DNA from: a virus
Taxonomy: Duplodnaviria > Caudoviricetes
Reading direction: 5' to 3' (one strand)
Length of the DNA: 56,321 bases
IMG/VR virus record: IMGVR_UViG_3300035682_000045
Span: 1-56,321 of that record
The translations under genes and the position numbers were made by a program. Below the pieces are notes generated by a model, which had not been told where the DNA came from, ran no database searches, and saw nothing but the letters and a program-made list of their open reading frames with translations. Shown piece after piece: positions 1 through 56,321 of this stretch (position 1 is the first letter of the stretch; each line of letters opens with the position of its first letter).

Positions 1-2
1 TT

Positions 3-2240
3 GGTCTTATTGGTGGTACAGCAACATCTGCTAACACACCAGACACAGTAGTAAAGCGTGATGGCTCAGGAAACTTTGCTGCAGGAACAATTACAGCAAC
101 TATCACAGGTACAGTTTCAAGCCTTTCAAACCACGACACAGATGACCTTGCTGAAGGAGCAAACCGTCTGTATTTCACAAACCAAAGAGCACTTGATGCA
201 ACATCTGCAGCATATGACGCAGCTGGTTCTGCTTCAACAGCACAGACAAACGCACAAAACTTTGCTACAGATGCAATTAATGATCTTACAACATCTCATA
301 TTGAAGAAGGAACAAATCTTTACTTCACAAACCAACGAGCAATTGATGCTGTTGGTGGAACAATTGGCGATGCAATTGATCTTCTTGACACAGACGACAT
401 TGAAGAGGGTGCAACTAATCTGTACTACACAGATGAGCGTGCTCGTCTTGCAGTAGACAATGGAGATGGATTAAACTACAACTCTACAACTGGTGTATTC
501 TCAGCACACTTAGGAAATGGTCTTGAATTTTCTCTTGGTGGAGCAATTCAGATTGATGATTCAGTTGTTGTAACAGAAACAGATCTTACAACCGCTCTAA
601 ATAATCACGATGTTGCTTCTGGAGTTCACGGAGTTACAGGTAACGTTGTAGGTACAACAGATGCACAAACAATTTCTAATAAGACTCTTGGCGGAGATCT
701 TGCTGCAGGCGGATTCCAGATTACAAATCTTGGTACACCAAACAACAGCACAGATGCTGCAACCAAGGGATATGTTGATGCAGTTTCTGAAGGACTTCAT
801 GTTCATCCAGCAGCACGAGCAGCAATTCTTACAAATGTTGCAATTGCTACTGCTCTTGAAAATGGAGACACTGCTGGTGGAGTAACACTTGTCACAGGAG
901 ATCGTATTCTTCTTAATGGTCAGACCAATGGTGCAGAAAACGGTATCTACGTAGTTCAGGCTTCAGGTCAAGCACTTCGTGCAACAGACTTTGATACAGC
1001 AACAGAGGTAGACAGCGGAGACTTTATCTTCGTAAGTGCGGGTACTTATGCAAATACAGGTTGGGTACAAACACTCAAGCCAGCAACAATTGGAACAGAC
1101 CCAATATCATTTACTCAGTTCTCTGGAGCTGGTACATATACTGCTGGAAATGGTCTAACCCTTGACGGTACAGTATTTTCAATTAATGAAACAATAACAG
1201 CAACAAAATCATATGTTGATGAAGAACTAGATGCACACATTGACTTAACAGACAATGTTCACGGTGTAACTGGTACTGTAGTAGGAACTTCAGACAGCCA
1301 GACTCTTACAAATAAGACTCTTGGTGCTGGAACAGTTCTTAGTGCAGATATTGATGCTGTTAATTCATACACAATTAAAAACCTTGAAGAGCCAACAGCA
1401 AATCAAGATGCAGCAACTAAGTTCTATGTTGATGCAGCAGAATCTGCAGCAAACTCATACACAGATGGTGAAATAACTACTGCCCTTACAACTGCTCAAG
1501 GATATGCTAATACAGCAGAACAAAATGCTAAGGATTATGCAGATGCTCTTGATACAGATGACGTAGCAGAGGGTACAACAAATAAGTACTTCACAAATCA
1601 GAGAGCAATTGACGCTGTAGGTGGCACAATTGGAGATGCAATTAATGCACTGGATACAGATGATATTGAAGAAGGTTCAGCAAATCTTTATTATACATCT
1701 ACTCGTGCAAAGACTGCAGCAGCAGAACTTCTGACTGGTGCATCAAAGACAAATATTACAATTACAGGAACAGGTGCAGGACTTACTATTACCGCAGAAA
1801 ACGGTGTAGCAGATTCTACAACTACTGATCTTGCAGAAGGTACAAATCTTTACTTTACAAATGCTCGTGCAGTAACTGCTCTTGAAGCAGTTGTTCCAAA
1901 CTTCACAGCAGTTGAGATCAACTCAGTTGCTAAGCAAGTTGCAGCAACTCTATCAGCACCAACAGCAGGAATTCAGACAGCATTCTCATGGGCACATGCA
2001 GATTATCGCTCAGCAGAATTCCTGGTAAAGGTTGCTTATGGAGATCACTCAGAAATATCAAAGGTTCTTGTAACTCTTGATATCAACAATAATATCGCAA
2101 TTACTGAATACGGTATCGTTGGAACTAACGGATCAGCATCTTCAATATCAGCTAGCATTGATGGGGCAGATGTTGACTTGATAGTAGACACAGAAAACAA
2201 CAGCTCAACAGTTACAGTTGTTGGAACATTGTTAGCATAA
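3..2240 (+). CDS. Fibre-like virion structural protein, 5'-truncated by window edge (not in ORF track)
   Basis: Frame 3 reads GLIGGTATSANTPDTVVKRDGSGNFAAG... and ends at TAA 2238-2240. It has six (D/T)TxD(L/I/V)xEGxxNxY(F/Y)TxxRA-type repeats, a GDRILLNGQ...ENGIYVV...RATDFD tail-fibre domain, and a C-terminal DYRSAEFLVKV...ITEYG beta domain. Confidence 0.85.
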   Translation, partial: GLIGGTATSANTPDTVVKRDGSGNFAAGTITATITGTVSSLSNHDTDDLAEGANRLYFTNQRALDATSAAYDAAGSASTAQTNAQNFATDAINDLTTSHIEEGTNLYFTNQRAIDAVGGTIGDAIDLLDTDDIEEGATNLYYTDERARLAVDNGDGLNYNSTTGVFSAHLGNGLEFSLGGAIQIDDSVVVTETDLTTALNNHDVASGVHGVTGNVVGTTDAQTISNKTLGGDLAAGGFQITNLGTPNNSTDAATKGYVDAVSEGLHVHPAARAAILTNVAIATALENGDTAGGVTLVTGDRILLNGQTNGAENGIYVVQASGQALRATDFDTATEVDSGDFIFVSAGTYANTGWVQTLKPATIGTDPISFTQFSGAGTYTAGNGLTLDGTVFSINETITATKSYVDEELDAHIDLTDNVHGVTGTVVGTSDSQTLTNKTLGAGTVLSADIDAVNSYTIKNLEEPTANQDAATKFYVDAAESAANSYTDGEITTALTTAQGYANTAEQNAKDYADALDTDDVAEGTTNKYFTNQRAIDAVGGTIGDAINALDTDDIEEGSANLYYTSTRAKTAAAELLTGASKTNITITGTGAGLTITAENGVADSTTTDLAEGTNLYFTNARAVTALEAVVPNFTAVEINSVAKQVAATLSAPTAGIQTAFSWAHADYRSAEFLVKVAYGDHSEISKVLVTLDINNNIAITEYGIVGTNGSASSISASIDGADVDLIVDTENNSSTVTVVGTLLA

Positions 2241-2257
2241 CAAACGAGGAGTGAGAG

Positions 2258-2716
2258 ATGGCAACAGGCAACAAAGACTTTAAGGTAAAAAATGGCCTTG
2301 TCGTTAATAGCGACGGTACATTTGGAGGAACAGTTACTGTTGCCACTCCCACCCTTGGAAATCATGCAGCAACAAAGGCTTATGTAGATTCAGCAGCTGG
2401 AGCACCCAGCCTTCCAATATCAGATACACCACCTGTATCTCCAACAAATGGAGATCTATGGTTTGACAGTGTTACACAAAGAGTTCATGTTTATTATGAT
2501 AGCCAGTGGGTAGCAATTGCAACACTTGCTGATGCAGAGGTTCTGCAAGATCATATCCATGACACTTCAATTGATGGTAATGGATTAATTGTTAGTATGT
2601 TTATGTCTGGCGGATCATATGATGAGCCAGGCGTTTTAGTAAGTGCAGGAAATTATAATACAACATCCTGGGAAAACACCTGGGATGGAGGAACGGCAAT
2701 AGATAACTTTAACTAA
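2258..2716 (+). CDS. Small virion/fibre-associated protein
   Basis: SD GAGGAG upstream. Motifs KDFKVKNGL, HAATKAYVD and PPVSPTNGDLWFDS...YYDSQW are typical of phage fibre proteins. Confidence 0.7.
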   Translation: MATGNKDFKVKNGLVVNSDGTFGGTVTVATPTLGNHAATKAYVDSAAGAPSLPISDTPPVSPTNGDLWFDSVTQRVHVYYDSQWVAIATLADAEVLQDHIHDTSIDGNGLIVSMFMSGGSYDEPGVLVSAGNYNTTSWENTWDGGTAIDNFN

Positions 2717-2721
2717 TTATC

Positions 2722-2730
2722 TGTTATAAT
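2722..2730 (+). promoter_or_regulatory. Extended -10 promoter TGTTATAAT
   Basis: Intergenic; followed by SD AGGAG and the ATG at 2761. Confidence 0.65.
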
Positions 2731-2760
2731 ACTATTACATCACCCATAAGGAGAGTTTAA

Positions 2761-5700
2761 ATGGCAACAAGAATGCAACAGCGTAGAGGAACCGCAGCTC
2801 AGTGGATTTCTACTAACTCAGGCCAAGGACCAGTCCTTAACGCTGGTGAAATTGGTTTTGAAATAGATAACAACAGATTTAAGATTGGTGATGGTGTAAA
2901 TCACTGGGTAGACCTTCCATACTTTGCTAATAATGAGGCGATTACTGATTTAATTGATGGAGCCCCAGCCCTATTAGATACTCTTAATGAGCTTGCAGCT
3001 GCAGTTGGTGATGACCCAGCTTTCTTTACAACAGTTGCCACAAACCTATCTAACCACCAATCAGACACTACTAATATTCACGGTATTGCAGACACATCTC
3101 TTCTTGCAACAACAGCTAATGTTGCAACAGCAAAATCAGAAGCAATTTCTGCTGCCTCTTCAGACGCTACAACAAAGGCTAACGCAGCACAGTCTACAGC
3201 AATCTCAGCAGCAGCAGCAGATGCTACTTCAAAGGCTAACGCAGCTCAAGCAGCAGCAGAAGCAACAGCCTCTGCAGATGCAACATCTAAGGCAAATGCT
3301 GCACGAACTGCAGCAGAAGCAACAGCAGCATCAGCACTTTCAACTGCAATCTCAACAGAGGTTTCAAACCGCAACACAGCAATTTCAACTGCAGTAGATT
3401 CATTAGTAGATGGTGCGCCAGCACTTCTTAATACATTAAATGAATTAGCAGCAGCAATTAACGATGATGCTAATTACACCACAACTATTACAACAGCACT
3501 AGGAACAAAAGCTCCATTAGCTTCTCCAGATTTAACTGGTGTTCCAACTGCTCCAACAGCAGCAGCAAATACAAATACAACTCAGATTGCTACAACAGCG
3601 TTTGCAAAAGCAGAAGCAGATGCAGCTCAAGTAGCAGCAGAAGTAGATGCTACTTCAAAGGCTAACGCAGCTCAAGCAGCAGCAATCTCAGCAGCAGCAG
3701 CAGATGCTACTTCAAAGGCTACATCCGCTCAAGCAGCAGCAGAGGCAACCGCAGCAGCAGCTCTTTCAGCACATGACTCAGATACAACAAATGTTCATGG
3801 AATTGCAAATACATCGCTGCTTGAAACACAATCAGGGGCTCAAACTAAAGTAGACACACATAGTTCAGATACAACAGGTGTGCATGGTATTGCAGATACA
3901 TCATTGCTTGAAACACAAACAGGTGCTCAAACTAAGGCAGACTCTGCAGTTAGCTCTCATAGCTCAGATACAACAAATATTCACGGTATTGCAGACACGC
4001 AAGCTCTTGAAACACAAACAGGTGCTCAAGACAAAGTAGATTCTCACAATTCTGCTACAACAAATGTACACGGTATTGAAGACACAGCAGACTTGGCTAC
4101 ACAACAGTATGTTCTTGATCAAATTGCAAACTCAACAGGAGATTATCCAGACTTAGCTGGAGAAGGTCTTGATTGGAATGGAGTTACTTTAGCATTTGAT
4201 ATTGATTCAACAGTTGCAACTAAGACTTATGCAGACACAGCAGTTTCAACACACTCATCTGACACTACATCAGTTCATGGTATTACAGATACTGCAGAAT
4301 TAGCAACTAAGGCATTTGCAGCAGAACTTCTTACAAATGCAACTAAGACAAATGTTACTATTACAGGCGATAAGAATGGTTTGACCATTACAGCTGAAAA
4401 TGGAGTAGCAGACTCCACAACTTCTGATTTAGCAGAAGGAACAAACCTTTACTTTACAAATGAAAGAGCACAAGATGCAATTGGAAATTCTCTTGGAACT
4501 GGACTTACATATACAGATTCAACAGGAGCAATTTCTGTAACTACAAACACATACGATTCCTATGGATCAGCAAGTGCTGTAGCAGGAGATCTTTCTACAC
4601 ATACTTCAGATACAACAGATGTTCACGGTATTGCAAACACTGCAAACCTAGCTACAAAACAATATGCTGCAAGTCTTTTGCTTAATGCAACTAAAACCAA
4701 TATCACAATAACAGGAGACGTAGATGGTCTCACTATTAATGCTGAAAACGGAGTAGCTGATTCTGATACAGACTTCCTTACAGAGGGAACAAACAATCTT
4801 TACTTTACAACAGAGAGAGCACAAGATGCAGTAGGAAACTCTGTTGGAACTGGTCTTTCATATAACGATGCAACTGGAGCAGTTTCTGTAGATACAACAG
4901 CAATCCAGGCTCGTGTAGCAGATGTTTCTGATACAGAAATTGGATACTTAAATGGAGTTACTTCATCAATTCAAAACCAGATTGATACTAAAGCAGCACT
5001 AGTTTCTCCTACATTTACAGGTACCGTTTCAGGTATTACAAAGACAATGGTGGGATTAGGCAACGTAGATAATACTTCAGATGCAAACAAGCCAGTATCT
5101 ACTGCACAAGCTTCAGCAATTGCTACTGCTAAGTCAGAGGCTATTGCGGATGCAACATCTCAGGTTACATCTGTTATTGATGGTGCACCAGCTGCACTAA
5201 ATACACTTAATGAACTTGCAGCAGCTCTTGGAGATGATGCTAACTTTGCTTCAACAATTACATCAACACTTTCAACAAAAGCACCAATAGATGCCCCAAC
5301 GTTTACTGGAACTGTTTCTGGTATTACTAAGTCAATGGTTGGTCTTGGAAATGTAGACAACACATCAGATTCAAGCAAGCCAATATCTTCAGCAACCCAA
5401 ACAGCATTAGATGCTAAGCTTGCATCAGCAACAGCAGCAAGCACTTATGCACCAATTGATTCTCCTACTTTCACAGGAACAGTTGCAGGCGTAACAAAGG
5501 CACACGTAGGTCTTGGTAATGTTGATAATACATCTGATGCAAGCAAGCCAGTGTCCACAGCGACACAGACTGCACTTGATCTAAAGGCAAACACTTCCGA
5601 TGTTGCAGAACTTGCACAGGATGCAGTTAATACAGCAATTGTTGCTGGTACTGGACTAGACAAGGTATACAGCGACGTAGCAAATACAATTACACTTGAT

Positions 5701-8046
5701 ATTGATTCAACTGTTGCTACACTAACTGGTACACAGACCCTTACAAACAAGACTCTAACATCTCCAGCAATTACTACACCAACTGGAATTACAAAGTCAG
5801 ATGTTGGTTTGGCAAATGTTGATAATACAACAGATGCAGGTAAGCCAGTTTCAACTGCTACACAAACAGCACTTGATCTTAAGGCACCACTAGCAAACCC
5901 AACATTCACAGGAACAGTAACTCTACCAACTGGAACAGTTACTTCAGGAATGATCCTTGATGGAGCAATCGTAAACGCAGACATTAATGCGTCTGCAGCA
6001 ATTGCACAATCAAAGATTTCAGGACTTACTACAGACCTATCTTCTAAGCTAGCACTTGCTGGCGGTACAATGACAGGAGCACTTACACTATCAGGTTCAC
6101 CAACAGAATCTCTTCATGCAGCAACAAAGGCATATGTGGATTCTGCTGTAGAAGGACTTCATGTTCATCCATCTGTAAAGGCAGCTACAACAGCAAACAT
6201 AACACTTGCAACTGCTGTTGAAAATGGAGATACTATTGACGGAGTTACTCTTGCTACTGGAGATCGTATTTTGGTTAAGAACCAGACTACAACTTCACAA
6301 AATGGTATTTACGTTGTAGCAGCAACAGGTGCTCCAACTCGTGCTACAGATTTTGATACAGCAGCAGAAGTTGATTCTGGTGACTTCGTATTCGTAGATC
6401 AAGGTACCACTAATGCTAATACTGGATGGGTACAAATTAATACTCCTGCAACTATTGGAACAGATGCTATAGAGTTCGTTCAGTTCTCAGGCGCTGGAAC
6501 CTACCTAGCAGGTAGCGCACTTACATTAACTGGTAATACATTCTCTATTGCAGATGGAGCAATTACATCAGCCAAACTCGCAGATGGAACAATTGTAGAC
6601 GCAGATGTTAACGCATCAGCAGCAATTGCACAGTCTAAGATTTCAGGTTTAACATCTGATCTTGCTGCTAAGGCACCAATCAATGCCCCAACGTTTACTG
6701 GAACTGTTTCTGGTATTACTAAGTCAATGGTTGGTCTTGGTAACGTAGATAATACTACAGACGCAGGAAAGCCAGTCTCTACTGCTACACAAACTGCACT
6801 TGACCTAAAGGCTCCTTTGGCAAACCCTACTTTCACAGGAACTGTCTCTGGTGTAACAAAATCACATGTTGGACTTGGAAGCGTTGATAATACAGCAGAT
6901 GCTGATAAGCCAGTATCTTCTGCGACAACAACAGCCCTTGCACTAAAGGCAAACCTTGCTTCACCAACACTGACTGGAACTCCTTTATCTACAACAGCTA
7001 CTGCTGATACAAATACAACACAAATTGCTACTACAGCATATGTAGTTGGACAAGCATCATCAACAACTCCAGTAATGAATGGAACAGCTGCAACAGGAAC
7101 ATCGTTAAAATATGCCCGTGCAGACCACGTTCACGCAACTGATACTTCTAGAGCTCCACTTGCAAGCCCTACATTTACTGGCACTGTAACTCTTCCAACT
7201 GGAACAGTAACATCTGCAATGATTCTTGATGGAACAATTGTTAATGGAGATATCAGTGCAACTGCAGAAATTGCTCAGTCTAAGATTTCAGGACTTTCAA
7301 CAAGTCTTGGTCTTAAGGCAGATCTTGCTTCTCCAGCACTTACTGGTACCCCAACAGCACCTACAGCTACTGCTGGTACAAATACTACTCAGGTAGCAAC
7401 AACAGCATTCGTAGGAACAGCAGTTGCAGATCTTGTAGCCTCAGCTCCAGCAGCACTTAATACTCTGAACGAGTTGGCAACTGCTCTTGGAAATGATGCA
7501 AACTTCTCAACAACAGTAACAACATCTCTTGCATCTAAGGCTCCTCTAGCATCACCTACATTTACTGGTACAGCTACAATACCTACACTAACACTTACCA
7601 ACCCATTGTCTGCTGCTAACGGCGGTACTGGACTGTCAAGTCTTGGAACAGGCGTAGCAACATTCCTTGGAACACCATCATCTGCAAATCTTGCAGCAAT
7701 GATTACAGATGAAATTGGAACTGGAAACATTGTTCTATCAGAAATTGCAACAAGTTCACAGACAGCATCTTACACACTAGTTGCAGGCGATAGAGGAAAG
7801 CTAGTTGAAATGAATGTTGGTTCTGCTAATACTTTGACAGTACCTCTTGATTCAACAGTTAACTTCCCAGTTGGAACACAAATTGATATCCTACAGGTTG
7901 GATCAGGACAAACAACCGTAGCTGGAGCAGTTGGCGTAACAGTTAATGCTACTCCAGGCTTAAAGATTAGAGCACAATGGGGTGGCGCAACTCTTATTAA
8001 GCGTGCAGCCAACACTTGGGTATTAATTGGAGATCTAACAGCATAG
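2761..8046 (+). CDS. Long repeat-rich fibre protein with an Mtd-N-like N-terminal domain (1761 aa)
   Basis: N-terminus MATRMQQRRGTAAQW...GEIGFEIDNNRFKIGDG...WVDLPY. Many fibre repeats (VGLGNVDNTSD, APAALNTLNELAAA, APLASPTFTG). C-terminal YTLVAGDRGKLVEM...FPVGTQI...WVLIGDL knob. Confidence 0.85.
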   Translation: MATRMQQRRGTAAQWISTNSGQGPVLNAGEIGFEIDNNRFKIGDGVNHWVDLPYFANNEAITDLIDGAPALLDTLNELAAAVGDDPAFFTTVATNLSNHQSDTTNIHGIADTSLLATTANVATAKSEAISAASSDATTKANAAQSTAISAAAADATSKANAAQAAAEATASADATSKANAARTAAEATAASALSTAISTEVSNRNTAISTAVDSLVDGAPALLNTLNELAAAINDDANYTTTITTALGTKAPLASPDLTGVPTAPTAAANTNTTQIATTAFAKAEADAAQVAAEVDATSKANAAQAAAISAAAADATSKATSAQAAAEATAAAALSAHDSDTTNVHGIANTSLLETQSGAQTKVDTHSSDTTGVHGIADTSLLETQTGAQTKADSAVSSHSSDTTNIHGIADTQALETQTGAQDKVDSHNSATTNVHGIEDTADLATQQYVLDQIANSTGDYPDLAGEGLDWNGVTLAFDIDSTVATKTYADTAVSTHSSDTTSVHGITDTAELATKAFAAELLTNATKTNVTITGDKNGLTITAENGVADSTTSDLAEGTNLYFTNERAQDAIGNSLGTGLTYTDSTGAISVTTNTYDSYGSASAVAGDLSTHTSDTTDVHGIANTANLATKQYAASLLLNATKTNITITGDVDGLTINAENGVADSDTDFLTEGTNNLYFTTERAQDAVGNSVGTGLSYNDATGAVSVDTTAIQARVADVSDTEIGYLNGVTSSIQNQIDTKAALVSPTFTGTVSGITKTMVGLGNVDNTSDANKPVSTAQASAIATAKSEAIADATSQVTSVIDGAPAALNTLNELAAALGDDANFASTITSTLSTKAPIDAPTFTGTVSGITKSMVGLGNVDNTSDSSKPISSATQTALDAKLASATAASTYAPIDSPTFTGTVAGVTKAHVGLGNVDNTSDASKPVSTATQTALDLKANTSDVAELAQDAVNTAIVAGTGLDKVYSDVANTITLDIDSTVATLTGTQTLTNKTLTSPAITTPTGITKSDVGLANVDNTTDAGKPVSTATQTALDLKAPLANPTFTGTVTLPTGTVTSGMILDGAIVNADINASAAIAQSKISGLTTDLSSKLALAGGTMTGALTLSGSPTESLHAATKAYVDSAVEGLHVHPSVKAATTANITLATAVENGDTIDGVTLATGDRILVKNQTTTSQNGIYVVAATGAPTRATDFDTAAEVDSGDFVFVDQGTTNANTGWVQINTPATIGTDAIEFVQFSGAGTYLAGSALTLTGNTFSIADGAITSAKLADGTIVDADVNASAAIAQSKISGLTSDLAAKAPINAPTFTGTVSGITKSMVGLGNVDNTTDAGKPVSTATQTALDLKAPLANPTFTGTVSGVTKSHVGLGSVDNTADADKPVSSATTTALALKANLASPTLTGTPLSTTATADTNTTQIATTAYVVGQASSTTPVMNGTAATGTSLKYARADHVHATDTSRAPLASPTFTGTVTLPTGTVTSAMILDGTIVNGDISATAEIAQSKISGLSTSLGLKADLASPALTGTPTAPTATAGTNTTQVATTAFVGTAVADLVASAPAALNTLNELATALGNDANFSTTVTTSLASKAPLASPTFTGTATIPTLTLTNPLSAANGGTGLSSLGTGVATFLGTPSSANLAAMITDEIGTGNIVLSEIATSSQTASYTLVAGDRGKLVEMNVGSANTLTVPLDSTVNFPVGTQIDILQVGSGQTTVAGAVGVTVNATPGLKIRAQWGGATLIKRAANTWVLIGDLTA
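5291..6740 (+). repeat. 58-bp exact direct repeat (5291-5348 and 6683-6740) within the fibre gene
   Basis: atgccccaacgtttactggaactgtttctggtattactaagtcaatggttggtcttgg occurs twice. Confidence 0.85.
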
Positions 8047-8053
8047 TACTTAT

Positions 8054-8077
8054 AAAAAAATAGAGTACTAACTCTAT
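8054..8077 (-). terminator. Possible minus-strand terminator-like hairpin
   Basis: ATAGAGT-acta-ACTCTAT hairpin preceded by an A run, which is a U tract on the minus strand. Confidence 0.4.
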
Positions 8078-8088
8078 ACTAAAGATTT

Positions 8089-8119
8089 ACACGCTCTTTA
8101 TGAGCGTGTTTTTCTTTTT
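8089..8119 (+). terminator. Intrinsic terminator after the fibre gene
   Basis: ACACGCTC-tttat-GAGCGTGT followed by TTTTCTTTTT. Confidence 0.8.
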
Positions 8120-8125
8120 AAAGTG

Positions 8126-8134
8126 TGTTATACT
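8126..8134 (+). promoter_or_regulatory. Extended -10 promoter TGTTATACT for nrdJ
   Basis: Directly after the terminator; SD-like GAAAGG before ATG 8196. Confidence 0.6.
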
Positions 8135-8195
8135 TAGGTACTACTTCAGAAAACATGAAGTACTCCCGTTAATTTTACTTTGAAAGGTATATAAA

Positions 8196-10229
8196 ATGTC
8201 AGAAAGCGTATTTTCATTTCGTTTGTCAGAAGAGTTTGTAAATAAATATCAATTAATTCCAGCACCTTTTGGATTCTCAGATGCAGGGTCTAACTCTTTG
8301 GGAGAAATAACATTTATTCGTACATATTCTCGTGTCAAGGAAGATGGAACTAAAGAGCGCTGGCATGAAGTTTGTCGTCGTGTAATTGAGGGTATGTATT
8401 CAGTACAAAAGAATCATGCCAAAGATAATCGTCTACCATGGAATGATAACAAAGCACAAAAGTCTGCACAAGAAGCCTTTCAAAGAATGTTTGAATTAAA
8501 GTGGACACCACCAGGCCGTGGTCTTTGGGCATTTGGAACTCCCATGACAATGGAAAAGCGTAACTCCGCTTCCCTTCAAAACTGTGCAATGGTGTCAACA
8601 AGAGACATTGATCGCAATGATCCTGGTGCATTATTTGCTTGGGTGATGGATGCATTAATGCTGGGTATTGGAGTAGGGTTTGATACCCTTGGACAAGACA
8701 AGCAAATGTCTATTTATGCTCCTACTGAGCCAGCATCTATTTATGAAATTCCTGATACCCGTGAAGGATGGGTTGAGTCAGTCCGTCTTTTAATTAATTC
8801 ATTCCTTCGTCAAAATCAACCAGTACAAGAGTTTAACTATGACCTTATCCGTCCTCTAGGTGCCCCTATTAAGGGCTTTGGTGGCGTTGCAAGCGGTCCA
8901 GCACCACTTATTGATCTCCATACACGCATTCGTAATGTAATTGGTTCTAGAGCAGGAGAAGCTTTAGATAGCCGTGCTATTGTAGACATTGTTAACCTAA
9001 TTGGAACATGTGTTGTATCTGGTAATGTTCGTCGCTCTGCAACTCTTGCACTTGGTACTCCAGAAGATAATGGTTTTATTAATCTTAAGAACCCAGAAGT
9101 ATTTCCAGATCGTAACTCCTATGATCCAGAAAAGCCAGGTTGGGCATGGATGTCTAATAATTCTATTTCTGCTGAAGTTGGAACAAAGTATGAAGATTAT
9201 GTTGATTTAATTGCAGACAATGGAGAACCAGGATTTATCTGGCTTGATGTTGCAAGAGATTATGGTCGCCTTGCAGATGCACCAGACTATAAGGATTCCC
9301 GAATCATGGGATTCAATCCTTGTGCGGAGCAGCCATTAGAGTCATACGAACTTTGTACGCTTGTAGAAGTGCACCTTAATCGTCATGAGTCTAAGGAGGA
9401 CTTCCTCAAGACATTGAAGTTTGCATATCTTTATGGAAAGACTGTAACTCTTATGCCAACACATTGGCCAGTAACAAACGGTATTATGCAAAGAAACCGT
9501 CGCATTGGCACATCTTTGACAGGTATTGCTGCATTTGCAGATCAATATGGTTTACCTACAACCCGTGAGTGGATGGACGAAGGCTACAACACAATTCGTA
9601 AATATGATCACCAGTACTCAGAATGGCTATGTGTTCGTGAATCAGTTCGTGTAACAACGGTCAAGCCATCAGGATCAGTTTCCCTTCTTTCTGGTGCAAC
9701 TCCTGGAGTTCACTGGGGACCTGGCGGAGAGTTCTATCTACGTGCCATTCGCTTTGGTAACCAAGACCCAATGCTACATCTTTTCAAAGCTGCAGGGTAT
9801 AAGATTGAAGATGATCTAGTATCAGCAAATACATCAGTGGTTTACTTCCCAGTTGCATCAGGACATAGACGTGCTGAGAAGCAGGTTAGCCTATTTGAGA
9901 AGATTGGTTTGGCAGCAACTGCTCAGAAGTACTGGTCAGATAATGGTGTTTCTGTAACTCTTTCTTTTGATAAAGACACAGAAAAGCAATTTGTTGCCCC
10001 AGCTCTAAATATGTATGAGGGTCAGCTAAAGGCAGTCTCATTTCTTCCAATGGGCAATAAGACATATCCTCAACAGCCATATACAGAAATATCAAGAGAA
10101 GAATACAACGCATACGTAGGAACAATTGGTAAGATTGATTGGTCTGCTATTTATGATGGTGTAGAAAACCTTGAGGCTCAAGGTGAAGCCTACTGCTCAA
10201 CAGATGCTTGCGAACTTAAAACATATTAA
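8196..10229 (+). CDS. nrdJ: Class II adenosylcobalamin-dependent ribonucleotide reductase (monomeric type)
   Basis: Motifs RTYSR, PPGRGLW, LQNC, GNVRRSA, catalytic NPCAE, TTVKPSGSVS and C-terminal CSTDAC redox cysteines. Confidence 0.93.
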   Translation: MSESVFSFRLSEEFVNKYQLIPAPFGFSDAGSNSLGEITFIRTYSRVKEDGTKERWHEVCRRVIEGMYSVQKNHAKDNRLPWNDNKAQKSAQEAFQRMFELKWTPPGRGLWAFGTPMTMEKRNSASLQNCAMVSTRDIDRNDPGALFAWVMDALMLGIGVGFDTLGQDKQMSIYAPTEPASIYEIPDTREGWVESVRLLINSFLRQNQPVQEFNYDLIRPLGAPIKGFGGVASGPAPLIDLHTRIRNVIGSRAGEALDSRAIVDIVNLIGTCVVSGNVRRSATLALGTPEDNGFINLKNPEVFPDRNSYDPEKPGWAWMSNNSISAEVGTKYEDYVDLIADNGEPGFIWLDVARDYGRLADAPDYKDSRIMGFNPCAEQPLESYELCTLVEVHLNRHESKEDFLKTLKFAYLYGKTVTLMPTHWPVTNGIMQRNRRIGTSLTGIAAFADQYGLPTTREWMDEGYNTIRKYDHQYSEWLCVRESVRVTTVKPSGSVSLLSGATPGVHWGPGGEFYLRAIRFGNQDPMLHLFKAAGYKIEDDLVSANTSVVYFPVASGHRRAEKQVSLFEKIGLAATAQKYWSDNGVSVTLSFDKDTEKQFVAPALNMYEGQLKAVSFLPMGNKTYPQQPYTEISREEYNAYVGTIGKIDWSAIYDGVENLEAQGEAYCSTDACELKTY

Positions 10230-10260
10230 TGGTAGATAGTGGTTCACATTAGCATCATTA

Positions 10261-10269
10261 TGGTATACT
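10261..10269 (+). promoter_or_regulatory. Extended -10 promoter TGGTATACT, probably giving a leaderless mRNA
   Basis: ATG at 10277 lies 7 nt after the hexamer; no SD. Confidence 0.55.
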
Positions 10270-10276
10270 TATGGTT

Positions 10277-10687
10277 ATGAGTAAAACAAATAATCCATTA
10301 ATTAATCCAAACACTGGTTTGCCAATTGTTGGAAACGTACGTAAAAAGGTAATTGAAAAGAACTACGACTGGGGTCTTTACGTATATAAAAAGGCTAATG
10401 GGCGATGGTTTACTGACGGCAACGGAAATGTGCTCAACATTGAGTCCATGCGTAGCGATATTTCAAAAATAACTGAGCTAAAGAATGCAGCAAAATACTA
10501 TGGTGATGCAGGTGACGGAGAAGCAATCTTCGTTCCTGGACTTACACGCATTTCAGAAGAAGAGCATTCGGAGCAGCTTGACCGTATGGTTAATGGTTTG
10601 ATTCCTTCACAAAATGACTTAGGTGCTTGGAAGGCTGCAAAAGATACACTAAATACATATGGAAGAGAAGCGTACGAAAATGGCTAA
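10277..10687 (+). CDS. Hypothetical protein upstream of portal
   Basis: ORF with phage-like codon usage that overlaps the portal start. Second ATG chosen from promoter spacing. Confidence 0.7.
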   Translation: MSKTNNPLINPNTGLPIVGNVRKKVIEKNYDWGLYVYKKANGRWFTDGNGNVLNIESMRSDISKITELKNAAKYYGDAGDGEAIFVPGLTRISEEEHSEQLDRMVNGLIPSQNDLGAWKAAKDTLNTYGREAYENG

Positions 10688-12284
10688 TGAAGAGTATCAG
10701 TATATTTCTGCAAGTTTGAATACACAAGAACAAGCACCAAATTCTTTTAAAGAGCAAGATCCCTTTAATAAGTCTTGGGATAACCTAAAGGATTACTCTG
10801 GCCTAGATCAAAACTTTCGTCGTAGAACTGCTAGAAATATTGGAAAAGCTTTAGATGTAACTAGTCAGGCCTACATGGATTCTGCTAATACAACACCTTC
10901 AGGAGTAGATGCTGGATCTAAGGCTATCAATCCTGGAACGGTATACAGAAATGGTTACGGTCTATTTGATGTAATTACTCCTCCATATAACCTATACGAA
11001 CTTGCAAATTTTTATGATACATCATTTGCTAACCATGCTGCTATTGATGCAAAGGTTGCAAACATTGTTGGTCTTGGATATTCGTTTGAAGTAACAGATC
11101 GCACTATGCTTTCTTTTGAAGGTAAAGAACAAAGTGCTACAGATAAAGCACGCAAGCGCATTGAAAGAATGAAGCTTGAAATGCGTGACTGGTTAGAAAA
11201 TCTAAACGATGATGATTCTTTTACAAAGACAATGGAAAAAGTTTACACAGATGTTGAATCAACTGGAAACGGATATCTAGAAATAGGTCGTACCGTTAAT
11301 GGTGAAATTGGATATATTGGACACATACCTTCAACAACAGTTCGTATTCGTCGTCTACGTGATGGATACATGCAGATCATTGGACAAAAGGTAGTTTACT
11401 TTAGAAACTTTGGAGCAAAGAATCCTAACCCAGTAACAGCAGATCCACGACCAAATGAAATTATTCATATTAAGGAATATTCTCCACTCAACACTTACTA
11501 CGGCATTCCTGATATTATTGCAGCACTTCCTTCACTTATTGGTGATCAGCTTGCCTCACAATACAATATTGATTACTTTGAGAACAAGGCTGTTCCACGA
11601 TATGTTGTGACACTAAAGGGAGCTAAGCTTTCTGGAGAAGCAGAAGATAAGATGTTCCGTTTCTTGCAAACAGGTCTAAAGGCACAGTCCCACAGAACTC
11701 TTTACATCCCACTTCCTGGAGATACTGACCAGAACAAGGTTGAGTTTAAGATGGAGCCAATTGAGAACGGTATTCAAGATGGTTCATTCAAAGAGTACCG
11801 TAAGCAAAATCGTGATGATATTCTTGTTGCTCATCAGGTACCAATTTCAAAACTTGGCGGTACTGACTCAGCAGCAATCGCAGCATCAATTGCACAAGAT
11901 AGAACATTCAAGGAGCAAGTTTCACGTCCTGCACAAGGTCATTTAAACAAAGTCATTAGCAAGATCATCAAGGAAAAGACAGACATTCTTGAGCTTAGAT
12001 TCAATGAACTTACATTGACAGATGAGATTACTCAGTCACAAATTCTTGAGCGTTATGTTAAGACTCAGGTTATGATGCCAAATGAGGCTCGTGAAGCAAT
12101 TGGACTTCCTCAACATCCAGATGGAGATACTCCATTTGAAATGTCTCCAAGACAAGCAACAGATGCTAGAGCAAATGCATCTGGCAATAGAGCAAGAGAT
12201 ACTGAACGAAACAATAGTCAATCTGATGGGCCTGCAACCACAACTGGACGCAATCCACAAGGTGAAGGTAGAGCGTCTCAATAG
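10680..12284 (+). CDS. Portal protein
   Basis: Motifs TGNGYLEIGR, EIIHIKEYSPLNTYYGIP, YFENKAVP and MPNEAREAIGLP; position before protease and capsid genes. Confidence 0.9.
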   Translation: MANEEYQYISASLNTQEQAPNSFKEQDPFNKSWDNLKDYSGLDQNFRRRTARNIGKALDVTSQAYMDSANTTPSGVDAGSKAINPGTVYRNGYGLFDVITPPYNLYELANFYDTSFANHAAIDAKVANIVGLGYSFEVTDRTMLSFEGKEQSATDKARKRIERMKLEMRDWLENLNDDDSFTKTMEKVYTDVESTGNGYLEIGRTVNGEIGYIGHIPSTTVRIRRLRDGYMQIIGQKVVYFRNFGAKNPNPVTADPRPNEIIHIKEYSPLNTYYGIPDIIAALPSLIGDQLASQYNIDYFENKAVPRYVVTLKGAKLSGEAEDKMFRFLQTGLKAQSHRTLYIPLPGDTDQNKVEFKMEPIENGIQDGSFKEYRKQNRDDILVAHQVPISKLGGTDSAAIAASIAQDRTFKEQVSRPAQGHLNKVISKIIKEKTDILELRFNELTLTDEITQSQILERYVKTQVMMPNEAREAIGLPQHPDGDTPFEMSPRQATDARANASGNRARDTERNNSQSDGPATTTGRNPQGEGRASQ

Positions 12285-12306
12285 TTGAGAAACATATAAA
12301 AAGGTT

Positions 12307-12315
12307 TGGTATAAT
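12307..12315 (+). promoter_or_regulatory. Extended -10 promoter TGGTATAAT
   Basis: 9 nt before the protease ATG; no SD. Confidence 0.6.
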
Positions 12316-12324
12316 AGAATCGTC

Positions 12325-13632
12325 ATGAATATAAATAAAGCACATTGGTCAACAGACGGCGATAATGTACGTCTGTCAATGCCACTTACAAAAGTAGACA
12401 AAGAGAAGCGCATCGTTTCTGGATTTGCATCTTTGGATAACCTTGATAAGCAAGACGATATCGTCACAACAGAAGCATCTATGCAAGCATTTGCAAAGTT
12501 CCGTGGAAATATCAGAGAAATGCATCAACCATCAGCAGTAGGCAAGATGGTTTCATTTAAAGAAGAAAAGTATTTTGACCCAGAGTCAAAGAAGTTTTAT
12601 AAGGGTGTTTTTGTATCAGCGTATATCTCAAAGGGCGCACAGGATGCATGGGAAAAGGTTCTTGATGGAACCTACACTGGTTTTTCTATTGGGGGACGAA
12701 TGAACAAGTGGGATGATGCATATGATGAAAAAGCAGATAAGACAATTAGAGTTATTAAAGAATATGATTTGATTGAGTTGAGTCTTGTAGATTCCCCAGC
12801 AAATCAATTTGCAAATATTGTATCCGTTGAAAAGGTTGACGGAGTAGACACACTGACAGGTTCATCAGCTAATGTAGTTGTTGAGAATGTATTTTATGAT
12901 TCAGAGTCTGGAATAGTAACTCTATCTGCAAACGAATCAGAGGTAAGTCCAGTTACTGGCGAAGAAATGAAAAACATTGGTTTTGTTGAAAAAAATGATT
13001 CAGAAAAAGTAGAAATGATAAAGTTCTTAGTTGATAGTGCAAAAGGCATTAGAACAATTAAGATAGCAAAGGAGGATAATCCTATGACAGAAGAAACAAC
13101 AGCAGTTGTTGATGCTCTAGCAGCACCAGCAGCAGAGGTAGTTAATGAAGTTGAGGTTGCTCCAGAGGCTCCTGCAGAGGCAGTTGCAAAGTCACTAGAA
13201 GTTACAGAAGAAGTTGTAGCAGAAAAGTCAGATGCAGTTGTTGAAGAGGTTAGTGCTCCTTCTATTGAAGAAGTAACAGAGAAGGCTGACGAAGCAATCG
13301 TTGAGGTTGCAACAGCAACAGCAGAAGTTGCTAAAGCAGTTTCTGAAATCCAGAACTCTGTAACTAATGCCTTGAGCGATCTAGCAGCAACAGTAAAGGC
13401 TATGCAAGCTAATGTTGATGCAATTACAAAGTCTCTTGAATCCGTAACAGAGGAAGTTAAGGAAGTTAAGGGAAGCTTTAATGAGTTTGGAAAGACCGTA
13501 GATGCCGTAGTTGCAGATACCGCTTTCCGCAAGTCTGGCGATCTCGGCGAGATTGTACAGGAATCACCTAAAGTGATTCAGAAATCCCTATGGGGCGGAC
13601 GTTTCCTCACAAATTCCGACCTATTTAACTAA
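12325..13632 (+). CDS. HK97-type prohead protease fused to an acidic scaffold domain
   Basis: VSGFAS...LDKQDD, REMH, GFSIGG and LIELSLVDSPANQFA; Glu/Ala-rich coiled-coil C-terminal half. Confidence 0.88.
   Translation: MNINKAHWSTDGDNVRLSMPLTKVDKEKRIVSGFASLDNLDKQDDIVTTEASMQAFAKFRGNIREMHQPSAVGKMVSFKEEKYFDPESKKFYKGVFVSAYISKGAQDAWEKVLDGTYTGFSIGGRMNKWDDAYDEKADKTIRVIKEYDLIELSLVDSPANQFANIVSVEKVDGVDTLTGSSANVVVENVFYDSESGIVTLSANESEVSPVTGEEMKNIGFVEKNDSEKVEMIKFLVDSAKGIRTIKIAKEDNPMTEETTAVVDALAAPAAEVVNEVEVAPEAPAEAVAKSLEVTEEVVAEKSDAVVEEVSAPSIEEVTEKADEAIVEVATATAEVAKAVSEIQNSVTNALSDLAATVKAMQANVDAITKSLESVTEEVKEVKGSFNEFGKTVDAVVADTAFRKSGDLGEIVQESPKVIQKSLWGGRFLTNSDLFN
13084..13632 (+). CDS. Putative nested in-frame scaffolding protein
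   Basis: Internal SD GGAGG (13071-13075) 8 nt before in-frame ATG 13084 (MTEETT...). Confidence 0.6.
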   Translation: MTEETTAVVDALAAPAAEVVNEVEVAPEAPAEAVAKSLEVTEEVVAEKSDAVVEEVSAPSIEEVTEKADEAIVEVATATAEVAKAVSEIQNSVTNALSDLAATVKAMQANVDAITKSLESVTEEVKEVKGSFNEFGKTVDAVVADTAFRKSGDLGEIVQESPKVIQKSLWGGRFLTNSDLFN

Positions 13633-13658
13633 AACAAAATCACTAGGAGGTGAACAAT

Positions 13659-14786
13659 ATGTCAGAAACAACAAACACAGATCTTCAAAAGTCTTTTAAT
13701 CATCCCACAGGTGATGGCGTTGCCGTATCAGGTGGAATTGGTGGTGCAGTAGCACAAGGACCCGATGGAAATCTAAGTCCAGCAGCTTCACTTGGTAATA
13801 TTGCGACAGCAAATTACGGATTAACTACTGGTCCAAACGCAGTAAACCCAACTGGTACACCAGGTGGTATTCTAGCACCAGAGCAGGCACGTCGCTTTAT
13901 TGATTATGTATGGGATGCAACTGTACTAGCTAAAGATGGACGTAGAGTTACAATGCGTGCTAACACAATGGAACTTGAGAAGGTCAACGTTGGAGAGCGT
14001 GTCATCCGTGCAGCAGCACAGGCACAACCTACATTTGAAAATGCAGGTGCAACATTCTCTAAGGTAGAACTTACAACCAAGAAGATTCGTCTTGACTGGG
14101 AAGTTTCAACAGAAGCACTAGAAGACAATATTGAAGGCGCAGCACTTGAGGATCATCTAGTTCGCTTGATGACCAATGCATTTGCAAACGATATTGAAGA
14201 CCTTGCCATTAATGGTGATGGTTCAACAGGTGACTTCCTTTCAATCATGGAAGGTTTCGTAAACCGTGTTAAGACAGATGGTGGAGCACATGAGTCAATC
14301 GTTACTGTAACAGATAACGCATGGACACCAGAAGTTATGCAGGATATCATCCTAGCAATGCCACGCAAGTACCGTGCTATCAAGAACAATCTAAAGTTCT
14401 ACGCAGGTACAGATGCATTCCAGGGAATCGTTAAGAATAACGGTACACTTGCTGATGCAGTTGCAGAAGCATTTGCAGGACAGATCGCAGGATCAACACA
14501 GGCTAATCGTCAAGCTTACCTAGATGGTGGAGCACAGACATTTGGTGGAGCACGTACAACACGTGTTCTTGGTGTTGACGTTCAGGAAGTTCCATACTAC
14601 CCAGCAGGCTATGTAGATCTTACATTCCCTTCAAACCGTGTATGGGGATTCCAGCGAGATATCACTGTAAACCGCACATACCAGCCAAAGAAGGACACAA
14701 TTGAGTACACAGTATTCGTCCGCTTTGGTCTACAATGGGAAGAGCTTGATGCAGTTGCTTACGCAGATGCTGCAGTAGAGTCATAA
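13659..14786 (+). CDS. Major capsid protein (HK97 fold)
   Basis: Strong SD AGGAGGTG; motifs GGILAPEQARRFID, EALEDNIEG and DIEDLAINGD; follows the protease gene. Confidence 0.9.
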   Translation: MSETTNTDLQKSFNHPTGDGVAVSGGIGGAVAQGPDGNLSPAASLGNIATANYGLTTGPNAVNPTGTPGGILAPEQARRFIDYVWDATVLAKDGRRVTMRANTMELEKVNVGERVIRAAAQAQPTFENAGATFSKVELTTKKIRLDWEVSTEALEDNIEGAALEDHLVRLMTNAFANDIEDLAINGDGSTGDFLSIMEGFVNRVKTDGGAHESIVTVTDNAWTPEVMQDIILAMPRKYRAIKNNLKFYAGTDAFQGIVKNNGTLADAVAEAFAGQIAGSTQANRQAYLDGGAQTFGGARTTRVLGVDVQEVPYYPAGYVDLTFPSNRVWGFQRDITVNRTYQPKKDTIEYTVFVRFGLQWEELDAVAYADAAVES

Positions 14787-14799
14787 TCTCAAATTAACT

Positions 14800-14838
14800 T
14801 GACGAGGGAGACAGCGTAAAAACTGTCTCCCTTAGTCA
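14800..14838 (+). terminator. Strong hairpin/terminator after the capsid gene
   Basis: AGGGAGACAG-cgtaaaaa-CTGTCTCCCT stem with a weak U tract. Confidence 0.65.
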
Positions 14839-14843
14839 TATTC

Positions 14844-14852
14844 TGATATAAT
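14844..14852 (+). promoter_or_regulatory. Extended -10 promoter TGATATAAT
   Basis: Intergenic; followed by SD GGAGG. Confidence 0.6.
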
Positions 14853-14868
14853 AGCAGTGGAGGATACA

Positions 14869-15207
14869 ATGTCATTAATAGATGAATTAAAAAGTAAAAC
14901 TGTCTTTGAACTAAAGTCATACGCAAAGAAAAATAACATTGACCTATTTGGGGTAAGTACAAAAAATGATATTTTAGAGGTAATTTTTAGCTTTGTGCCT
15001 AAAGAGTCATCAGAGCTAGTGGTTAAAAAGCAAGAGCCAAAAGAGAAGGTAGCAATTTATTCAGTTCGCAATCTTTACTGGAATGGCGTTGGTGAGTTAA
15101 CCAAGGGGTATAACATAGTCACTAAGGAGGATGCTGATAAATGGATAACAAACAAGTCTGTACGCACAGCTTCTCCAGAAGAAGTGAAGAGAGCATACGG
15201 TAAGTAA
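14869..15207 (+). CDS. Hypothetical protein with a Rho-N/HeH-like helical N-terminus
   Basis: ELKSKTVFELKSYAKKNNI...KNDILEVI pattern; SD GGAGG. Confidence 0.6.
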   Translation: MSLIDELKSKTVFELKSYAKKNNIDLFGVSTKNDILEVIFSFVPKESSELVVKKQEPKEKVAIYSVRNLYWNGVGELTKGYNIVTKEDADKWITNKSVRTASPEEVKRAYGK

Positions 15208-15210
15208 CCC

Positions 15211-16173
15211 ATGGAAGCTTTAAGATTACCACCATATCCTATTCTTGTCACGTATACCGTTGCAGAGCCAGACACGGATCATATAGTTCATATCAAGGAC
15301 AAAGACAGAAACGACATACTTGCAGAATATGAAGTAGAGTCTTCTGCAGATGCCAAGGTATCAATAGAACTTTCTGGAGATTTTACTAAGTATGACGACA
15401 GCTACTACCTGGTTATTTATCAGGATTCTGTAGATCAAGACTCAATCGTTGTTGAGGATAACCTAGAAGTAAAAAGACCTTACGTAAACCCTAACAAGCT
15501 AGGAACAACAGCATCTGAGGTTGCAGAGTATGCTCAGCATGAAAGAATTGCAAGAGCTATCATTGATTCAATTACAGGTGGTTTTTACTATAAGGTTGAG
15601 TGGCTTGATAAGACTGGACAAGGAACGGACTACCTTCCTATTTGGGACAGAACTTATAAAATTTTAAAAGCGTATGAAAACTCAGAGCTAGTATATGATG
15701 CAACTTTAGAGTCTCCTGTTCTTGGTGAATGGGTATATGAATTAACAAAAGATAAAACTGCTATTATGAAAAATACAGAAACAGCAGGATTAGTTGGAAA
15801 TAGATCTGAGCAAAAGGGTATGAACCTTCATGTTGCTCCATCAGACTCATTCAATGTTTATGACACAGACTACAGCGAAAATGCATATACATTCGCAACT
15901 GGTGCAGCCTTCCCAGAAGGATGGGATTATCTATTCTTGCTTGAAATAGGATACAAGGTTGTTCCTCACGATATTTATGAGGCAACATTAATGCTAATTG
16001 AAGATGTTAAGTGTGGCAAGGTAGATTATTACAAGCGATATGTGACATCATACAATACAGAACAGTTTAGAGTTCAGTTTGACAAGACAGTTCTAGACGG
16101 TACTGGAAATATGATCGTTGATAAGATTCTTGATAAATATAAGCAAGGTATCACAAGAATAGGTATTCTTTAA
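15211..16173 (+). CDS. Putative head-tail adaptor/connector
   Basis: Position; ERIARAIIDSITG and GYKVVPHDIYEATLMLI...TGNMIVDKILDKY are adaptor-like. Confidence 0.6.
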   Translation: MEALRLPPYPILVTYTVAEPDTDHIVHIKDKDRNDILAEYEVESSADAKVSIELSGDFTKYDDSYYLVIYQDSVDQDSIVVEDNLEVKRPYVNPNKLGTTASEVAEYAQHERIARAIIDSITGGFYYKVEWLDKTGQGTDYLPIWDRTYKILKAYENSELVYDATLESPVLGEWVYELTKDKTAIMKNTETAGLVGNRSEQKGMNLHVAPSDSFNVYDTDYSENAYTFATGAAFPEGWDYLFLLEIGYKVVPHDIYEATLMLIEDVKCGKVDYYKRYVTSYNTEQFRVQFDKTVLDGTGNMIVDKILDKYKQGITRIGIL

Positions 16174-16619
16174 TGCAATGCGAGCCAACAGACTTTATAT
16201 ACCCAATGCTTGCAGATGTTTACTATCCAATAGTAGATCAGGGAGCATACGGTAACGTAAAGAAGCAGTGGATTCTTGATAGATCTATTGCCTGCAACTT
16301 TGCTCCTACTGGCCAATCAGCATCTGAAGATGTTAAGCCAAATGTTAATATAACTAAAGAAAATATACTATTAGGAAGAACCAAAACAGACCTTAGAGTA
16401 TCTTCATCAAACAACAGAAATTCAGTAACTAATGTAGTTGTAACAAACATAAGAACACCACAACAAGAAGACGTATACCTAGAAACTTCTGGCCCTAGAA
16501 ATGGAAGATCAACAATCTATGAAATAGCATCAACTGAAGCTATAGTTGGACCATTTGGAAATGTTGAGTATTATAAGGTAGTCTTGAGACGTTCAGAGAA
16601 TCAGGCAAGTGACCTATGA
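16173..16619 (+). CDS. Putative head-closure/stopper protein
   Basis: Size, position and beta-rich sequence; TAATG coupling to the previous gene. Confidence 0.5.
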   Translation: MQCEPTDFIYPMLADVYYPIVDQGAYGNVKKQWILDRSIACNFAPTGQSASEDVKPNVNITKENILLGRTKTDLRVSSSNNRNSVTNVVVTNIRTPQQEDVYLETSGPRNGRSTIYEIASTEAIVGPFGNVEYYKVVLRRSENQASDL

Positions 16620-17290
16620 TGAAAGTCATAATGAACAACGCTGCTTTTAAAAAAGATATGAAGAATATTATTGACTATTCAATAGGATTTTTAGATGGGG
16701 TTCAAGCAGGAAAAACACCATTTTTAAACAACATGGGAATAATGACAAAAGAATTATTAGAACAATATATAGATTCAAATGCCAGGGTAAATCCAGAAGC
16801 ACTACACCATATTTACGAATGGTATAAAGTGGGAAGTCCTGATGCACGTCTATACGATATAAACTACACAATAAGCAACCTTGGCCTTTCGTTTGTGTCA
16901 ACATTGAAGCAATCAACATCAATTAAAGATGGCTCATCAGTACCTTTTTATAACAAGGCAAAAATAATGGAAGAAGGCACTCCAGTAACCATAAGACCAC
17001 GCAAGTCAAACGTGCTGGTCTTTGAAGATGGTGGAGAAACAGTCTTTACTAAAGGCGAGGTTTTTATTCAATCACCTGGTGGTCCAGCCACTAAGGGTGC
17101 ATTTGAAAATGTAGTAAACACATTTTTTAATAGATACTTTACTCAGGCTTTTCTAAAGTCAAGCGGTATGTCTGAATATTTAAGTAACCCAGTAGCATAC
17201 AAGAGAAACTTAAAGTCAGGAAAAGCCTCTGGCAAGACCAAGGGCTACCAAGTAGGTTACAGATGGATAGCGAATGCGGGGATTAGATAA
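16616..17290 (+). CDS. Putative neck/tail-completion protein
   Basis: Position in the neck cluster; IMEEGTPVTIRP...VLVFE motif. Confidence 0.45.
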   Translation: MMKVIMNNAAFKKDMKNIIDYSIGFLDGVQAGKTPFLNNMGIMTKELLEQYIDSNARVNPEALHHIYEWYKVGSPDARLYDINYTISNLGLSFVSTLKQSTSIKDGSSVPFYNKAKIMEEGTPVTIRPRKSNVLVFEDGGETVFTKGEVFIQSPGGPATKGAFENVVNTFFNRYFTQAFLKSSGMSEYLSNPVAYKRNLKSGKASGKTKGYQVGYRWIANAGIR

Positions 17291-17874
17291 TGGCAAATGA
17301 TTCACCACTAAATACACCAGTTCTTTGGATTAATAAATACTTACAGGCTAAGGTTCAGGAGCTAACAGATATTGAAACCCCATTTTTTCCATCAACACCA
17401 TCTACCCTAGAAAATCTGACAGTAATGTTTCCAGAAGGTGGCGTAATGGCTACTTGGGATAGATTAATTAAAATGAATCGTAAGGGATTCCCACACATCA
17501 AGTGTGAGCAGCTTCTTTATTATTTCTATGCAACAGCAGAAAATACTGTAGAAAATATGGTTCAAATTCAAGAGTCAGTCCTTAGACTTATGGATCGTTT
17601 TGACGAAACAGCAGAAGAGGTAAATAACTGGTGCTCTAACAGACAGATAAACCTAGGTACAGAGCAGAACCCAGATCTAATAGATAACATGTTTTACTTC
17701 CACAACTTTAAGGTATACCAGCTTGAGGAGACCAGAGATATTATAGACTTTGGCACAGCCCGTACCTATGGCGGTAACAAGATAATCATTGACTTTGATT
17801 ACCACCAAATGCCAGACCTTACAAACAATGTTTGGACCCCAGAGCCTAAGTTAGCCACAAAAATAGTCCTATAA
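17290..17874 (+). CDS. Putative tail terminator protein
   Basis: Immediately upstream of the major tail gene; size fits. Confidence 0.45.
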   Translation: MANDSPLNTPVLWINKYLQAKVQELTDIETPFFPSTPSTLENLTVMFPEGGVMATWDRLIKMNRKGFPHIKCEQLLYYFYATAENTVENMVQIQESVLRLMDRFDETAEEVNNWCSNRQINLGTEQNPDLIDNMFYFHNFKVYQLEETRDIIDFGTARTYGGNKIIIDFDYHQMPDLTNNVWTPEPKLATKIVL

Positions 17875-17879
17875 AACAC

Positions 17880-17888
17880 TGTTATAAT
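17880..17888 (+). promoter_or_regulatory. Extended -10 promoter TGTTATAAT for the major tail gene
   Basis: Intergenic; SD AGAGGTG near ATG 17951. Confidence 0.6.
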
Positions 17889-17950
17889 TGACTTGAGGAA
17901 ACACAACGCCGTACAATTTAATATCTATTTTTACAGAAAGAGGTGAATAA

Positions 17951-18592
17951 ATGGCAGATTACAAGCGTGGGTCTAGCAATAAGATTATTGTTGGAGCAGC
18001 AGCACTTTTTGTCGCAGATTCAGTATTAACGCCAACAGGTGCAGCAGCTCCTGCAGCTTTTGTTAATGCAGATTCATACAGAACGACACTAACAAACGAC
18101 GCTAACTACACTAATGTTGGTTACACAATGAATGGTATTGAGATTCAATTCCAACCAGATTTTGGTGAAGTACAGGTTGACCAGGTTCTTGACGTTGCTA
18201 AGCTTTACAAGCAAGGAATGCAAGTTAATCTTGCAACAGCATTTGCTGAGGCTACACTAGAAAATCTTCTTTTGGCTTTAGCATATAAGGACACAAAGCT
18301 TACTACAGCACTTAATGGAGACAAGACATTAGACTTGTCAGCAGGAGATATCGGTGAATGCCCAGTTGAGCGAGGACTCGTTGCAATTGGACCAGGAACT
18401 GGTGACTGTGAAGACTCTGATGTTGTAGAGCGTGTTTACATAGCATACCGTGCACTTTCAATTGAAAATGTAACAGTATCTGCAAAGCGTGACGAAGCTT
18501 CAATGTTTGAGGTTTCATTCCGTTTGCTACCAGATGATACTTCTTCCTCATACGGTAAGATCGTTGACCGTACATGGGGCGACGCTTCATAA
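17951..18592 (+). CDS. Major tail (tube) protein
   Basis: IIVGAAALF, NVGYTMNG...VDQ and FAEATLENL; own promoter and terminator; precedes chaperones and tape measure. Confidence 0.8.
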   Translation: MADYKRGSSNKIIVGAAALFVADSVLTPTGAAAPAAFVNADSYRTTLTNDANYTNVGYTMNGIEIQFQPDFGEVQVDQVLDVAKLYKQGMQVNLATAFAEATLENLLLALAYKDTKLTTALNGDKTLDLSAGDIGECPVERGLVAIGPGTGDCEDSDVVERVYIAYRALSIENVTVSAKRDEASMFEVSFRLLPDDTSSSYGKIVDRTWGDAS

Positions 18593-18614
18593 TAACAACT
18601 TAATAATACGACTT

Positions 18615-18650
18615 AGCCCATCTCATAACGAGGTGGGCTTTGTTGTTTTT
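18615..18650 (+). terminator. Intrinsic terminator after the major tail gene
   Basis: AGCCCATCTC-ataac-GAGGTGGGCT followed by TTGTTGTTTTT. Confidence 0.8.
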
Positions 18651-18651
18651 G

Positions 18652-18660
18652 TGGTAAACT
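18652..18660 (+). promoter_or_regulatory. Non-consensus extended -10 promoter TGGTAAACT
   Basis: 9 nt before ATG 18670; no SD. Confidence 0.5.
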
Positions 18661-18669
18661 TAATAGACT

Positions 18670-19368
18670 ATGGCAACAACTATATATAAGACTAAAAATA
18701 TATTTTTATTTGATGGCACAGAGATAGAGACAATGCCTCTTAAGATTAAGTATCTTAGAGAGTTTATGGATGCATTTGATAAAATAAGATATACCAAAGA
18801 TGATGATGAAGCTATGCTAGTTTTGCTTGAATGCACACGAATTGCAATGAAGCAGTATTGTCCAATAATATCAAAAACAGTAGAAGATGTTGAAAATAAC
18901 ATAGATTTACCAACAATGCATGAAATACTAGAAATTGCTGGAAACATTAAGGTAGCCCCAGAGTCTGATGAAGATGTAAAAACTCAGGCACAAAAGGGAG
19001 ATGCTGGACCAACATGGGAAGAGTTTGATTTAGCAAAAATTGAATCAGAGGTATTCTTGCTGGGTATATGGAAAGACTATAATGAGCTAGAAGAGTCTTT
19101 GTCATTAGCAGAAATAATGGCAATACTATCAAGTAAAAGAGAACTAGATTATCAGGAAAAGAAGTTTTTTGCAGCAATACAGGGAGTAGATATAGAAGAT
19201 TCAAATGACTCTGATCGTGGTCAACAAGAATGGGAAAACCTTAAAGCAAGAGTATTTAGTGGTGGAGCAACAAGTGATAGCAAAGATATTTTAGCCCTTC
19301 AAGGACAAAATGCTAGAAGCGCAGGGTTTGGAATTGGCATGGGTCTTGATTATGAAGATCTTAGATAA
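18670..19368 (+). CDS. Tail assembly chaperone, long (GT-like) form
   Basis: Between major tail and tape measure genes. N-terminal ~95 aa are paralogous to the next gene, followed by a C-terminal WKDYNELEESLSLAEI domain. Confidence 0.7.
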   Translation: MATTIYKTKNIFLFDGTEIETMPLKIKYLREFMDAFDKIRYTKDDDEAMLVLLECTRIAMKQYCPIISKTVEDVENNIDLPTMHEILEIAGNIKVAPESDEDVKTQAQKGDAGPTWEEFDLAKIESEVFLLGIWKDYNELEESLSLAEIMAILSSKRELDYQEKKFFAAIQGVDIEDSNDSDRGQQEWENLKARVFSGGATSDSKDILALQGQNARSAGFGIGMGLDYEDLR

Positions 19369-19382
19369 AATAAACGTTATTA

Positions 19383-19391
19383 TGCTATAAT
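19383..19391 (+). promoter_or_regulatory. Consensus extended -10 promoter TGCTATAAT
   Basis: Intergenic; followed by SD GGGAGGG. Confidence 0.6.
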
Positions 19392-19418
19392 TGATACAAA
19401 CCTATGGGAGGGATCAAT

Positions 19419-19745
19419 ATGGCAACAACAGTGCACGAAGCACATGTGATTAAGCTACTTGATGGTACAGAAATTACTCTAAGACCGCTTAAGATTTCAC
19501 TTTTACGAAAGTTTATGAAAAAGTTTGAGGGTATCGCTGCAGTAGTAGATAACAATGAGAAATCAATTGACTTGCTAATGGAGTGCGTAGTAATTGCTAT
19601 GGAGCAATATGCTGCTGGACTATCAGTAGATCTTGCAAATTTAGAAGAAAACATTGACTTGCCTACTGTATATCAGATTGTTGAAGTAGCATCAGGAATT
19701 CCACTTTCTGAAGCAGCAGCAATTTTCAGTAGCGATGAAGAATAA
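19419..19745 (+). CDS. Tail assembly chaperone, short (G-like) form, 108 aa
   Basis: SD before ATG 19419; MATT...DGTEI...PLKI...IAM.QY...NIDLPT is shared with the previous gene. Confidence 0.7.
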   Translation: MATTVHEAHVIKLLDGTEITLRPLKISLLRKFMKKFEGIAAVVDNNEKSIDLLMECVVIAMEQYAAGLSVDLANLEENIDLPTVYQIVEVASGIPLSEAAAIFSSDEE

Positions 19746-19769
19746 CAACTAAATAAAGAGGTGTAGTGA

Positions 19770-22700
19770 ATGGCTGATGCTCAGTCCAATATTAAAGTAA
19801 GTATTGATACTACTGAAGCACTTGCTAGTATCAAAAACTTACAGAGACAGATATCAGCCTTTCATACCTCAATGGCAAAGAGTGGTGCTGCAGCAAATGC
19901 AGTTACTGCTCAGATGCAACAAAATTTAATTAATTCTGTTAATGCTACGGGCAAATTCTCTGCCCAGATGAAGACTATAAAAACCACAACAGAATCATTT
20001 ACAGACTCACTGCAAAAAAACAAATTCTCTATGGGAGAATATTTTAGATATGCGGGTGGTGCATCCAAGAGCTTTGGTAGGTTGTTCAAGACTGAGTTTG
20101 AGACAATTAATAAGGTTGCTAGAGAAAATGTAAAAGATCTTCAAACTCAGTATATTAAGATGGGTCGTGATGCCAACGGAGCAATGAAGGCAATTGCAGT
20201 TCGTCCTCTTGCACTTGACATGAACGACCTTGCAACTAAAACAATGATTGCCTCTGAAAAGCAGGCACTTTTAAATCAGCTACTTAAGCAAGGCTCAACA
20301 AATCTTCTTAACTTTGGTAAAAATACACAGTGGGCTGGTCGTCAGCTTATGGTTGGTTTTACAATTCCGTTAATTGCTTTAGGCTCTGCAGCATCAAAAA
20401 CATTTATGGACATGGAAACACAGGCCATAAGATTTAAAAAAGTTTATGGAGATTTGTTTACTCCAGCATCAGAAACACAAGCAGCACTAGAAGGAATTAC
20501 AGAACTTGGAAAGCAGTTCACAAAATATGGAATTGCTGTATCAACAACTGTAGGTTTAGCATCAGAAGCAGCAGCAGCAGGTTTTAAGGGTCTTGATCTT
20601 CAAAGACAAACATCTGCAGCAACAAAGCTTTCCATTCTTGGACAAGTAGATAGTCAAAAAGCTCTTGAAACAACAATTGCTTTGCAAAATGCTTTCTCTA
20701 TGTCTTCTGAAAATCTTGCAGAATCAATTGACTTTCTTAACGCAGTAGAAAACCAAACAGTTCTTTCTCTAGATGACGTTTCAACAGCTATTCCAAAAGC
20801 AGCTCCAATCGTTCAGCAGCTTGGCGGAGATGTTAAAGATTTAGCATTCTTCATGACTGCAATGAAGGAAGGTGGAATCAACGCATCAGAAGGTGCTAAC
20901 GCACTAAAGTCTGGTCTTGCATCATTGATTAATCCAACTGGAAAAGCAGCAGCAATGCTTGAAGGTTTTGGAATTAATGCAAAGAAGATTGTGGTAGACA
21001 ATAAGGGCGACCTTAAGAAAACTGTTATTGAGTTTGCAACAGCTCTCAATCAGCTTGACCCACTTAACCGTGCACAAGCTATTGAGCAAATGTTTGGTAA
21101 GTTCCAGTTCTCCCGTCTGTCTACTCTTTTTGCAAACGTAACAAAAGAAGGAACACAGGCCTCTCGTGTTCTTGACCTAGCTGGCGCATCTGTACAAGAT
21201 CTTGCTGCGCTATCTGAAAAAGAATTAGGCATGACCTCAGAGTCTGCAATGAATAAGTTTAAAGCTTCTGTTGAAAACCTTAAGCTATCCCTTGTTCCTG
21301 TTGGAGAAGAATTCTTAAAGGCAGTCACACCTATTGCTGAGTTTGTTACAAAGATTTTAGACAGATTCAATAATCTTGGAGATGGAACAAAAAAGATTAT
21401 TGTTACAATGACAGCAATAATTGCAGGCATTGGGCCAGTTCTACTAATGACATTTGGTTTGCTTGCTAATGGTCTTGCAAATATAATTAAGGGCTTTACA
21501 GCAATGAAGACGCTGTTCAATAAAACTGGACAGTCTTCAGCAACACTTGGTACAGAAGTTAAATATATGACTCTTGAACAAAGAAATGCTGCTGCTGTTG
21601 CTGCATCTCTTGATCAGGTTCATAGAAATCTTGCTCAAACATTTACATCTGAAGCTACAGCAGTTAATGCTCTTACAACAGCATATCAAAGATCTATTGC
21701 TGCTCAGGGACAGTTTATGCCAGTGGCAAGACCAATGGGGCGTGGACCACTTAAGAAGTTTGCAGATGGCAAGCCTTCAATAATTGGCGGTACAGGAAAC
21801 CAAGACTCAGAGTTAGCATTGCTACAACCAGGAGAAACAGTAATACCAACAAAGATGAGTAAGAAGTATGGCGCACTTATCAATGGCATGATTGCTGATA
21901 ATATTCCTGGATATAAAAAGGGACGTGGCATTAGCTTTGGCGGAAAGACCTATGACATACCAGTGTCTTCAAATGAGCAAGCTTTAAATGAATCGCTGGG
22001 AAGGTTTAGCAAAGACCTTGATGGTGTTACACGAGTACTAACAACTCTTGAACAAGAAGCAAAACTTGCTGGAGATAGCTTTAAGCATCTAAGCTCCGAT
22101 GCGCTTAAGGAAACATTAGATGCACAAGGTGTTCCAAGAAATAATCCAAGAGGAACATCTGCAACCCTGTATGATAATGAAAAATATGTTTTTGCTCATG
22201 CAAAGCCACAAAATGCAGAGATAACAGACCCTAAGCAAATACAAGCACTTGCTGGACAAACATCTTCAAAGTCTTTATCTAGAGATTTACGTGCTGCAGC
22301 AGCATCAGGTGGAAAGGTTCAGCAGTTAAGCAGCTTCGGCTTTATGATGCCAGAGTCTGCAAACAAGAGAACATCTGGTGGAAACTTTGAAATGGGAAGA
22401 GACCAAATGGCTTCTCTTTTCACAGGACCAAAAGCTGAAAGAACACTTGCTCCAATCTATCAATCTTGGGCAGAAAGTAATGGATTAAGCCTAAAGACTG
22501 TTCTTGCAGATCCAAAGCTAACAAAAGAAATGCATTCAAGTGTTGCTAGATTTGGTGGTTTAGTTGGAGATGAAATAAAACAACTTCCTAAAAACTTTGG
22601 GGAAAAAGATTTTTATAATGCAGTAGATAGAGCAGTACAAAGAATTGACAAGGCAGACGCTAAACTTACACGAGCAGTTGCTGATATGCAACAAACATCA

Positions 22701-25109
22701 ATGCTTGCTGTAGATAACAGCAAGTCTGGGAAAGTTCTTGAAAGAAGAACTGTTGGTAAAAAAGATAAAAACTTAAGAAGAGCTCTTGGAACACCAGCAA
22801 ACTTTACAAACTATAAAGATGTAGGAAACAGAAATATTCTTGTTATGGGAGATAGGGTTGCACAGGCAAGTGGAGCTAAAGATGCAGCTGCGTACAATCG
22901 TGGTGCAGCATCAGCATCAACACCTAATAATGATAAGTATGTTCAGAACCGTTCAAAACAAAGAAGTGCACACAACCTAGCACCAAAAGATGGCAGAGAT
23001 GATGCAGTTGCATATCAAACTGCTGTTGAAAAATCAATTGCAAGAAACCAAAGAAAACTTGCTAAGCGTGGACAATCCGCTCCAACTATAATTCCTTCAA
23101 GAATGTCAAGAGTAAAGGGTGCAGCAAGCAAGGTTGGTGGCAAGCTGGCAGGACGTGGAGCAGCAGTTGGTATGGCAGGAAACTCTGCAATGATAGCAGC
23201 CTCATTCCTTCCTGGCAAGATGGGTGAACTTGCTCAAAAGATTATGCCAGCAGTATTTGGATTCCAAGCACTATCAATGATACTAAAGATGCTTCCAGGA
23301 CCATTTAAGCTGGTTACACTTGGCATTGCTGCAACAGTGGGAATAATTAAGTTGCTCAATGCAGCTAAAGAACGTGAGCGTGTAGCTATTGAAGGCTTGG
23401 GCGATGCTGCAACGGTATCTGAAAAGAAACTTAAAACTCTTGGTGACTTTTTTGGAGTTGTACCAACTAAGATTGATTATCTATCTAGAGATAATACGGT
23501 AGCAACTACAGGAGCAACACCAGAAGAACAATCTGCAATTGATTCGCTACAGCAAAATAAGCAATTCCAAAAAGACTTTAAGAATGACATTGCATCTTTA
23601 AAGAAGGGCAATGACGCACAGGCTAAACTAGTATTTGACTCTATTGCTATTCAGTTGCGTGGCTCAGGTTTTGCTAAAGAGCAGATTGATTTAATAGTTA
23701 AGGCACTACAGGAAGAATCTGGTAAGACTAATATTAAGTTTGACTTTGCCAATATTGATCTTTCAACAGATCAAGGTATATTGAATTTTGATAAGAACTT
23801 TGGAGTTATCTTAAAAGATCTAGACTCTTTGCTTGTTCAATCATACGACAAGATGAAATCATTTGATTACCAAACTCAAAAGTGGGTTGGCGGTGTAGTT
23901 ACTAATATATCTGAAGAAGCAAAAATTAATCTTAAACTAGCTAGCGATGCAGCTGTTGGATTTATAAATGGCTTAACAGCACAGCTAAATAATGGAACCA
24001 TTTCTGCAGAGCAATTCTCTCAAGGATTTGCAAGAATAAATTCATCTATTGCTACAATGCCAAAGCCAGACCAGATTATTTTGTTAGATGAAATATTTAA
24101 GACATTGCCAGAAGCTTTACAAAAAGCAACATCTGGAATGACAGATACTGGCGTGAGAATGAAAATTCTTGAGGCACAATCATTGGGTCTAGCAGGAGCT
24201 GCACTTATTTTAGCAGACTCATTTAAAATACTAAATTCACCAGATGTTTTTGGACCAGAAAATGCAATAAGAAAATATAATGCATTAACTGCTTATAACA
24301 AGGCTTTAGATAAAATTGCTGCTGAATCAAAAAGAGTTGCTGCTGACTTAAAGAAAAGAATGGGCGGATCCGATGGAACTAAACCATATACAGATCCAGA
24401 TACAGGCACATCAGGCGGTAAGAATCTAACAGATGAAGAAAGATATCTTAAGATATTAGACAAGCAAATTGATGCTTTGAAGGCAAAGCAAGATGCTCAA
24501 AAAAAGATTAATGATGAAATTCAAAGAGAAGTAGATTTAATTAATGAACTAGATGACCTTGCTTCTAAGGCAACAACAGCAAAGCTAACTGGTAACTATA
24601 TTGAAGCAGCAATGTTTGGAAGACAGGCTATCCAGGCACAACAAGAGTTTGATAGACAGACACAACTAAATCTTCAAGAAGAGCCAATTGATAAGCTGAT
24701 GGCACGTAAAAAAGAGATTGAGGATGGCTCAAAGCTAACTAAGTCAGAGAAGTCACAACTGCCTAAAAAGGTTGTTAAAAAGGCCAATGGAGGCCTTATA
24801 AAGGGTCCTGGCACAGGTCGCTCAGATTCTATTAAAGCAACACTTGGTTATGCAGGTGGAGGATCAATTCGTGTTTCAAATGGAGAGTTTGTAGTAAAGG
24901 CTTCTTCTGTAGGCAACTACGGTATTGATAAGATGAATGCTGTAAATAATGGAACTGCAGACATAATCACAAACCCTGGCGGTACATCAAATACTAATGT
25001 AACTATGTATGTCACTGGATCAAACTCTGATGAGATAGCAAAGAAGGTTATGGTAGAATTAGATAGATTACAAAAGAAAAATAATAAAACGAATATGGTG
25101 GCAAAATAA
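19770..25109 (+). CDS. Tape measure protein (1779 aa)
   Basis: Helical Ala/Leu-rich sequence; GRQLMVGFTIPL, EGANALKSGL and two hydrophobic segments; C-terminal GGLIKGPGTGRSDSI...SNGEFVV motif. Confidence 0.92.
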   Translation: MADAQSNIKVSIDTTEALASIKNLQRQISAFHTSMAKSGAAANAVTAQMQQNLINSVNATGKFSAQMKTIKTTTESFTDSLQKNKFSMGEYFRYAGGASKSFGRLFKTEFETINKVARENVKDLQTQYIKMGRDANGAMKAIAVRPLALDMNDLATKTMIASEKQALLNQLLKQGSTNLLNFGKNTQWAGRQLMVGFTIPLIALGSAASKTFMDMETQAIRFKKVYGDLFTPASETQAALEGITELGKQFTKYGIAVSTTVGLASEAAAAGFKGLDLQRQTSAATKLSILGQVDSQKALETTIALQNAFSMSSENLAESIDFLNAVENQTVLSLDDVSTAIPKAAPIVQQLGGDVKDLAFFMTAMKEGGINASEGANALKSGLASLINPTGKAAAMLEGFGINAKKIVVDNKGDLKKTVIEFATALNQLDPLNRAQAIEQMFGKFQFSRLSTLFANVTKEGTQASRVLDLAGASVQDLAALSEKELGMTSESAMNKFKASVENLKLSLVPVGEEFLKAVTPIAEFVTKILDRFNNLGDGTKKIIVTMTAIIAGIGPVLLMTFGLLANGLANIIKGFTAMKTLFNKTGQSSATLGTEVKYMTLEQRNAAAVAASLDQVHRNLAQTFTSEATAVNALTTAYQRSIAAQGQFMPVARPMGRGPLKKFADGKPSIIGGTGNQDSELALLQPGETVIPTKMSKKYGALINGMIADNIPGYKKGRGISFGGKTYDIPVSSNEQALNESLGRFSKDLDGVTRVLTTLEQEAKLAGDSFKHLSSDALKETLDAQGVPRNNPRGTSATLYDNEKYVFAHAKPQNAEITDPKQIQALAGQTSSKSLSRDLRAAAASGGKVQQLSSFGFMMPESANKRTSGGNFEMGRDQMASLFTGPKAERTLAPIYQSWAESNGLSLKTVLADPKLTKEMHSSVARFGGLVGDEIKQLPKNFGEKDFYNAVDRAVQRIDKADAKLTRAVADMQQTSMLAVDNSKSGKVLERRTVGKKDKNLRRALGTPANFTNYKDVGNRNILVMGDRVAQASGAKDAAAYNRGAASASTPNNDKYVQNRSKQRSAHNLAPKDGRDDAVAYQTAVEKSIARNQRKLAKRGQSAPTIIPSRMSRVKGAASKVGGKLAGRGAAVGMAGNSAMIAASFLPGKMGELAQKIMPAVFGFQALSMILKMLPGPFKLVTLGIAATVGIIKLLNAAKERERVAIEGLGDAATVSEKKLKTLGDFFGVVPTKIDYLSRDNTVATTGATPEEQSAIDSLQQNKQFQKDFKNDIASLKKGNDAQAKLVFDSIAIQLRGSGFAKEQIDLIVKALQEESGKTNIKFDFANIDLSTDQGILNFDKNFGVILKDLDSLLVQSYDKMKSFDYQTQKWVGGVVTNISEEAKINLKLASDAAVGFINGLTAQLNNGTISAEQFSQGFARINSSIATMPKPDQIILLDEIFKTLPEALQKATSGMTDTGVRMKILEAQSLGLAGAALILADSFKILNSPDVFGPENAIRKYNALTAYNKALDKIAAESKRVAADLKKRMGGSDGTKPYTDPDTGTSGGKNLTDEERYLKILDKQIDALKAKQDAQKKINDEIQREVDLINELDDLASKATTAKLTGNYIEAAMFGRQAIQAQQEFDRQTQLNLQEEPIDKLMARKKEIEDGSKLTKSEKSQLPKKVVKKANGGLIKGPGTGRSDSIKATLGYAGGGSIRVSNGEFVVKASSVGNYGIDKMNAVNNGTADIITNPGGTSNTNVTMYVTGSNSDEIAKKVMVELDRLQKKNNKTNMVAK

Positions 25110-25741
25110 TGGCATTTCTTATTCAGTCTGGACTTCATGTGTCTTTAGATAATATTACATGGTATAAACTTACAGACCACAACAGAGATGCTATAAGTAT
25201 ATCACCAGAGCTTATTGAGCAACAAGCACGCATGGCAAATGGCAAAATGAGAAAATATGTTATTGGTCAAAAAAATACAATATCAACATCTTGGAAGTAC
25301 GTTCCAAGTGCAACGAACTTGGTCGTTGATGGTCAGTTACAAAGCGCAGATATTAATTTTGCAGCTGCTTGGCTTGAATCATTCTATAAAGCAAATGCAG
25401 GCATACCTATTTATCTTAAGATAATTAGCTCAGAATATCAATCAGAACCAGCAACTGGATCGGTTCCAAACGTGGGAGATGAGCCTGGTACAACAATTAG
25501 TAATTTTAAGACAGCTGCAGAGCTTACATTTAATAGTGGTTCATCAGGTCTTACTGGATCAACATATACCACATCAGATGAAACTACTGCAGTGGCTGAC
25601 CAAAAGGGCTCAACATTACGTAAGAACGCTACTGGATTTAAAGTGTACAATGTTTATATGACTGATTTTTCTAAAACCATTATTAATAGAACAAAAAACT
25701 CAGACTATGTTGATATGAGTATTGAGTTTACGGAGATATAA
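25109..25741 (+). CDS. Putative distal tail protein
   Basis: Directly after the tape measure gene; RMANGKMRKYVI and terminal SIEFTEI. Confidence 0.6.
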   Translation: MAFLIQSGLHVSLDNITWYKLTDHNRDAISISPELIEQQARMANGKMRKYVIGQKNTISTSWKYVPSATNLVVDGQLQSADINFAAAWLESFYKANAGIPIYLKIISSEYQSEPATGSVPNVGDEPGTTISNFKTAAELTFNSGSSGLTGSTYTTSDETTAVADQKGSTLRKNATGFKVYNVYMTDFSKTIINRTKNSDYVDMSIEFTEI

Positions 25742-28700
25742 TGCTCAGTGAAGTAAACTCATCAGTATTTGAAAATTCAGATTCAATCAAGTTAATTCCA
25801 GTAGTATCTGCGGAATGGAATCATAACCTATTTAATCCACCGTACATAACTACTGCTGGAACTGGAACCAAAATTTCTGGAACCGTTACATCTGGTACTA
25901 TCTATGATGCAGACAATGAAAAAGAAAACTTTACAACTAAAGCCCTTGAGTTAACCAATGGAAATGGCTCTGTATCATACACAGTGTCTGGACTATCTGG
26001 ATCAGCATACAAGGTTATAACATATGTTAAAACTAACAGCGCAACACCAATAATGGTTAATGCATTTGGAAAAGGATCAGCCTCTCAGTTTGGTTCTGAA
26101 CAGGTTGAAGCAAGTTCTTTAGGATGGACTAAGCTAGTCACATATGTAGGTGCCTCAAAAAATTCAGATACTTTTTCTTCTTTTGTTTATAAGATTGTTG
26201 CAAACTCTTTTTCTGAAACAGCATACGATGATGCAATTGACGCTGATAATGCAATAATTCTTATGTTTACAGTACCAGAAATATATGAAACTACATACTT
26301 TGATTATAAATATGGATCACTTTGGCCTACAGAAAGCCCATTTACATATTTTAGACCAGGAGAATCATACGTGGGTTCTGGAGATACCAACTGTTCTTTT
26401 GGTTCAAACTATAGAAGAATTGCTTCAAAAGTTTTAAATTCAGAAACATTGAGCGGTGGTTTTTATGGTAACAAGTATATGCCAGTTAGTCCAATTATTC
26501 AAAACCCATCTTTCTTTCTATCATCACCACCAGTTGCTGTTTTAAAGAATGCATTGCCAACAGACACATCTTCATACCAATACTTTGTATCTGATTACTC
26601 TTCAAAAAGCATATCTGCTGTTTATGAAAAAAATATTGTTACAAATAAGATTGTAATTAAGTGTAATACAATTATGACAACTCCAACATTTAGTATGTAT
26701 CTTGATGATTCAGCGCTACCATCTTTAACAGGCATAACTCCAAACTCATCTGGCGTGGTTGTCTTATACTACACTGGATCAGCATGGACACAAGACAAAT
26801 GGTTAGATATGCCAAAGTTTGATGCAAATGGTGTTCTTACTACAAAAACAACATTTAAGAAAATTAGACTTACCCAAACATCAAGAGTTGTTAATTCAGC
26901 ATTCTTATCTTACTCTGGAGACTCAGTTACCAATGATCTTAATAGAATGCAGATAGTTGAGATATCTCCAAGACTAGAGATTAACTTGTCGGATTTTGTT
27001 CAAAGCATAGATATTGATAAATCACTTGACGCAGATAATAGCTCGCTTCCAATTTCATCAATAAACTCTAATGATGCAAGAATGGTTTTATCTGGAATAC
27101 CAGTTGTAAAAAATGATGGTTCTTTTGTGCCAATATTTTCTAGTCAAAGCAATAGTGCAGCAACAATTCTTTCTAATATGATGAGAAAAAATGTTAAGTT
27201 CTATGTTAATTTTAATTTAGTAGACCATGCTGTTCTAGGCTCTGCACCAACCCTAAACGTAAATACATATATTCCAGGCGGTGTATTCTATTCAGACTCA
27301 TGGGAAGAAAACGATATAAGCGATGTGACAATCCAAAGCTTTGATATATCTAGATACCTTCAGTCAAAACCAGTTCCAGACTATGTTGCTAATTTAAAAA
27401 CGGTATTTGAAGTTATAACAAATATACTAGACCTTGCTGGATTTACTGACTATGACTATGATTCATTATATAAGATATGTAATAATAAAGCTAACCCGTT
27501 AGATATAGCATACTACTACTGTAACTCAAAAGACTCTACGGTTATTGATGCACTAAATCAAATATTTGTTGCTTATCAAATTGGTGCATACATTGATGAG
27601 TATGGAGTTATGAGATTTTTAAGTCTTCACAAGATGCTAACTGATACAGCTTCAGTTTTGACTATTGAAGACCAGGATATTGTAGAGGGTGGTATATCAG
27701 TATCTAATTTACAAAAACCAGGAAAAATATCTTTAAGATATCAAACACCAAAGGTAAAGCAATCACCAGCATTGCAAAATGTAGAAAATCTTGATATCAA
27801 GAATTCTCCCTCAGCTATTTATACAACATCAAATGACGTGGTTTGGGAGCAACAAACTACTGATTCAGTTGGATTTAATTACCTGTACTCAGATATGTCA
27901 GAAGAGTCAAATACAATGACAATAAATAATAATGACTTATTAGATATATTCCATACCTTTAACCTGGACAATAGTGGATATGCTGCAATTGAAAATGAAA
28001 TAGTTTCTTTTGAGTATAAGCAATACACAATTTCAGCTGTAAATGGATCTAACCCAGTAAATGTTTCTGTTAAGAATAATCTTGAGCTGTCTTCTGAAGT
28101 AAACAAGTATATCAAAGAATATACAGTTGGGTTAAAAACTTCTGATGGAACATCTAAGCAAGGATATGATATTAAGATTGTTCCAACAGGTAAAATAACT
28201 AATGTGCAGCGTGGTATGTTTGGAACAGTTCCAACAGCACACAACAGAGTAACAACTTTAGCAAGCAAGGGTTTAACAGAGAAAACAATTAACTCTTCTT
28301 TTAATTTTTCATCAACAACTGGAAATATTTTTATAACAAACAACAAAGACTCAGACCCAACACTACCTTTGCCAGATGTAACAAAAATTGGTATAGGTGT
28401 TTCTGGAACAAACAAGATAGCTATATGTCCAGCGGTAGAAACAGATAACGAGTATAAAACATACTCTGTTAAGTTTGACTTGCCAGATCAGTATGTCGTG
28501 GCAGCAGGAATGTTCCTTAATCAAACTTCTAGTGGATCTTCAACACCTCTATTTATAGAGTTAATTAGATATAGTACAATAAATCCACAGACTGGCGGTT
28601 TTTATGACGTACCAAAGTATAAGTATATTCTTGCAGTATATGACTCGTCATCAACTGTCTATGCATGGGCAGATGTAACTGGCCAATGTAATAATATATT

Positions 28701-29859
28701 GAATAATCTTCCTAAGATATTGACTAAGACAGCAGATGGATCAATTTATGCATATTCGTATGTAGTTGATAAGGCGTTTAATCTTAAAGTTGTTATTAAT
28801 TCATCTAACGGATCTGACGGTGAGAACGCAACTGAAAATTTTCATAAGGCAGTTTTATATGTTTCGTTAAACAATTATGAAGTAACTGGATGGCAAATTC
28901 CTAAAACAAGCACAACATGGGAACCACCTAAAATAAATACACTTACTGGGGCAAGACAAAAACCAGTTGTGCCAGATATGTTTACCTCATCTAAAAGTTT
29001 TGGATTTTATGCTTCACCTTCTCCAGTAGTTATACCAGGAACATCAGACGAAATATCTTATCCGACTCCCAACTATATGCTTTCTGTTGCAAACCTTAGA
29101 GAAATTCATGCTACAGAAAAACCACTTTTTGAAAGAAGTGTAAGCTATTTTTATCAAGATAGAGAGTTTTTGAATGGTCTAGTTCAAAAGCAACCGCTAT
29201 ATTCAAATTCTTTAACATATATTATGCAAACAACACCATCTATTTCTGGAATTAATTATTATGATGTTCAGTACGATACACCTGCTGCAGTATCAGTAGA
29301 TGTATTTCCTGTTGAGTACATGCTCACCTATTTCCCTGGCAGCTCTAAACAAGATCAACAAAATAAGCAAAAAAAGCTGGTAACAGAATATTCACTATCT
29401 TACTCAACACCAATCAACACAGGGTTTAGAGCAAGGATGGCAATTGCAAACAATTCACCGCACATGGTATTATTAACAAAAGAACCAGATGAAATACAAA
29501 GAGTTAAGGTTACCCTTAATCTTTGGACACATGAAATTGTTGGACCGTCTTCTCCAGAAATTATTGAATCGGTAATAGATTCCTCAAATTCTTCTGAGGT
29601 TGTCCAGCTTGACTCAGAATGGATACAGTCAAAAACAGCTGCCTATAAGCTTCTCAAGATTGTTGAAATGGGTATTGAGGGATTCTCTAAAACCGTCACG
29701 GTAAACATGTTTGGAAATCCACTAATACAAATAGGAGATGTAGTAACCCTATCGTATACTTTAAAGGGCATGCTAGCCAAAAAGTATATTGTGACATCTG
29801 TATCTCAAAGTTTTAGCCAAGGACTTAGCACCAGTCTAACACTTAAAAGGCTTTACTAG
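25741..29859 (+). CDS. Putative tail hub/baseplate protein (1372 aa)
   Basis: YIDEYGVMRF and C-terminal SEWIQS...FGNPLIQIGDVVTL...SVSQSFS hub motifs. Confidence 0.65.
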   Translation: MLSEVNSSVFENSDSIKLIPVVSAEWNHNLFNPPYITTAGTGTKISGTVTSGTIYDADNEKENFTTKALELTNGNGSVSYTVSGLSGSAYKVITYVKTNSATPIMVNAFGKGSASQFGSEQVEASSLGWTKLVTYVGASKNSDTFSSFVYKIVANSFSETAYDDAIDADNAIILMFTVPEIYETTYFDYKYGSLWPTESPFTYFRPGESYVGSGDTNCSFGSNYRRIASKVLNSETLSGGFYGNKYMPVSPIIQNPSFFLSSPPVAVLKNALPTDTSSYQYFVSDYSSKSISAVYEKNIVTNKIVIKCNTIMTTPTFSMYLDDSALPSLTGITPNSSGVVVLYYTGSAWTQDKWLDMPKFDANGVLTTKTTFKKIRLTQTSRVVNSAFLSYSGDSVTNDLNRMQIVEISPRLEINLSDFVQSIDIDKSLDADNSSLPISSINSNDARMVLSGIPVVKNDGSFVPIFSSQSNSAATILSNMMRKNVKFYVNFNLVDHAVLGSAPTLNVNTYIPGGVFYSDSWEENDISDVTIQSFDISRYLQSKPVPDYVANLKTVFEVITNILDLAGFTDYDYDSLYKICNNKANPLDIAYYYCNSKDSTVIDALNQIFVAYQIGAYIDEYGVMRFLSLHKMLTDTASVLTIEDQDIVEGGISVSNLQKPGKISLRYQTPKVKQSPALQNVENLDIKNSPSAIYTTSNDVVWEQQTTDSVGFNYLYSDMSEESNTMTINNNDLLDIFHTFNLDNSGYAAIENEIVSFEYKQYTISAVNGSNPVNVSVKNNLELSSEVNKYIKEYTVGLKTSDGTSKQGYDIKIVPTGKITNVQRGMFGTVPTAHNRVTTLASKGLTEKTINSSFNFSSTTGNIFITNNKDSDPTLPLPDVTKIGIGVSGTNKIAICPAVETDNEYKTYSVKFDLPDQYVVAAGMFLNQTSSGSSTPLFIELIRYSTINPQTGGFYDVPKYKYILAVYDSSSTVYAWADVTGQCNNILNNLPKILTKTADGSIYAYSYVVDKAFNLKVVINSSNGSDGENATENFHKAVLYVSLNNYEVTGWQIPKTSTTWEPPKINTLTGARQKPVVPDMFTSSKSFGFYASPSPVVIPGTSDEISYPTPNYMLSVANLREIHATEKPLFERSVSYFYQDREFLNGLVQKQPLYSNSLTYIMQTTPSISGINYYDVQYDTPAAVSVDVFPVEYMLTYFPGSSKQDQQNKQKKLVTEYSLSYSTPINTGFRARMAIANNSPHMVLLTKEPDEIQRVKVTLNLWTHEIVGPSSPEIIESVIDSSNSSEVVQLDSEWIQSKTAAYKLLKIVEMGIEGFSKTVTVNMFGNPLIQIGDVVTLSYTLKGMLAKKYIVTSVSQSFSQGLSTSLTLKRLY

Positions 29860-29876
29860 TAAATTAGCAAGCGCTA

Positions 29877-29885
29877 TGGTATAAT
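29877..29885 (+). promoter_or_regulatory. Extended -10 promoter TGGTATAAT
   Basis: Intergenic; SD AGGAG follows. Confidence 0.6.
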
Positions 29886-29905
29886 TAATAGGACAGGAGA
29901 GTGCT

Positions 29906-30427
29906 ATGCCATATGTAAAAATATCAGATCCAAACGTAATTGACCTTTCTGCTTGGCATCAGGTTATCAATGTTGTAAATCAGCACAGCGATAGCCTTAG
30001 CTCAATCACTAATAATTTAGGTGGGCCAGCACCAGCTGTAGTGGAATGGAATGGTGAAAACGATTTTGTTCAGCAGTACGACCCTGGCTCACAAAAAATA
30101 TTATACGGAAGACATAAGCTTAATACTGCAGATATGTCACCGCTATATGATGGTCAGATTTTTCATGGAAGTATTTCATTTGAAGATGATGGTGCTACAG
30201 GATTTAGAGCAAGACCAATAGTTACAGCAACAATACAGTTTGGACACTCAACAATTGATGCTCTTGATGATACGAACCATAACATTATTTTAAATTTATT
30301 TAACATTACAGGAAGTCAGTTTAAATTTAGAGTGACTAGGGCGATTAGTGATATGGATGATCCAACACCACCACCCCCACTTACTGGTTATTTTTATCTA
30401 AACTGGACAGCAACAGGTCCAAAATAA
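29906..30427 (+). CDS. Minor tail protein (putative)
   Basis: In the tail module; FRARPIVTAT...LNWTATG beta-sandwich C-terminus. Confidence 0.55.
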   Translation: MPYVKISDPNVIDLSAWHQVINVVNQHSDSLSSITNNLGGPAPAVVEWNGENDFVQQYDPGSQKILYGRHKLNTADMSPLYDGQIFHGSISFEDDGATGFRARPIVTATIQFGHSTIDALDDTNHNIILNLFNITGSQFKFRVTRAISDMDDPTPPPPLTGYFYLNWTATGPK

Positions 30428-30439
30428 TCTGGTGATCAA

Positions 30440-33400
30440 TTGAAATCACAGTACAGAGGCAATAAAACTGTTGCTAAAAATCCAACTATTTCAATAGATG
30501 TTGATGACCCAAGAGTATCTTGGGATAAAATTGCATTAACTAAATCAAGAATTGGTTCAGAAATTGACATTATTGGACTTGATGGAAAGTCATTGATTTC
30601 TGGCGGATTAAATTTAACAGATGGATCAAGCAAGCCTGATCAAAATCAGGTAATATCAAAACCTCTAACAATTCCAGGTGTACCCAAAAAAGGAGTTCCA
30701 CCACTACCAGTAGAAAACCTTGTTGCAGACTGGGCAGTAAATGACGGTATTGTTTTAACTTTTGATTTTGATACAACAAACTCTGCCAATGTATACATAG
30801 ATAGATTCATAATAAAGGTATACGATTCATTAACAGAAGATTGGCATTTATTAAGATCTGGGTTTGGCTATGAAGGATCAACATTTTTAAGTACATCTTC
30901 ACCACAACAAACACTCACGCTAACTGCATCTGACATATACTCTTCAATAGATATAAATACTCTAATTTCTAATATAACAAAAGTAGCAGTAGCTACCGCT
31001 GATATTTTAAATATTGGAGAATATGTTGAAGCAGATCTTACAGAATACGAATCACCATTACCACAGCCTGTTTTTACTTTGTCTTCAGGTGTTGACTACT
31101 ATGTTGTTACTCTTGATCCGCTAAATATAGCAGATGCATTAACAAAAGGTTTTGCTGGTGTTATAGTTGAAGAACAAATAACACCTGAACTGGTAAAGGC
31201 AAATGTAAGTTTAACAACTGGATGGTCACAGGCAGCACCACTTACGTCAAATTCTGTTATAGTTGTATATGCACCAGATGCTGAACATCGTTGGGTTAGA
31301 CTTAAATATGTTAGCGCAATGGGAAATGCTTCTGTATATTCAGATATTGCAGATATAACTCCAGATGCATTTCAGCCACCAAACACAGATCCACCAGACC
31401 AGTTTACAGAAGCAAGCATAGCATGGGTTGGAGATGATATAAAGGTTACTTTTACATTGCCAGAAGAAAATGTTCCAACAACTATAAAAGTAAAGCTTGT
31501 TCCTTATGTTAATGGTGCAGAAAGTCAAATTTTTTATTCAGATCATTACCATGTAATTGTTCCACCAGTAGATTTTTTTATGATAAGGTCAACAGAGTTA
31601 TTTGCAAACTATGGTAAATATTATTCAGAATTTAGGGGATACATAACATCCTTGTCTGGTCAAGGTGTTCCAACAGCTGGAGCAACAATTGTTACTAACA
31701 AAATTACTAGATCTAGCTTGTTATCAAGTGTATATCCAATATTAGGAATACCAGATGCATCTAATCCAACAGGAAAATTTAGAGTTACGCCATCTGTTAA
31801 TGGATACATAGTTGACTTTGATATGCCTGCAGGTGCATCAAGATTAGAGGTTTATGAAAGTCCTACTGCATGGACAGCTATACCAACAAACGATGATCTT
31901 GTAGTTTATTCAGGATTGAGCCCAGCAAATGTTCCAACACCTGTTGGAGACTTTGATGACAGATATGTTATTGTAAGATACTATGATTCATATGGTGGAT
32001 ACTCTCACTATAGTATGGAAACTGCTGGTCAAGGTTCTGGAAAGTTAGTAAAACCAATTGATATTGGTTTAGAGTCATTAATTACATACCCAATTAAAAT
32101 ATCAGCAGATGGTGGAAGTATATTTGCTGGATCTGGCGATGTAGACAATTACCCACAGGTATTCTTTAATGCACTTGGATTATTTGCTTATGACCAAGGT
32201 CAAAACAATACAACATCAATCATAAGTAATGCTGCAACTGGGCAGCCAACATTTATTACAAAGAAGGCAACAATTGGTGCATGGTCAGTAGGAGAAGGAG
32301 TTGTTTCAGAAAATCCAACAGTAACAAAAACTTTTATTCAAAACAATATCTATGCTGCAACTAAAACTAAAGAATACACTGGGCTGTCTTCGGACGGAAC
32401 ATATTCTTTTTGGGCTGGAGCAACATCATCACTTAATACAGACAATGATGCTGAGTTTTCTGTAAAGCCAAACGGAGAAGTTGAAGCTAGGAAATTAATT
32501 ATTAGAGGTGGGGGAACAAATGGAATTTTAATAGATACTCCAAACTTTACAGTTGATCGTGATGGTGAGGTTGTTGCACTAAAGGCAGAACTTGAAGGAA
32601 CCCTCACTGTTAACGGACAATCTTATTTTGATGCTAATGTAAACATTAGAAACGGCTACCTAATTACTGGAGAAGGAGACTTTGGAGAAGGGCCTAACGT
32701 ACAAATAGGATCAATGGGATTACAAGCACTTGATTCAGAAGATGATCCAACCACAAAAATATACTCAGATCCTAAATCAGTAACTGTTACAAATGCTTTA
32801 ACTGGGGATTCATCTACAGTGTCTGGAATTACTCTATGGACTAAAAAAGCTTTATTTAAATCTCAAGAACCAGGAGAAGAAGGATCAGGTGGATTTGTTA
32901 TAAGTGATGGTGTAATTCAGTCAAACCAAATACTTATAGATTCAGTAAATGAACAATTTGTTATTAGATCAACAACAACTAATTCAACAAATGGTATTAT
33001 ATTACAAGCTTCAGATGATAGCGACTACTCAATAGCAGTTGGAAATCTTAATTATTTTGTAGACCCAGATGAGTATCCAGCACTCCCAATATTTTCTGTT
33101 AGTACTACAGGATTGATGACAGCAAATAATGCTGTAGTTAAGGGAATAATAAAGGCAACTGAAGGATTTTTTGGAACAGAAAACGGTACACGATGGGAAA
33201 TTGGTTCAACAGGCATAACCGCAAATGGAGTTGCAAGCATAGATTTATCATCAGGTGGAGTAATTAAAGTTGGCAGTTATGAAATAAAAGCTGTTGTAGC
33301 AACAGAAGGAAACGAATTTTCAATTATTGATACTCGTACTAATCAGGCTATATTAGTAACAGATAAAAAATCAGGAACAAATAGAATATTTTTGGGTCAA

Positions 33401-33610
33401 AATGGACGACAAGTTGAAGTAAAAAAACCTGCACAAATATCTGGAGCTGGAACAACGTTAGCAGATCCAGGAGACAGTTCTTTAGCATCTCAAGCATATA
33501 GATCTGGAGGCTTAAGAAACATGTTTACTGTTCAAAAGAGCAACTATGATGAAAACCCAGCACAATTTCCTTCTGCAGAAAATGGAGATGTACTATTGGT
33601 ATATACCTAA
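30440..33610 (+). CDS. Minor tail/fibre protein with FN3-like N-terminal domains and a beta-rich C-terminus (1056 aa)
   Basis: TTG start; PPLPVENLVADW; FWAGA...FSVKPNGEVEA repeats; ends AENGDVLLVYT. Confidence 0.65.
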   Translation: MKSQYRGNKTVAKNPTISIDVDDPRVSWDKIALTKSRIGSEIDIIGLDGKSLISGGLNLTDGSSKPDQNQVISKPLTIPGVPKKGVPPLPVENLVADWAVNDGIVLTFDFDTTNSANVYIDRFIIKVYDSLTEDWHLLRSGFGYEGSTFLSTSSPQQTLTLTASDIYSSIDINTLISNITKVAVATADILNIGEYVEADLTEYESPLPQPVFTLSSGVDYYVVTLDPLNIADALTKGFAGVIVEEQITPELVKANVSLTTGWSQAAPLTSNSVIVVYAPDAEHRWVRLKYVSAMGNASVYSDIADITPDAFQPPNTDPPDQFTEASIAWVGDDIKVTFTLPEENVPTTIKVKLVPYVNGAESQIFYSDHYHVIVPPVDFFMIRSTELFANYGKYYSEFRGYITSLSGQGVPTAGATIVTNKITRSSLLSSVYPILGIPDASNPTGKFRVTPSVNGYIVDFDMPAGASRLEVYESPTAWTAIPTNDDLVVYSGLSPANVPTPVGDFDDRYVIVRYYDSYGGYSHYSMETAGQGSGKLVKPIDIGLESLITYPIKISADGGSIFAGSGDVDNYPQVFFNALGLFAYDQGQNNTTSIISNAATGQPTFITKKATIGAWSVGEGVVSENPTVTKTFIQNNIYAATKTKEYTGLSSDGTYSFWAGATSSLNTDNDAEFSVKPNGEVEARKLIIRGGGTNGILIDTPNFTVDRDGEVVALKAELEGTLTVNGQSYFDANVNIRNGYLITGEGDFGEGPNVQIGSMGLQALDSEDDPTTKIYSDPKSVTVTNALTGDSSTVSGITLWTKKALFKSQEPGEEGSGGFVISDGVIQSNQILIDSVNEQFVIRSTTTNSTNGIILQASDDSDYSIAVGNLNYFVDPDEYPALPIFSVSTTGLMTANNAVVKGIIKATEGFFGTENGTRWEIGSTGITANGVASIDLSSGGVIKVGSYEIKAVVATEGNEFSIIDTRTNQAILVTDKKSGTNRIFLGQNGRQVEVKKPAQISGAGTTLADPGDSSLASQAYRSGGLRNMFTVQKSNYDENPAQFPSAENGDVLLVYT

Positions 33611-33625
33611 TAGTAGAATAATAAT

Positions 33626-36600
33626 ATGCCTGGTAAATTAAAAGTCGGTGGGTCTTGGAGAGATATCACCTATATTAAACTAAAAGTTGGTTCTATATGG
33701 ACTAATGTTGGAGAGGCGTATTTAAAGGTAGGCGGTGACTGGAGTAAGTTCTTTGGTGCAAGTGGACCACAGATAAGTCAAAAACCTGTAATCACGGCAA
33801 GCAGCACTACATTCCCAGCAATAGTAACTGGACGAAACTATCATTGGGATTCAGGAAATGTGTTTACTTATGTATTTCAATATTCATTGACTGCTCCAAC
33901 ATCAACTACAGCGTGGATAGACATAGGAGAGTACCAGTCAATTACAAACCCAGCAGTTGGATCTTCAGTAACAAAGACATATGATTTAGCAGATTTAGAA
34001 GTTGATGTAGAAGATGATATTTGGGTAAGATTTACGGTGCTAGCCGTTAATACTGTAAACTCAACACAGACAATTGAGAGTAGTGATCCTGTGCAAGTAT
34101 CAAACAATCTTCCAGTTGGAACACCAGTATCTGCGGTAATAGTAAGAGATTCTGAAGATGGATACGTATACAGCGTATCAAATCCTGGTATATGGACAAA
34201 GACTCCTATTCTTTCATATAGATACCAATGGCAACAGAATACCTCTGGAACAACATGGGCTGATATAACAGGGGCAACATCTATATCAAGAAACATGCTT
34301 TCATTCGTTGGTAAAAATGTTAGAGTAAGGGTTTGGGCAACAAACTCATCTGGAGAATCATTTAGGCCAATTGTTTCAAATTCAATGATGGTAACTTATG
34401 CACCACCAGAGATTAGTTCATTTACAGTAACTCCAAGAGCAGGTGGCGCTACTATTAGTTATTCTGCAAGCACAGACGATCCTGACTATAGTATTTCTGT
34501 TTTATTAGAAAGACTGAGTGGTGGAACATATTCAGACTATTTCTTTATCCCAATACCTCTTACATCCCTTACTGCAACAGACATTGAATTTACTACTGAT
34601 GTTTTGGCATCTGGTACATATCGTTTTACTCTTGTTGTAATAACTAATGATTTGATAGAAACTACCTCACAGGTTTCTGGAGTTGTCGTACCAGCACTTT
34701 CTGCTTCTTCTTTAACGGTTACAGACACAACACCAACAACAGACTATACTCCATCAGGACTTACAGTAACAAACCCATCAAACAATCTTGGTTTAGTTGA
34801 ATGGACAAATGGAGCAAATGCAGATCTTGCCACATTGGTTTTAAGCGGTGCAGCAACTGGAACAACAATTTTTGATCCAATAGAATCAAGTAAAACCTTT
34901 AGCGTAACAGTAAGTGGAACAGTAACAGCTTCTTTAACCAATACTATAAAAGGTGAAGCAACTATAGCATGGAGTCAAAGTGGTGCTAGAAGTTTTAAAT
35001 TAAAATATGAGGTTGGTGGAAATCCTGTAACATACAATGTTGCAGATACTACATCTACATCTCCAAGTCTAAATATAATGTCTAATGGTCTTCAGGTTAA
35101 AGCAGTTTCTGTTGAGGTATTCCCTTTGACAAATTATCAAGGTACATCAACACTGTTTACTCCATCAGTAGCACCAACTGCAACACCAACAAACAAGGTT
35201 AGCACTCCAGCCATTACTGCAAGTGGAACAGTAGAATTCCTTAATCCAAGTGCATCCTCTTTGGCAATTGCAAACACAACACCAAACGCAACACCTACTG
35301 TAACTAGTGTTAGAAACAGTGCAACAACAAATGTTGGAACTGTAGATTGGGAAAATGGAACTGGAGCAACTAGTGGCTGGCTAGAAAAGATGACAGCAGC
35401 TGGAATTGTAACTGGACAACCAATTGCCGATCCTGGAAGTCTGTCTACTACTGGATCATTTAATATTTTAATTACTGGAAATGCAACGGCAGTAGTAAAA
35501 AATAGATCAAATGCACAAGTCACCATATCTTGGTATCAATCTTCTGTAAAAAGCTATAGGCTAAGATATACCGTTGCTGGAACTTCTTATACTAGAAATG
35601 CAAATACTGTAGATGAAAATGGAGCTGCAATAACTGGAACAACTTCTTTTATTATTCCAATTGATGTAAACAATAAAGCAGTTGTTGTTACAGAGCTAGT
35701 TGTATATTCTGGATTAAACCAAAATGGAATTCCATCTGCTGCTGTACTACCAGGTTCAGCATCTGTTACAGCAACAAACATAACAAATGAAGCAACAGGA
35801 TCTGGTGCAGTGACTTATGCAGCACCAGCAACAGCTCCAGGAACTCCAACAAACCTACAAAGAAACCTTGATGGAGCATCAAAAACATTTACTTGGACCG
35901 CACCATCTGACGGTGGTTCGCCAATAACAAATTATGAGTTCAATATAAATAACACTGGATGGTTTGCTAGAAGTCCAGCATCTTCAGCTACATCTTATTC
36001 ACTTACAGCAGTAACTGGAAATATTGGAAACACTTTTCAAGTTCGTGCAGTAAATGCAGTAGGTTCTTCTGCTACCCCAGCTAGTTCTGGAACTTATTAT
36101 GTTCCATCTGTTGGAGCTCTTACTACATCATCTATTACTAAGACTTCAGCAATAATTACTTGGACTTCAGGTACAGCTGCACAAGCTGCATGGTCACTAT
36201 CACTTCCAGGAGCATCAGGTTCACCATTTACTGCAAATAATAGTAATACGTCCTTTGGTGTTACTGGATTAGTAGCAGGAACATCTTATACACCAACATT
36301 AACTCTTACATCTTCAAGTGGTGATACAAACTCTAGAACTGGAACTGAATTTACTACAGTAGGTCTTTCAGGAATTAAAACGTTGTCAAACCTTACAGTA
36401 TCTTCTGGAACACTAAGTCCATCATTTCTTTCTGGTACTAATTCATATACTGTTTCTGGACTATCTAATGCAACATCATCTATTACTGTTACTCCTACAG
36501 TTACAGACTCTACATCTACCGTCACAGTAAATGGAGTTTCAGTAGCTTCTGGGTCAGCATCAGGTGCAATTTCACTCACTGCTGGATCAACAACTAATAT

Positions 36601-39049
36601 TAACATTATAGTTACTGCAGAAAATGGAACCACTAATACTTATACAATTGCAGCTAGCAGAAATCTTCCAGCACTTAGCATTTCTCTTTCCAATGTTACT
36701 AAAACGCTTACTGGATTTACATTTACTTTAACAAGTACGTATGATTCCAACTATACATGGACAGCATCTGTTCAATCACCTGCCACCATCTCCCCTTCTT
36801 CAGGATCTTCTAGTGGGCAAACCTACACGGTATCTGGAATGACATCTGATGGTGGACCAAAAATGGCCACAATAACTGCCTCACGTCCTGGATATGATAC
36901 AGGATCTGATACAAGGACTGGATCTGTTCTAGCACCATCTGTATCTAATTTTACTATTTCAAATACAACGGCAAACCCAGTTCCTAGTTCAATTACCGTT
37001 GGAAATAGTGCAACAGTAAATGTTGGTACAGTAAATTGGGCAAATGGAACTGGTACAGATAGATCTTGGGTATCATCTGTGACACCTGGATCATCCTTTA
37101 CTGGCTCAGAAGGTACACTGAGCCCTACATCACAAAATTTCACCATTACATCTACTCAGTCAGCAGCAGTTGCAACAGTATTTAATAAAGCATTTGGTAC
37201 AGCAACAATTTCTTGGAATCAGTCTGATGCACAAAGCTATACATTAATATATACCATTAGTGGAGTACCTGGACAACAAACAGTTAATGCAAATAGTACA
37301 GCATCCAGTGTATCCCGTTCTGTTAATGTAGATGGTTTAGCTGTTACCCTTGTATCAATTAAGGTTTTTACTGGACCAAATCAAACTGGAAACTTTAATA
37401 GTATAACATCAAGTTCATCAGTAACACCAGTTGATAAGATTAACTCAGCAACTGGTTCTGGATCTATAACACGTGTATCACCTCCAGGTACTCCAACAAT
37501 AACAATATCAAGTAAAACAACATCTGGATTTAACGTGAGTTGGTCAGCATCTGGTGCAACAACATATAATGTTAATGTATATAACGTAAGCACTGGAGTT
37601 TCAGTTTCTGGATATCCTTTAACAAATACAACCAATACATCTGCAACCATATCAGGATTGACTGCAGACACTAACTATAAGGTTGAGGTTTTTGGAAATA
37701 ATGCAGCTGGGTCTGGATATAATTTTGCAGATGTGACAACACTTTCAGTAACTCCAACTATTAGTGGAATATCTATTAGTAATAATGCTATTTCTCCAGG
37801 TTCTTCTACTAGCATATCTGTTTCTAATACCCCACCATCAAATACTGGATCTGTATCATGGGCAAACGGATCTAATACATCAGCAGCAGGCTTGTTTACA
37901 GTATCTGGAGCAGGTTCTGGTGGTTCATCTCCAACAAACCCATCATCACTGTTAACCGCTGGAACGTTTACGGTAACATCAACTGGAACTGCATCGGTTG
38001 GTATACGTGCAATTAATACAAATAAGGGTGCAAATGTTTCATGGACACAATCTGCAGCACAAAGCTATTCAATTAATATAACTGCATCAGGGCTTTCCAC
38101 CTTCAATGTCACTGGAAACTCAAGTGCAAGCAGTCCAAGCATTCCTGTTATATCTAATGATTCATTATCTAGAACAGTTACAGTAAATAGTGTTACAGTT
38201 TATTCTGGACTAAATCAGACTGGTACACCAGCATCACTTTCTTCTGGATTAAGCATAACAACTGCAAATGGTATTACAGATACCCCAGGTTCTGGCTCTG
38301 TAACTTATAGTCTTCCATCTCCTGGAACACCAAACTTCCTTACTGCATCCACAGGAAGAACAGATGGAGTTGAGCTTTCATTTAGTGGTTCTTCTAATGC
38401 AACTAGTTATGATATTTATTGGAATACTACTTCAGCAGTAAAGCCAGCAACAACTGTTACTCCAGATTTTCCAGGAGTAACTTCACCATACCTAGATTCT
38501 GGAATACCACCTGGAGGAAGTAGACAATATTGGGTTAGAGGAAAAAATTCAACTGGATTTTCTGCATGGTTCCCAACAGGAACAGGTTCTAGTGGAAGAG
38601 TTGGAACAAGAGCTTCAGCTCCTCCTTTCTTCCCTCCTTTCTTCCCTCCTTTCTTCCCATTCTTCCCACCGTTCTTCCCATTCTTCCCACCGTTCTTCCC
38701 ACCGTTCTTCCCACCGTTCTTCCCACCGTTCTTCCCACCGTTCTTTGGTGCTTCAACACCACCATTAACACCAACAGGTCTAACAGCACAACTATCTGGA
38801 TCAAGTACTGTGCTTAACTGGAATGCAGCATCTGGTGCAACAAGCTATGAGCTATGGTATCAACCAAGTTCTGCTCAATATTCTGGAACAACTTTTGACT
38901 ATCCAGCTCCTGGACAACCAGCTATAACAAATACTACATTCTCTGCACCAGTTGGTTACTCACAGTACTGGACAGTTAGAGCAAGAAATTCAGCAGGTGT
39001 AAGTTCATGGTCTACAATGGTACAGTCATCATCAGGTGGTCCAGTATAG
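33626..39049 (+). CDS. Large Ser/Thr-rich Ig/FN3 fibre or adhesin (1807 aa)
   Basis: N-terminal KVGGxW repeats; FN3 domains (APGTPT...WTAPSDGGSPITNYE...FQVRAVNAVG); cadherin-like LSNLTVSSGTLSPSF...VTAENGTTNTYTI; PPFF repeat; terminal FN3. Confidence 0.8.
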   Translation: MPGKLKVGGSWRDITYIKLKVGSIWTNVGEAYLKVGGDWSKFFGASGPQISQKPVITASSTTFPAIVTGRNYHWDSGNVFTYVFQYSLTAPTSTTAWIDIGEYQSITNPAVGSSVTKTYDLADLEVDVEDDIWVRFTVLAVNTVNSTQTIESSDPVQVSNNLPVGTPVSAVIVRDSEDGYVYSVSNPGIWTKTPILSYRYQWQQNTSGTTWADITGATSISRNMLSFVGKNVRVRVWATNSSGESFRPIVSNSMMVTYAPPEISSFTVTPRAGGATISYSASTDDPDYSISVLLERLSGGTYSDYFFIPIPLTSLTATDIEFTTDVLASGTYRFTLVVITNDLIETTSQVSGVVVPALSASSLTVTDTTPTTDYTPSGLTVTNPSNNLGLVEWTNGANADLATLVLSGAATGTTIFDPIESSKTFSVTVSGTVTASLTNTIKGEATIAWSQSGARSFKLKYEVGGNPVTYNVADTTSTSPSLNIMSNGLQVKAVSVEVFPLTNYQGTSTLFTPSVAPTATPTNKVSTPAITASGTVEFLNPSASSLAIANTTPNATPTVTSVRNSATTNVGTVDWENGTGATSGWLEKMTAAGIVTGQPIADPGSLSTTGSFNILITGNATAVVKNRSNAQVTISWYQSSVKSYRLRYTVAGTSYTRNANTVDENGAAITGTTSFIIPIDVNNKAVVVTELVVYSGLNQNGIPSAAVLPGSASVTATNITNEATGSGAVTYAAPATAPGTPTNLQRNLDGASKTFTWTAPSDGGSPITNYEFNINNTGWFARSPASSATSYSLTAVTGNIGNTFQVRAVNAVGSSATPASSGTYYVPSVGALTTSSITKTSAIITWTSGTAAQAAWSLSLPGASGSPFTANNSNTSFGVTGLVAGTSYTPTLTLTSSSGDTNSRTGTEFTTVGLSGIKTLSNLTVSSGTLSPSFLSGTNSYTVSGLSNATSSITVTPTVTDSTSTVTVNGVSVASGSASGAISLTAGSTTNINIIVTAENGTTNTYTIAASRNLPALSISLSNVTKTLTGFTFTLTSTYDSNYTWTASVQSPATISPSSGSSSGQTYTVSGMTSDGGPKMATITASRPGYDTGSDTRTGSVLAPSVSNFTISNTTANPVPSSITVGNSATVNVGTVNWANGTGTDRSWVSSVTPGSSFTGSEGTLSPTSQNFTITSTQSAAVATVFNKAFGTATISWNQSDAQSYTLIYTISGVPGQQTVNANSTASSVSRSVNVDGLAVTLVSIKVFTGPNQTGNFNSITSSSSVTPVDKINSATGSGSITRVSPPGTPTITISSKTTSGFNVSWSASGATTYNVNVYNVSTGVSVSGYPLTNTTNTSATISGLTADTNYKVEVFGNNAAGSGYNFADVTTLSVTPTISGISISNNAISPGSSTSISVSNTPPSNTGSVSWANGSNTSAAGLFTVSGAGSGGSSPTNPSSLLTAGTFTVTSTGTASVGIRAINTNKGANVSWTQSAAQSYSINITASGLSTFNVTGNSSASSPSIPVISNDSLSRTVTVNSVTVYSGLNQTGTPASLSSGLSITTANGITDTPGSGSVTYSLPSPGTPNFLTASTGRTDGVELSFSGSSNATSYDIYWNTTSAVKPATTVTPDFPGVTSPYLDSGIPPGGSRQYWVRGKNSTGFSAWFPTGTGSSGRVGTRASAPPFFPPFFPPFFPFFPPFFPFFPPFFPPFFPPFFPPFFPPFFGASTPPLTPTGLTAQLSGSSTVLNWNAASGATSYELWYQPSSAQYSGTTFDYPAPGQPAITNTTFSAPVGYSQYWTVRARNSAGVSSWSTMVQSSSGGPV
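38621..38746 (+). repeat. In-frame tandem repeat encoding (PPFF)9 plus (PFF)2
   Basis: Units cctcctttcttc and ccaccgttcttc (12 nt) and ccattcttc (9 nt); 126 nt in total. Confidence 0.95.
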
Positions 39050-39070
39050 TATGTTAACAAACAATCAGTA

Positions 39071-39079
39071 TGATATAAT
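39071..39079 (+). promoter_or_regulatory. Extended -10 promoter TGATATAAT
   Basis: Intergenic; SD AGGAGG follows. Confidence 0.6.
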
Positions 39080-39096
39080 AATAAAGGAGGAATAAA

Positions 39097-39309
39097 ATGA
39101 GCGCACTTTTAACTTATGAAGAAAAATCTGGGATTATTAATCAACACATTAAAAATCTTGATTATTCTATTTTTAATATTGAAATGTCTTTAGTTGAAGA
39201 AAAAGCAATTAAAACATCAGAGACTTCAGATTCTTTAGAATCTCAACTGGCAGATTTAAACTTAAAACGAGATGCCCTGCTTGCAGAGCTGGCAAAACTT
39301 TCAAAATAA
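39097..39309 (+). CDS. Small coiled-coil protein
   Basis: Strong SD; heptad-like Leu pattern. Confidence 0.7.
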   Translation: MSALLTYEEKSGIINQHIKNLDYSIFNIEMSLVEEKAIKTSETSDSLESQLADLNLKRDALLAELAKLSK

Positions 39310-39325
39310 AATAAAGGGGTAAGGT

Positions 39326-39511
39326 ATGGATAATAAAGCAGAGCTAGTTATAATGGCATTGCAACAACGCATAGGTGAGCTTGTTTCAAACTATGAAACA
39401 CAGGTTGCAATTCTTAGGGCTGAAATTACTCAAGCTGCTCAAGAAAAAGAAGCAAAGCAAAAAGCTATGGAAGAATACTCTAATAGTATTGAAGAAAAAA
39501 TTTCTAACTAA
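39326..39511 (+). CDS. Small coiled-coil protein
   Basis: SD AGGGG/AAGG; helical sequence. Confidence 0.7.
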   Translation: MDNKAELVIMALQQRIGELVSNYETQVAILRAEITQAAQEKEAKQKAMEEYSNSIEEKISN

Positions 39512-39519
39512 GGGGCATT

Positions 39520-39711
39520 ATGCTAAAATGCAATAGGTGCACTGGTCGTGTATTTGTAGATAGGCAGTACACTACTGCTGAACATATAGAGACAGCCTGC
39601 ATAACATGTGGAAATAGAAAGTTCTATCATCCACCTTCTGCAACAAAAGAGGGAAAATGGATACTTCAAAAGGAAAAATCCAGAGCCAAGCATACAATAA
39701 CGAACCTATAA
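39520..39711 (+). CDS. Zn-ribbon protein
   Basis: CNRC...CITCG. Confidence 0.65.
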   Translation: MLKCNRCTGRVFVDRQYTTAEHIETACITCGNRKFYHPPSATKEGKWILQKEKSRAKHTITNL

Positions 39712-40199
39712 TAAAAGGTAAGGTTAAGGTATGGTTTATCAATGGAGACCTAGTGAAGGTTTACCACAGCTCTCGTTCTACTGGCATGGTAACGTTTTAT
39801 AATATAACTAAAGATCGTTTAGAGACATGTCTGCTTTCTGATTTTAAAAAGGGTCGTGAAAGAGCATACAGTGTAGCAGAGACTGCTAAGCTTGTCAATA
39901 GACATAGAAAATATATTCCAAGTTTAATTAAACGAGGAGTGATTCCACCACCAATTGGTGCATCACTAAATGGAGAAAGATCTTTTAAAGTAAGAGCTTA
40001 CTACTCTGAATCTCACGTTAGGGAGATACGTGCTATACTTGCAAGTATACATATTGGACAACCAAGAAAAGACAAATTAATAACGAATAACATGACTCCT
40101 ACAAGCCAAGAGTTGACACGGCGAATGGGAGACGGTATACTTACATATACGAGAACAGAAGATGGACGATTTATTCCAGTGTGGAATGAGTCTATATAA
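39657..40199 (+). CDS. Putative MerR/excisionase-like HTH DNA-binding protein
   Basis: AYSVAETAKLVNRHRKYIPSLIKRGVIP...RAYYSESHVREI winged-HTH pattern. Confidence 0.6.
   Translation: MDTSKGKIQSQAYNNEPIIKGKVKVWFINGDLVKVYHSSRSTGMVTFYNITKDRLETCLLSDFKKGRERAYSVAETAKLVNRHRKYIPSLIKRGVIPPPIGASLNGERSFKVRAYYSESHVREIRAILASIHIGQPRKDKLITNNMTPTSQELTRRMGDGILTYTRTEDGRFIPVWNESI
40113..40141 (+). promoter_or_regulatory. Near-consensus sigma-70/SigA promoter inside the HTH gene
   Basis: TTGACA (40113-40118), 17-nt spacer, TATACT (40136-40141); upstream of the helicase/primase genes. Confidence 0.65.
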
Positions 40200-40218
40200 T
40201 TTAGAAATGGGTGGGGTA

Positions 40219-40446
40219 ATGGAAAATAGCAATTACGTAGTAACAAACGAACCAACAAAGATAAATGTAACACTAGGATACACACTTAATTTAGGAAACT
40301 TTCAATCACTAAGACTTGATCTGGGAGTTGTAGATAGCAAGCGTGATGGTGAGACTACAAATGAAGCTTTTGAGCGTGTATATAAGTTTGTAGAAGATAA
40401 GCTAACTGATAAAATTAACGAAGCAAAGTCTGAAATCAACGAGTAA
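40219..40446 (+). CDS. Hypothetical protein
   Basis: VTLGYTLNLGNFQSLRLDLG; SD-like GGGG before ATG 40219. Confidence 0.7.
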   Translation: MENSNYVVTNEPTKINVTLGYTLNLGNFQSLRLDLGVVDSKRDGETTNEAFERVYKFVEDKLTDKINEAKSEINE

Positions 40447-40754
40447 TGGCTGAACGCAAAGACCGAATGGCTTTGCTTAGTAGATACTCAAAATTGCATA
40501 CAGCAAGATATGAGCAAAAGCCATCTCTAAATTTAAATGTTGAACAGTGGGCAGCTGACGGCCTTGTTGAATCATACGGAATGTCTCAGTGCTATGACTT
40601 ATTAGACTATTACTTTTCTGTTGCACAAGATCCAACTTGGAACTACTTTGCTTATAATGCAGAAAAAATTCTTAATGGTAAACTAGATGTAGAGCAAGAT
40701 ATAAAAGATAGACAAGAGCGTAGGGCTAAAGCAAAGGAGTGGCTAAGTGAATAA
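40446..40754 (+). CDS. Hypothetical protein (possible helicase loader/initiator by position)
   Basis: Coupled to its neighbours; directly upstream of DnaB. Confidence 0.6.
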   Translation: MAERKDRMALLSRYSKLHTARYEQKPSLNLNVEQWAADGLVESYGMSQCYDLLDYYFSVAQDPTWNYFAYNAEKILNGKLDVEQDIKDRQERRAKAKEWLSE

Positions 40755-41970
40755 TACAGAAGCTAAAGTAATTTCAGCTGTATTGCAGGATAAGCAACTC
40801 CATGTATTATTACAGGCAAACGTAGAAACATTCCTTAGAACACATAATGATGTATGGAACTTTATTCGTCTTTATGCTGAGAACAATGGAACAGTGCCTC
40901 CAGCATCTTTGGTCGTAGAAAAGTTTAGAGACTTTGAGATTATTAAAGAAGTTGGAGCAACCAAGCACCACCTAGAAGAATTACAAACAGAATATTTAAA
41001 CGATACATTAAAAGATATTTTAAGATCAGCAGCAACTGAAGTACAAGGTGGTCAGGGATCAATAGCACTTGAAGAACTTATCACCAAGACATCTACTCTA
41101 AAAAAGAATACATCTTCTATTCGTGATATTGATGCTACAGATATTGATTCTGCGATTGCTTACTTTGAAAATGTAAAAGAGCAAATGGCTTTAGGTCATC
41201 GTGGTATAAAGACAGGCTTGCCAGGTTTTGATAACTACCTACCTTCTGGAATTATGCCAGGGCAGCTGGGAGTCTTTCTAGCCTATCCAGGTATAGGAAA
41301 GTCTTGGATGGCTCTATACTTTGCTGTACAGGCCTGGAAACAGGGTAAGACACCCCTTATTATCTCCCTTGAGATGAGCGAGACAGAGGTTCGTAATCGT
41401 GTCTTTACAATTATGGGTGAGGGTCTATGGTCACATAGAAAGCTTTCTAATGGTGAAGTAGAACTTGATATGATGAAGAAGTGGCATACAGATAGAATTG
41501 ATGGTCGCCCACCATTTCACATTATCTCAAATGACTCTGGTGGAGAAGTAACACCTTCTGTGATTCGTGGAAAGCTAGATCAGTACAAGCCTGACTTTGT
41601 TGTAGTTGATTACCTACAGCTTATGTCTCCAAACCAAAAGGCTGATAACGAAACGGTAAAAATGAAAAACCTTTCCCGTGAACTAAAGCTTATGGCTATT
41701 AGTGAAGAAGTGCCTATCATTGCTATCTCATCTGCAACACCTGATGATGTAAAGGATATGTCTACTGTTCCTACCCTTGCACAAACTGCATGGTCAAGAC
41801 AGATTGCATATGATGCTGACTGGGTTTTAGCGCTAGGTCGTGGACTCAATAGTGACATTATTGAATGTGCCTTTAGAAAGAACCGTAATGGTTTTATGGG
41901 AGACTTTTTAGTACAAGCAGACTTTGACAAGGGATATTACAGATACAAGGACTTTGAAGATGGCAAGTAA
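40747..41970 (+). CDS. dnaB: DnaB-like replicative helicase
   Basis: Walker A AYPGIGKS; ISLEM, VVDYLQLM, SRELKLMA and KNRNG. Confidence 0.92.
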   Translation: MNNTEAKVISAVLQDKQLHVLLQANVETFLRTHNDVWNFIRLYAENNGTVPPASLVVEKFRDFEIIKEVGATKHHLEELQTEYLNDTLKDILRSAATEVQGGQGSIALEELITKTSTLKKNTSSIRDIDATDIDSAIAYFENVKEQMALGHRGIKTGLPGFDNYLPSGIMPGQLGVFLAYPGIGKSWMALYFAVQAWKQGKTPLIISLEMSETEVRNRVFTIMGEGLWSHRKLSNGEVELDMMKKWHTDRIDGRPPFHIISNDSGGEVTPSVIRGKLDQYKPDFVVVDYLQLMSPNQKADNETVKMKNLSRELKLMAISEEVPIIAISSATPDDVKDMSTVPTLAQTAWSRQIAYDADWVLALGRGLNSDIIECAFRKNRNGFMGDFLVQADFDKGYYRYKDFEDGK

Positions 41971-42886
41971 AGAGATATATACAGAAGAACAAATTCGTCG
42001 TATTCTTAATGGAGCAGGTTTGGACATTGAGGCTGAGTTTGGAAACGACTTTATAATTTATTGCCCATACCACAATAACACCAGAACTCCTGCTGGAGAA
42101 GTAGCAAAAGATAGTGGCTTATTCTTTTGTTTTGGTTGCCAAACAACAAAAAACCTTGTTGAGCTTATTATGTTTACTTCAAATAGATCTTATTTTGAAA
42201 CGGTACGCTATATTAAGGGAAAAGAGCAGCAGTCTGATATACAAACCATAGTAGATAAAGCACTCTATGCACCACCAGATTTTGTACAGTATGATGAGTT
42301 ACTTATTAAAAGATTAAATAAGCAGGCACTTGATAGCCCAACAGCGATGAATTATTTTCATGGTCGTAGAATTACTAAAGAGTCTGTGGTAAAGTTTGAC
42401 CTTGGCTATTCAGAAAAACAAGGATCAGTAACCATACCCATCCACTCACCTGACGGAATGTGTATTGGGTTTGTTGCTAGAACAATTGAAGGTAAAGAAT
42501 TTAAAAATACTCCAGGGCTTCCCAAGAGCAAGGTTTTATTTAACTTACACAAAGTCAAGAGCTCTAGTATAGTATATGTAGTGGAGTCATCTTTTGATGC
42601 TATACGCTTAGATCAAGTTGGTTTTCCAGCAGTTGCAACGCTGGGTGCTAATGTGTCTGTATCACAAATCAGACTATTAGAAAAGTACTTCAATAATGTA
42701 GTACTAGTTGCAGACAATGACGAGGCTGGTACAATTATGAAAGACAAACTAATTGAAAAATTAGGAAGTCTTGTAACTGTAATTAAGCTAGACACAAAAT
42801 ACAAAGACATAGGAGACATGGATGATGATGAGATTAGAAAACTAGAGTTCCAGTTTGACAATTCAATCATTTCTATGCTAAAATAA
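41960..42886 (+). CDS. dnaG: DNA primase (CHC2 Zn finger plus TOPRIM)
   Basis: CPYH...CFGC, VVESSFDAI and DNDEAG. Confidence 0.9.
   Translation: MASKEIYTEEQIRRILNGAGLDIEAEFGNDFIIYCPYHNNTRTPAGEVAKDSGLFFCFGCQTTKNLVELIMFTSNRSYFETVRYIKGKEQQSDIQTIVDKALYAPPDFVQYDELLIKRLNKQALDSPTAMNYFHGRRITKESVVKFDLGYSEKQGSVTIPIHSPDGMCIGFVARTIEGKEFKNTPGLPKSKVLFNLHKVKSSSIVYVVESSFDAIRLDQVGFPAVATLGANVSVSQIRLLEKYFNNVVLVADNDEAGTIMKDKLIEKLGSLVTVIKLDTKYKDIGDMDDDEIRKLEFQFDNSIISMLK
42855..42884 (+). promoter_or_regulatory. Promoter at the end of the primase gene, driving SSB and DnaE
   Basis: TTGACA (42855-42860), 18-nt spacer, TGC-TAAAAT (hexamer 42879-42884). Confidence 0.6.
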
Positions 42887-42916
42887 AAACAATAAACAAA
42901 CAAGGAGAAATAAAAA

Positions 42917-43573
42917 ATGGCAATTGTAAAAGGATTAAAAAACATTAACGCATTAGTAGACAAGCCAAAGTTTGAAGGCACAGGTGCAAAGGTTCGTTGG
43001 TTCAAGATCGCTGATGGTCAAGCAGTAAAGATTCGTTTTATTGAAGAGCTTGATGAAGATTCAGCTAACTATAATGAGGCTCGTGGCCTTGCATTGGTTG
43101 TTTCAGAGCACACAAATCCAAAGGACTACAAGCGTAAGGCTGTAGACACGATGGAATCAGAAGGTCGTGACTGGGCAGAAGAAATGCACCGTAAGGACAT
43201 GAAGGCAGGATGGCGTGCACGTCTTCGCTTTTACTGCAACGTTCTTGTAGATGATGGCATTGAGGCACCATATGTTGCAATTTGGAACATGGGTGTTAGC
43301 AAGCAGTCTGCATTTAATACTATTCGTGAGTATGCACTAGAAACAGGAAGCATCTCAAATCTTACTTGGAAGGTAAAGCGCAACGGTCAGGGAACTGAGA
43401 CAAGCTATACATTGATTCCAAGCTCTCCAGATTCTGCACCATTTGATTGGTCAGGAGTTGAACCTTATCCTTTGGAGAAGGCTCTCAACAAGGTTCCATA
43501 TGCGGAACAAGAAGCCTTTTATCTAGGCTTTGATACTCCTTCATCTTCATCATCAGCAAACATTGACTGGTAA
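42917..43573 (+). CDS. Putative single-stranded DNA-binding protein (gp32-like)
   Basis: Between primase and polymerase; KIRF, KVKRNGQGTETSYTL and an acidic/aromatic tail ending IDW. Confidence 0.65.
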   Translation: MAIVKGLKNINALVDKPKFEGTGAKVRWFKIADGQAVKIRFIEELDEDSANYNEARGLALVVSEHTNPKDYKRKAVDTMESEGRDWAEEMHRKDMKAGWRARLRFYCNVLVDDGIEAPYVAIWNMGVSKQSAFNTIREYALETGSISNLTWKVKRNGQGTETSYTLIPSSPDSAPFDWSGVEPYPLEKALNKVPYAEQEAFYLGFDTPSSSSSANIDW

Positions 43574-43576
43574 TAG

Positions 43577-46500
43577 ATGAACTACGTTGGCTTACATGTC
43601 CATACACACTACTCCTTAATGGATGGTGTTGCTACTCCAGAAGAATACGTGAACCGTGCAGTTGAGTTAGGAATGACAGCAATTGCCATTACTGACCACG
43701 GTACTTTATCTGGGCATAGGGAACTGCACCGTATTGCAAAAGCAAATGGAATTAAGCCAATTCTTGGTGTAGAAGGCTATATGACGACAAGTATGGAAGA
43801 TAAGAGAGCAAAGGCAGACCGCCTTGACCCTCTTGACCAAAACTATCATCATATAGTCCTTCTCGCTAAGAACCAACAAGGTTTGGAAAACCTTAACAAG
43901 ATTAATGAAATTGCATGGACAGATGGTTTCTTTAGTAAGCCAAGATTTGATTTTGAAACATTGGCAAAGTATAAAGAAGGCATTATCGTAACCTCTGCAT
44001 GTCTTAGTGGCTGGATAGCCAAGGCTGTTGAACTAGGTGAGCTTGCAACAGCAAAGAAACACATACAGTGGTTTAAAAAAGAATTTGGTGATGATTACTA
44101 TATTGAGGTAATGCCACACAACCCACCAGAAGTTAATAAGGGAATTATTGAGCTTGCGGATGCAGCCAAGGTTAAGATTGTTGTAACACCAGACTGCCAT
44201 CACTCTGACACAAGTCAAAAAGAAGTTCAGGAGCTAATGCTACTTCTAAATACTCATGCCAAGTTACAGAAAGATGTAACATATGATAAGTCAAAGAAGC
44301 ATGAGTCATTCATGGATCGCCTTGATTATCTTTATGGTGCAGACCGCATGATGAGTTTTAATAAGTTTGACATTCATCTTCTTTCATATGATGAGATGAA
44401 GGATGCAATGCTTAAGCAGGGCATTGATCGTGAAGACATGTTTGCTTCTACAAACGAAATTGCTGACAAGGTTGAAGGCTATGACATTAAAGAGCATTTA
44501 GATTTACTTCCAGTACAGTATAAAAAGCCAATGGATGAACTTAAGAAGCTTGCACTTGAAGGTCTTAAGGAAAGAAAGTTAGACAAGGATAAAAAATATC
44601 TTGAACGACTTGATGAAGAGTTAGAGATTATTGGTGAGAAAAACTTTGGTCCATACTTTCTAGTTGTTCGTAATATGCTTAACTGGGCAAAGAGTGAAGG
44701 CATTATGGTTGGTCCTGGTCGTGGATCTGCTGCAGGTTCACTACTATGTTATGCGCTTGGTATTACAGACATTGACCCAATCAAGCATGGATTACTGTTT
44801 TTCCGTTTTATTAACCCAGACCGTAATGACTTTCCTGATATTGACTCAGACATTCAAGATACTCGTCGTGATGAAGTAAAGGATTATCTAGTTCGTCAGT
44901 ACCGTCACGTTGCATCTATTGCTACATTTTTACAGTTTAAAGACAAGGGTGTGGTACGAGATGTTGCAAGATGTTTAAATATTCCTTTGCCAGACGTTAA
45001 CAAGGTTCTTAAGGTTGTTGATACATGGGATGACTTCTGTACTTCAAAAAATACTTATTGGTTTAGAGAAAAGTATCCAGAGGTAGAGCGCTACGGAGAC
45101 CAACTTCGTGGAAGAATTCGTGGTACTGGAATTCACGCAGCAGGAGTTGTAACAAGCAAAGACCCAATCTTTAGATATGCACCATTAGAAACACGATCAG
45201 TTACTGGACAAGATGAACGTATTCCAGTAGTAGCGGTAGACATGGGCGAAGCAGAAAACATTGGTCTGATTAAGATTGATGCACTTGGACTAAAGACTTT
45301 AAGCGTTCTCAAGGATTGCATTGATATTATTAAGGAACGTGAAGGCACAAAGATTGATCTATTAAAGATTGATATGGACGATGCAAACGTATATACAATG
45401 CTATCTGATGGATACACAAAGGGTGTGTTTCAGTGTGAAGCAGCACCATATACAAACCTTCTAGTTAAGATGCGTGTTAAGAATCTAGCAGAGCTTGCAG
45501 CATCAAATGCACTCGTTCGCCCTGGTGCTATGAATACAATTGGTAAGTCTTATATTGCTCGTAAACATGGACGAGAGAATATTGATTATAAGCATCAGGT
45601 TATGAAATCATTTACGGAGGAAACATATGGCTGTATTCTTTACCAGGAACAAGTTATGCAAGCATGCGTACAGCTTGGCGGTATGTCCATGTCGGAAGCA
45701 GATAAAGTTAGAAAGATCATTGGAAAGAAAAAAGATGCTAAAGAATTTGATGTTTTCAAAGATCAATTTGTTAAGGGTGCTTCGCAATATCTTTCGCCAA
45801 ACGATGCGCTAGATCTATGGCATGACTTTGAGGCTCACGCAGGGTACTCATTTAACAAGTCTCACGCAGTAGCATACTCAACATTGTCATATTGGACAGC
45901 GTGGTTAAAGTACCACTATCCACTAGAGTTTATGTTCGCACTTCTTAAAAATGAAAAGGACAAGGATGGACGAACAGAGTATCTTATTGAAGCAAAGCGT
46001 ATGGGAATTCCTATCAAGCTTCCTCATCTTAATGATTCAGACATTGACTTTAAGATTGAGGGTAAGGGAATTAGGTTTGGACTAACTGGAATCAAGTATA
46101 TATCTGATAAGATTGCTGAAAGATATATTGCTGGTCGTCCATTTGCCTCATACAAAGAGGTTGAAGAGTTTACATTTACAAAAGGTAACGGAGTAAATAG
46201 TCGTGCATTACAAGCAATGCGATGTGTGGGAGCACTTACATTTCCAGATAATCCAGCAAATCCGCAGGAAGTTAAAGAAAATCTTTATGAGTATTTAAAT
46301 CTTCCTGAGTTCAATACATCTATACCTCAACACTATTATGCATACATCAATGATGTTGAAGAATATGAGGAGACTGGATCGTTTGTATTGTTGGGAATGG
46401 TAAAGTCAATCAAGCGTGGAACAGGGTGGTCAAGAGTTGAAGTTTTGGACAAGACTGGCAGTGTTGGTATATTTGATGAAGAGTCTCCGTCTATTGAGAC

Positions 46501-46852
46501 TGGTCGCACTTATCTTATTCTTGCAAGTGACAATAGGATTGTATCTGCAGTTCCTGCTGACGAGATAAAAGGATCTAAAAGCTCATTAGTAAAGTTCTTA
46601 AACTATAAGATGCTTCCTTATAAAGAAGGCGAACACTTTGTTGTTTCTTTCAAGCCAAGAGTAACAAAGGCTGGCAAAAAGATGGCATCTCTTGTTGTTG
46701 CTGATGCAGGAAGAGAGATGCATTCAATAGTTGTATTTCCAATGCAGTTTGCAAAGGCATACATGAAGATTGAAGAAGGCAGTGTATACAAGTTTGATTT
46801 TGGAAAAACAAAGGATGGAACTATAACAATGAATGAGGTAGAAAATGTTTGA
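43577..46852 (+). CDS. dnaE: DNA polymerase III alpha subunit (family C)
   Basis: PHP motifs HVHTHYS..DG and TDHG; GPGRGSAAGS, PDIDSD, HAAG, KIDALGL and YSFNKSH. Confidence 0.96.
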   Translation: MNYVGLHVHTHYSLMDGVATPEEYVNRAVELGMTAIAITDHGTLSGHRELHRIAKANGIKPILGVEGYMTTSMEDKRAKADRLDPLDQNYHHIVLLAKNQQGLENLNKINEIAWTDGFFSKPRFDFETLAKYKEGIIVTSACLSGWIAKAVELGELATAKKHIQWFKKEFGDDYYIEVMPHNPPEVNKGIIELADAAKVKIVVTPDCHHSDTSQKEVQELMLLLNTHAKLQKDVTYDKSKKHESFMDRLDYLYGADRMMSFNKFDIHLLSYDEMKDAMLKQGIDREDMFASTNEIADKVEGYDIKEHLDLLPVQYKKPMDELKKLALEGLKERKLDKDKKYLERLDEELEIIGEKNFGPYFLVVRNMLNWAKSEGIMVGPGRGSAAGSLLCYALGITDIDPIKHGLLFFRFINPDRNDFPDIDSDIQDTRRDEVKDYLVRQYRHVASIATFLQFKDKGVVRDVARCLNIPLPDVNKVLKVVDTWDDFCTSKNTYWFREKYPEVERYGDQLRGRIRGTGIHAAGVVTSKDPIFRYAPLETRSVTGQDERIPVVAVDMGEAENIGLIKIDALGLKTLSVLKDCIDIIKEREGTKIDLLKIDMDDANVYTMLSDGYTKGVFQCEAAPYTNLLVKMRVKNLAELAASNALVRPGAMNTIGKSYIARKHGRENIDYKHQVMKSFTEETYGCILYQEQVMQACVQLGGMSMSEADKVRKIIGKKKDAKEFDVFKDQFVKGASQYLSPNDALDLWHDFEAHAGYSFNKSHAVAYSTLSYWTAWLKYHYPLEFMFALLKNEKDKDGRTEYLIEAKRMGIPIKLPHLNDSDIDFKIEGKGIRFGLTGIKYISDKIAERYIAGRPFASYKEVEEFTFTKGNGVNSRALQAMRCVGALTFPDNPANPQEVKENLYEYLNLPEFNTSIPQHYYAYINDVEEYEETGSFVLLGMVKSIKRGTGWSRVEVLDKTGSVGIFDEESPSIETGRTYLILASDNRIVSAVPADEIKGSKSSLVKFLNYKMLPYKEGEHFVVSFKPRVTKAGKKMASLVVADAGREMHSIVVFPMQFAKAYMKIEEGSVYKFDFGKTKDGTITMNEVENV

Positions 46853-47162
46853 TGAGTTAGCAAGAGACATACATAAGAATGCAGTAGACAAAGGTTTTTG
46901 GGATCGTCCAGCAGATGAAATATTTGTTACAAAACAAATGATGATGATTGTCTCTGAGGTTGTTGAAGCAATGGAAGCACTAAGAAAAGAGATGGACCCA
47001 GACCAACTATCAGATGAGTTTGCAGATATCATTATTCGCACACTAGATTTATATGCAGGTATGGTAAGTGCAGGGTATATGACTAAATCATTAAACATGG
47101 CCATAAAAGAAAAGATGGCAAAGAACTCTGATAGACCAAAGAAGCATGGAGTAAGATTTTAA
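46845..47162 (+). CDS. MazG-like NTP pyrophosphohydrolase
   Basis: SEVVEAMEA...DEFADIII (ExxE...ExxD pattern). Confidence 0.8.
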   Translation: MFDELARDIHKNAVDKGFWDRPADEIFVTKQMMMIVSEVVEAMEALRKEMDPDQLSDEFADIIIRTLDLYAGMVSAGYMTKSLNMAIKEKMAKNSDRPKKHGVRF

Positions 47163-48175
47163 TGATGACTGTAGAAGAGGTATTGGCTCAGCTTAGTCCT
47201 AAGCTACGCAAGACAGTAATGGCAGGAGACACTATCCCTGCAACACAATATGCAGCAACTCCTAGTTTTGGTTTAAACCGTGCTCTTAATGGTGGTCTAC
47301 CATATGGTCGTCAGGTGTTAGTCTGGGGATCAAAGTCTTCTGCAAAGTCATCTTTGTGTCTGCAGATGATTGGTTTAGCACAGAAAGAAGGAAAGATCTG
47401 TGCTTGGATTGATGCAGAAATGTCATATGATAAGAAGTGGGCAGAAGGTCTTGGTGTTGACTCATCAAAGCTTATTGTGTCACAATGTCGCACCATTAAT
47501 GAAATGGTTGATGTAGGAACAAACCTAATGAATGCAGGGGTTGATATAATTGTTATTGACTCTATAACATCTTTATTGCCAGCTATCTATTTTGAAAAGG
47601 ACTCAGATGAACTTAAACAACTTGAAAATACAAAACAAATTGGTGCAGAGTCTAGAGACTTTAGCAACGCTTGGAAAATGCTTAACTATGCTAATAATAA
47701 GGTTAAGCCTACGATGCTTGTTCTTATTAGTCAGTCTCGTAACAATATTAGCGCTATGTATACTAGCCAGCAGCCTACTGGTGGTCAAGCTACTAAGTTC
47801 TATTCTTCTACTGTTATTAAATTATTTTCATCGGAATCCGACAATCAAGCAATTAAAGGTAAGATTCATGTTGGAGATAAACTTATTGAAGAAAAGATTG
47901 GTCGCAAGATTCGTTGGGAACTCCAATTTTCTAAGACCTCTCCTGGCTTTCAGTCTGGCGAGTATGACTTTTATTTCAGGGGAGATAATGTTGGTATTGA
48001 TAGCATTGGTGATCTTGTTGATACGGCTGAAATGATGGGAATTGTTGAACGTACAGGTGCTTGGTATGTCTTGCCAGATGGAACCAAGGTGCAAGGCAGA
48101 GAAGGTTTTGTCAACAGGGTTCGTGAAGATTTAGATCTACAAGATTCTATTAAGAATAAGATTTTAGATGTCTGA
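47162..48175 (+). CDS. recA: RecA/UvsX-like recombinase
   Basis: LNGGLPYGR, GSKSSAKS, WIDAE, VIDS, TGGQATKFYSS and GAWY. Confidence 0.92.
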   Translation: MMTVEEVLAQLSPKLRKTVMAGDTIPATQYAATPSFGLNRALNGGLPYGRQVLVWGSKSSAKSSLCLQMIGLAQKEGKICAWIDAEMSYDKKWAEGLGVDSSKLIVSQCRTINEMVDVGTNLMNAGVDIIVIDSITSLLPAIYFEKDSDELKQLENTKQIGAESRDFSNAWKMLNYANNKVKPTMLVLISQSRNNISAMYTSQQPTGGQATKFYSSTVIKLFSSESDNQAIKGKIHVGDKLIEEKIGRKIRWELQFSKTSPGFQSGEYDFYFRGDNVGIDSIGDLVDTAEMMGIVERTGAWYVLPDGTKVQGREGFVNRVREDLDLQDSIKNKILDV

Positions 48176-48350
48176 AAAATTTACAATATTTTCAGGAAAG
48201 TTTCCATGCAAAACATGTGGAGAAGAAGTTACGTCTATAAGATTATGGAAAGACAGTGCAGACTTGACATGGATGTGCACTAACAAGCATCTGTCAAGAG
48301 TAGCTATTATTATGACAAGGAAAGACTTTGAGCGAAAGAGCGGAAAGTAA
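48168..48350 (+). CDS. Small Zn-binding protein
   Basis: CKTC...CTNKH. Confidence 0.55.
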   Translation: MSEKFTIFSGKFPCKTCGEEVTSIRLWKDSADLTWMCTNKHLSRVAIIMTRKDFERKSGK

Positions 48351-48618
48351 AAGGATTGGTGCTAAGCAGCACAAGAACTCAGGTCGTAACACCCATAAGG
48401 GTGATGCTACTTGGAAAAATTTTACTGTTGACTTCAAAGAGTGCTCTAAGTCTTTTACCCTAAACAAAGATGTGTGGGCTAAGGCTGTTACTGATGCAAT
48501 AAGAAATGGAAATGATCCAGCCATACTCGTTGTACTTGGCGAAGGTAACTCAAAAATAAGATTAATGATAACAGAGTTTGAACTAATAGAACAAATAATA
48601 GGAGAAGAAAATGAGTGA
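48328..48618 (+). CDS. Small PD-(D/E)xK nuclease, Holliday-junction-resolvase-like
   Basis: E...NSG...KGDA...VDFKE pattern. Confidence 0.6.
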   Translation: MSERAESKRIGAKQHKNSGRNTHKGDATWKNFTVDFKECSKSFTLNKDVWAKAVTDAIRNGNDPAILVVLGEGNSKIRLMITEFELIEQIIGEENE

Positions 48619-48913
48619 ACAAACAACAATAGAAATGGTAAACGGGCTATCTGAAATAGCTGATTATATGCAGGATGAGGAGCTTACTCAAGCTCTTACA
48701 TTTATTGCTAAGGTCATCATTAAGCCAGATATTCCACTAAATGTAGCAACTGTAGAGATCGTAAGGCTACAGGCAATAGCAGCAAAGATGGCTTTTAAGG
48801 CTACCTGGATGGCTAATGTTGACAAAAATGACAGGGCAAAGAAGAATATTTACTATACAGCAGCAGAATCAATCAACAACTTGGTATCAGCACTCAAATA
48901 TATTATGCGCTAA
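48611..48913 (+). CDS. Hypothetical helical protein
   Basis: SD GGAG; coupled ORF. Confidence 0.7.
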   Translation: MSEQTTIEMVNGLSEIADYMQDEELTQALTFIAKVIIKPDIPLNVATVEIVRLQAIAAKMAFKATWMANVDKNDRAKKNIYYTAAESINNLVSALKYIMR

Positions 48914-48915
48914 CC

Positions 48916-48924
48916 TGGTATACT
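48916..48924 (+). promoter_or_regulatory. Extended -10 promoter TGGTATACT
   Basis: Intergenic; SD AAGGA before ATG 48945. Confidence 0.55.
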
Positions 48925-48944
48925 TATATAAACAAAGGAATATA

Positions 48945-49730
48945 ATGACAAAGAATTTACTAAAGCAAATAATGATTAAAGAGGTTGAGACACCAGCACA
49001 GATTGACGCACAGGAGCTTGTAAAAGCTATTGAGGCTGGATATCTTGTTGGGCGTGAGCCTAAGCATACACAGAAGAAAACTTTTGGTCCATCTACTATT
49101 GCCTATGGCCATGGAGAATGTCCTAGATATTGGTACCTTGCATTTGAGGGTGCGGTATTTGAGGATAACTCTGACCCATATGCAGTAGCAAATATGACTA
49201 ATGGAACTCTTGCTCATGGAAGAATTGAGACAGCGTTTAAGAACTCTGGTATTTCAATTGATTCAGAGTTTAAGATTTTCAATGACGATCCTCCAATTTT
49301 TGGTTATGTAGATAACTTTATTAATTGGAAGGGTGAAGAGGTAGTTGTTGAAGTAAAGACAACCAACAACGAAGTCTTTGAATACCGTAAGCGTACAGGT
49401 AAGCCTAAAATGGGTCACGTTGTGCAGATACTTATCTATATGAAGATTCTTAAGAAGGCAAAGGGAGTTCTTATTTATGAGAATAAGAATAACCATGAAC
49501 TTCTTGTAATCCCAGTAGAGGTAAATGATCATTACCGTAAATGGATTGATGAAGCTTTTGAATGGATGAGAGTTGTTCGTAAGTCTTGGGAAGTCAAAGA
49601 GCTTCCAACCAAGAACTATAGATCAAACTCAAAGGTTTGCAAGAACTGTCCAATTAAAAAAACATGTGATGAAGCAGGAGCAGGCGTAGTTAAAATAGCC
49701 TCTCTGGAGGAATTGAGTGAAACTTTGTAG
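48945..49730 (+). CDS. Cas4-like PD-(D/E)xK exonuclease with Fe-S-type cysteines
   Basis: CPRYWY, GTLAH, GYVD, EVKT, QILIY and CKNCPIKKTC. Confidence 0.85.
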   Translation: MTKNLLKQIMIKEVETPAQIDAQELVKAIEAGYLVGREPKHTQKKTFGPSTIAYGHGECPRYWYLAFEGAVFEDNSDPYAVANMTNGTLAHGRIETAFKNSGISIDSEFKIFNDDPPIFGYVDNFINWKGEEVVVEVKTTNNEVFEYRKRTGKPKMGHVVQILIYMKILKKAKGVLIYENKNNHELLVIPVEVNDHYRKWIDEAFEWMRVVRKSWEVKELPTKNYRSNSKVCKNCPIKKTCDEAGAGVVKIASLEELSETL

Positions 49731-50007
49731 CAGATGTGATAATAGGTTTCAACCAAAGGTCAGTTATCAAATATACTGCAGCCTTGAATGTAGAGACCTT
49801 GCTACAAAGGATAAGATTAAAGAAAGATATCAGGTAACTCGTAGACAAAAGAGGAAGGGGAAGGATCGCAGGTGTTTGGGTGGATGCGGTACTTCTCTTT
49901 CTATCTACAACGACTCTGGTTTTTGTGCAAACTGTAACGTTAGTGAAAAAGCTGTTCAGAAAATGATTAAAGAACTGAAAGGTTTTATTGAATATGAGCA
50001 AGACTAA
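49717..50007 (+). CDS. Double Zn-finger protein
   Basis: CSRC...CSLEC and CLGGC...CANC. Confidence 0.65.
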   Translation: MKLCSRCDNRFQPKVSYQIYCSLECRDLATKDKIKERYQVTRRQKRKGKDRRCLGGCGTSLSIYNDSGFCANCNVSEKAVQKMIKELKGFIEYEQD

Positions 50008-50590
50008 GTGGGGTGCAGAGATAACTCCTAAAAGGATATGTGCTATTGATGCTAGCACTAATAGTCTTGCTTTTGCTATTTTTGATACCTTTACAAAAGA
50101 TCTTATTAGTGTTGGAAAGATTAATTTTGAAGGCAAGAATACCTATGAAAAGGTTATGGATGCTGGTAAAAAGGTAAAAGCTTTCCTAGATATCTATGGT
50201 GGTTTTGAGGCGATAGTAATTGAGCATACTGTTTTTATGAATAGCCCAAAGACTGCTGCAGATTTAGCACTAGTTCAGGGAGCTATCTTAGGATCAGCTG
50301 GACAATCAGGAACTACAAGAATTGGAAGAGTGTCACCAATAACTTGGCAAAATTTTATTGGCAATAAAAAGATTTCAAAGGATGAGCAGTTATTTATTAG
50401 ATCTCAGAATCCAGGTAAGTCTGTTTCTTGGTATAAAACATATGAAAGAAATTTAAGAAAAGAAAGAACTATAAAGTTTATTAATATTAATTATGGTAGA
50501 ACGATAACAGATAATGACGTAGCAGATGCGTGTGGAATTGGTCATTGGGCATTAAAGAACTGGGATAAGGCGGTTGGCAATAATGACTGA
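49994..50590 (+). CDS. RuvC-like resolvase
   Basis: AIDASTNSLAFA, IVIE, VQGAI, SPITW and DVADACGI. Confidence 0.8.
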   Translation: MSKTKWGAEITPKRICAIDASTNSLAFAIFDTFTKDLISVGKINFEGKNTYEKVMDAGKKVKAFLDIYGGFEAIVIEHTVFMNSPKTAADLALVQGAILGSAGQSGTTRIGRVSPITWQNFIGNKKISKDEQLFIRSQNPGKSVSWYKTYERNLRKERTIKFININYGRTITDNDVADACGIGHWALKNWDKAVGNND

Positions 50591-50765
50591 AAGAGAAGCC
50601 AGGGTGTTTAAGGAAGAAGATGCTGATGTTATACTGACTGTCAGAACCCTTTCTCCAACCAAGTGGTTATTAATGGACCGTGAGACGGGGCAAATTTATC
50701 AGGGTAGTCCAAAGGGGTACTGGGATAGGTTAGAGCCAGTTATCAAAGTTGACAAGGATGCATGA
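50583..50765 (+). CDS. Hypothetical protein
   Basis: Coupled short ORF (PTKWLLMDRETGQIY). Confidence 0.6.
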   Translation: MTEREARVFKEEDADVILTVRTLSPTKWLLMDRETGQIYQGSPKGYWDRLEPVIKVDKDA

Positions 50766-50778
50766 TGCCTGGTAAACT
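50749..50778 (+). promoter_or_regulatory. Promoter upstream of the terminase region
   Basis: TTGACA (50749-50754), 18-nt spacer, TGG-TAAACT (hexamer 50773-50778). Confidence 0.5.
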
Positions 50779-50920
50779 ATATACATCAGAAGTATGGTTA
50801 AAGAAAAGATTTCTTATTGACAAGAAGTCTCCAGAAGAAATTGCAAAAGAATGTGGTGCAAGCGTAGAGACTATCTACGTTTATCTTGCTAAATTTGGAC
50901 TAAGAAAGAGTAGAAGATGA
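50762..50920 (+). CDS. 52-aa HTH protein (not in ORF track)
   Basis: MMPGKLYTSEVWLKKRFLIDKKSPEEIAKECGASVETIYVYLAKFGLRKSRR; ATGA overlaps at both ends. Confidence 0.7.
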   Translation: MMPGKLYTSEVWLKKRFLIDKKSPEEIAKECGASVETIYVYLAKFGLRKSRR

Positions 50921-51042
50921 ATAAATTACAAAAAGTTATAATTGCAGTTGGTGTTGCAGGTGCTGTTGGTATTACCTATGTCCTAACAGCTTTAAAGGGC
51001 ATGCCAGAGGCTTTTGATTGGGAAGACGAAGAAGATGAGTGA
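50917..51042 (+). CDS. 41-aa single-pass membrane protein (not in ORF track)
   Basis: MNKLQKVIIAVGVAGAVGITYVLTALKGMPEAFDWEDEEDE. Confidence 0.6.
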   Translation: MNKLQKVIIAVGVAGAVGITYVLTALKGMPEAFDWEDEEDE

Positions 51043-51277
51043 TAATATAAAAATCACGGTTGACCAAGTTAATCACCCATCACACTATGTCTCTGACCCA
51101 TCAGGAGTAGAGTGTATTCAAATTACACGTCACCGTAATTTTAATATAGGTAATGCATTTAAGTATCTTTGGAGAGCAGGGCTTAAAGATGAGTCTAAAA
51201 CTATTCAAGATCTTGAAAAGGCAATATTCTACATTAAAGATGAAATTAATAGACTAGAGGGCAAGTATGTCAACTGA
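51035..51277 (+). CDS. DUF3310-like protein
   Basis: VNHPSHY...GVECI...GNAFKYLWRAGLK...QDLEKAIFYI signature. Confidence 0.8.
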   Translation: MSDNIKITVDQVNHPSHYVSDPSGVECIQITRHRNFNIGNAFKYLWRAGLKDESKTIQDLEKAIFYIKDEINRLEGKYVN

Positions 51278-51803
51278 AGAAGAACTAATAAAGCATCTTG
51301 ACGTAATGAACGATGTTGTTAGTGAATATCTAAAAGGCAGCGATCCAACCACTATTTCAAAAGAATTAGCTATTCCACGCACTCGTGTAGTGGCATACAT
51401 TGATGAATGGAAAGAAAAGACTTCCAATAATACAGCAATCCGTGCTCGTGCAAAAGATGCACTTGCTGGAGCTGATGCACACTATAGCAAGCTTATACTT
51501 AAGTCTTATGAAGTAATTGATGAAGCCTCTATGACTAATAATCTTAGTGCAAAGACTGCTGCTATTAAGCTTGTGATGGATATTGAGTCTAAGAGAATTG
51601 ACATGTTGCAAAAAGCTGGACTTCTTGAAAATAAAGAACTTGCAGAAGAGATGGTTGAGATTGAGCGTCGTCAAGAAATTTTAGTTGGTATTCTTAGAGA
51701 CATAGCATCATCTCACCCAGAGGTTAGAGACATTATTATGCAAAGACTTTCTGTTATTGCAAAAGAGGGAGAAGTGATTACTGTTGTCCACGACGTTCAA
51801 TGA
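51267..51803 (+). CDS. Putative terminase small subunit
   Basis: N-terminal HTH-like segment and helical body; overlaps the TerL start. Confidence 0.55.
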   Translation: MSTEEELIKHLDVMNDVVSEYLKGSDPTTISKELAIPRTRVVAYIDEWKEKTSNNTAIRARAKDALAGADAHYSKLILKSYEVIDEASMTNNLSAKTAAIKLVMDIESKRIDMLQKAGLLENKELAEEMVEIERRQEILVGILRDIASSHPEVRDIIMQRLSVIAKEGEVITVVHDVQ

Positions 51804-53565
51804 TTTTTTTGAGGTACTAAAAGAAAACCATTTTGTTGAGACTCCAGTTGACGCAAAGACTTTTGTTGAGTCTCCAGACTATCTTGGTCAACCACCACTA
51901 TCTGAAATTCAATACACCATTGTAGAGGCAATGAGCCAAATTTATCGTAAAGAAGATGTTGTTGACATGCTTGGCGACAAAGGTGAAGAATACTATAAAA
52001 AATATACAAAGAATGAGCTAATCCTGCAACTTGGCAAGGGATCTGGAAAAGACTTTGTATCAACAGTGGCCTGTGCATATGTAGTATATAAAATGCTTTG
52101 TCTTAAAGACCCTGCTATTTATTATGGAAAGCCTGCTGGAGATGCTATTGATATTATTAACGTTGCTGTTAACGCTCAACAGGCTAAGAATGTTTTCTTT
52201 AAAGGTTTTAAATCTAAGATTGAGAGATCACCATGGTTTGCTGGCAAGTACAACCCAAAGGCTGACTCTATTGAGTTTGATAAATCAATTACAGTTTATT
52301 CTGGTCACTCAGAACGAGAGTCCCATGAGGGTTTGAACTTGTTTATGGCTGTACTTGATGAAATTTCTGGATTTGCATCTGAGGTTGCAACTGGAAATGA
52401 GCAAGGCAAGACTGCTGACAATATCTATAAAGCTTTTCGTGGTACCGTAGATTCTCGCTTTCCTGATCTTGGTAAGGTAGTTCTACTTTCATTCCCACGA
52501 TATCAGGGTGACTTTATTTCTCAACGGTATGATTCAGTAATTGCTGAGAAAGAAATAATAGATAGATCACACAGGTTCATTATTAATGAAGATTTGCCAG
52601 AGGACAGCCCAGAAAATAGTTTTGAGATAGCTTGGGAAGAAGACCATATTCTTTCGTATAAGATTCCAAAGATATTTGCACTTAAAAGGCCAACATGGGA
52701 GGTTAATCCAACTCGTAAGATTGATGACTTTAAGATTGCATTCCTAACAGATTTAGGAGATGCAATGATGCGTTTTCTTTGCACACCAACATACTCATCA
52801 GATGCTTTCTTTAAGCAAAAAGAAAAGCTTGTTAACTGTATGACACTTACAAACCCTGTTGATAGTTTTAGAAGGTTTGCAGAAAACTTTAAGCCAGACC
52901 CAGACAAGCAATATTATGTCCATGCTGACCTTGCACAAAAGCACGATAAGTGTGCTGTTGCTATTGCACATGTGGATAAGTGGGTAAATATCCAGGTAAT
53001 TAAAGATTATGAACAAGTAGCACCTATCGTAATAGTAGATGCTGTAGCTTGGTGGGAACCAAAAGCAGAAGGACCAGTCAACCTATCTGAGGTAAAGCAA
53101 TGGATTATTAATCTAAGAAGACAAGGTTTTAATATTGGAATTGTTTCATTTGACCGTTGGCAGTCATATGATATTCAGCAAGAGCTTAAGCAGGTAGGAA
53201 TAAGAACTGACACTGTTTCTGTTGCAAAAAAACACTACGAAGATTTAGCAATGATGGTCTATGAAGAGCGTATTGCTATGCCCATGATTCCCTTGCTTCT
53301 GGAGGAAATGTCAGAGCTCAAGATCATGAAGGGTAATCGTGTAGATCACCCTAGAAAGAAGTCTAAGGACTTAGCAGATGCTGTTTGTGGGGCAGTATTT
53401 GGTGCCATATCTCATACCCCAAAGGAAATGAATATTGAAATAGATATTCATACCTGGGGATCTGCTGATAAAGTTGCAAGACAGCAGAGGGCTATGGTAG
53501 AATTGGAAGACAGGCAAATGCCTAATGATGTCAAGAGCTTTCTTGACAATTTAAAACTAATATAA
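51784..53565 (+). CDS. terL: Terminase large subunit
   Basis: Walker A GKGSGKD; Walker B VLDE; nuclease motifs HADLA, FDRW and DHPRKKSKDLADA. Confidence 0.9.
   Translation: MSTTFNDFFEVLKENHFVETPVDAKTFVESPDYLGQPPLSEIQYTIVEAMSQIYRKEDVVDMLGDKGEEYYKKYTKNELILQLGKGSGKDFVSTVACAYVVYKMLCLKDPAIYYGKPAGDAIDIINVAVNAQQAKNVFFKGFKSKIERSPWFAGKYNPKADSIEFDKSITVYSGHSERESHEGLNLFMAVLDEISGFASEVATGNEQGKTADNIYKAFRGTVDSRFPDLGKVVLLSFPRYQGDFISQRYDSVIAEKEIIDRSHRFIINEDLPEDSPENSFEIAWEEDHILSYKIPKIFALKRPTWEVNPTRKIDDFKIAFLTDLGDAMMRFLCTPTYSSDAFFKQKEKLVNCMTLTNPVDSFRRFAENFKPDPDKQYYVHADLAQKHDKCAVAIAHVDKWVNIQVIKDYEQVAPIVIVDAVAWWEPKAEGPVNLSEVKQWIINLRRQGFNIGIVSFDRWQSYDIQQELKQVGIRTDTVSVAKKHYEDLAMMVYEERIAMPMIPLLLEEMSELKIMKGNRVDHPRKKSKDLADAVCGAVFGAISHTPKEMNIEIDIHTWGSADKVARQQRAMVELEDRQMPNDVKSFLDNLKLI
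53495..53503 (+). promoter_or_regulatory. Possible extended -10 promoter TGGTAGAAT in the 3' end of terL
   Basis: Context gctatggtagaatt nearly matches gctatggtataatt at 29873; 80 nt upstream of the next gene. Confidence 0.45.
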
Positions 53566-53582
53566 CAAGGAGAAATACAAGT

Positions 53583-55109
53583 ATGAATTCATTCAAGAAA
53601 ATCTCAATTGCTACTGCTGCAGCTTTAGCAATCGTTGGTCTTTCTGTAGCACCTTCTTCGGCAGCACCGCTGACCGTTTCAGTTGCATCAGTAACTAACG
53701 CTACAACAGCAGCACTTCCAGCAACCGTTGCAGTACCATCAAATAATCAAATTTTGGCTGGTACATCAGTTGCAATTGCAGCAACAGCAGATACAGGAAC
53801 AAGTGTTTCTTTTGCTGCTTCATCAACAGTTAAGTTGGTAACAGCACTGCACACAGTAGATGCACCAAAGACAGTTGCATCAGGAGTTTCATCTCTATCA
53901 CTTACATCTGCAGGAGCAGCAATCACTGTTTATGCATACACAACAACAACAGCAGTTGGATCAGTAACCGTAACAAACGGATCATATTCAACAATTGTTT
54001 ACATTGCAGGTACTCCAGGATCTGCATATAATCTAGGACTTTCAGTTCCATCTGCAACAGCAGTAGGAACAGTTCCAACAATTGCTCTTACAACAACAGA
54101 TGTATTTGGTAACGCAGTATCAGATACAGCAACAGTAACCTTGATTGGTTCAACTTTTGCTAATGGATCAGTTTCAACAATATTGACAACTGCTGCAGCA
54201 ACAAATGCTTCAACAGGTGCAGTTCTTGGAACAGTAACAGCAGCACTTGCAACAGCAGTTGCTGGAGATATTACAGTAGTTGCAACAGGTCTTGCAGCAG
54301 TAACACCAGTAACTGGTCTTGCTACTCCAACAAAGTCTGTAATTGCTAAGTTCACAGTATCTGATCTTGCTGGTATTATTACAGCACTAAAGTCTGATCT
54401 TGCTTCAGAAAAGTCTGCCCATGATGCAACTAAGGCTGCTTCAACAGCAGCAGCAAAGGCTGCAGCAGATCTTTTGGCAACAGAAAAGGCTACACATGAT
54501 GCTACAAAGGCAGCACTAACAGCAGAGTCAAAAGCTAAGTCAGAGCTTGCAGTAGCACTTTCCAAGGCAAATGCAGAGATTGCAACAGCACTTGCAGACT
54601 TGTCAGATGCTAAGAAGGCTAAGGCAGATGCGGATAAGGCTATTGCGGATGCTAAGACATCTACAGATAAGATTATTGCAGATCTAAAGTTGCTTCTTGA
54701 TAAGTCAAATGCAGATCTTGCATCAGCTAAGAAGGCTCTTGATGACCTAAAGGCTTCTTCAGATAAAGCACTTGCAGATGCAAACTCAGCCCATTCAAAG
54801 GCTATTGCTGATGCTAAGGCTTCTTCAGAAAAGTTGCTTGCTGACCTAAAGGCTTCTTCAGATAAAGCACTTGCTGATTTGAAGACATCTTCAGATAAGG
54901 CTCTTGCTGATGCTCAGGCATCACATGCAAAGGCTATTGCTGATGAGGTTACTGCACATGCAGTAACAAAGGCAGCACTTGCTAAGGCACAGTCAGATGC
55001 AGCAGCTAAGGCTGCAGCAGATGCTAGAGCAAAGGCAGCACTAAATGCAAAGATTAAGGCAGCAAACAAGAAGCTTCCTAAGTCATTGCAGATTCCTTTG
55101 GTTAAGTAA
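53583..55109 (+). CDS. Exported protein: signal peptide, Thr/Ala-rich Ig-like region and Ala/Lys/Asp coiled coil (508 aa)
   Basis: MNSFKKISIATAAALAIVGLSVAPSSA signal peptide; TDVFGN Ig-like motif; LKASSDKALAD repeats; strong SD and own terminator. Confidence 0.8.
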   Translation: MNSFKKISIATAAALAIVGLSVAPSSAAPLTVSVASVTNATTAALPATVAVPSNNQILAGTSVAIAATADTGTSVSFAASSTVKLVTALHTVDAPKTVASGVSSLSLTSAGAAITVYAYTTTTAVGSVTVTNGSYSTIVYIAGTPGSAYNLGLSVPSATAVGTVPTIALTTTDVFGNAVSDTATVTLIGSTFANGSVSTILTTAAATNASTGAVLGTVTAALATAVAGDITVVATGLAAVTPVTGLATPTKSVIAKFTVSDLAGIITALKSDLASEKSAHDATKAASTAAAKAAADLLATEKATHDATKAALTAESKAKSELAVALSKANAEIATALADLSDAKKAKADADKAIADAKTSTDKIIADLKLLLDKSNADLASAKKALDDLKASSDKALADANSAHSKAIADAKASSEKLLADLKASSDKALADLKTSSDKALADAQASHAKAIADEVTAHAVTKAALAKAQSDAAAKAAADARAKAALNAKIKAANKKLPKSLQIPLVK

Positions 55110-55123
55110 AACTTAATTAAGTT

Positions 55124-55160
55124 AGAGGGGTTAGCCAAGTGCTAGCCCCTCTTTCTTTTG
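55124..55160 (+). terminator. Intrinsic terminator
   Basis: AGAGGGGTTAGC-caagt-GCTAGCCCCTCT followed by TTCTTTT. Confidence 0.8.
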
Positions 55161-55168
55161 CAATAAAA

Positions 55169-55177
55169 TGATATAAT
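55169..55177 (+). promoter_or_regulatory. Extended -10 promoter TGATATAAT
   Basis: After the terminator and before SD AGGAG at 55211. Confidence 0.6.
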
Positions 55178-55221
55178 AGCCTTATTAGTCATATCACCAC
55201 TACGACTATAAGGAGAGAATT

Positions 55222-56321
55222 ATTAAGAAATTAATAAGAACAGGTATTGTTCTATCTTTAATTTTAGTACCACTATTTTTATCCACAGATAAAGCTCATG
55301 CAGCAGAAGGTTTGACTGCTCAAGTCTATAATGTGCAGGGTCAAAATGCTTCCCCATATATCCCACAGGGTTCCTCTCCAGTACTAACTACAAACGTACC
55401 CAACATTGACCACCAATGGGGTTCTGGTAGCGTCTTAGGTGGCCCAGCAGAGGACGTTATTGTACGTTTTACGGGCTCAATCAGAAGTGACTCTACTCAA
55501 AATATATCCTTTATGGCTACAGGAGATGACGGTACCAGGCTCTACATTGATGGAGCATTAATAACAGATGATTGGGTTGACAAGGGTGGTGGAGGATCAA
55601 CCTCTGCTCCAGTATCTTTTACAGCAGGAGTTCCAAAAACCATAGAATTAATGTACTATGAAAATGGTGGGGGAGCAAATGTATTCCTATATTGGGATCA
55701 ATCTGGATCTATGGGAATTGTCCCAGCATCAGCCTTTACTTCACAAGCAGCCCCAGTAGTAAGAACAATAGGTGCTCCAAGAAATCTTACAGTAACAGAT
55801 GGGGAAACTTCAACATTATTAATTTGGGAAGCCCCTAATACTGGTAATACTCAACCAGAAAGATATGCAATAGGTCTTAACACTGAAGGGCAAAATGGTT
55901 GGGGTATTGCAACTGGAAATGTTGGAGATGCTAACGCATTAAACACAACAATAACAATTAATCATTCTTTACTTGAAAGCCTAATGCCAAGCGGAACTGT
56001 ATGGTCATTTCATATTAGATCAGACAATGACACGTTAGGAGTTTACTCTGAAAATTCAAATGTTGTTACACTTAAAATTGGAAAAACTGCAGAGGAAATT
56101 GCAGCAGAACAGGCAGCAGCACAGGCTGCTATTGATGCAGAGAATGCAAGATTAGCAGCCATCGCTGCAGAAGAAGCAAGACTAGCAGAGATTGCACGAT
56201 TAGAAGAAGTTGCTAGGCTGGCTGAAATAGCAAGACTTGCAGAGGTTGCTAGACTAGCAGAAGTCGCTAGACTTGAAGCAGAAGCAGCAGCATTACTGGC
56301 AGCTCAACAAGAAGCAGCACG
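55222..56321 (+). CDS. Exported PA14-domain plus FN3 protein with a helical stalk; 3'-truncated; probable ATT start (not in ORF track)
   Basis: Signal peptide IKKLIRTGIVLSLILVPLFLSTDKAHA; PA14 motifs GDDGTRLYIDG and YYENGGGA..LYW; FN3 APRNLTV...WEAP; RLAE(I/V)A repeats. The frame is open to the window end. Confidence 0.8.
   Translation, partial: MKKLIRTGIVLSLILVPLFLSTDKAHAAEGLTAQVYNVQGQNASPYIPQGSSPVLTTNVPNIDHQWGSGSVLGGPAEDVIVRFTGSIRSDSTQNISFMATGDDGTRLYIDGALITDDWVDKGGGGSTSAPVSFTAGVPKTIELMYYENGGGANVFLYWDQSGSMGIVPASAFTSQAAPVVRTIGAPRNLTVTDGETSTLLIWEAPNTGNTQPERYAIGLNTEGQNGWGIATGNVGDANALNTTITINHSLLESLMPSGTVWSFHIRSDNDTLGVYSENSNVVTLKIGKTAEEIAAEQAAAQAAIDAENARLAAIAAEEARLAEIARLEEVARLAEIARLAEVARLAEVARLEAEAAALLAAQQEAA

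Follow-up and report, generated by a model that had tools for sequence, protein, structure and literature searches.

The window, a 56,321-nucleotide stretch of DNA from a tailed virus (Duplodnaviria; Caudoviricetes; positions 1 to 56,321 of IMG/VR record IMGVR_UViG_3300035682_000045), carries two open reading frames, ORF1 and ORF2, and only these, between the genes of the major tail (tube) protein and the tape measure protein (Table 1). A preliminary description of the letters alone had placed two separate ORFs in this slot, and both were found as described. The tube gene has, besides its PHROG match, a hit to Pfam Phage_TTP_17 that lies under that model's cutoff (E 2.3e-4), and its homologue in Streptomyces phages is the annotated major tail protein. 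The tape measure gene occupies the same position as the annotated tape measure genes of relatives. The start of ORF2 was set at 19419, because an ATG at 19404 overlaps the Shine-Dalgarno (SD) sequence and is missing from many relatives.

Table 1. Genes and signals of the tail chaperone locus (positions in the window).
Feature	Position	Strand	Remarks
Major tail (tube) protein gene	17951..18592	+	213 aa; phrog_2175, E 7e-33
Intrinsic terminator	18615..18649	+	hairpin 18615-18639, then T-run 18640-18649
Extended -10-like box TGGTAAACT, hexamer TAAACT	18652..18660	+	9 nt 5' of ORF1 ATG
ORF1, GT gene	18670..19368	+	232 aa; in-frame G-T fusion
ORF1 G-like domain	18670..18960	+	residues 1-97
ORF1 linker	18961..19008	+	residues 98-113
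Formal in-phase heptamer A_AAG_GGA, ORF1 linker	18993..18999	+	not conserved
ORF1 T-like domain	19009..19365	+	residues 114-232
Consensus extended -10 box TGCTATAAT	19383..19391	+	27 nt 5' of G2 ATG
Shine-Dalgarno GGGAGGG	19406..19412	+	6 nt 5' of G2 ATG
ORF2, G2 gene	19419..19745	+	108 aa, begins MATTVHE; stand-alone G-like chaperone
SD AAAGAGGTG of tape measure gene	19755..19763	+	conserved in relatives compared
Tape measure protein gene	19770..25109	+	1779 aa; Pfam PhageMin_Tail PF10145, E 9.2e-25

The window has G and T in a single open frame, as do 165 of the 169 related loci retrieved (at least six contigs being counted twice), which come from many samples at 54-88% identity, and the in-frame G-T fusion was found in 6089 protein clusters. 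Relatives number in the hundreds, with roughly 600 IMG/VR contigs and 384 hits among representatives. A survey of layouts in related genomes, suggested in the preliminary description as a check, recovered the order fused GT, G2, tape measure gene in 79 of 80 loci of a first set of relatives, fused GT with G2 in 83 of 86 loci of a second set and in all three contigs from metagenome-assembled genomes (MAGs), and the frameshift layout in seven isolates and one metagenomic locus (L096). The exceptions to fused GT with G2 were contig ends, L096 and one locus (L008) with an inserted gene ahead of the contig end; among related loci with complete data G2 was never lost. The ratio dN/dS is 0.15 for the G part of GT (G1), 0.49 for the linker, 0.12 for T and 0.17 for G2 so that, judged by these values, the GT and G2 genes are both under purifying selection (0.13-0.17 for the two genes). 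Single-base indels are common in metagenome assemblies, but the reading of the fusion as an ordinary frameshift locus with an indel from assembly or sequencing, and of the second ORF as a chance duplicate, is refuted by the recurrence of the same fusion across clusters and loci and by the purifying selection on both genes, and its probability is negligible. Among the best 150 representatives (50% identity) 94 were T-only ORFs, 49 were G-only and just 7 held G and T in one protein. Six short 'G1-type' proteins (P0133, P0153, P0160, P0175, P0178 and P0172) at first looked like unfused intermediates; they were rejected as truncated or chimeric gene calls, because their sequences either break off early or change halfway to unrelated residues.

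The two ORFs are paralogous over their N-terminal parts. BLASTP aligned residues 1-96 of ORF1 with residues 1-97 of ORF2 at 43 identities in 97 positions (44%, E 2e-26), in line with the 40-45% that had been estimated by hand, and every motif listed in that estimate (MATT, DGTEI, PLKI, LRxFM, EC, IAMxQY, NIDLPT) is present in the alignment. It had also been claimed that the long gene comes first and that the long form continues in frame into a T-like domain, and this was confirmed: residues 133-193 of ORF1 match phrog_10474 (E 3.6e-14), the family of the T ORF of relatives. Both residues 1-106 of ORF1 (E 5e-20) and ORF2 (E 1.3e-19) match the profile of phrog_10504, and in tblastn searches ORF1 is 36-45% identical to the G and T ORFs of Streptomyces phages. 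ORF1 and ORF2 are the only copies of G-like sequence found in a search of their own genome. The G part common to the short and long products is paralogous, not identical.

Neither ORF matched a Pfam family, both PHROG families are labelled 'unknown function', and Foldseek against the PDB returned no match at E <= 0.001, all of which would suit unrelated small proteins that occupy the chaperone slot. We consider this very improbable, given the position between the tube and tape measure genes, the homology to relatives' G/-1 T pairs that carry slippery sites, the structural matches, the top ones being tail assembly chaperones, and a weak sign that T binds the tube protein. Using the AlphaFold2 model of GT (pLDDT 88.9), the best two matches among 48,161 PDB representatives were YqbN (3klu; Z 6.1, rmsd 3.8, 85 residues aligned, residues 1-94) and the HK97 tail assembly chaperone (2ob9; Z 4.9, rmsd 3.6, 82 aligned), Z values so low that they can reflect a mere common arrangement. 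The matches in BFVD include proteins named tail assembly chaperone, among them one from an 'uncultured Caudovirales' (E 2.2e-4, TM 0.73 on the target). Complex prediction weakly suggests that the T domain binds the tube protein (ipSAE 0.36 versus 0.00 for the best control; contact agreement between runs at least 71%, partner pLDDT at least 49). Of 80 solved complexes, 58 reached the ipSAE mark used, as did 2 of 110 mismatched pairs; it was reached with values of 0.60 or less in only 7 of those 80 complexes and in both passing mismatches.

Homologues with a different layout exist in Stanwilliamsviridae phages of Streptomyces (Coruscant, TunaTartare and others), in Rhodococcus phage Francesca and in L096. 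They are true homologues and, of the relatives whose layout is known, the closest, carrying phrog_10504 and phrog_10474, with G 36-47% and T 35-56% identical to the sequences studied here. As in this phage, the tube gene is followed by a terminator and G is preceded by an extended -10 box, which in TunaTartare is identical to TGGTAAACT; unlike this phage, they have one G with an SD-bearing leader and no second G copy. In these eight loci (seven isolates and L096; 8/8) T follows the single G gene in the -1 frame, with an overlap of 19-64 nt at the 3' end of G. Three of the seven isolates have a classical slippery heptamer, as does L096 (CCCAAAA), and the annotations of TunaTartare and Francesca give a joined CDS. 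In the tree, SH-aLRT support is 96 for the G1 clade, 95 for the G2 clade and 99 for G1 plus G2 versus the isolates. The G of L096 clusters with G2 (96/81), and a G1 plus G2 clade is nonetheless not rejected (AU p 0.515). These data support a single G with T in the -1 frame as the ancestral state and fused GT with G2 as the derived one. Gene duplication in place of recoding, as the preliminary description had it, thus agrees with the comparison, where relatives are frameshift-type in 8/8 loci and this clade has a fused GT and a paralogous G; as far as gene layouts and trees can tell, the comparison shows that two paralogous genes replaced the frameshift.

The preliminary description had reported no in-phase slippery heptamer in the long gene. 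This holds for a conserved site, none of which was found in GT among 57 distinct sequences, and does not hold to the letter, since the linker contains one formal in-phase X_XXY_YYZ heptamer, A_AAG_GGA. It is probably fortuitous, because AAAGGGA stands at that linker codon in only 6/57 distinct sequences (AAAGGGT in one more); a -1 slip there would meet a stop codon after about 10 codons. No T-like frame follows G2, as the tape measure gene begins 24 nt downstream.

The same heptamer bears on the possibility that the two copies have diverged in role, G2 being a specialised tape measure chaperone and a short G-form arising from the GT gene itself, by cleavage of the linker or by a -1 slip at A_AAG_GGA. 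This would fit the presence of the heptamer, the linker's dN/dS, the low identity of G1 and G2 within any one locus (just 36-48%) and the longer branch of G1 than of G2 (1.05 versus 0.88 in one tree, 1.02 versus 0.30 in the tree with L096). The rarity of the heptamer among relatives speaks against it, as does the fact that PLKI, LRxFM, EC..IAM.QY and NIDLPT, the motifs of the relatives' single G, are retained in both copies, and that G2 is present at every locus whose data are complete. We regard it as improbable, though less so than unrelated proteins in the slot.

Signals around the two genes were surveyed in the 57 distinct sequences, and covariation in 47. The hairpin and T-run after the tube gene form the top terminator-like site of a 13-26 kb scan; a stable hairpin (MFE < -10 kcal/mol) is present in 57/57, and compensatory changes affect 6 of 10 predicted pairs, with almost no broken pairs. 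That the long gene lies behind a terminator, as had been proposed, is therefore well borne out. Directly downstream, TGnTA[A/G]A[A/C]T precedes GT in 57/57 distinct relatives, at 7-9 nt from the ATG in 49/57 and at 14-15 nt in 7/57. Since the -10 box is just 7-9 nt from the ATG in those 49, the GT mRNA looks leaderless, which suggests that GT is made from a leaderless mRNA. The long gene had been credited with a non-consensus promoter and no SD. The first part stands in that the hexamer is never TATAAT (57/57), whereas a 'weak promoter' is not universal, because the box, with its TG, is near-consensus (TAGAAT or TAAAAT) in 24/57; as for the second, the gene looks leaderless, not merely SD-less.

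Actinobacteria translate leaderless mRNAs well. The prohead protease gene of the window has the same geometry of box, 9 nt and ATG, with a perfect TATAAT. For both reasons, the missing SD need not mean low output of GT.

The short gene had been assigned a consensus promoter and a strong SD, which in the window are TGCTATAAT and GGGAGGG; a TGnTATAAT box and an SD are both kept in 57/57 distinct sequences, TGnTATAAT lying 23-29 nt 5' of the G2 ATG in coding and non-coding DNA alike. Since the GT-G2 gap is only 26-28 nt in many relatives, their G2 box lies inside the GT coding sequence, and in some of them the GT stop codon falls inside the box. The consensus extended -10 motif TGNTATAAT occurs nine times in the window, always on the + strand (4.1 expected on both strands), and 8/9 copies are intergenic, intergenic DNA making up 5.4% of the window. 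On its own, TGNTAAACT shows no enrichment in the window (4 found, 4.6 expected), nor do terminator-like sites over shuffles (8 versus 8.6).

It is conceivable that the two-gene anatomy is as described and the boxes do not set the ratio, both genes being read from one long late transcript and any difference arising from translation or protein stability, or similar amounts being tolerated. A general sigma-70-type promoter scan showed no enrichment over shuffles (39 found, 34.6 expected), which speaks for this reading, and the location of the G2 box within the GT coding sequence of many relatives points the same way. Against this stand the retention of TGnTATAAT in 57/57 whether the DNA is coding or not, the intergenic, coding-strand placement of its copies in the window, the covarying terminator directly 5' of the GT box, and the distribution of the consensus itself, never at the GT box and always at the G2 box. 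We think this reading unlikely, and the strongest of the alternatives.

RNA data were of limited use here: in three runs just 6-8% of the sampled words were found, and at 85% likeness the runs consisted of contigs assembled from relatives. Over the tube gene the summed depth of these contigs reaches hundreds to thousands; it drops after about 18607 and is low over GT, but contig depth is a measure that cannot rank genes. None of the contigs listed spans the GT/G2 or the G2/tape measure junction with 31 letters on each side, and uncovered parts prove nothing.

In phage lambda, according to a review (PMC5009743), G binds the tape measure protein, as does the G part of GT; T binds the tube protein; and the G:GT molar ratio of about 30:1 is crucial. 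The locus studied here resembles that of lambda in its slot between the tube and tape measure genes and in its short and long forms with a common G part and a T extension on the long form. It differs in having no recoding, since G and T share a frame, in having the long gene first, and in taking the short form from a second gene whose identity to the long form's G part is only 44%. Sequence similarity to the lambda proteins is not detectable, and BFVD gives the GT of phage N15 at E 0.07.

We propose, with a probability of about 0.72, that this lineage replaced the programmed -1 frameshift by two paralogous genes and that conserved signals set their ratio; the part concerning stoichiometry we infer from the signals. 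The in-frame fusion would be the constitutive equivalent of GT, and the second gene a stand-alone G just before the tape measure gene. By homology, as in lambda, the G-like parts would coat the tape measure protein and the T part would recruit the tube protein. Transcripts of the tube gene, presumed to be very highly expressed, would end at the conserved terminator, and the non-consensus extended -10 promoter behind it would give a GT mRNA without a leader, or with one of up to 3 nt, and without an SD. This transcript would also carry G2, as no terminator follows GT. A second, perfect TGnTATAAT promoter, at or inside the 3' end of GT, would add mRNA for G2 and the tape measure protein, and the strong SD of G2 would make the translation starts unequal. 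With such nested transcripts and unequal starts, the amount of G2 would never fall below that of GT and would probably be far higher, which would also explain why the long gene comes first. The route may have led from duplication, through a stage in which one copy was fused in frame and the other lost T, to retuned promoters and leaders.

Long-tailed phages normally make their two tail-assembly chaperones from one gene by ribosomal frameshifting, and T4-like tail assembly chaperones have reportedly been treated by Vladimirov, Gautam and Davidson (Virology, 2022). According to a paper that cites that work, the TAC-N genes of T4-like phages have poly-T slip-type signals, not a gene duplication. 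Long-tailed phages apparently without the frameshift have been published (PMC7302621, 2020); by that description they express two ORFs separately, and it reports no duplicated G domain or in-frame G-T fusion. Our literature search, which covered few subscription journals, found no description of a fused GT with a duplicated G.

The textbook case of a protein ratio fixed by recoding is the G/GT frameshift, and the same two products would here come from duplicated genes. A natural lineage with thousands of sequence variants and separate conserved signals for each gene would make several questions testable: whether the frameshift is needed for stoichiometry alone, how far the G part of GT can diverge from G and still work, and how recoding sites get lost. 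In the paired upstream regions, nature would offer a compact example of how nested promoters and a leaderless start can control a ratio. Annotators recognise tail chaperone genes by the G/GT frameshift, and frameshift predictors and annotation rules would mislabel loci of this kind.

We lean, by a narrower judgement, towards a stronger version, in which the clade has permanently given up the G/GT frameshift, a recoding event among the most conserved in virology, for a hard-wired two-gene circuit, with a rare long form from a leaderless mRNA behind a terminator and an abundant short form from two promoters together and a strong SD. Because they have diverged to 44% identity, the G domains would have to co-assemble on the tape measure protein as a heteromer or have split the job, GT nucleating and G2 coating. 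If true, this would be natural proof that frameshifting is just one of several ways to fix the ratio, and a dated, stepwise example of the loss of recoding. In the same version the clade would comprise very abundant, uncultured, low-GC siphophages of roughly 100 kb, with aquatic Actinobacteria as their probable hosts. The three MAG contigs with the duplicated layout carry the labels Acidimicrobiaceae, Bifidobacterium and Chitinophagia, which are weak hints of a host, as binning often goes wrong for phage contigs.

Between the tube and tape measure genes of the window lie exactly two ORFs, ORF1 and ORF2. The preliminary description had called them related, and they are alike: residues 1-96 of ORF1 and 1-97 of ORF2 share 44% identity (BLASTP, E 2e-26), and a search of the phage's own genome found these two copies of G-like sequence only. 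The N-terminal part of ORF1 and ORF2 both match phrog_10504 (E 5e-20 and 1.3e-19), residues 133-193 of ORF1 match another family, phrog_10474 (E 3.6e-14), and a Pfam search returned no family for either ORF. Because relatives carry a single G and, in the -1 frame, a T homologous to the tail of ORF1, homology identifies ORF1 as a one-frame G-T fusion (GT, with G part G1 and C-terminal part T) and ORF2 as a second G (G2).

Features of the window with their positions and supporting matches
Feature	Position	Strand	Product or match
Mtd_N ORF	2761-8046		1761 aa; N-terminal Mtd_N (major tropism determinant N-terminal) domain, E 3.4e-11
Ribonucleotide reductase gene	8196-10229		phrog_367, E 4e-142; RNR_Alpha and B12-dependent RNR insertion domains
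Small ORF after capsid gene	14857-15207		weak match to endonuclease VII-type families (phrog_3281, E 1.3e-6)
Tube gene	17951-18592	+	phrog_2175, E 7e-33
ORF1 (GT)	18670-19368	+	232 aa
ORF2 (G2)	19419-19745	+	108 aa
Tape measure gene	19770-25109	+	PF10145, E 9e-25

These relatives were found by tblastn against 50,697 phage records, of which 130 matched (127 Streptomyces and 3 Rhodococcus phages, 36-45% identity); in 40 of the 40 records listed the match was split between two annotated neighbours, in many cases both named tail assembly chaperone. Seven isolate phages (Coruscant, Mildred21, TunaTartare, Francesca, Annadreamy, Birchlyn and Tomas) each have one G gene (114-174 aa) and, in the -1 frame, an open stretch homologous to the ORF1 tail that overlaps the 3' end of G by 22-64 nt. 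Three of the seven carry a classical X_XXY_YYZ heptamer, and a joined frameshift CDS is annotated in two of the records. A closer metagenomic relative, L096 (GC 44%), has the same canonical layout, with the heptamer CCCAAAA, a T in the -1 frame (56% identity) and a single G that is 47% identical to each of the two window copies. The fused form with G2 is instead that of a metagenomic clade.

This clade is very large. The fused form recurs in 6089 protein clusters at E <= 1e-3 (all 120 listed are 232-239 aa long) and in at least 593 matching IMG/VR stretches. The order tube gene, GT (230-245 aa, one frame), G2 (105-110 aa), tape measure gene was seen in 79 of 80 loci examined; in the 80th, L008, GT is followed by another ORF, which is cut by the contig end. 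Another 86 loci came from two more scans and have at least six contigs in common with the first set: 83 are fused with G2, two end before G2 could appear, and one is the canonical L096. Assembly error as the source of the layout is ruled out by the number and diversity of independent contigs. Three GTDB MAG contigs also carry the fused layout; their labels (Acidimicrobiaceae, Bifidobacterium sp. and Chitinophagia for L176, L177 and L178) give a weak and inconsistent hint of the host. At deeper divergence, judging from the best 150 of 384 representatives at 50% identity, fusion is rare: 94 are T-only ORFs, 49 G-only and seven have both parts, four of these being full-length (227-295 aa). Since T-only and G-only ORFs dominate the deep representatives, the frameshift layout is best read as the broad background, and the fusion as the derived state of one very abundant clade.

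G1 and G2 each form one clade (SH-aLRT 96 and 95) in a tree built from 49 G1, 49 G2 and seven isolate G sequences, and they are jointly separated from the isolates (support 99), which fits one duplication followed by co-divergence. When L096 was added, its G joined G2 (96/81), with long branches flagged, and a G1+G2 clade was not rejected with L096 in the tree (AU p 0.515). Pairwise dN/dS stands at 0.15 in G1, 0.12 in T and 0.17 in G2, and at 0.49 in the linker; on the sequence evidence, selection maintains both genes.

In the AF2 model of GT (pLDDT 88.9, pTM 0.75), residues 1-91 form a beta-hairpin and four helices, and the T part is helical. Among 48,161 PDB representatives, the top two for the G part were, with modest scores, B. 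subtilis YqbN (3klu; Z 6.1, rmsd 3.8, 85 aligned), the counterpart in the skin element of the PBSX chaperone XkdN, and then the tail assembly chaperone of HK97 (2ob9; Z 4.9, rmsd 3.6, 82 aligned). Foldseek of the GT model against the PDB gave nothing at E <= 0.001; in BFVD two unnamed proteins matched best (215 aa, E 1.8e-13; 273 aa, E 8e-8), followed by one that bears the name tail assembly chaperone (E 2.2e-4) and, weakly, by many with chaperone names, including N15 GT (E 0.07). Complex prediction tentatively pairs the T part (110-232) with the tube protein, with a score of 0.36 (best control 0.00), contact agreement of at least 71% and partner pLDDT of at least 49; the score mark is reached by 58/80 solved complexes and 2/110 mismatches, but with a score of 0.60 or under by only seven of those 80 and by both passing mismatches.

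Does any frameshifting remain? Across 57 distinct sequences (from 77 complete loci, window included), neither GT nor G2 has a conserved in-phase slippery heptamer, and in related loci the tape measure gene starts 17-28 nt after G2, leaving no space for a T frame there. The preliminary description, in reporting no in-phase slippery heptamer, had overlooked a formal A_AAG_GGA in the window's linker (18993-18999). A -1 slip there meets a stop after about 10 codons. As AAAGGGA occurs at this codon in only six of the 57 (AAAGGGT in one more), we treat it as fortuitous.

The same 57 sequences bear out the expression signals first noticed in the window. A stable hairpin with a T-run precedes GT in all of them, with compensatory changes in 6/10 predicted pairs and almost none broken (47 distinct upstream regions aligned); in the window it is the top terminator-like match of a scan of 13-26 kb. 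Right after the T-run, an extended -10-like box, TGnTA[A/G]A[A/C]T, is present in 57/57; its hexamer is TAAACT (30), TAGAAT (13), TAAAAT (11) or TAGACT (3) and never TATAAT, and an SD-like run precedes GT in only 5/57. The box ends 7-9 nt from the ATG in 49 and 14-15 nt in seven (one sequence, scored at 0 nt, is taken as a motif mis-hit). Transcription in bacteria usually begins some 6-8 nt downstream of the -10 hexamer, so this spacing implies a GT mRNA that is leaderless or has a 0-3 nt leader. G2 is preceded in 57/57 by TGnTATAAT, 23-29 nt from its ATG, and by an SD. This box is kept even where GT has 238 aa, as in many relatives, through a six-residue C-terminal extension (...RDPSLMV; window 19340-19391 region): the GT stop TAA then lies inside the TATAAT box (...ATGGTATAA, then T), so that coding sequence and promoter overlap. 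Before their only G gene, canonical relatives have one extended -10-type promoter and a leader with an SD; the box is TGCTATAAT or TGATATAAT in four Boydwoodruffvirinae, TGCTATAAT in L096, TGGTAAACT in TunaTartare and GGTAAACT, without TG, in Annadreamy.

Comparison shows that an in-frame GT gene and a paralogous G gene have taken the place of the frameshift; paralogy, families, relatives' layouts and the tree support the anatomy and evolution proposed earlier. In the mechanism we envisage, tube-gene transcripts would stop at the terminator, and the non-consensus promoter would give a leaderless GT message running on into G2, since no terminator was seen between the two genes. A second, perfect promoter would add a message for G2 and the tape measure gene, and of GT and G2 only the latter has a strong SD. 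With two promoters feeding G2 and this SD, G2 output should, from the conserved signals, always at least equal that of GT, and is probably much higher. Nested promoters would also explain why the long gene comes first. Such a scheme would reproduce the G >> GT ratio of lambda, about 30:1 and crucial there according to a review (PMC5009743). However, the GT box is near-consensus in 24/57, and the prohead protease gene (ATG 12325) likewise has its box 9 nt from the ATG, there with a perfect TATAAT. Leaderless translation is, moreover, efficient in Actinobacteria, a caveat on low GT output. The RNA data covered consist of assembled contigs from relatives, a kind of record that does not rank genes by expression. 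That these signals set the short:long ratio is plausible.

The layout, on these comparisons, is a variant of the known G/GT system that a very large clade of uncultured phages has conserved. It would act as lambda G/GT does and shares homology with the G/-1 T pairs of Stanwilliamsviridae, but lacks the programmed frameshift that usually defines the family. T4-like phages are reportedly one of two published exceptions to frameshifting; the other (2020, PMC7302621) concerns long-tailed phages that apparently manage without it, with two ORFs expressed separately. In the descriptions covered, neither has a duplicated G with an in-frame GT. No description of the layout was found in the full-text literature searched, which includes few subscription journals.

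The short GT-G2 gap is, by locus comparison, an insertion site. In L034 (3700-4340) an HNH-type endonuclease ORF with its own TGnTAnAnT box lies between GT and G2, TGGTATAAT before G2 being kept; the ORF in L008 (3700-4223) is different and exceeds 170 aa. In L096 (2840-2885) the T stop codon is followed by a TGGTATACT box ahead of the tape measure gene, so a promoter at this place may be older than the G2 insertion or duplication.

This phage seems to use leaderless starts repeatedly. The prohead protease gene (phrog_9427) has TGGTATAAT 9 nt before its ATG (12307-12327), and a small gene before the portal gene (ATG 10271 or 10277) has a TGGTATACT box close by (10261-10279); both lack an SD, with an extended -10 box only 7-9 nt from the ATG. 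TGNTATAAT occurs nine times in the window, all on the + strand (4.1 expected on both strands), and eight copies are intergenic, although intergenic sequence makes up only 5.4%.

The window (56,321 bp, GC ~38%, estimated completeness 52%) has nearly all genes on the + strand and no tRNA genes by ARAGORN (1-56321). Its gene order includes portal, prohead protease, capsid and tail genes, three very large tail/fibre proteins, then replication genes (DnaB, primase, Pol III alpha, RecA). The Mtd_N ORF lies upstream of the ribonucleotide reductase and portal genes and therefore outside the tail module; the reductase gene separates it from the head genes. The small ORF directly after the capsid gene has TGATATAAT and an SD in front.
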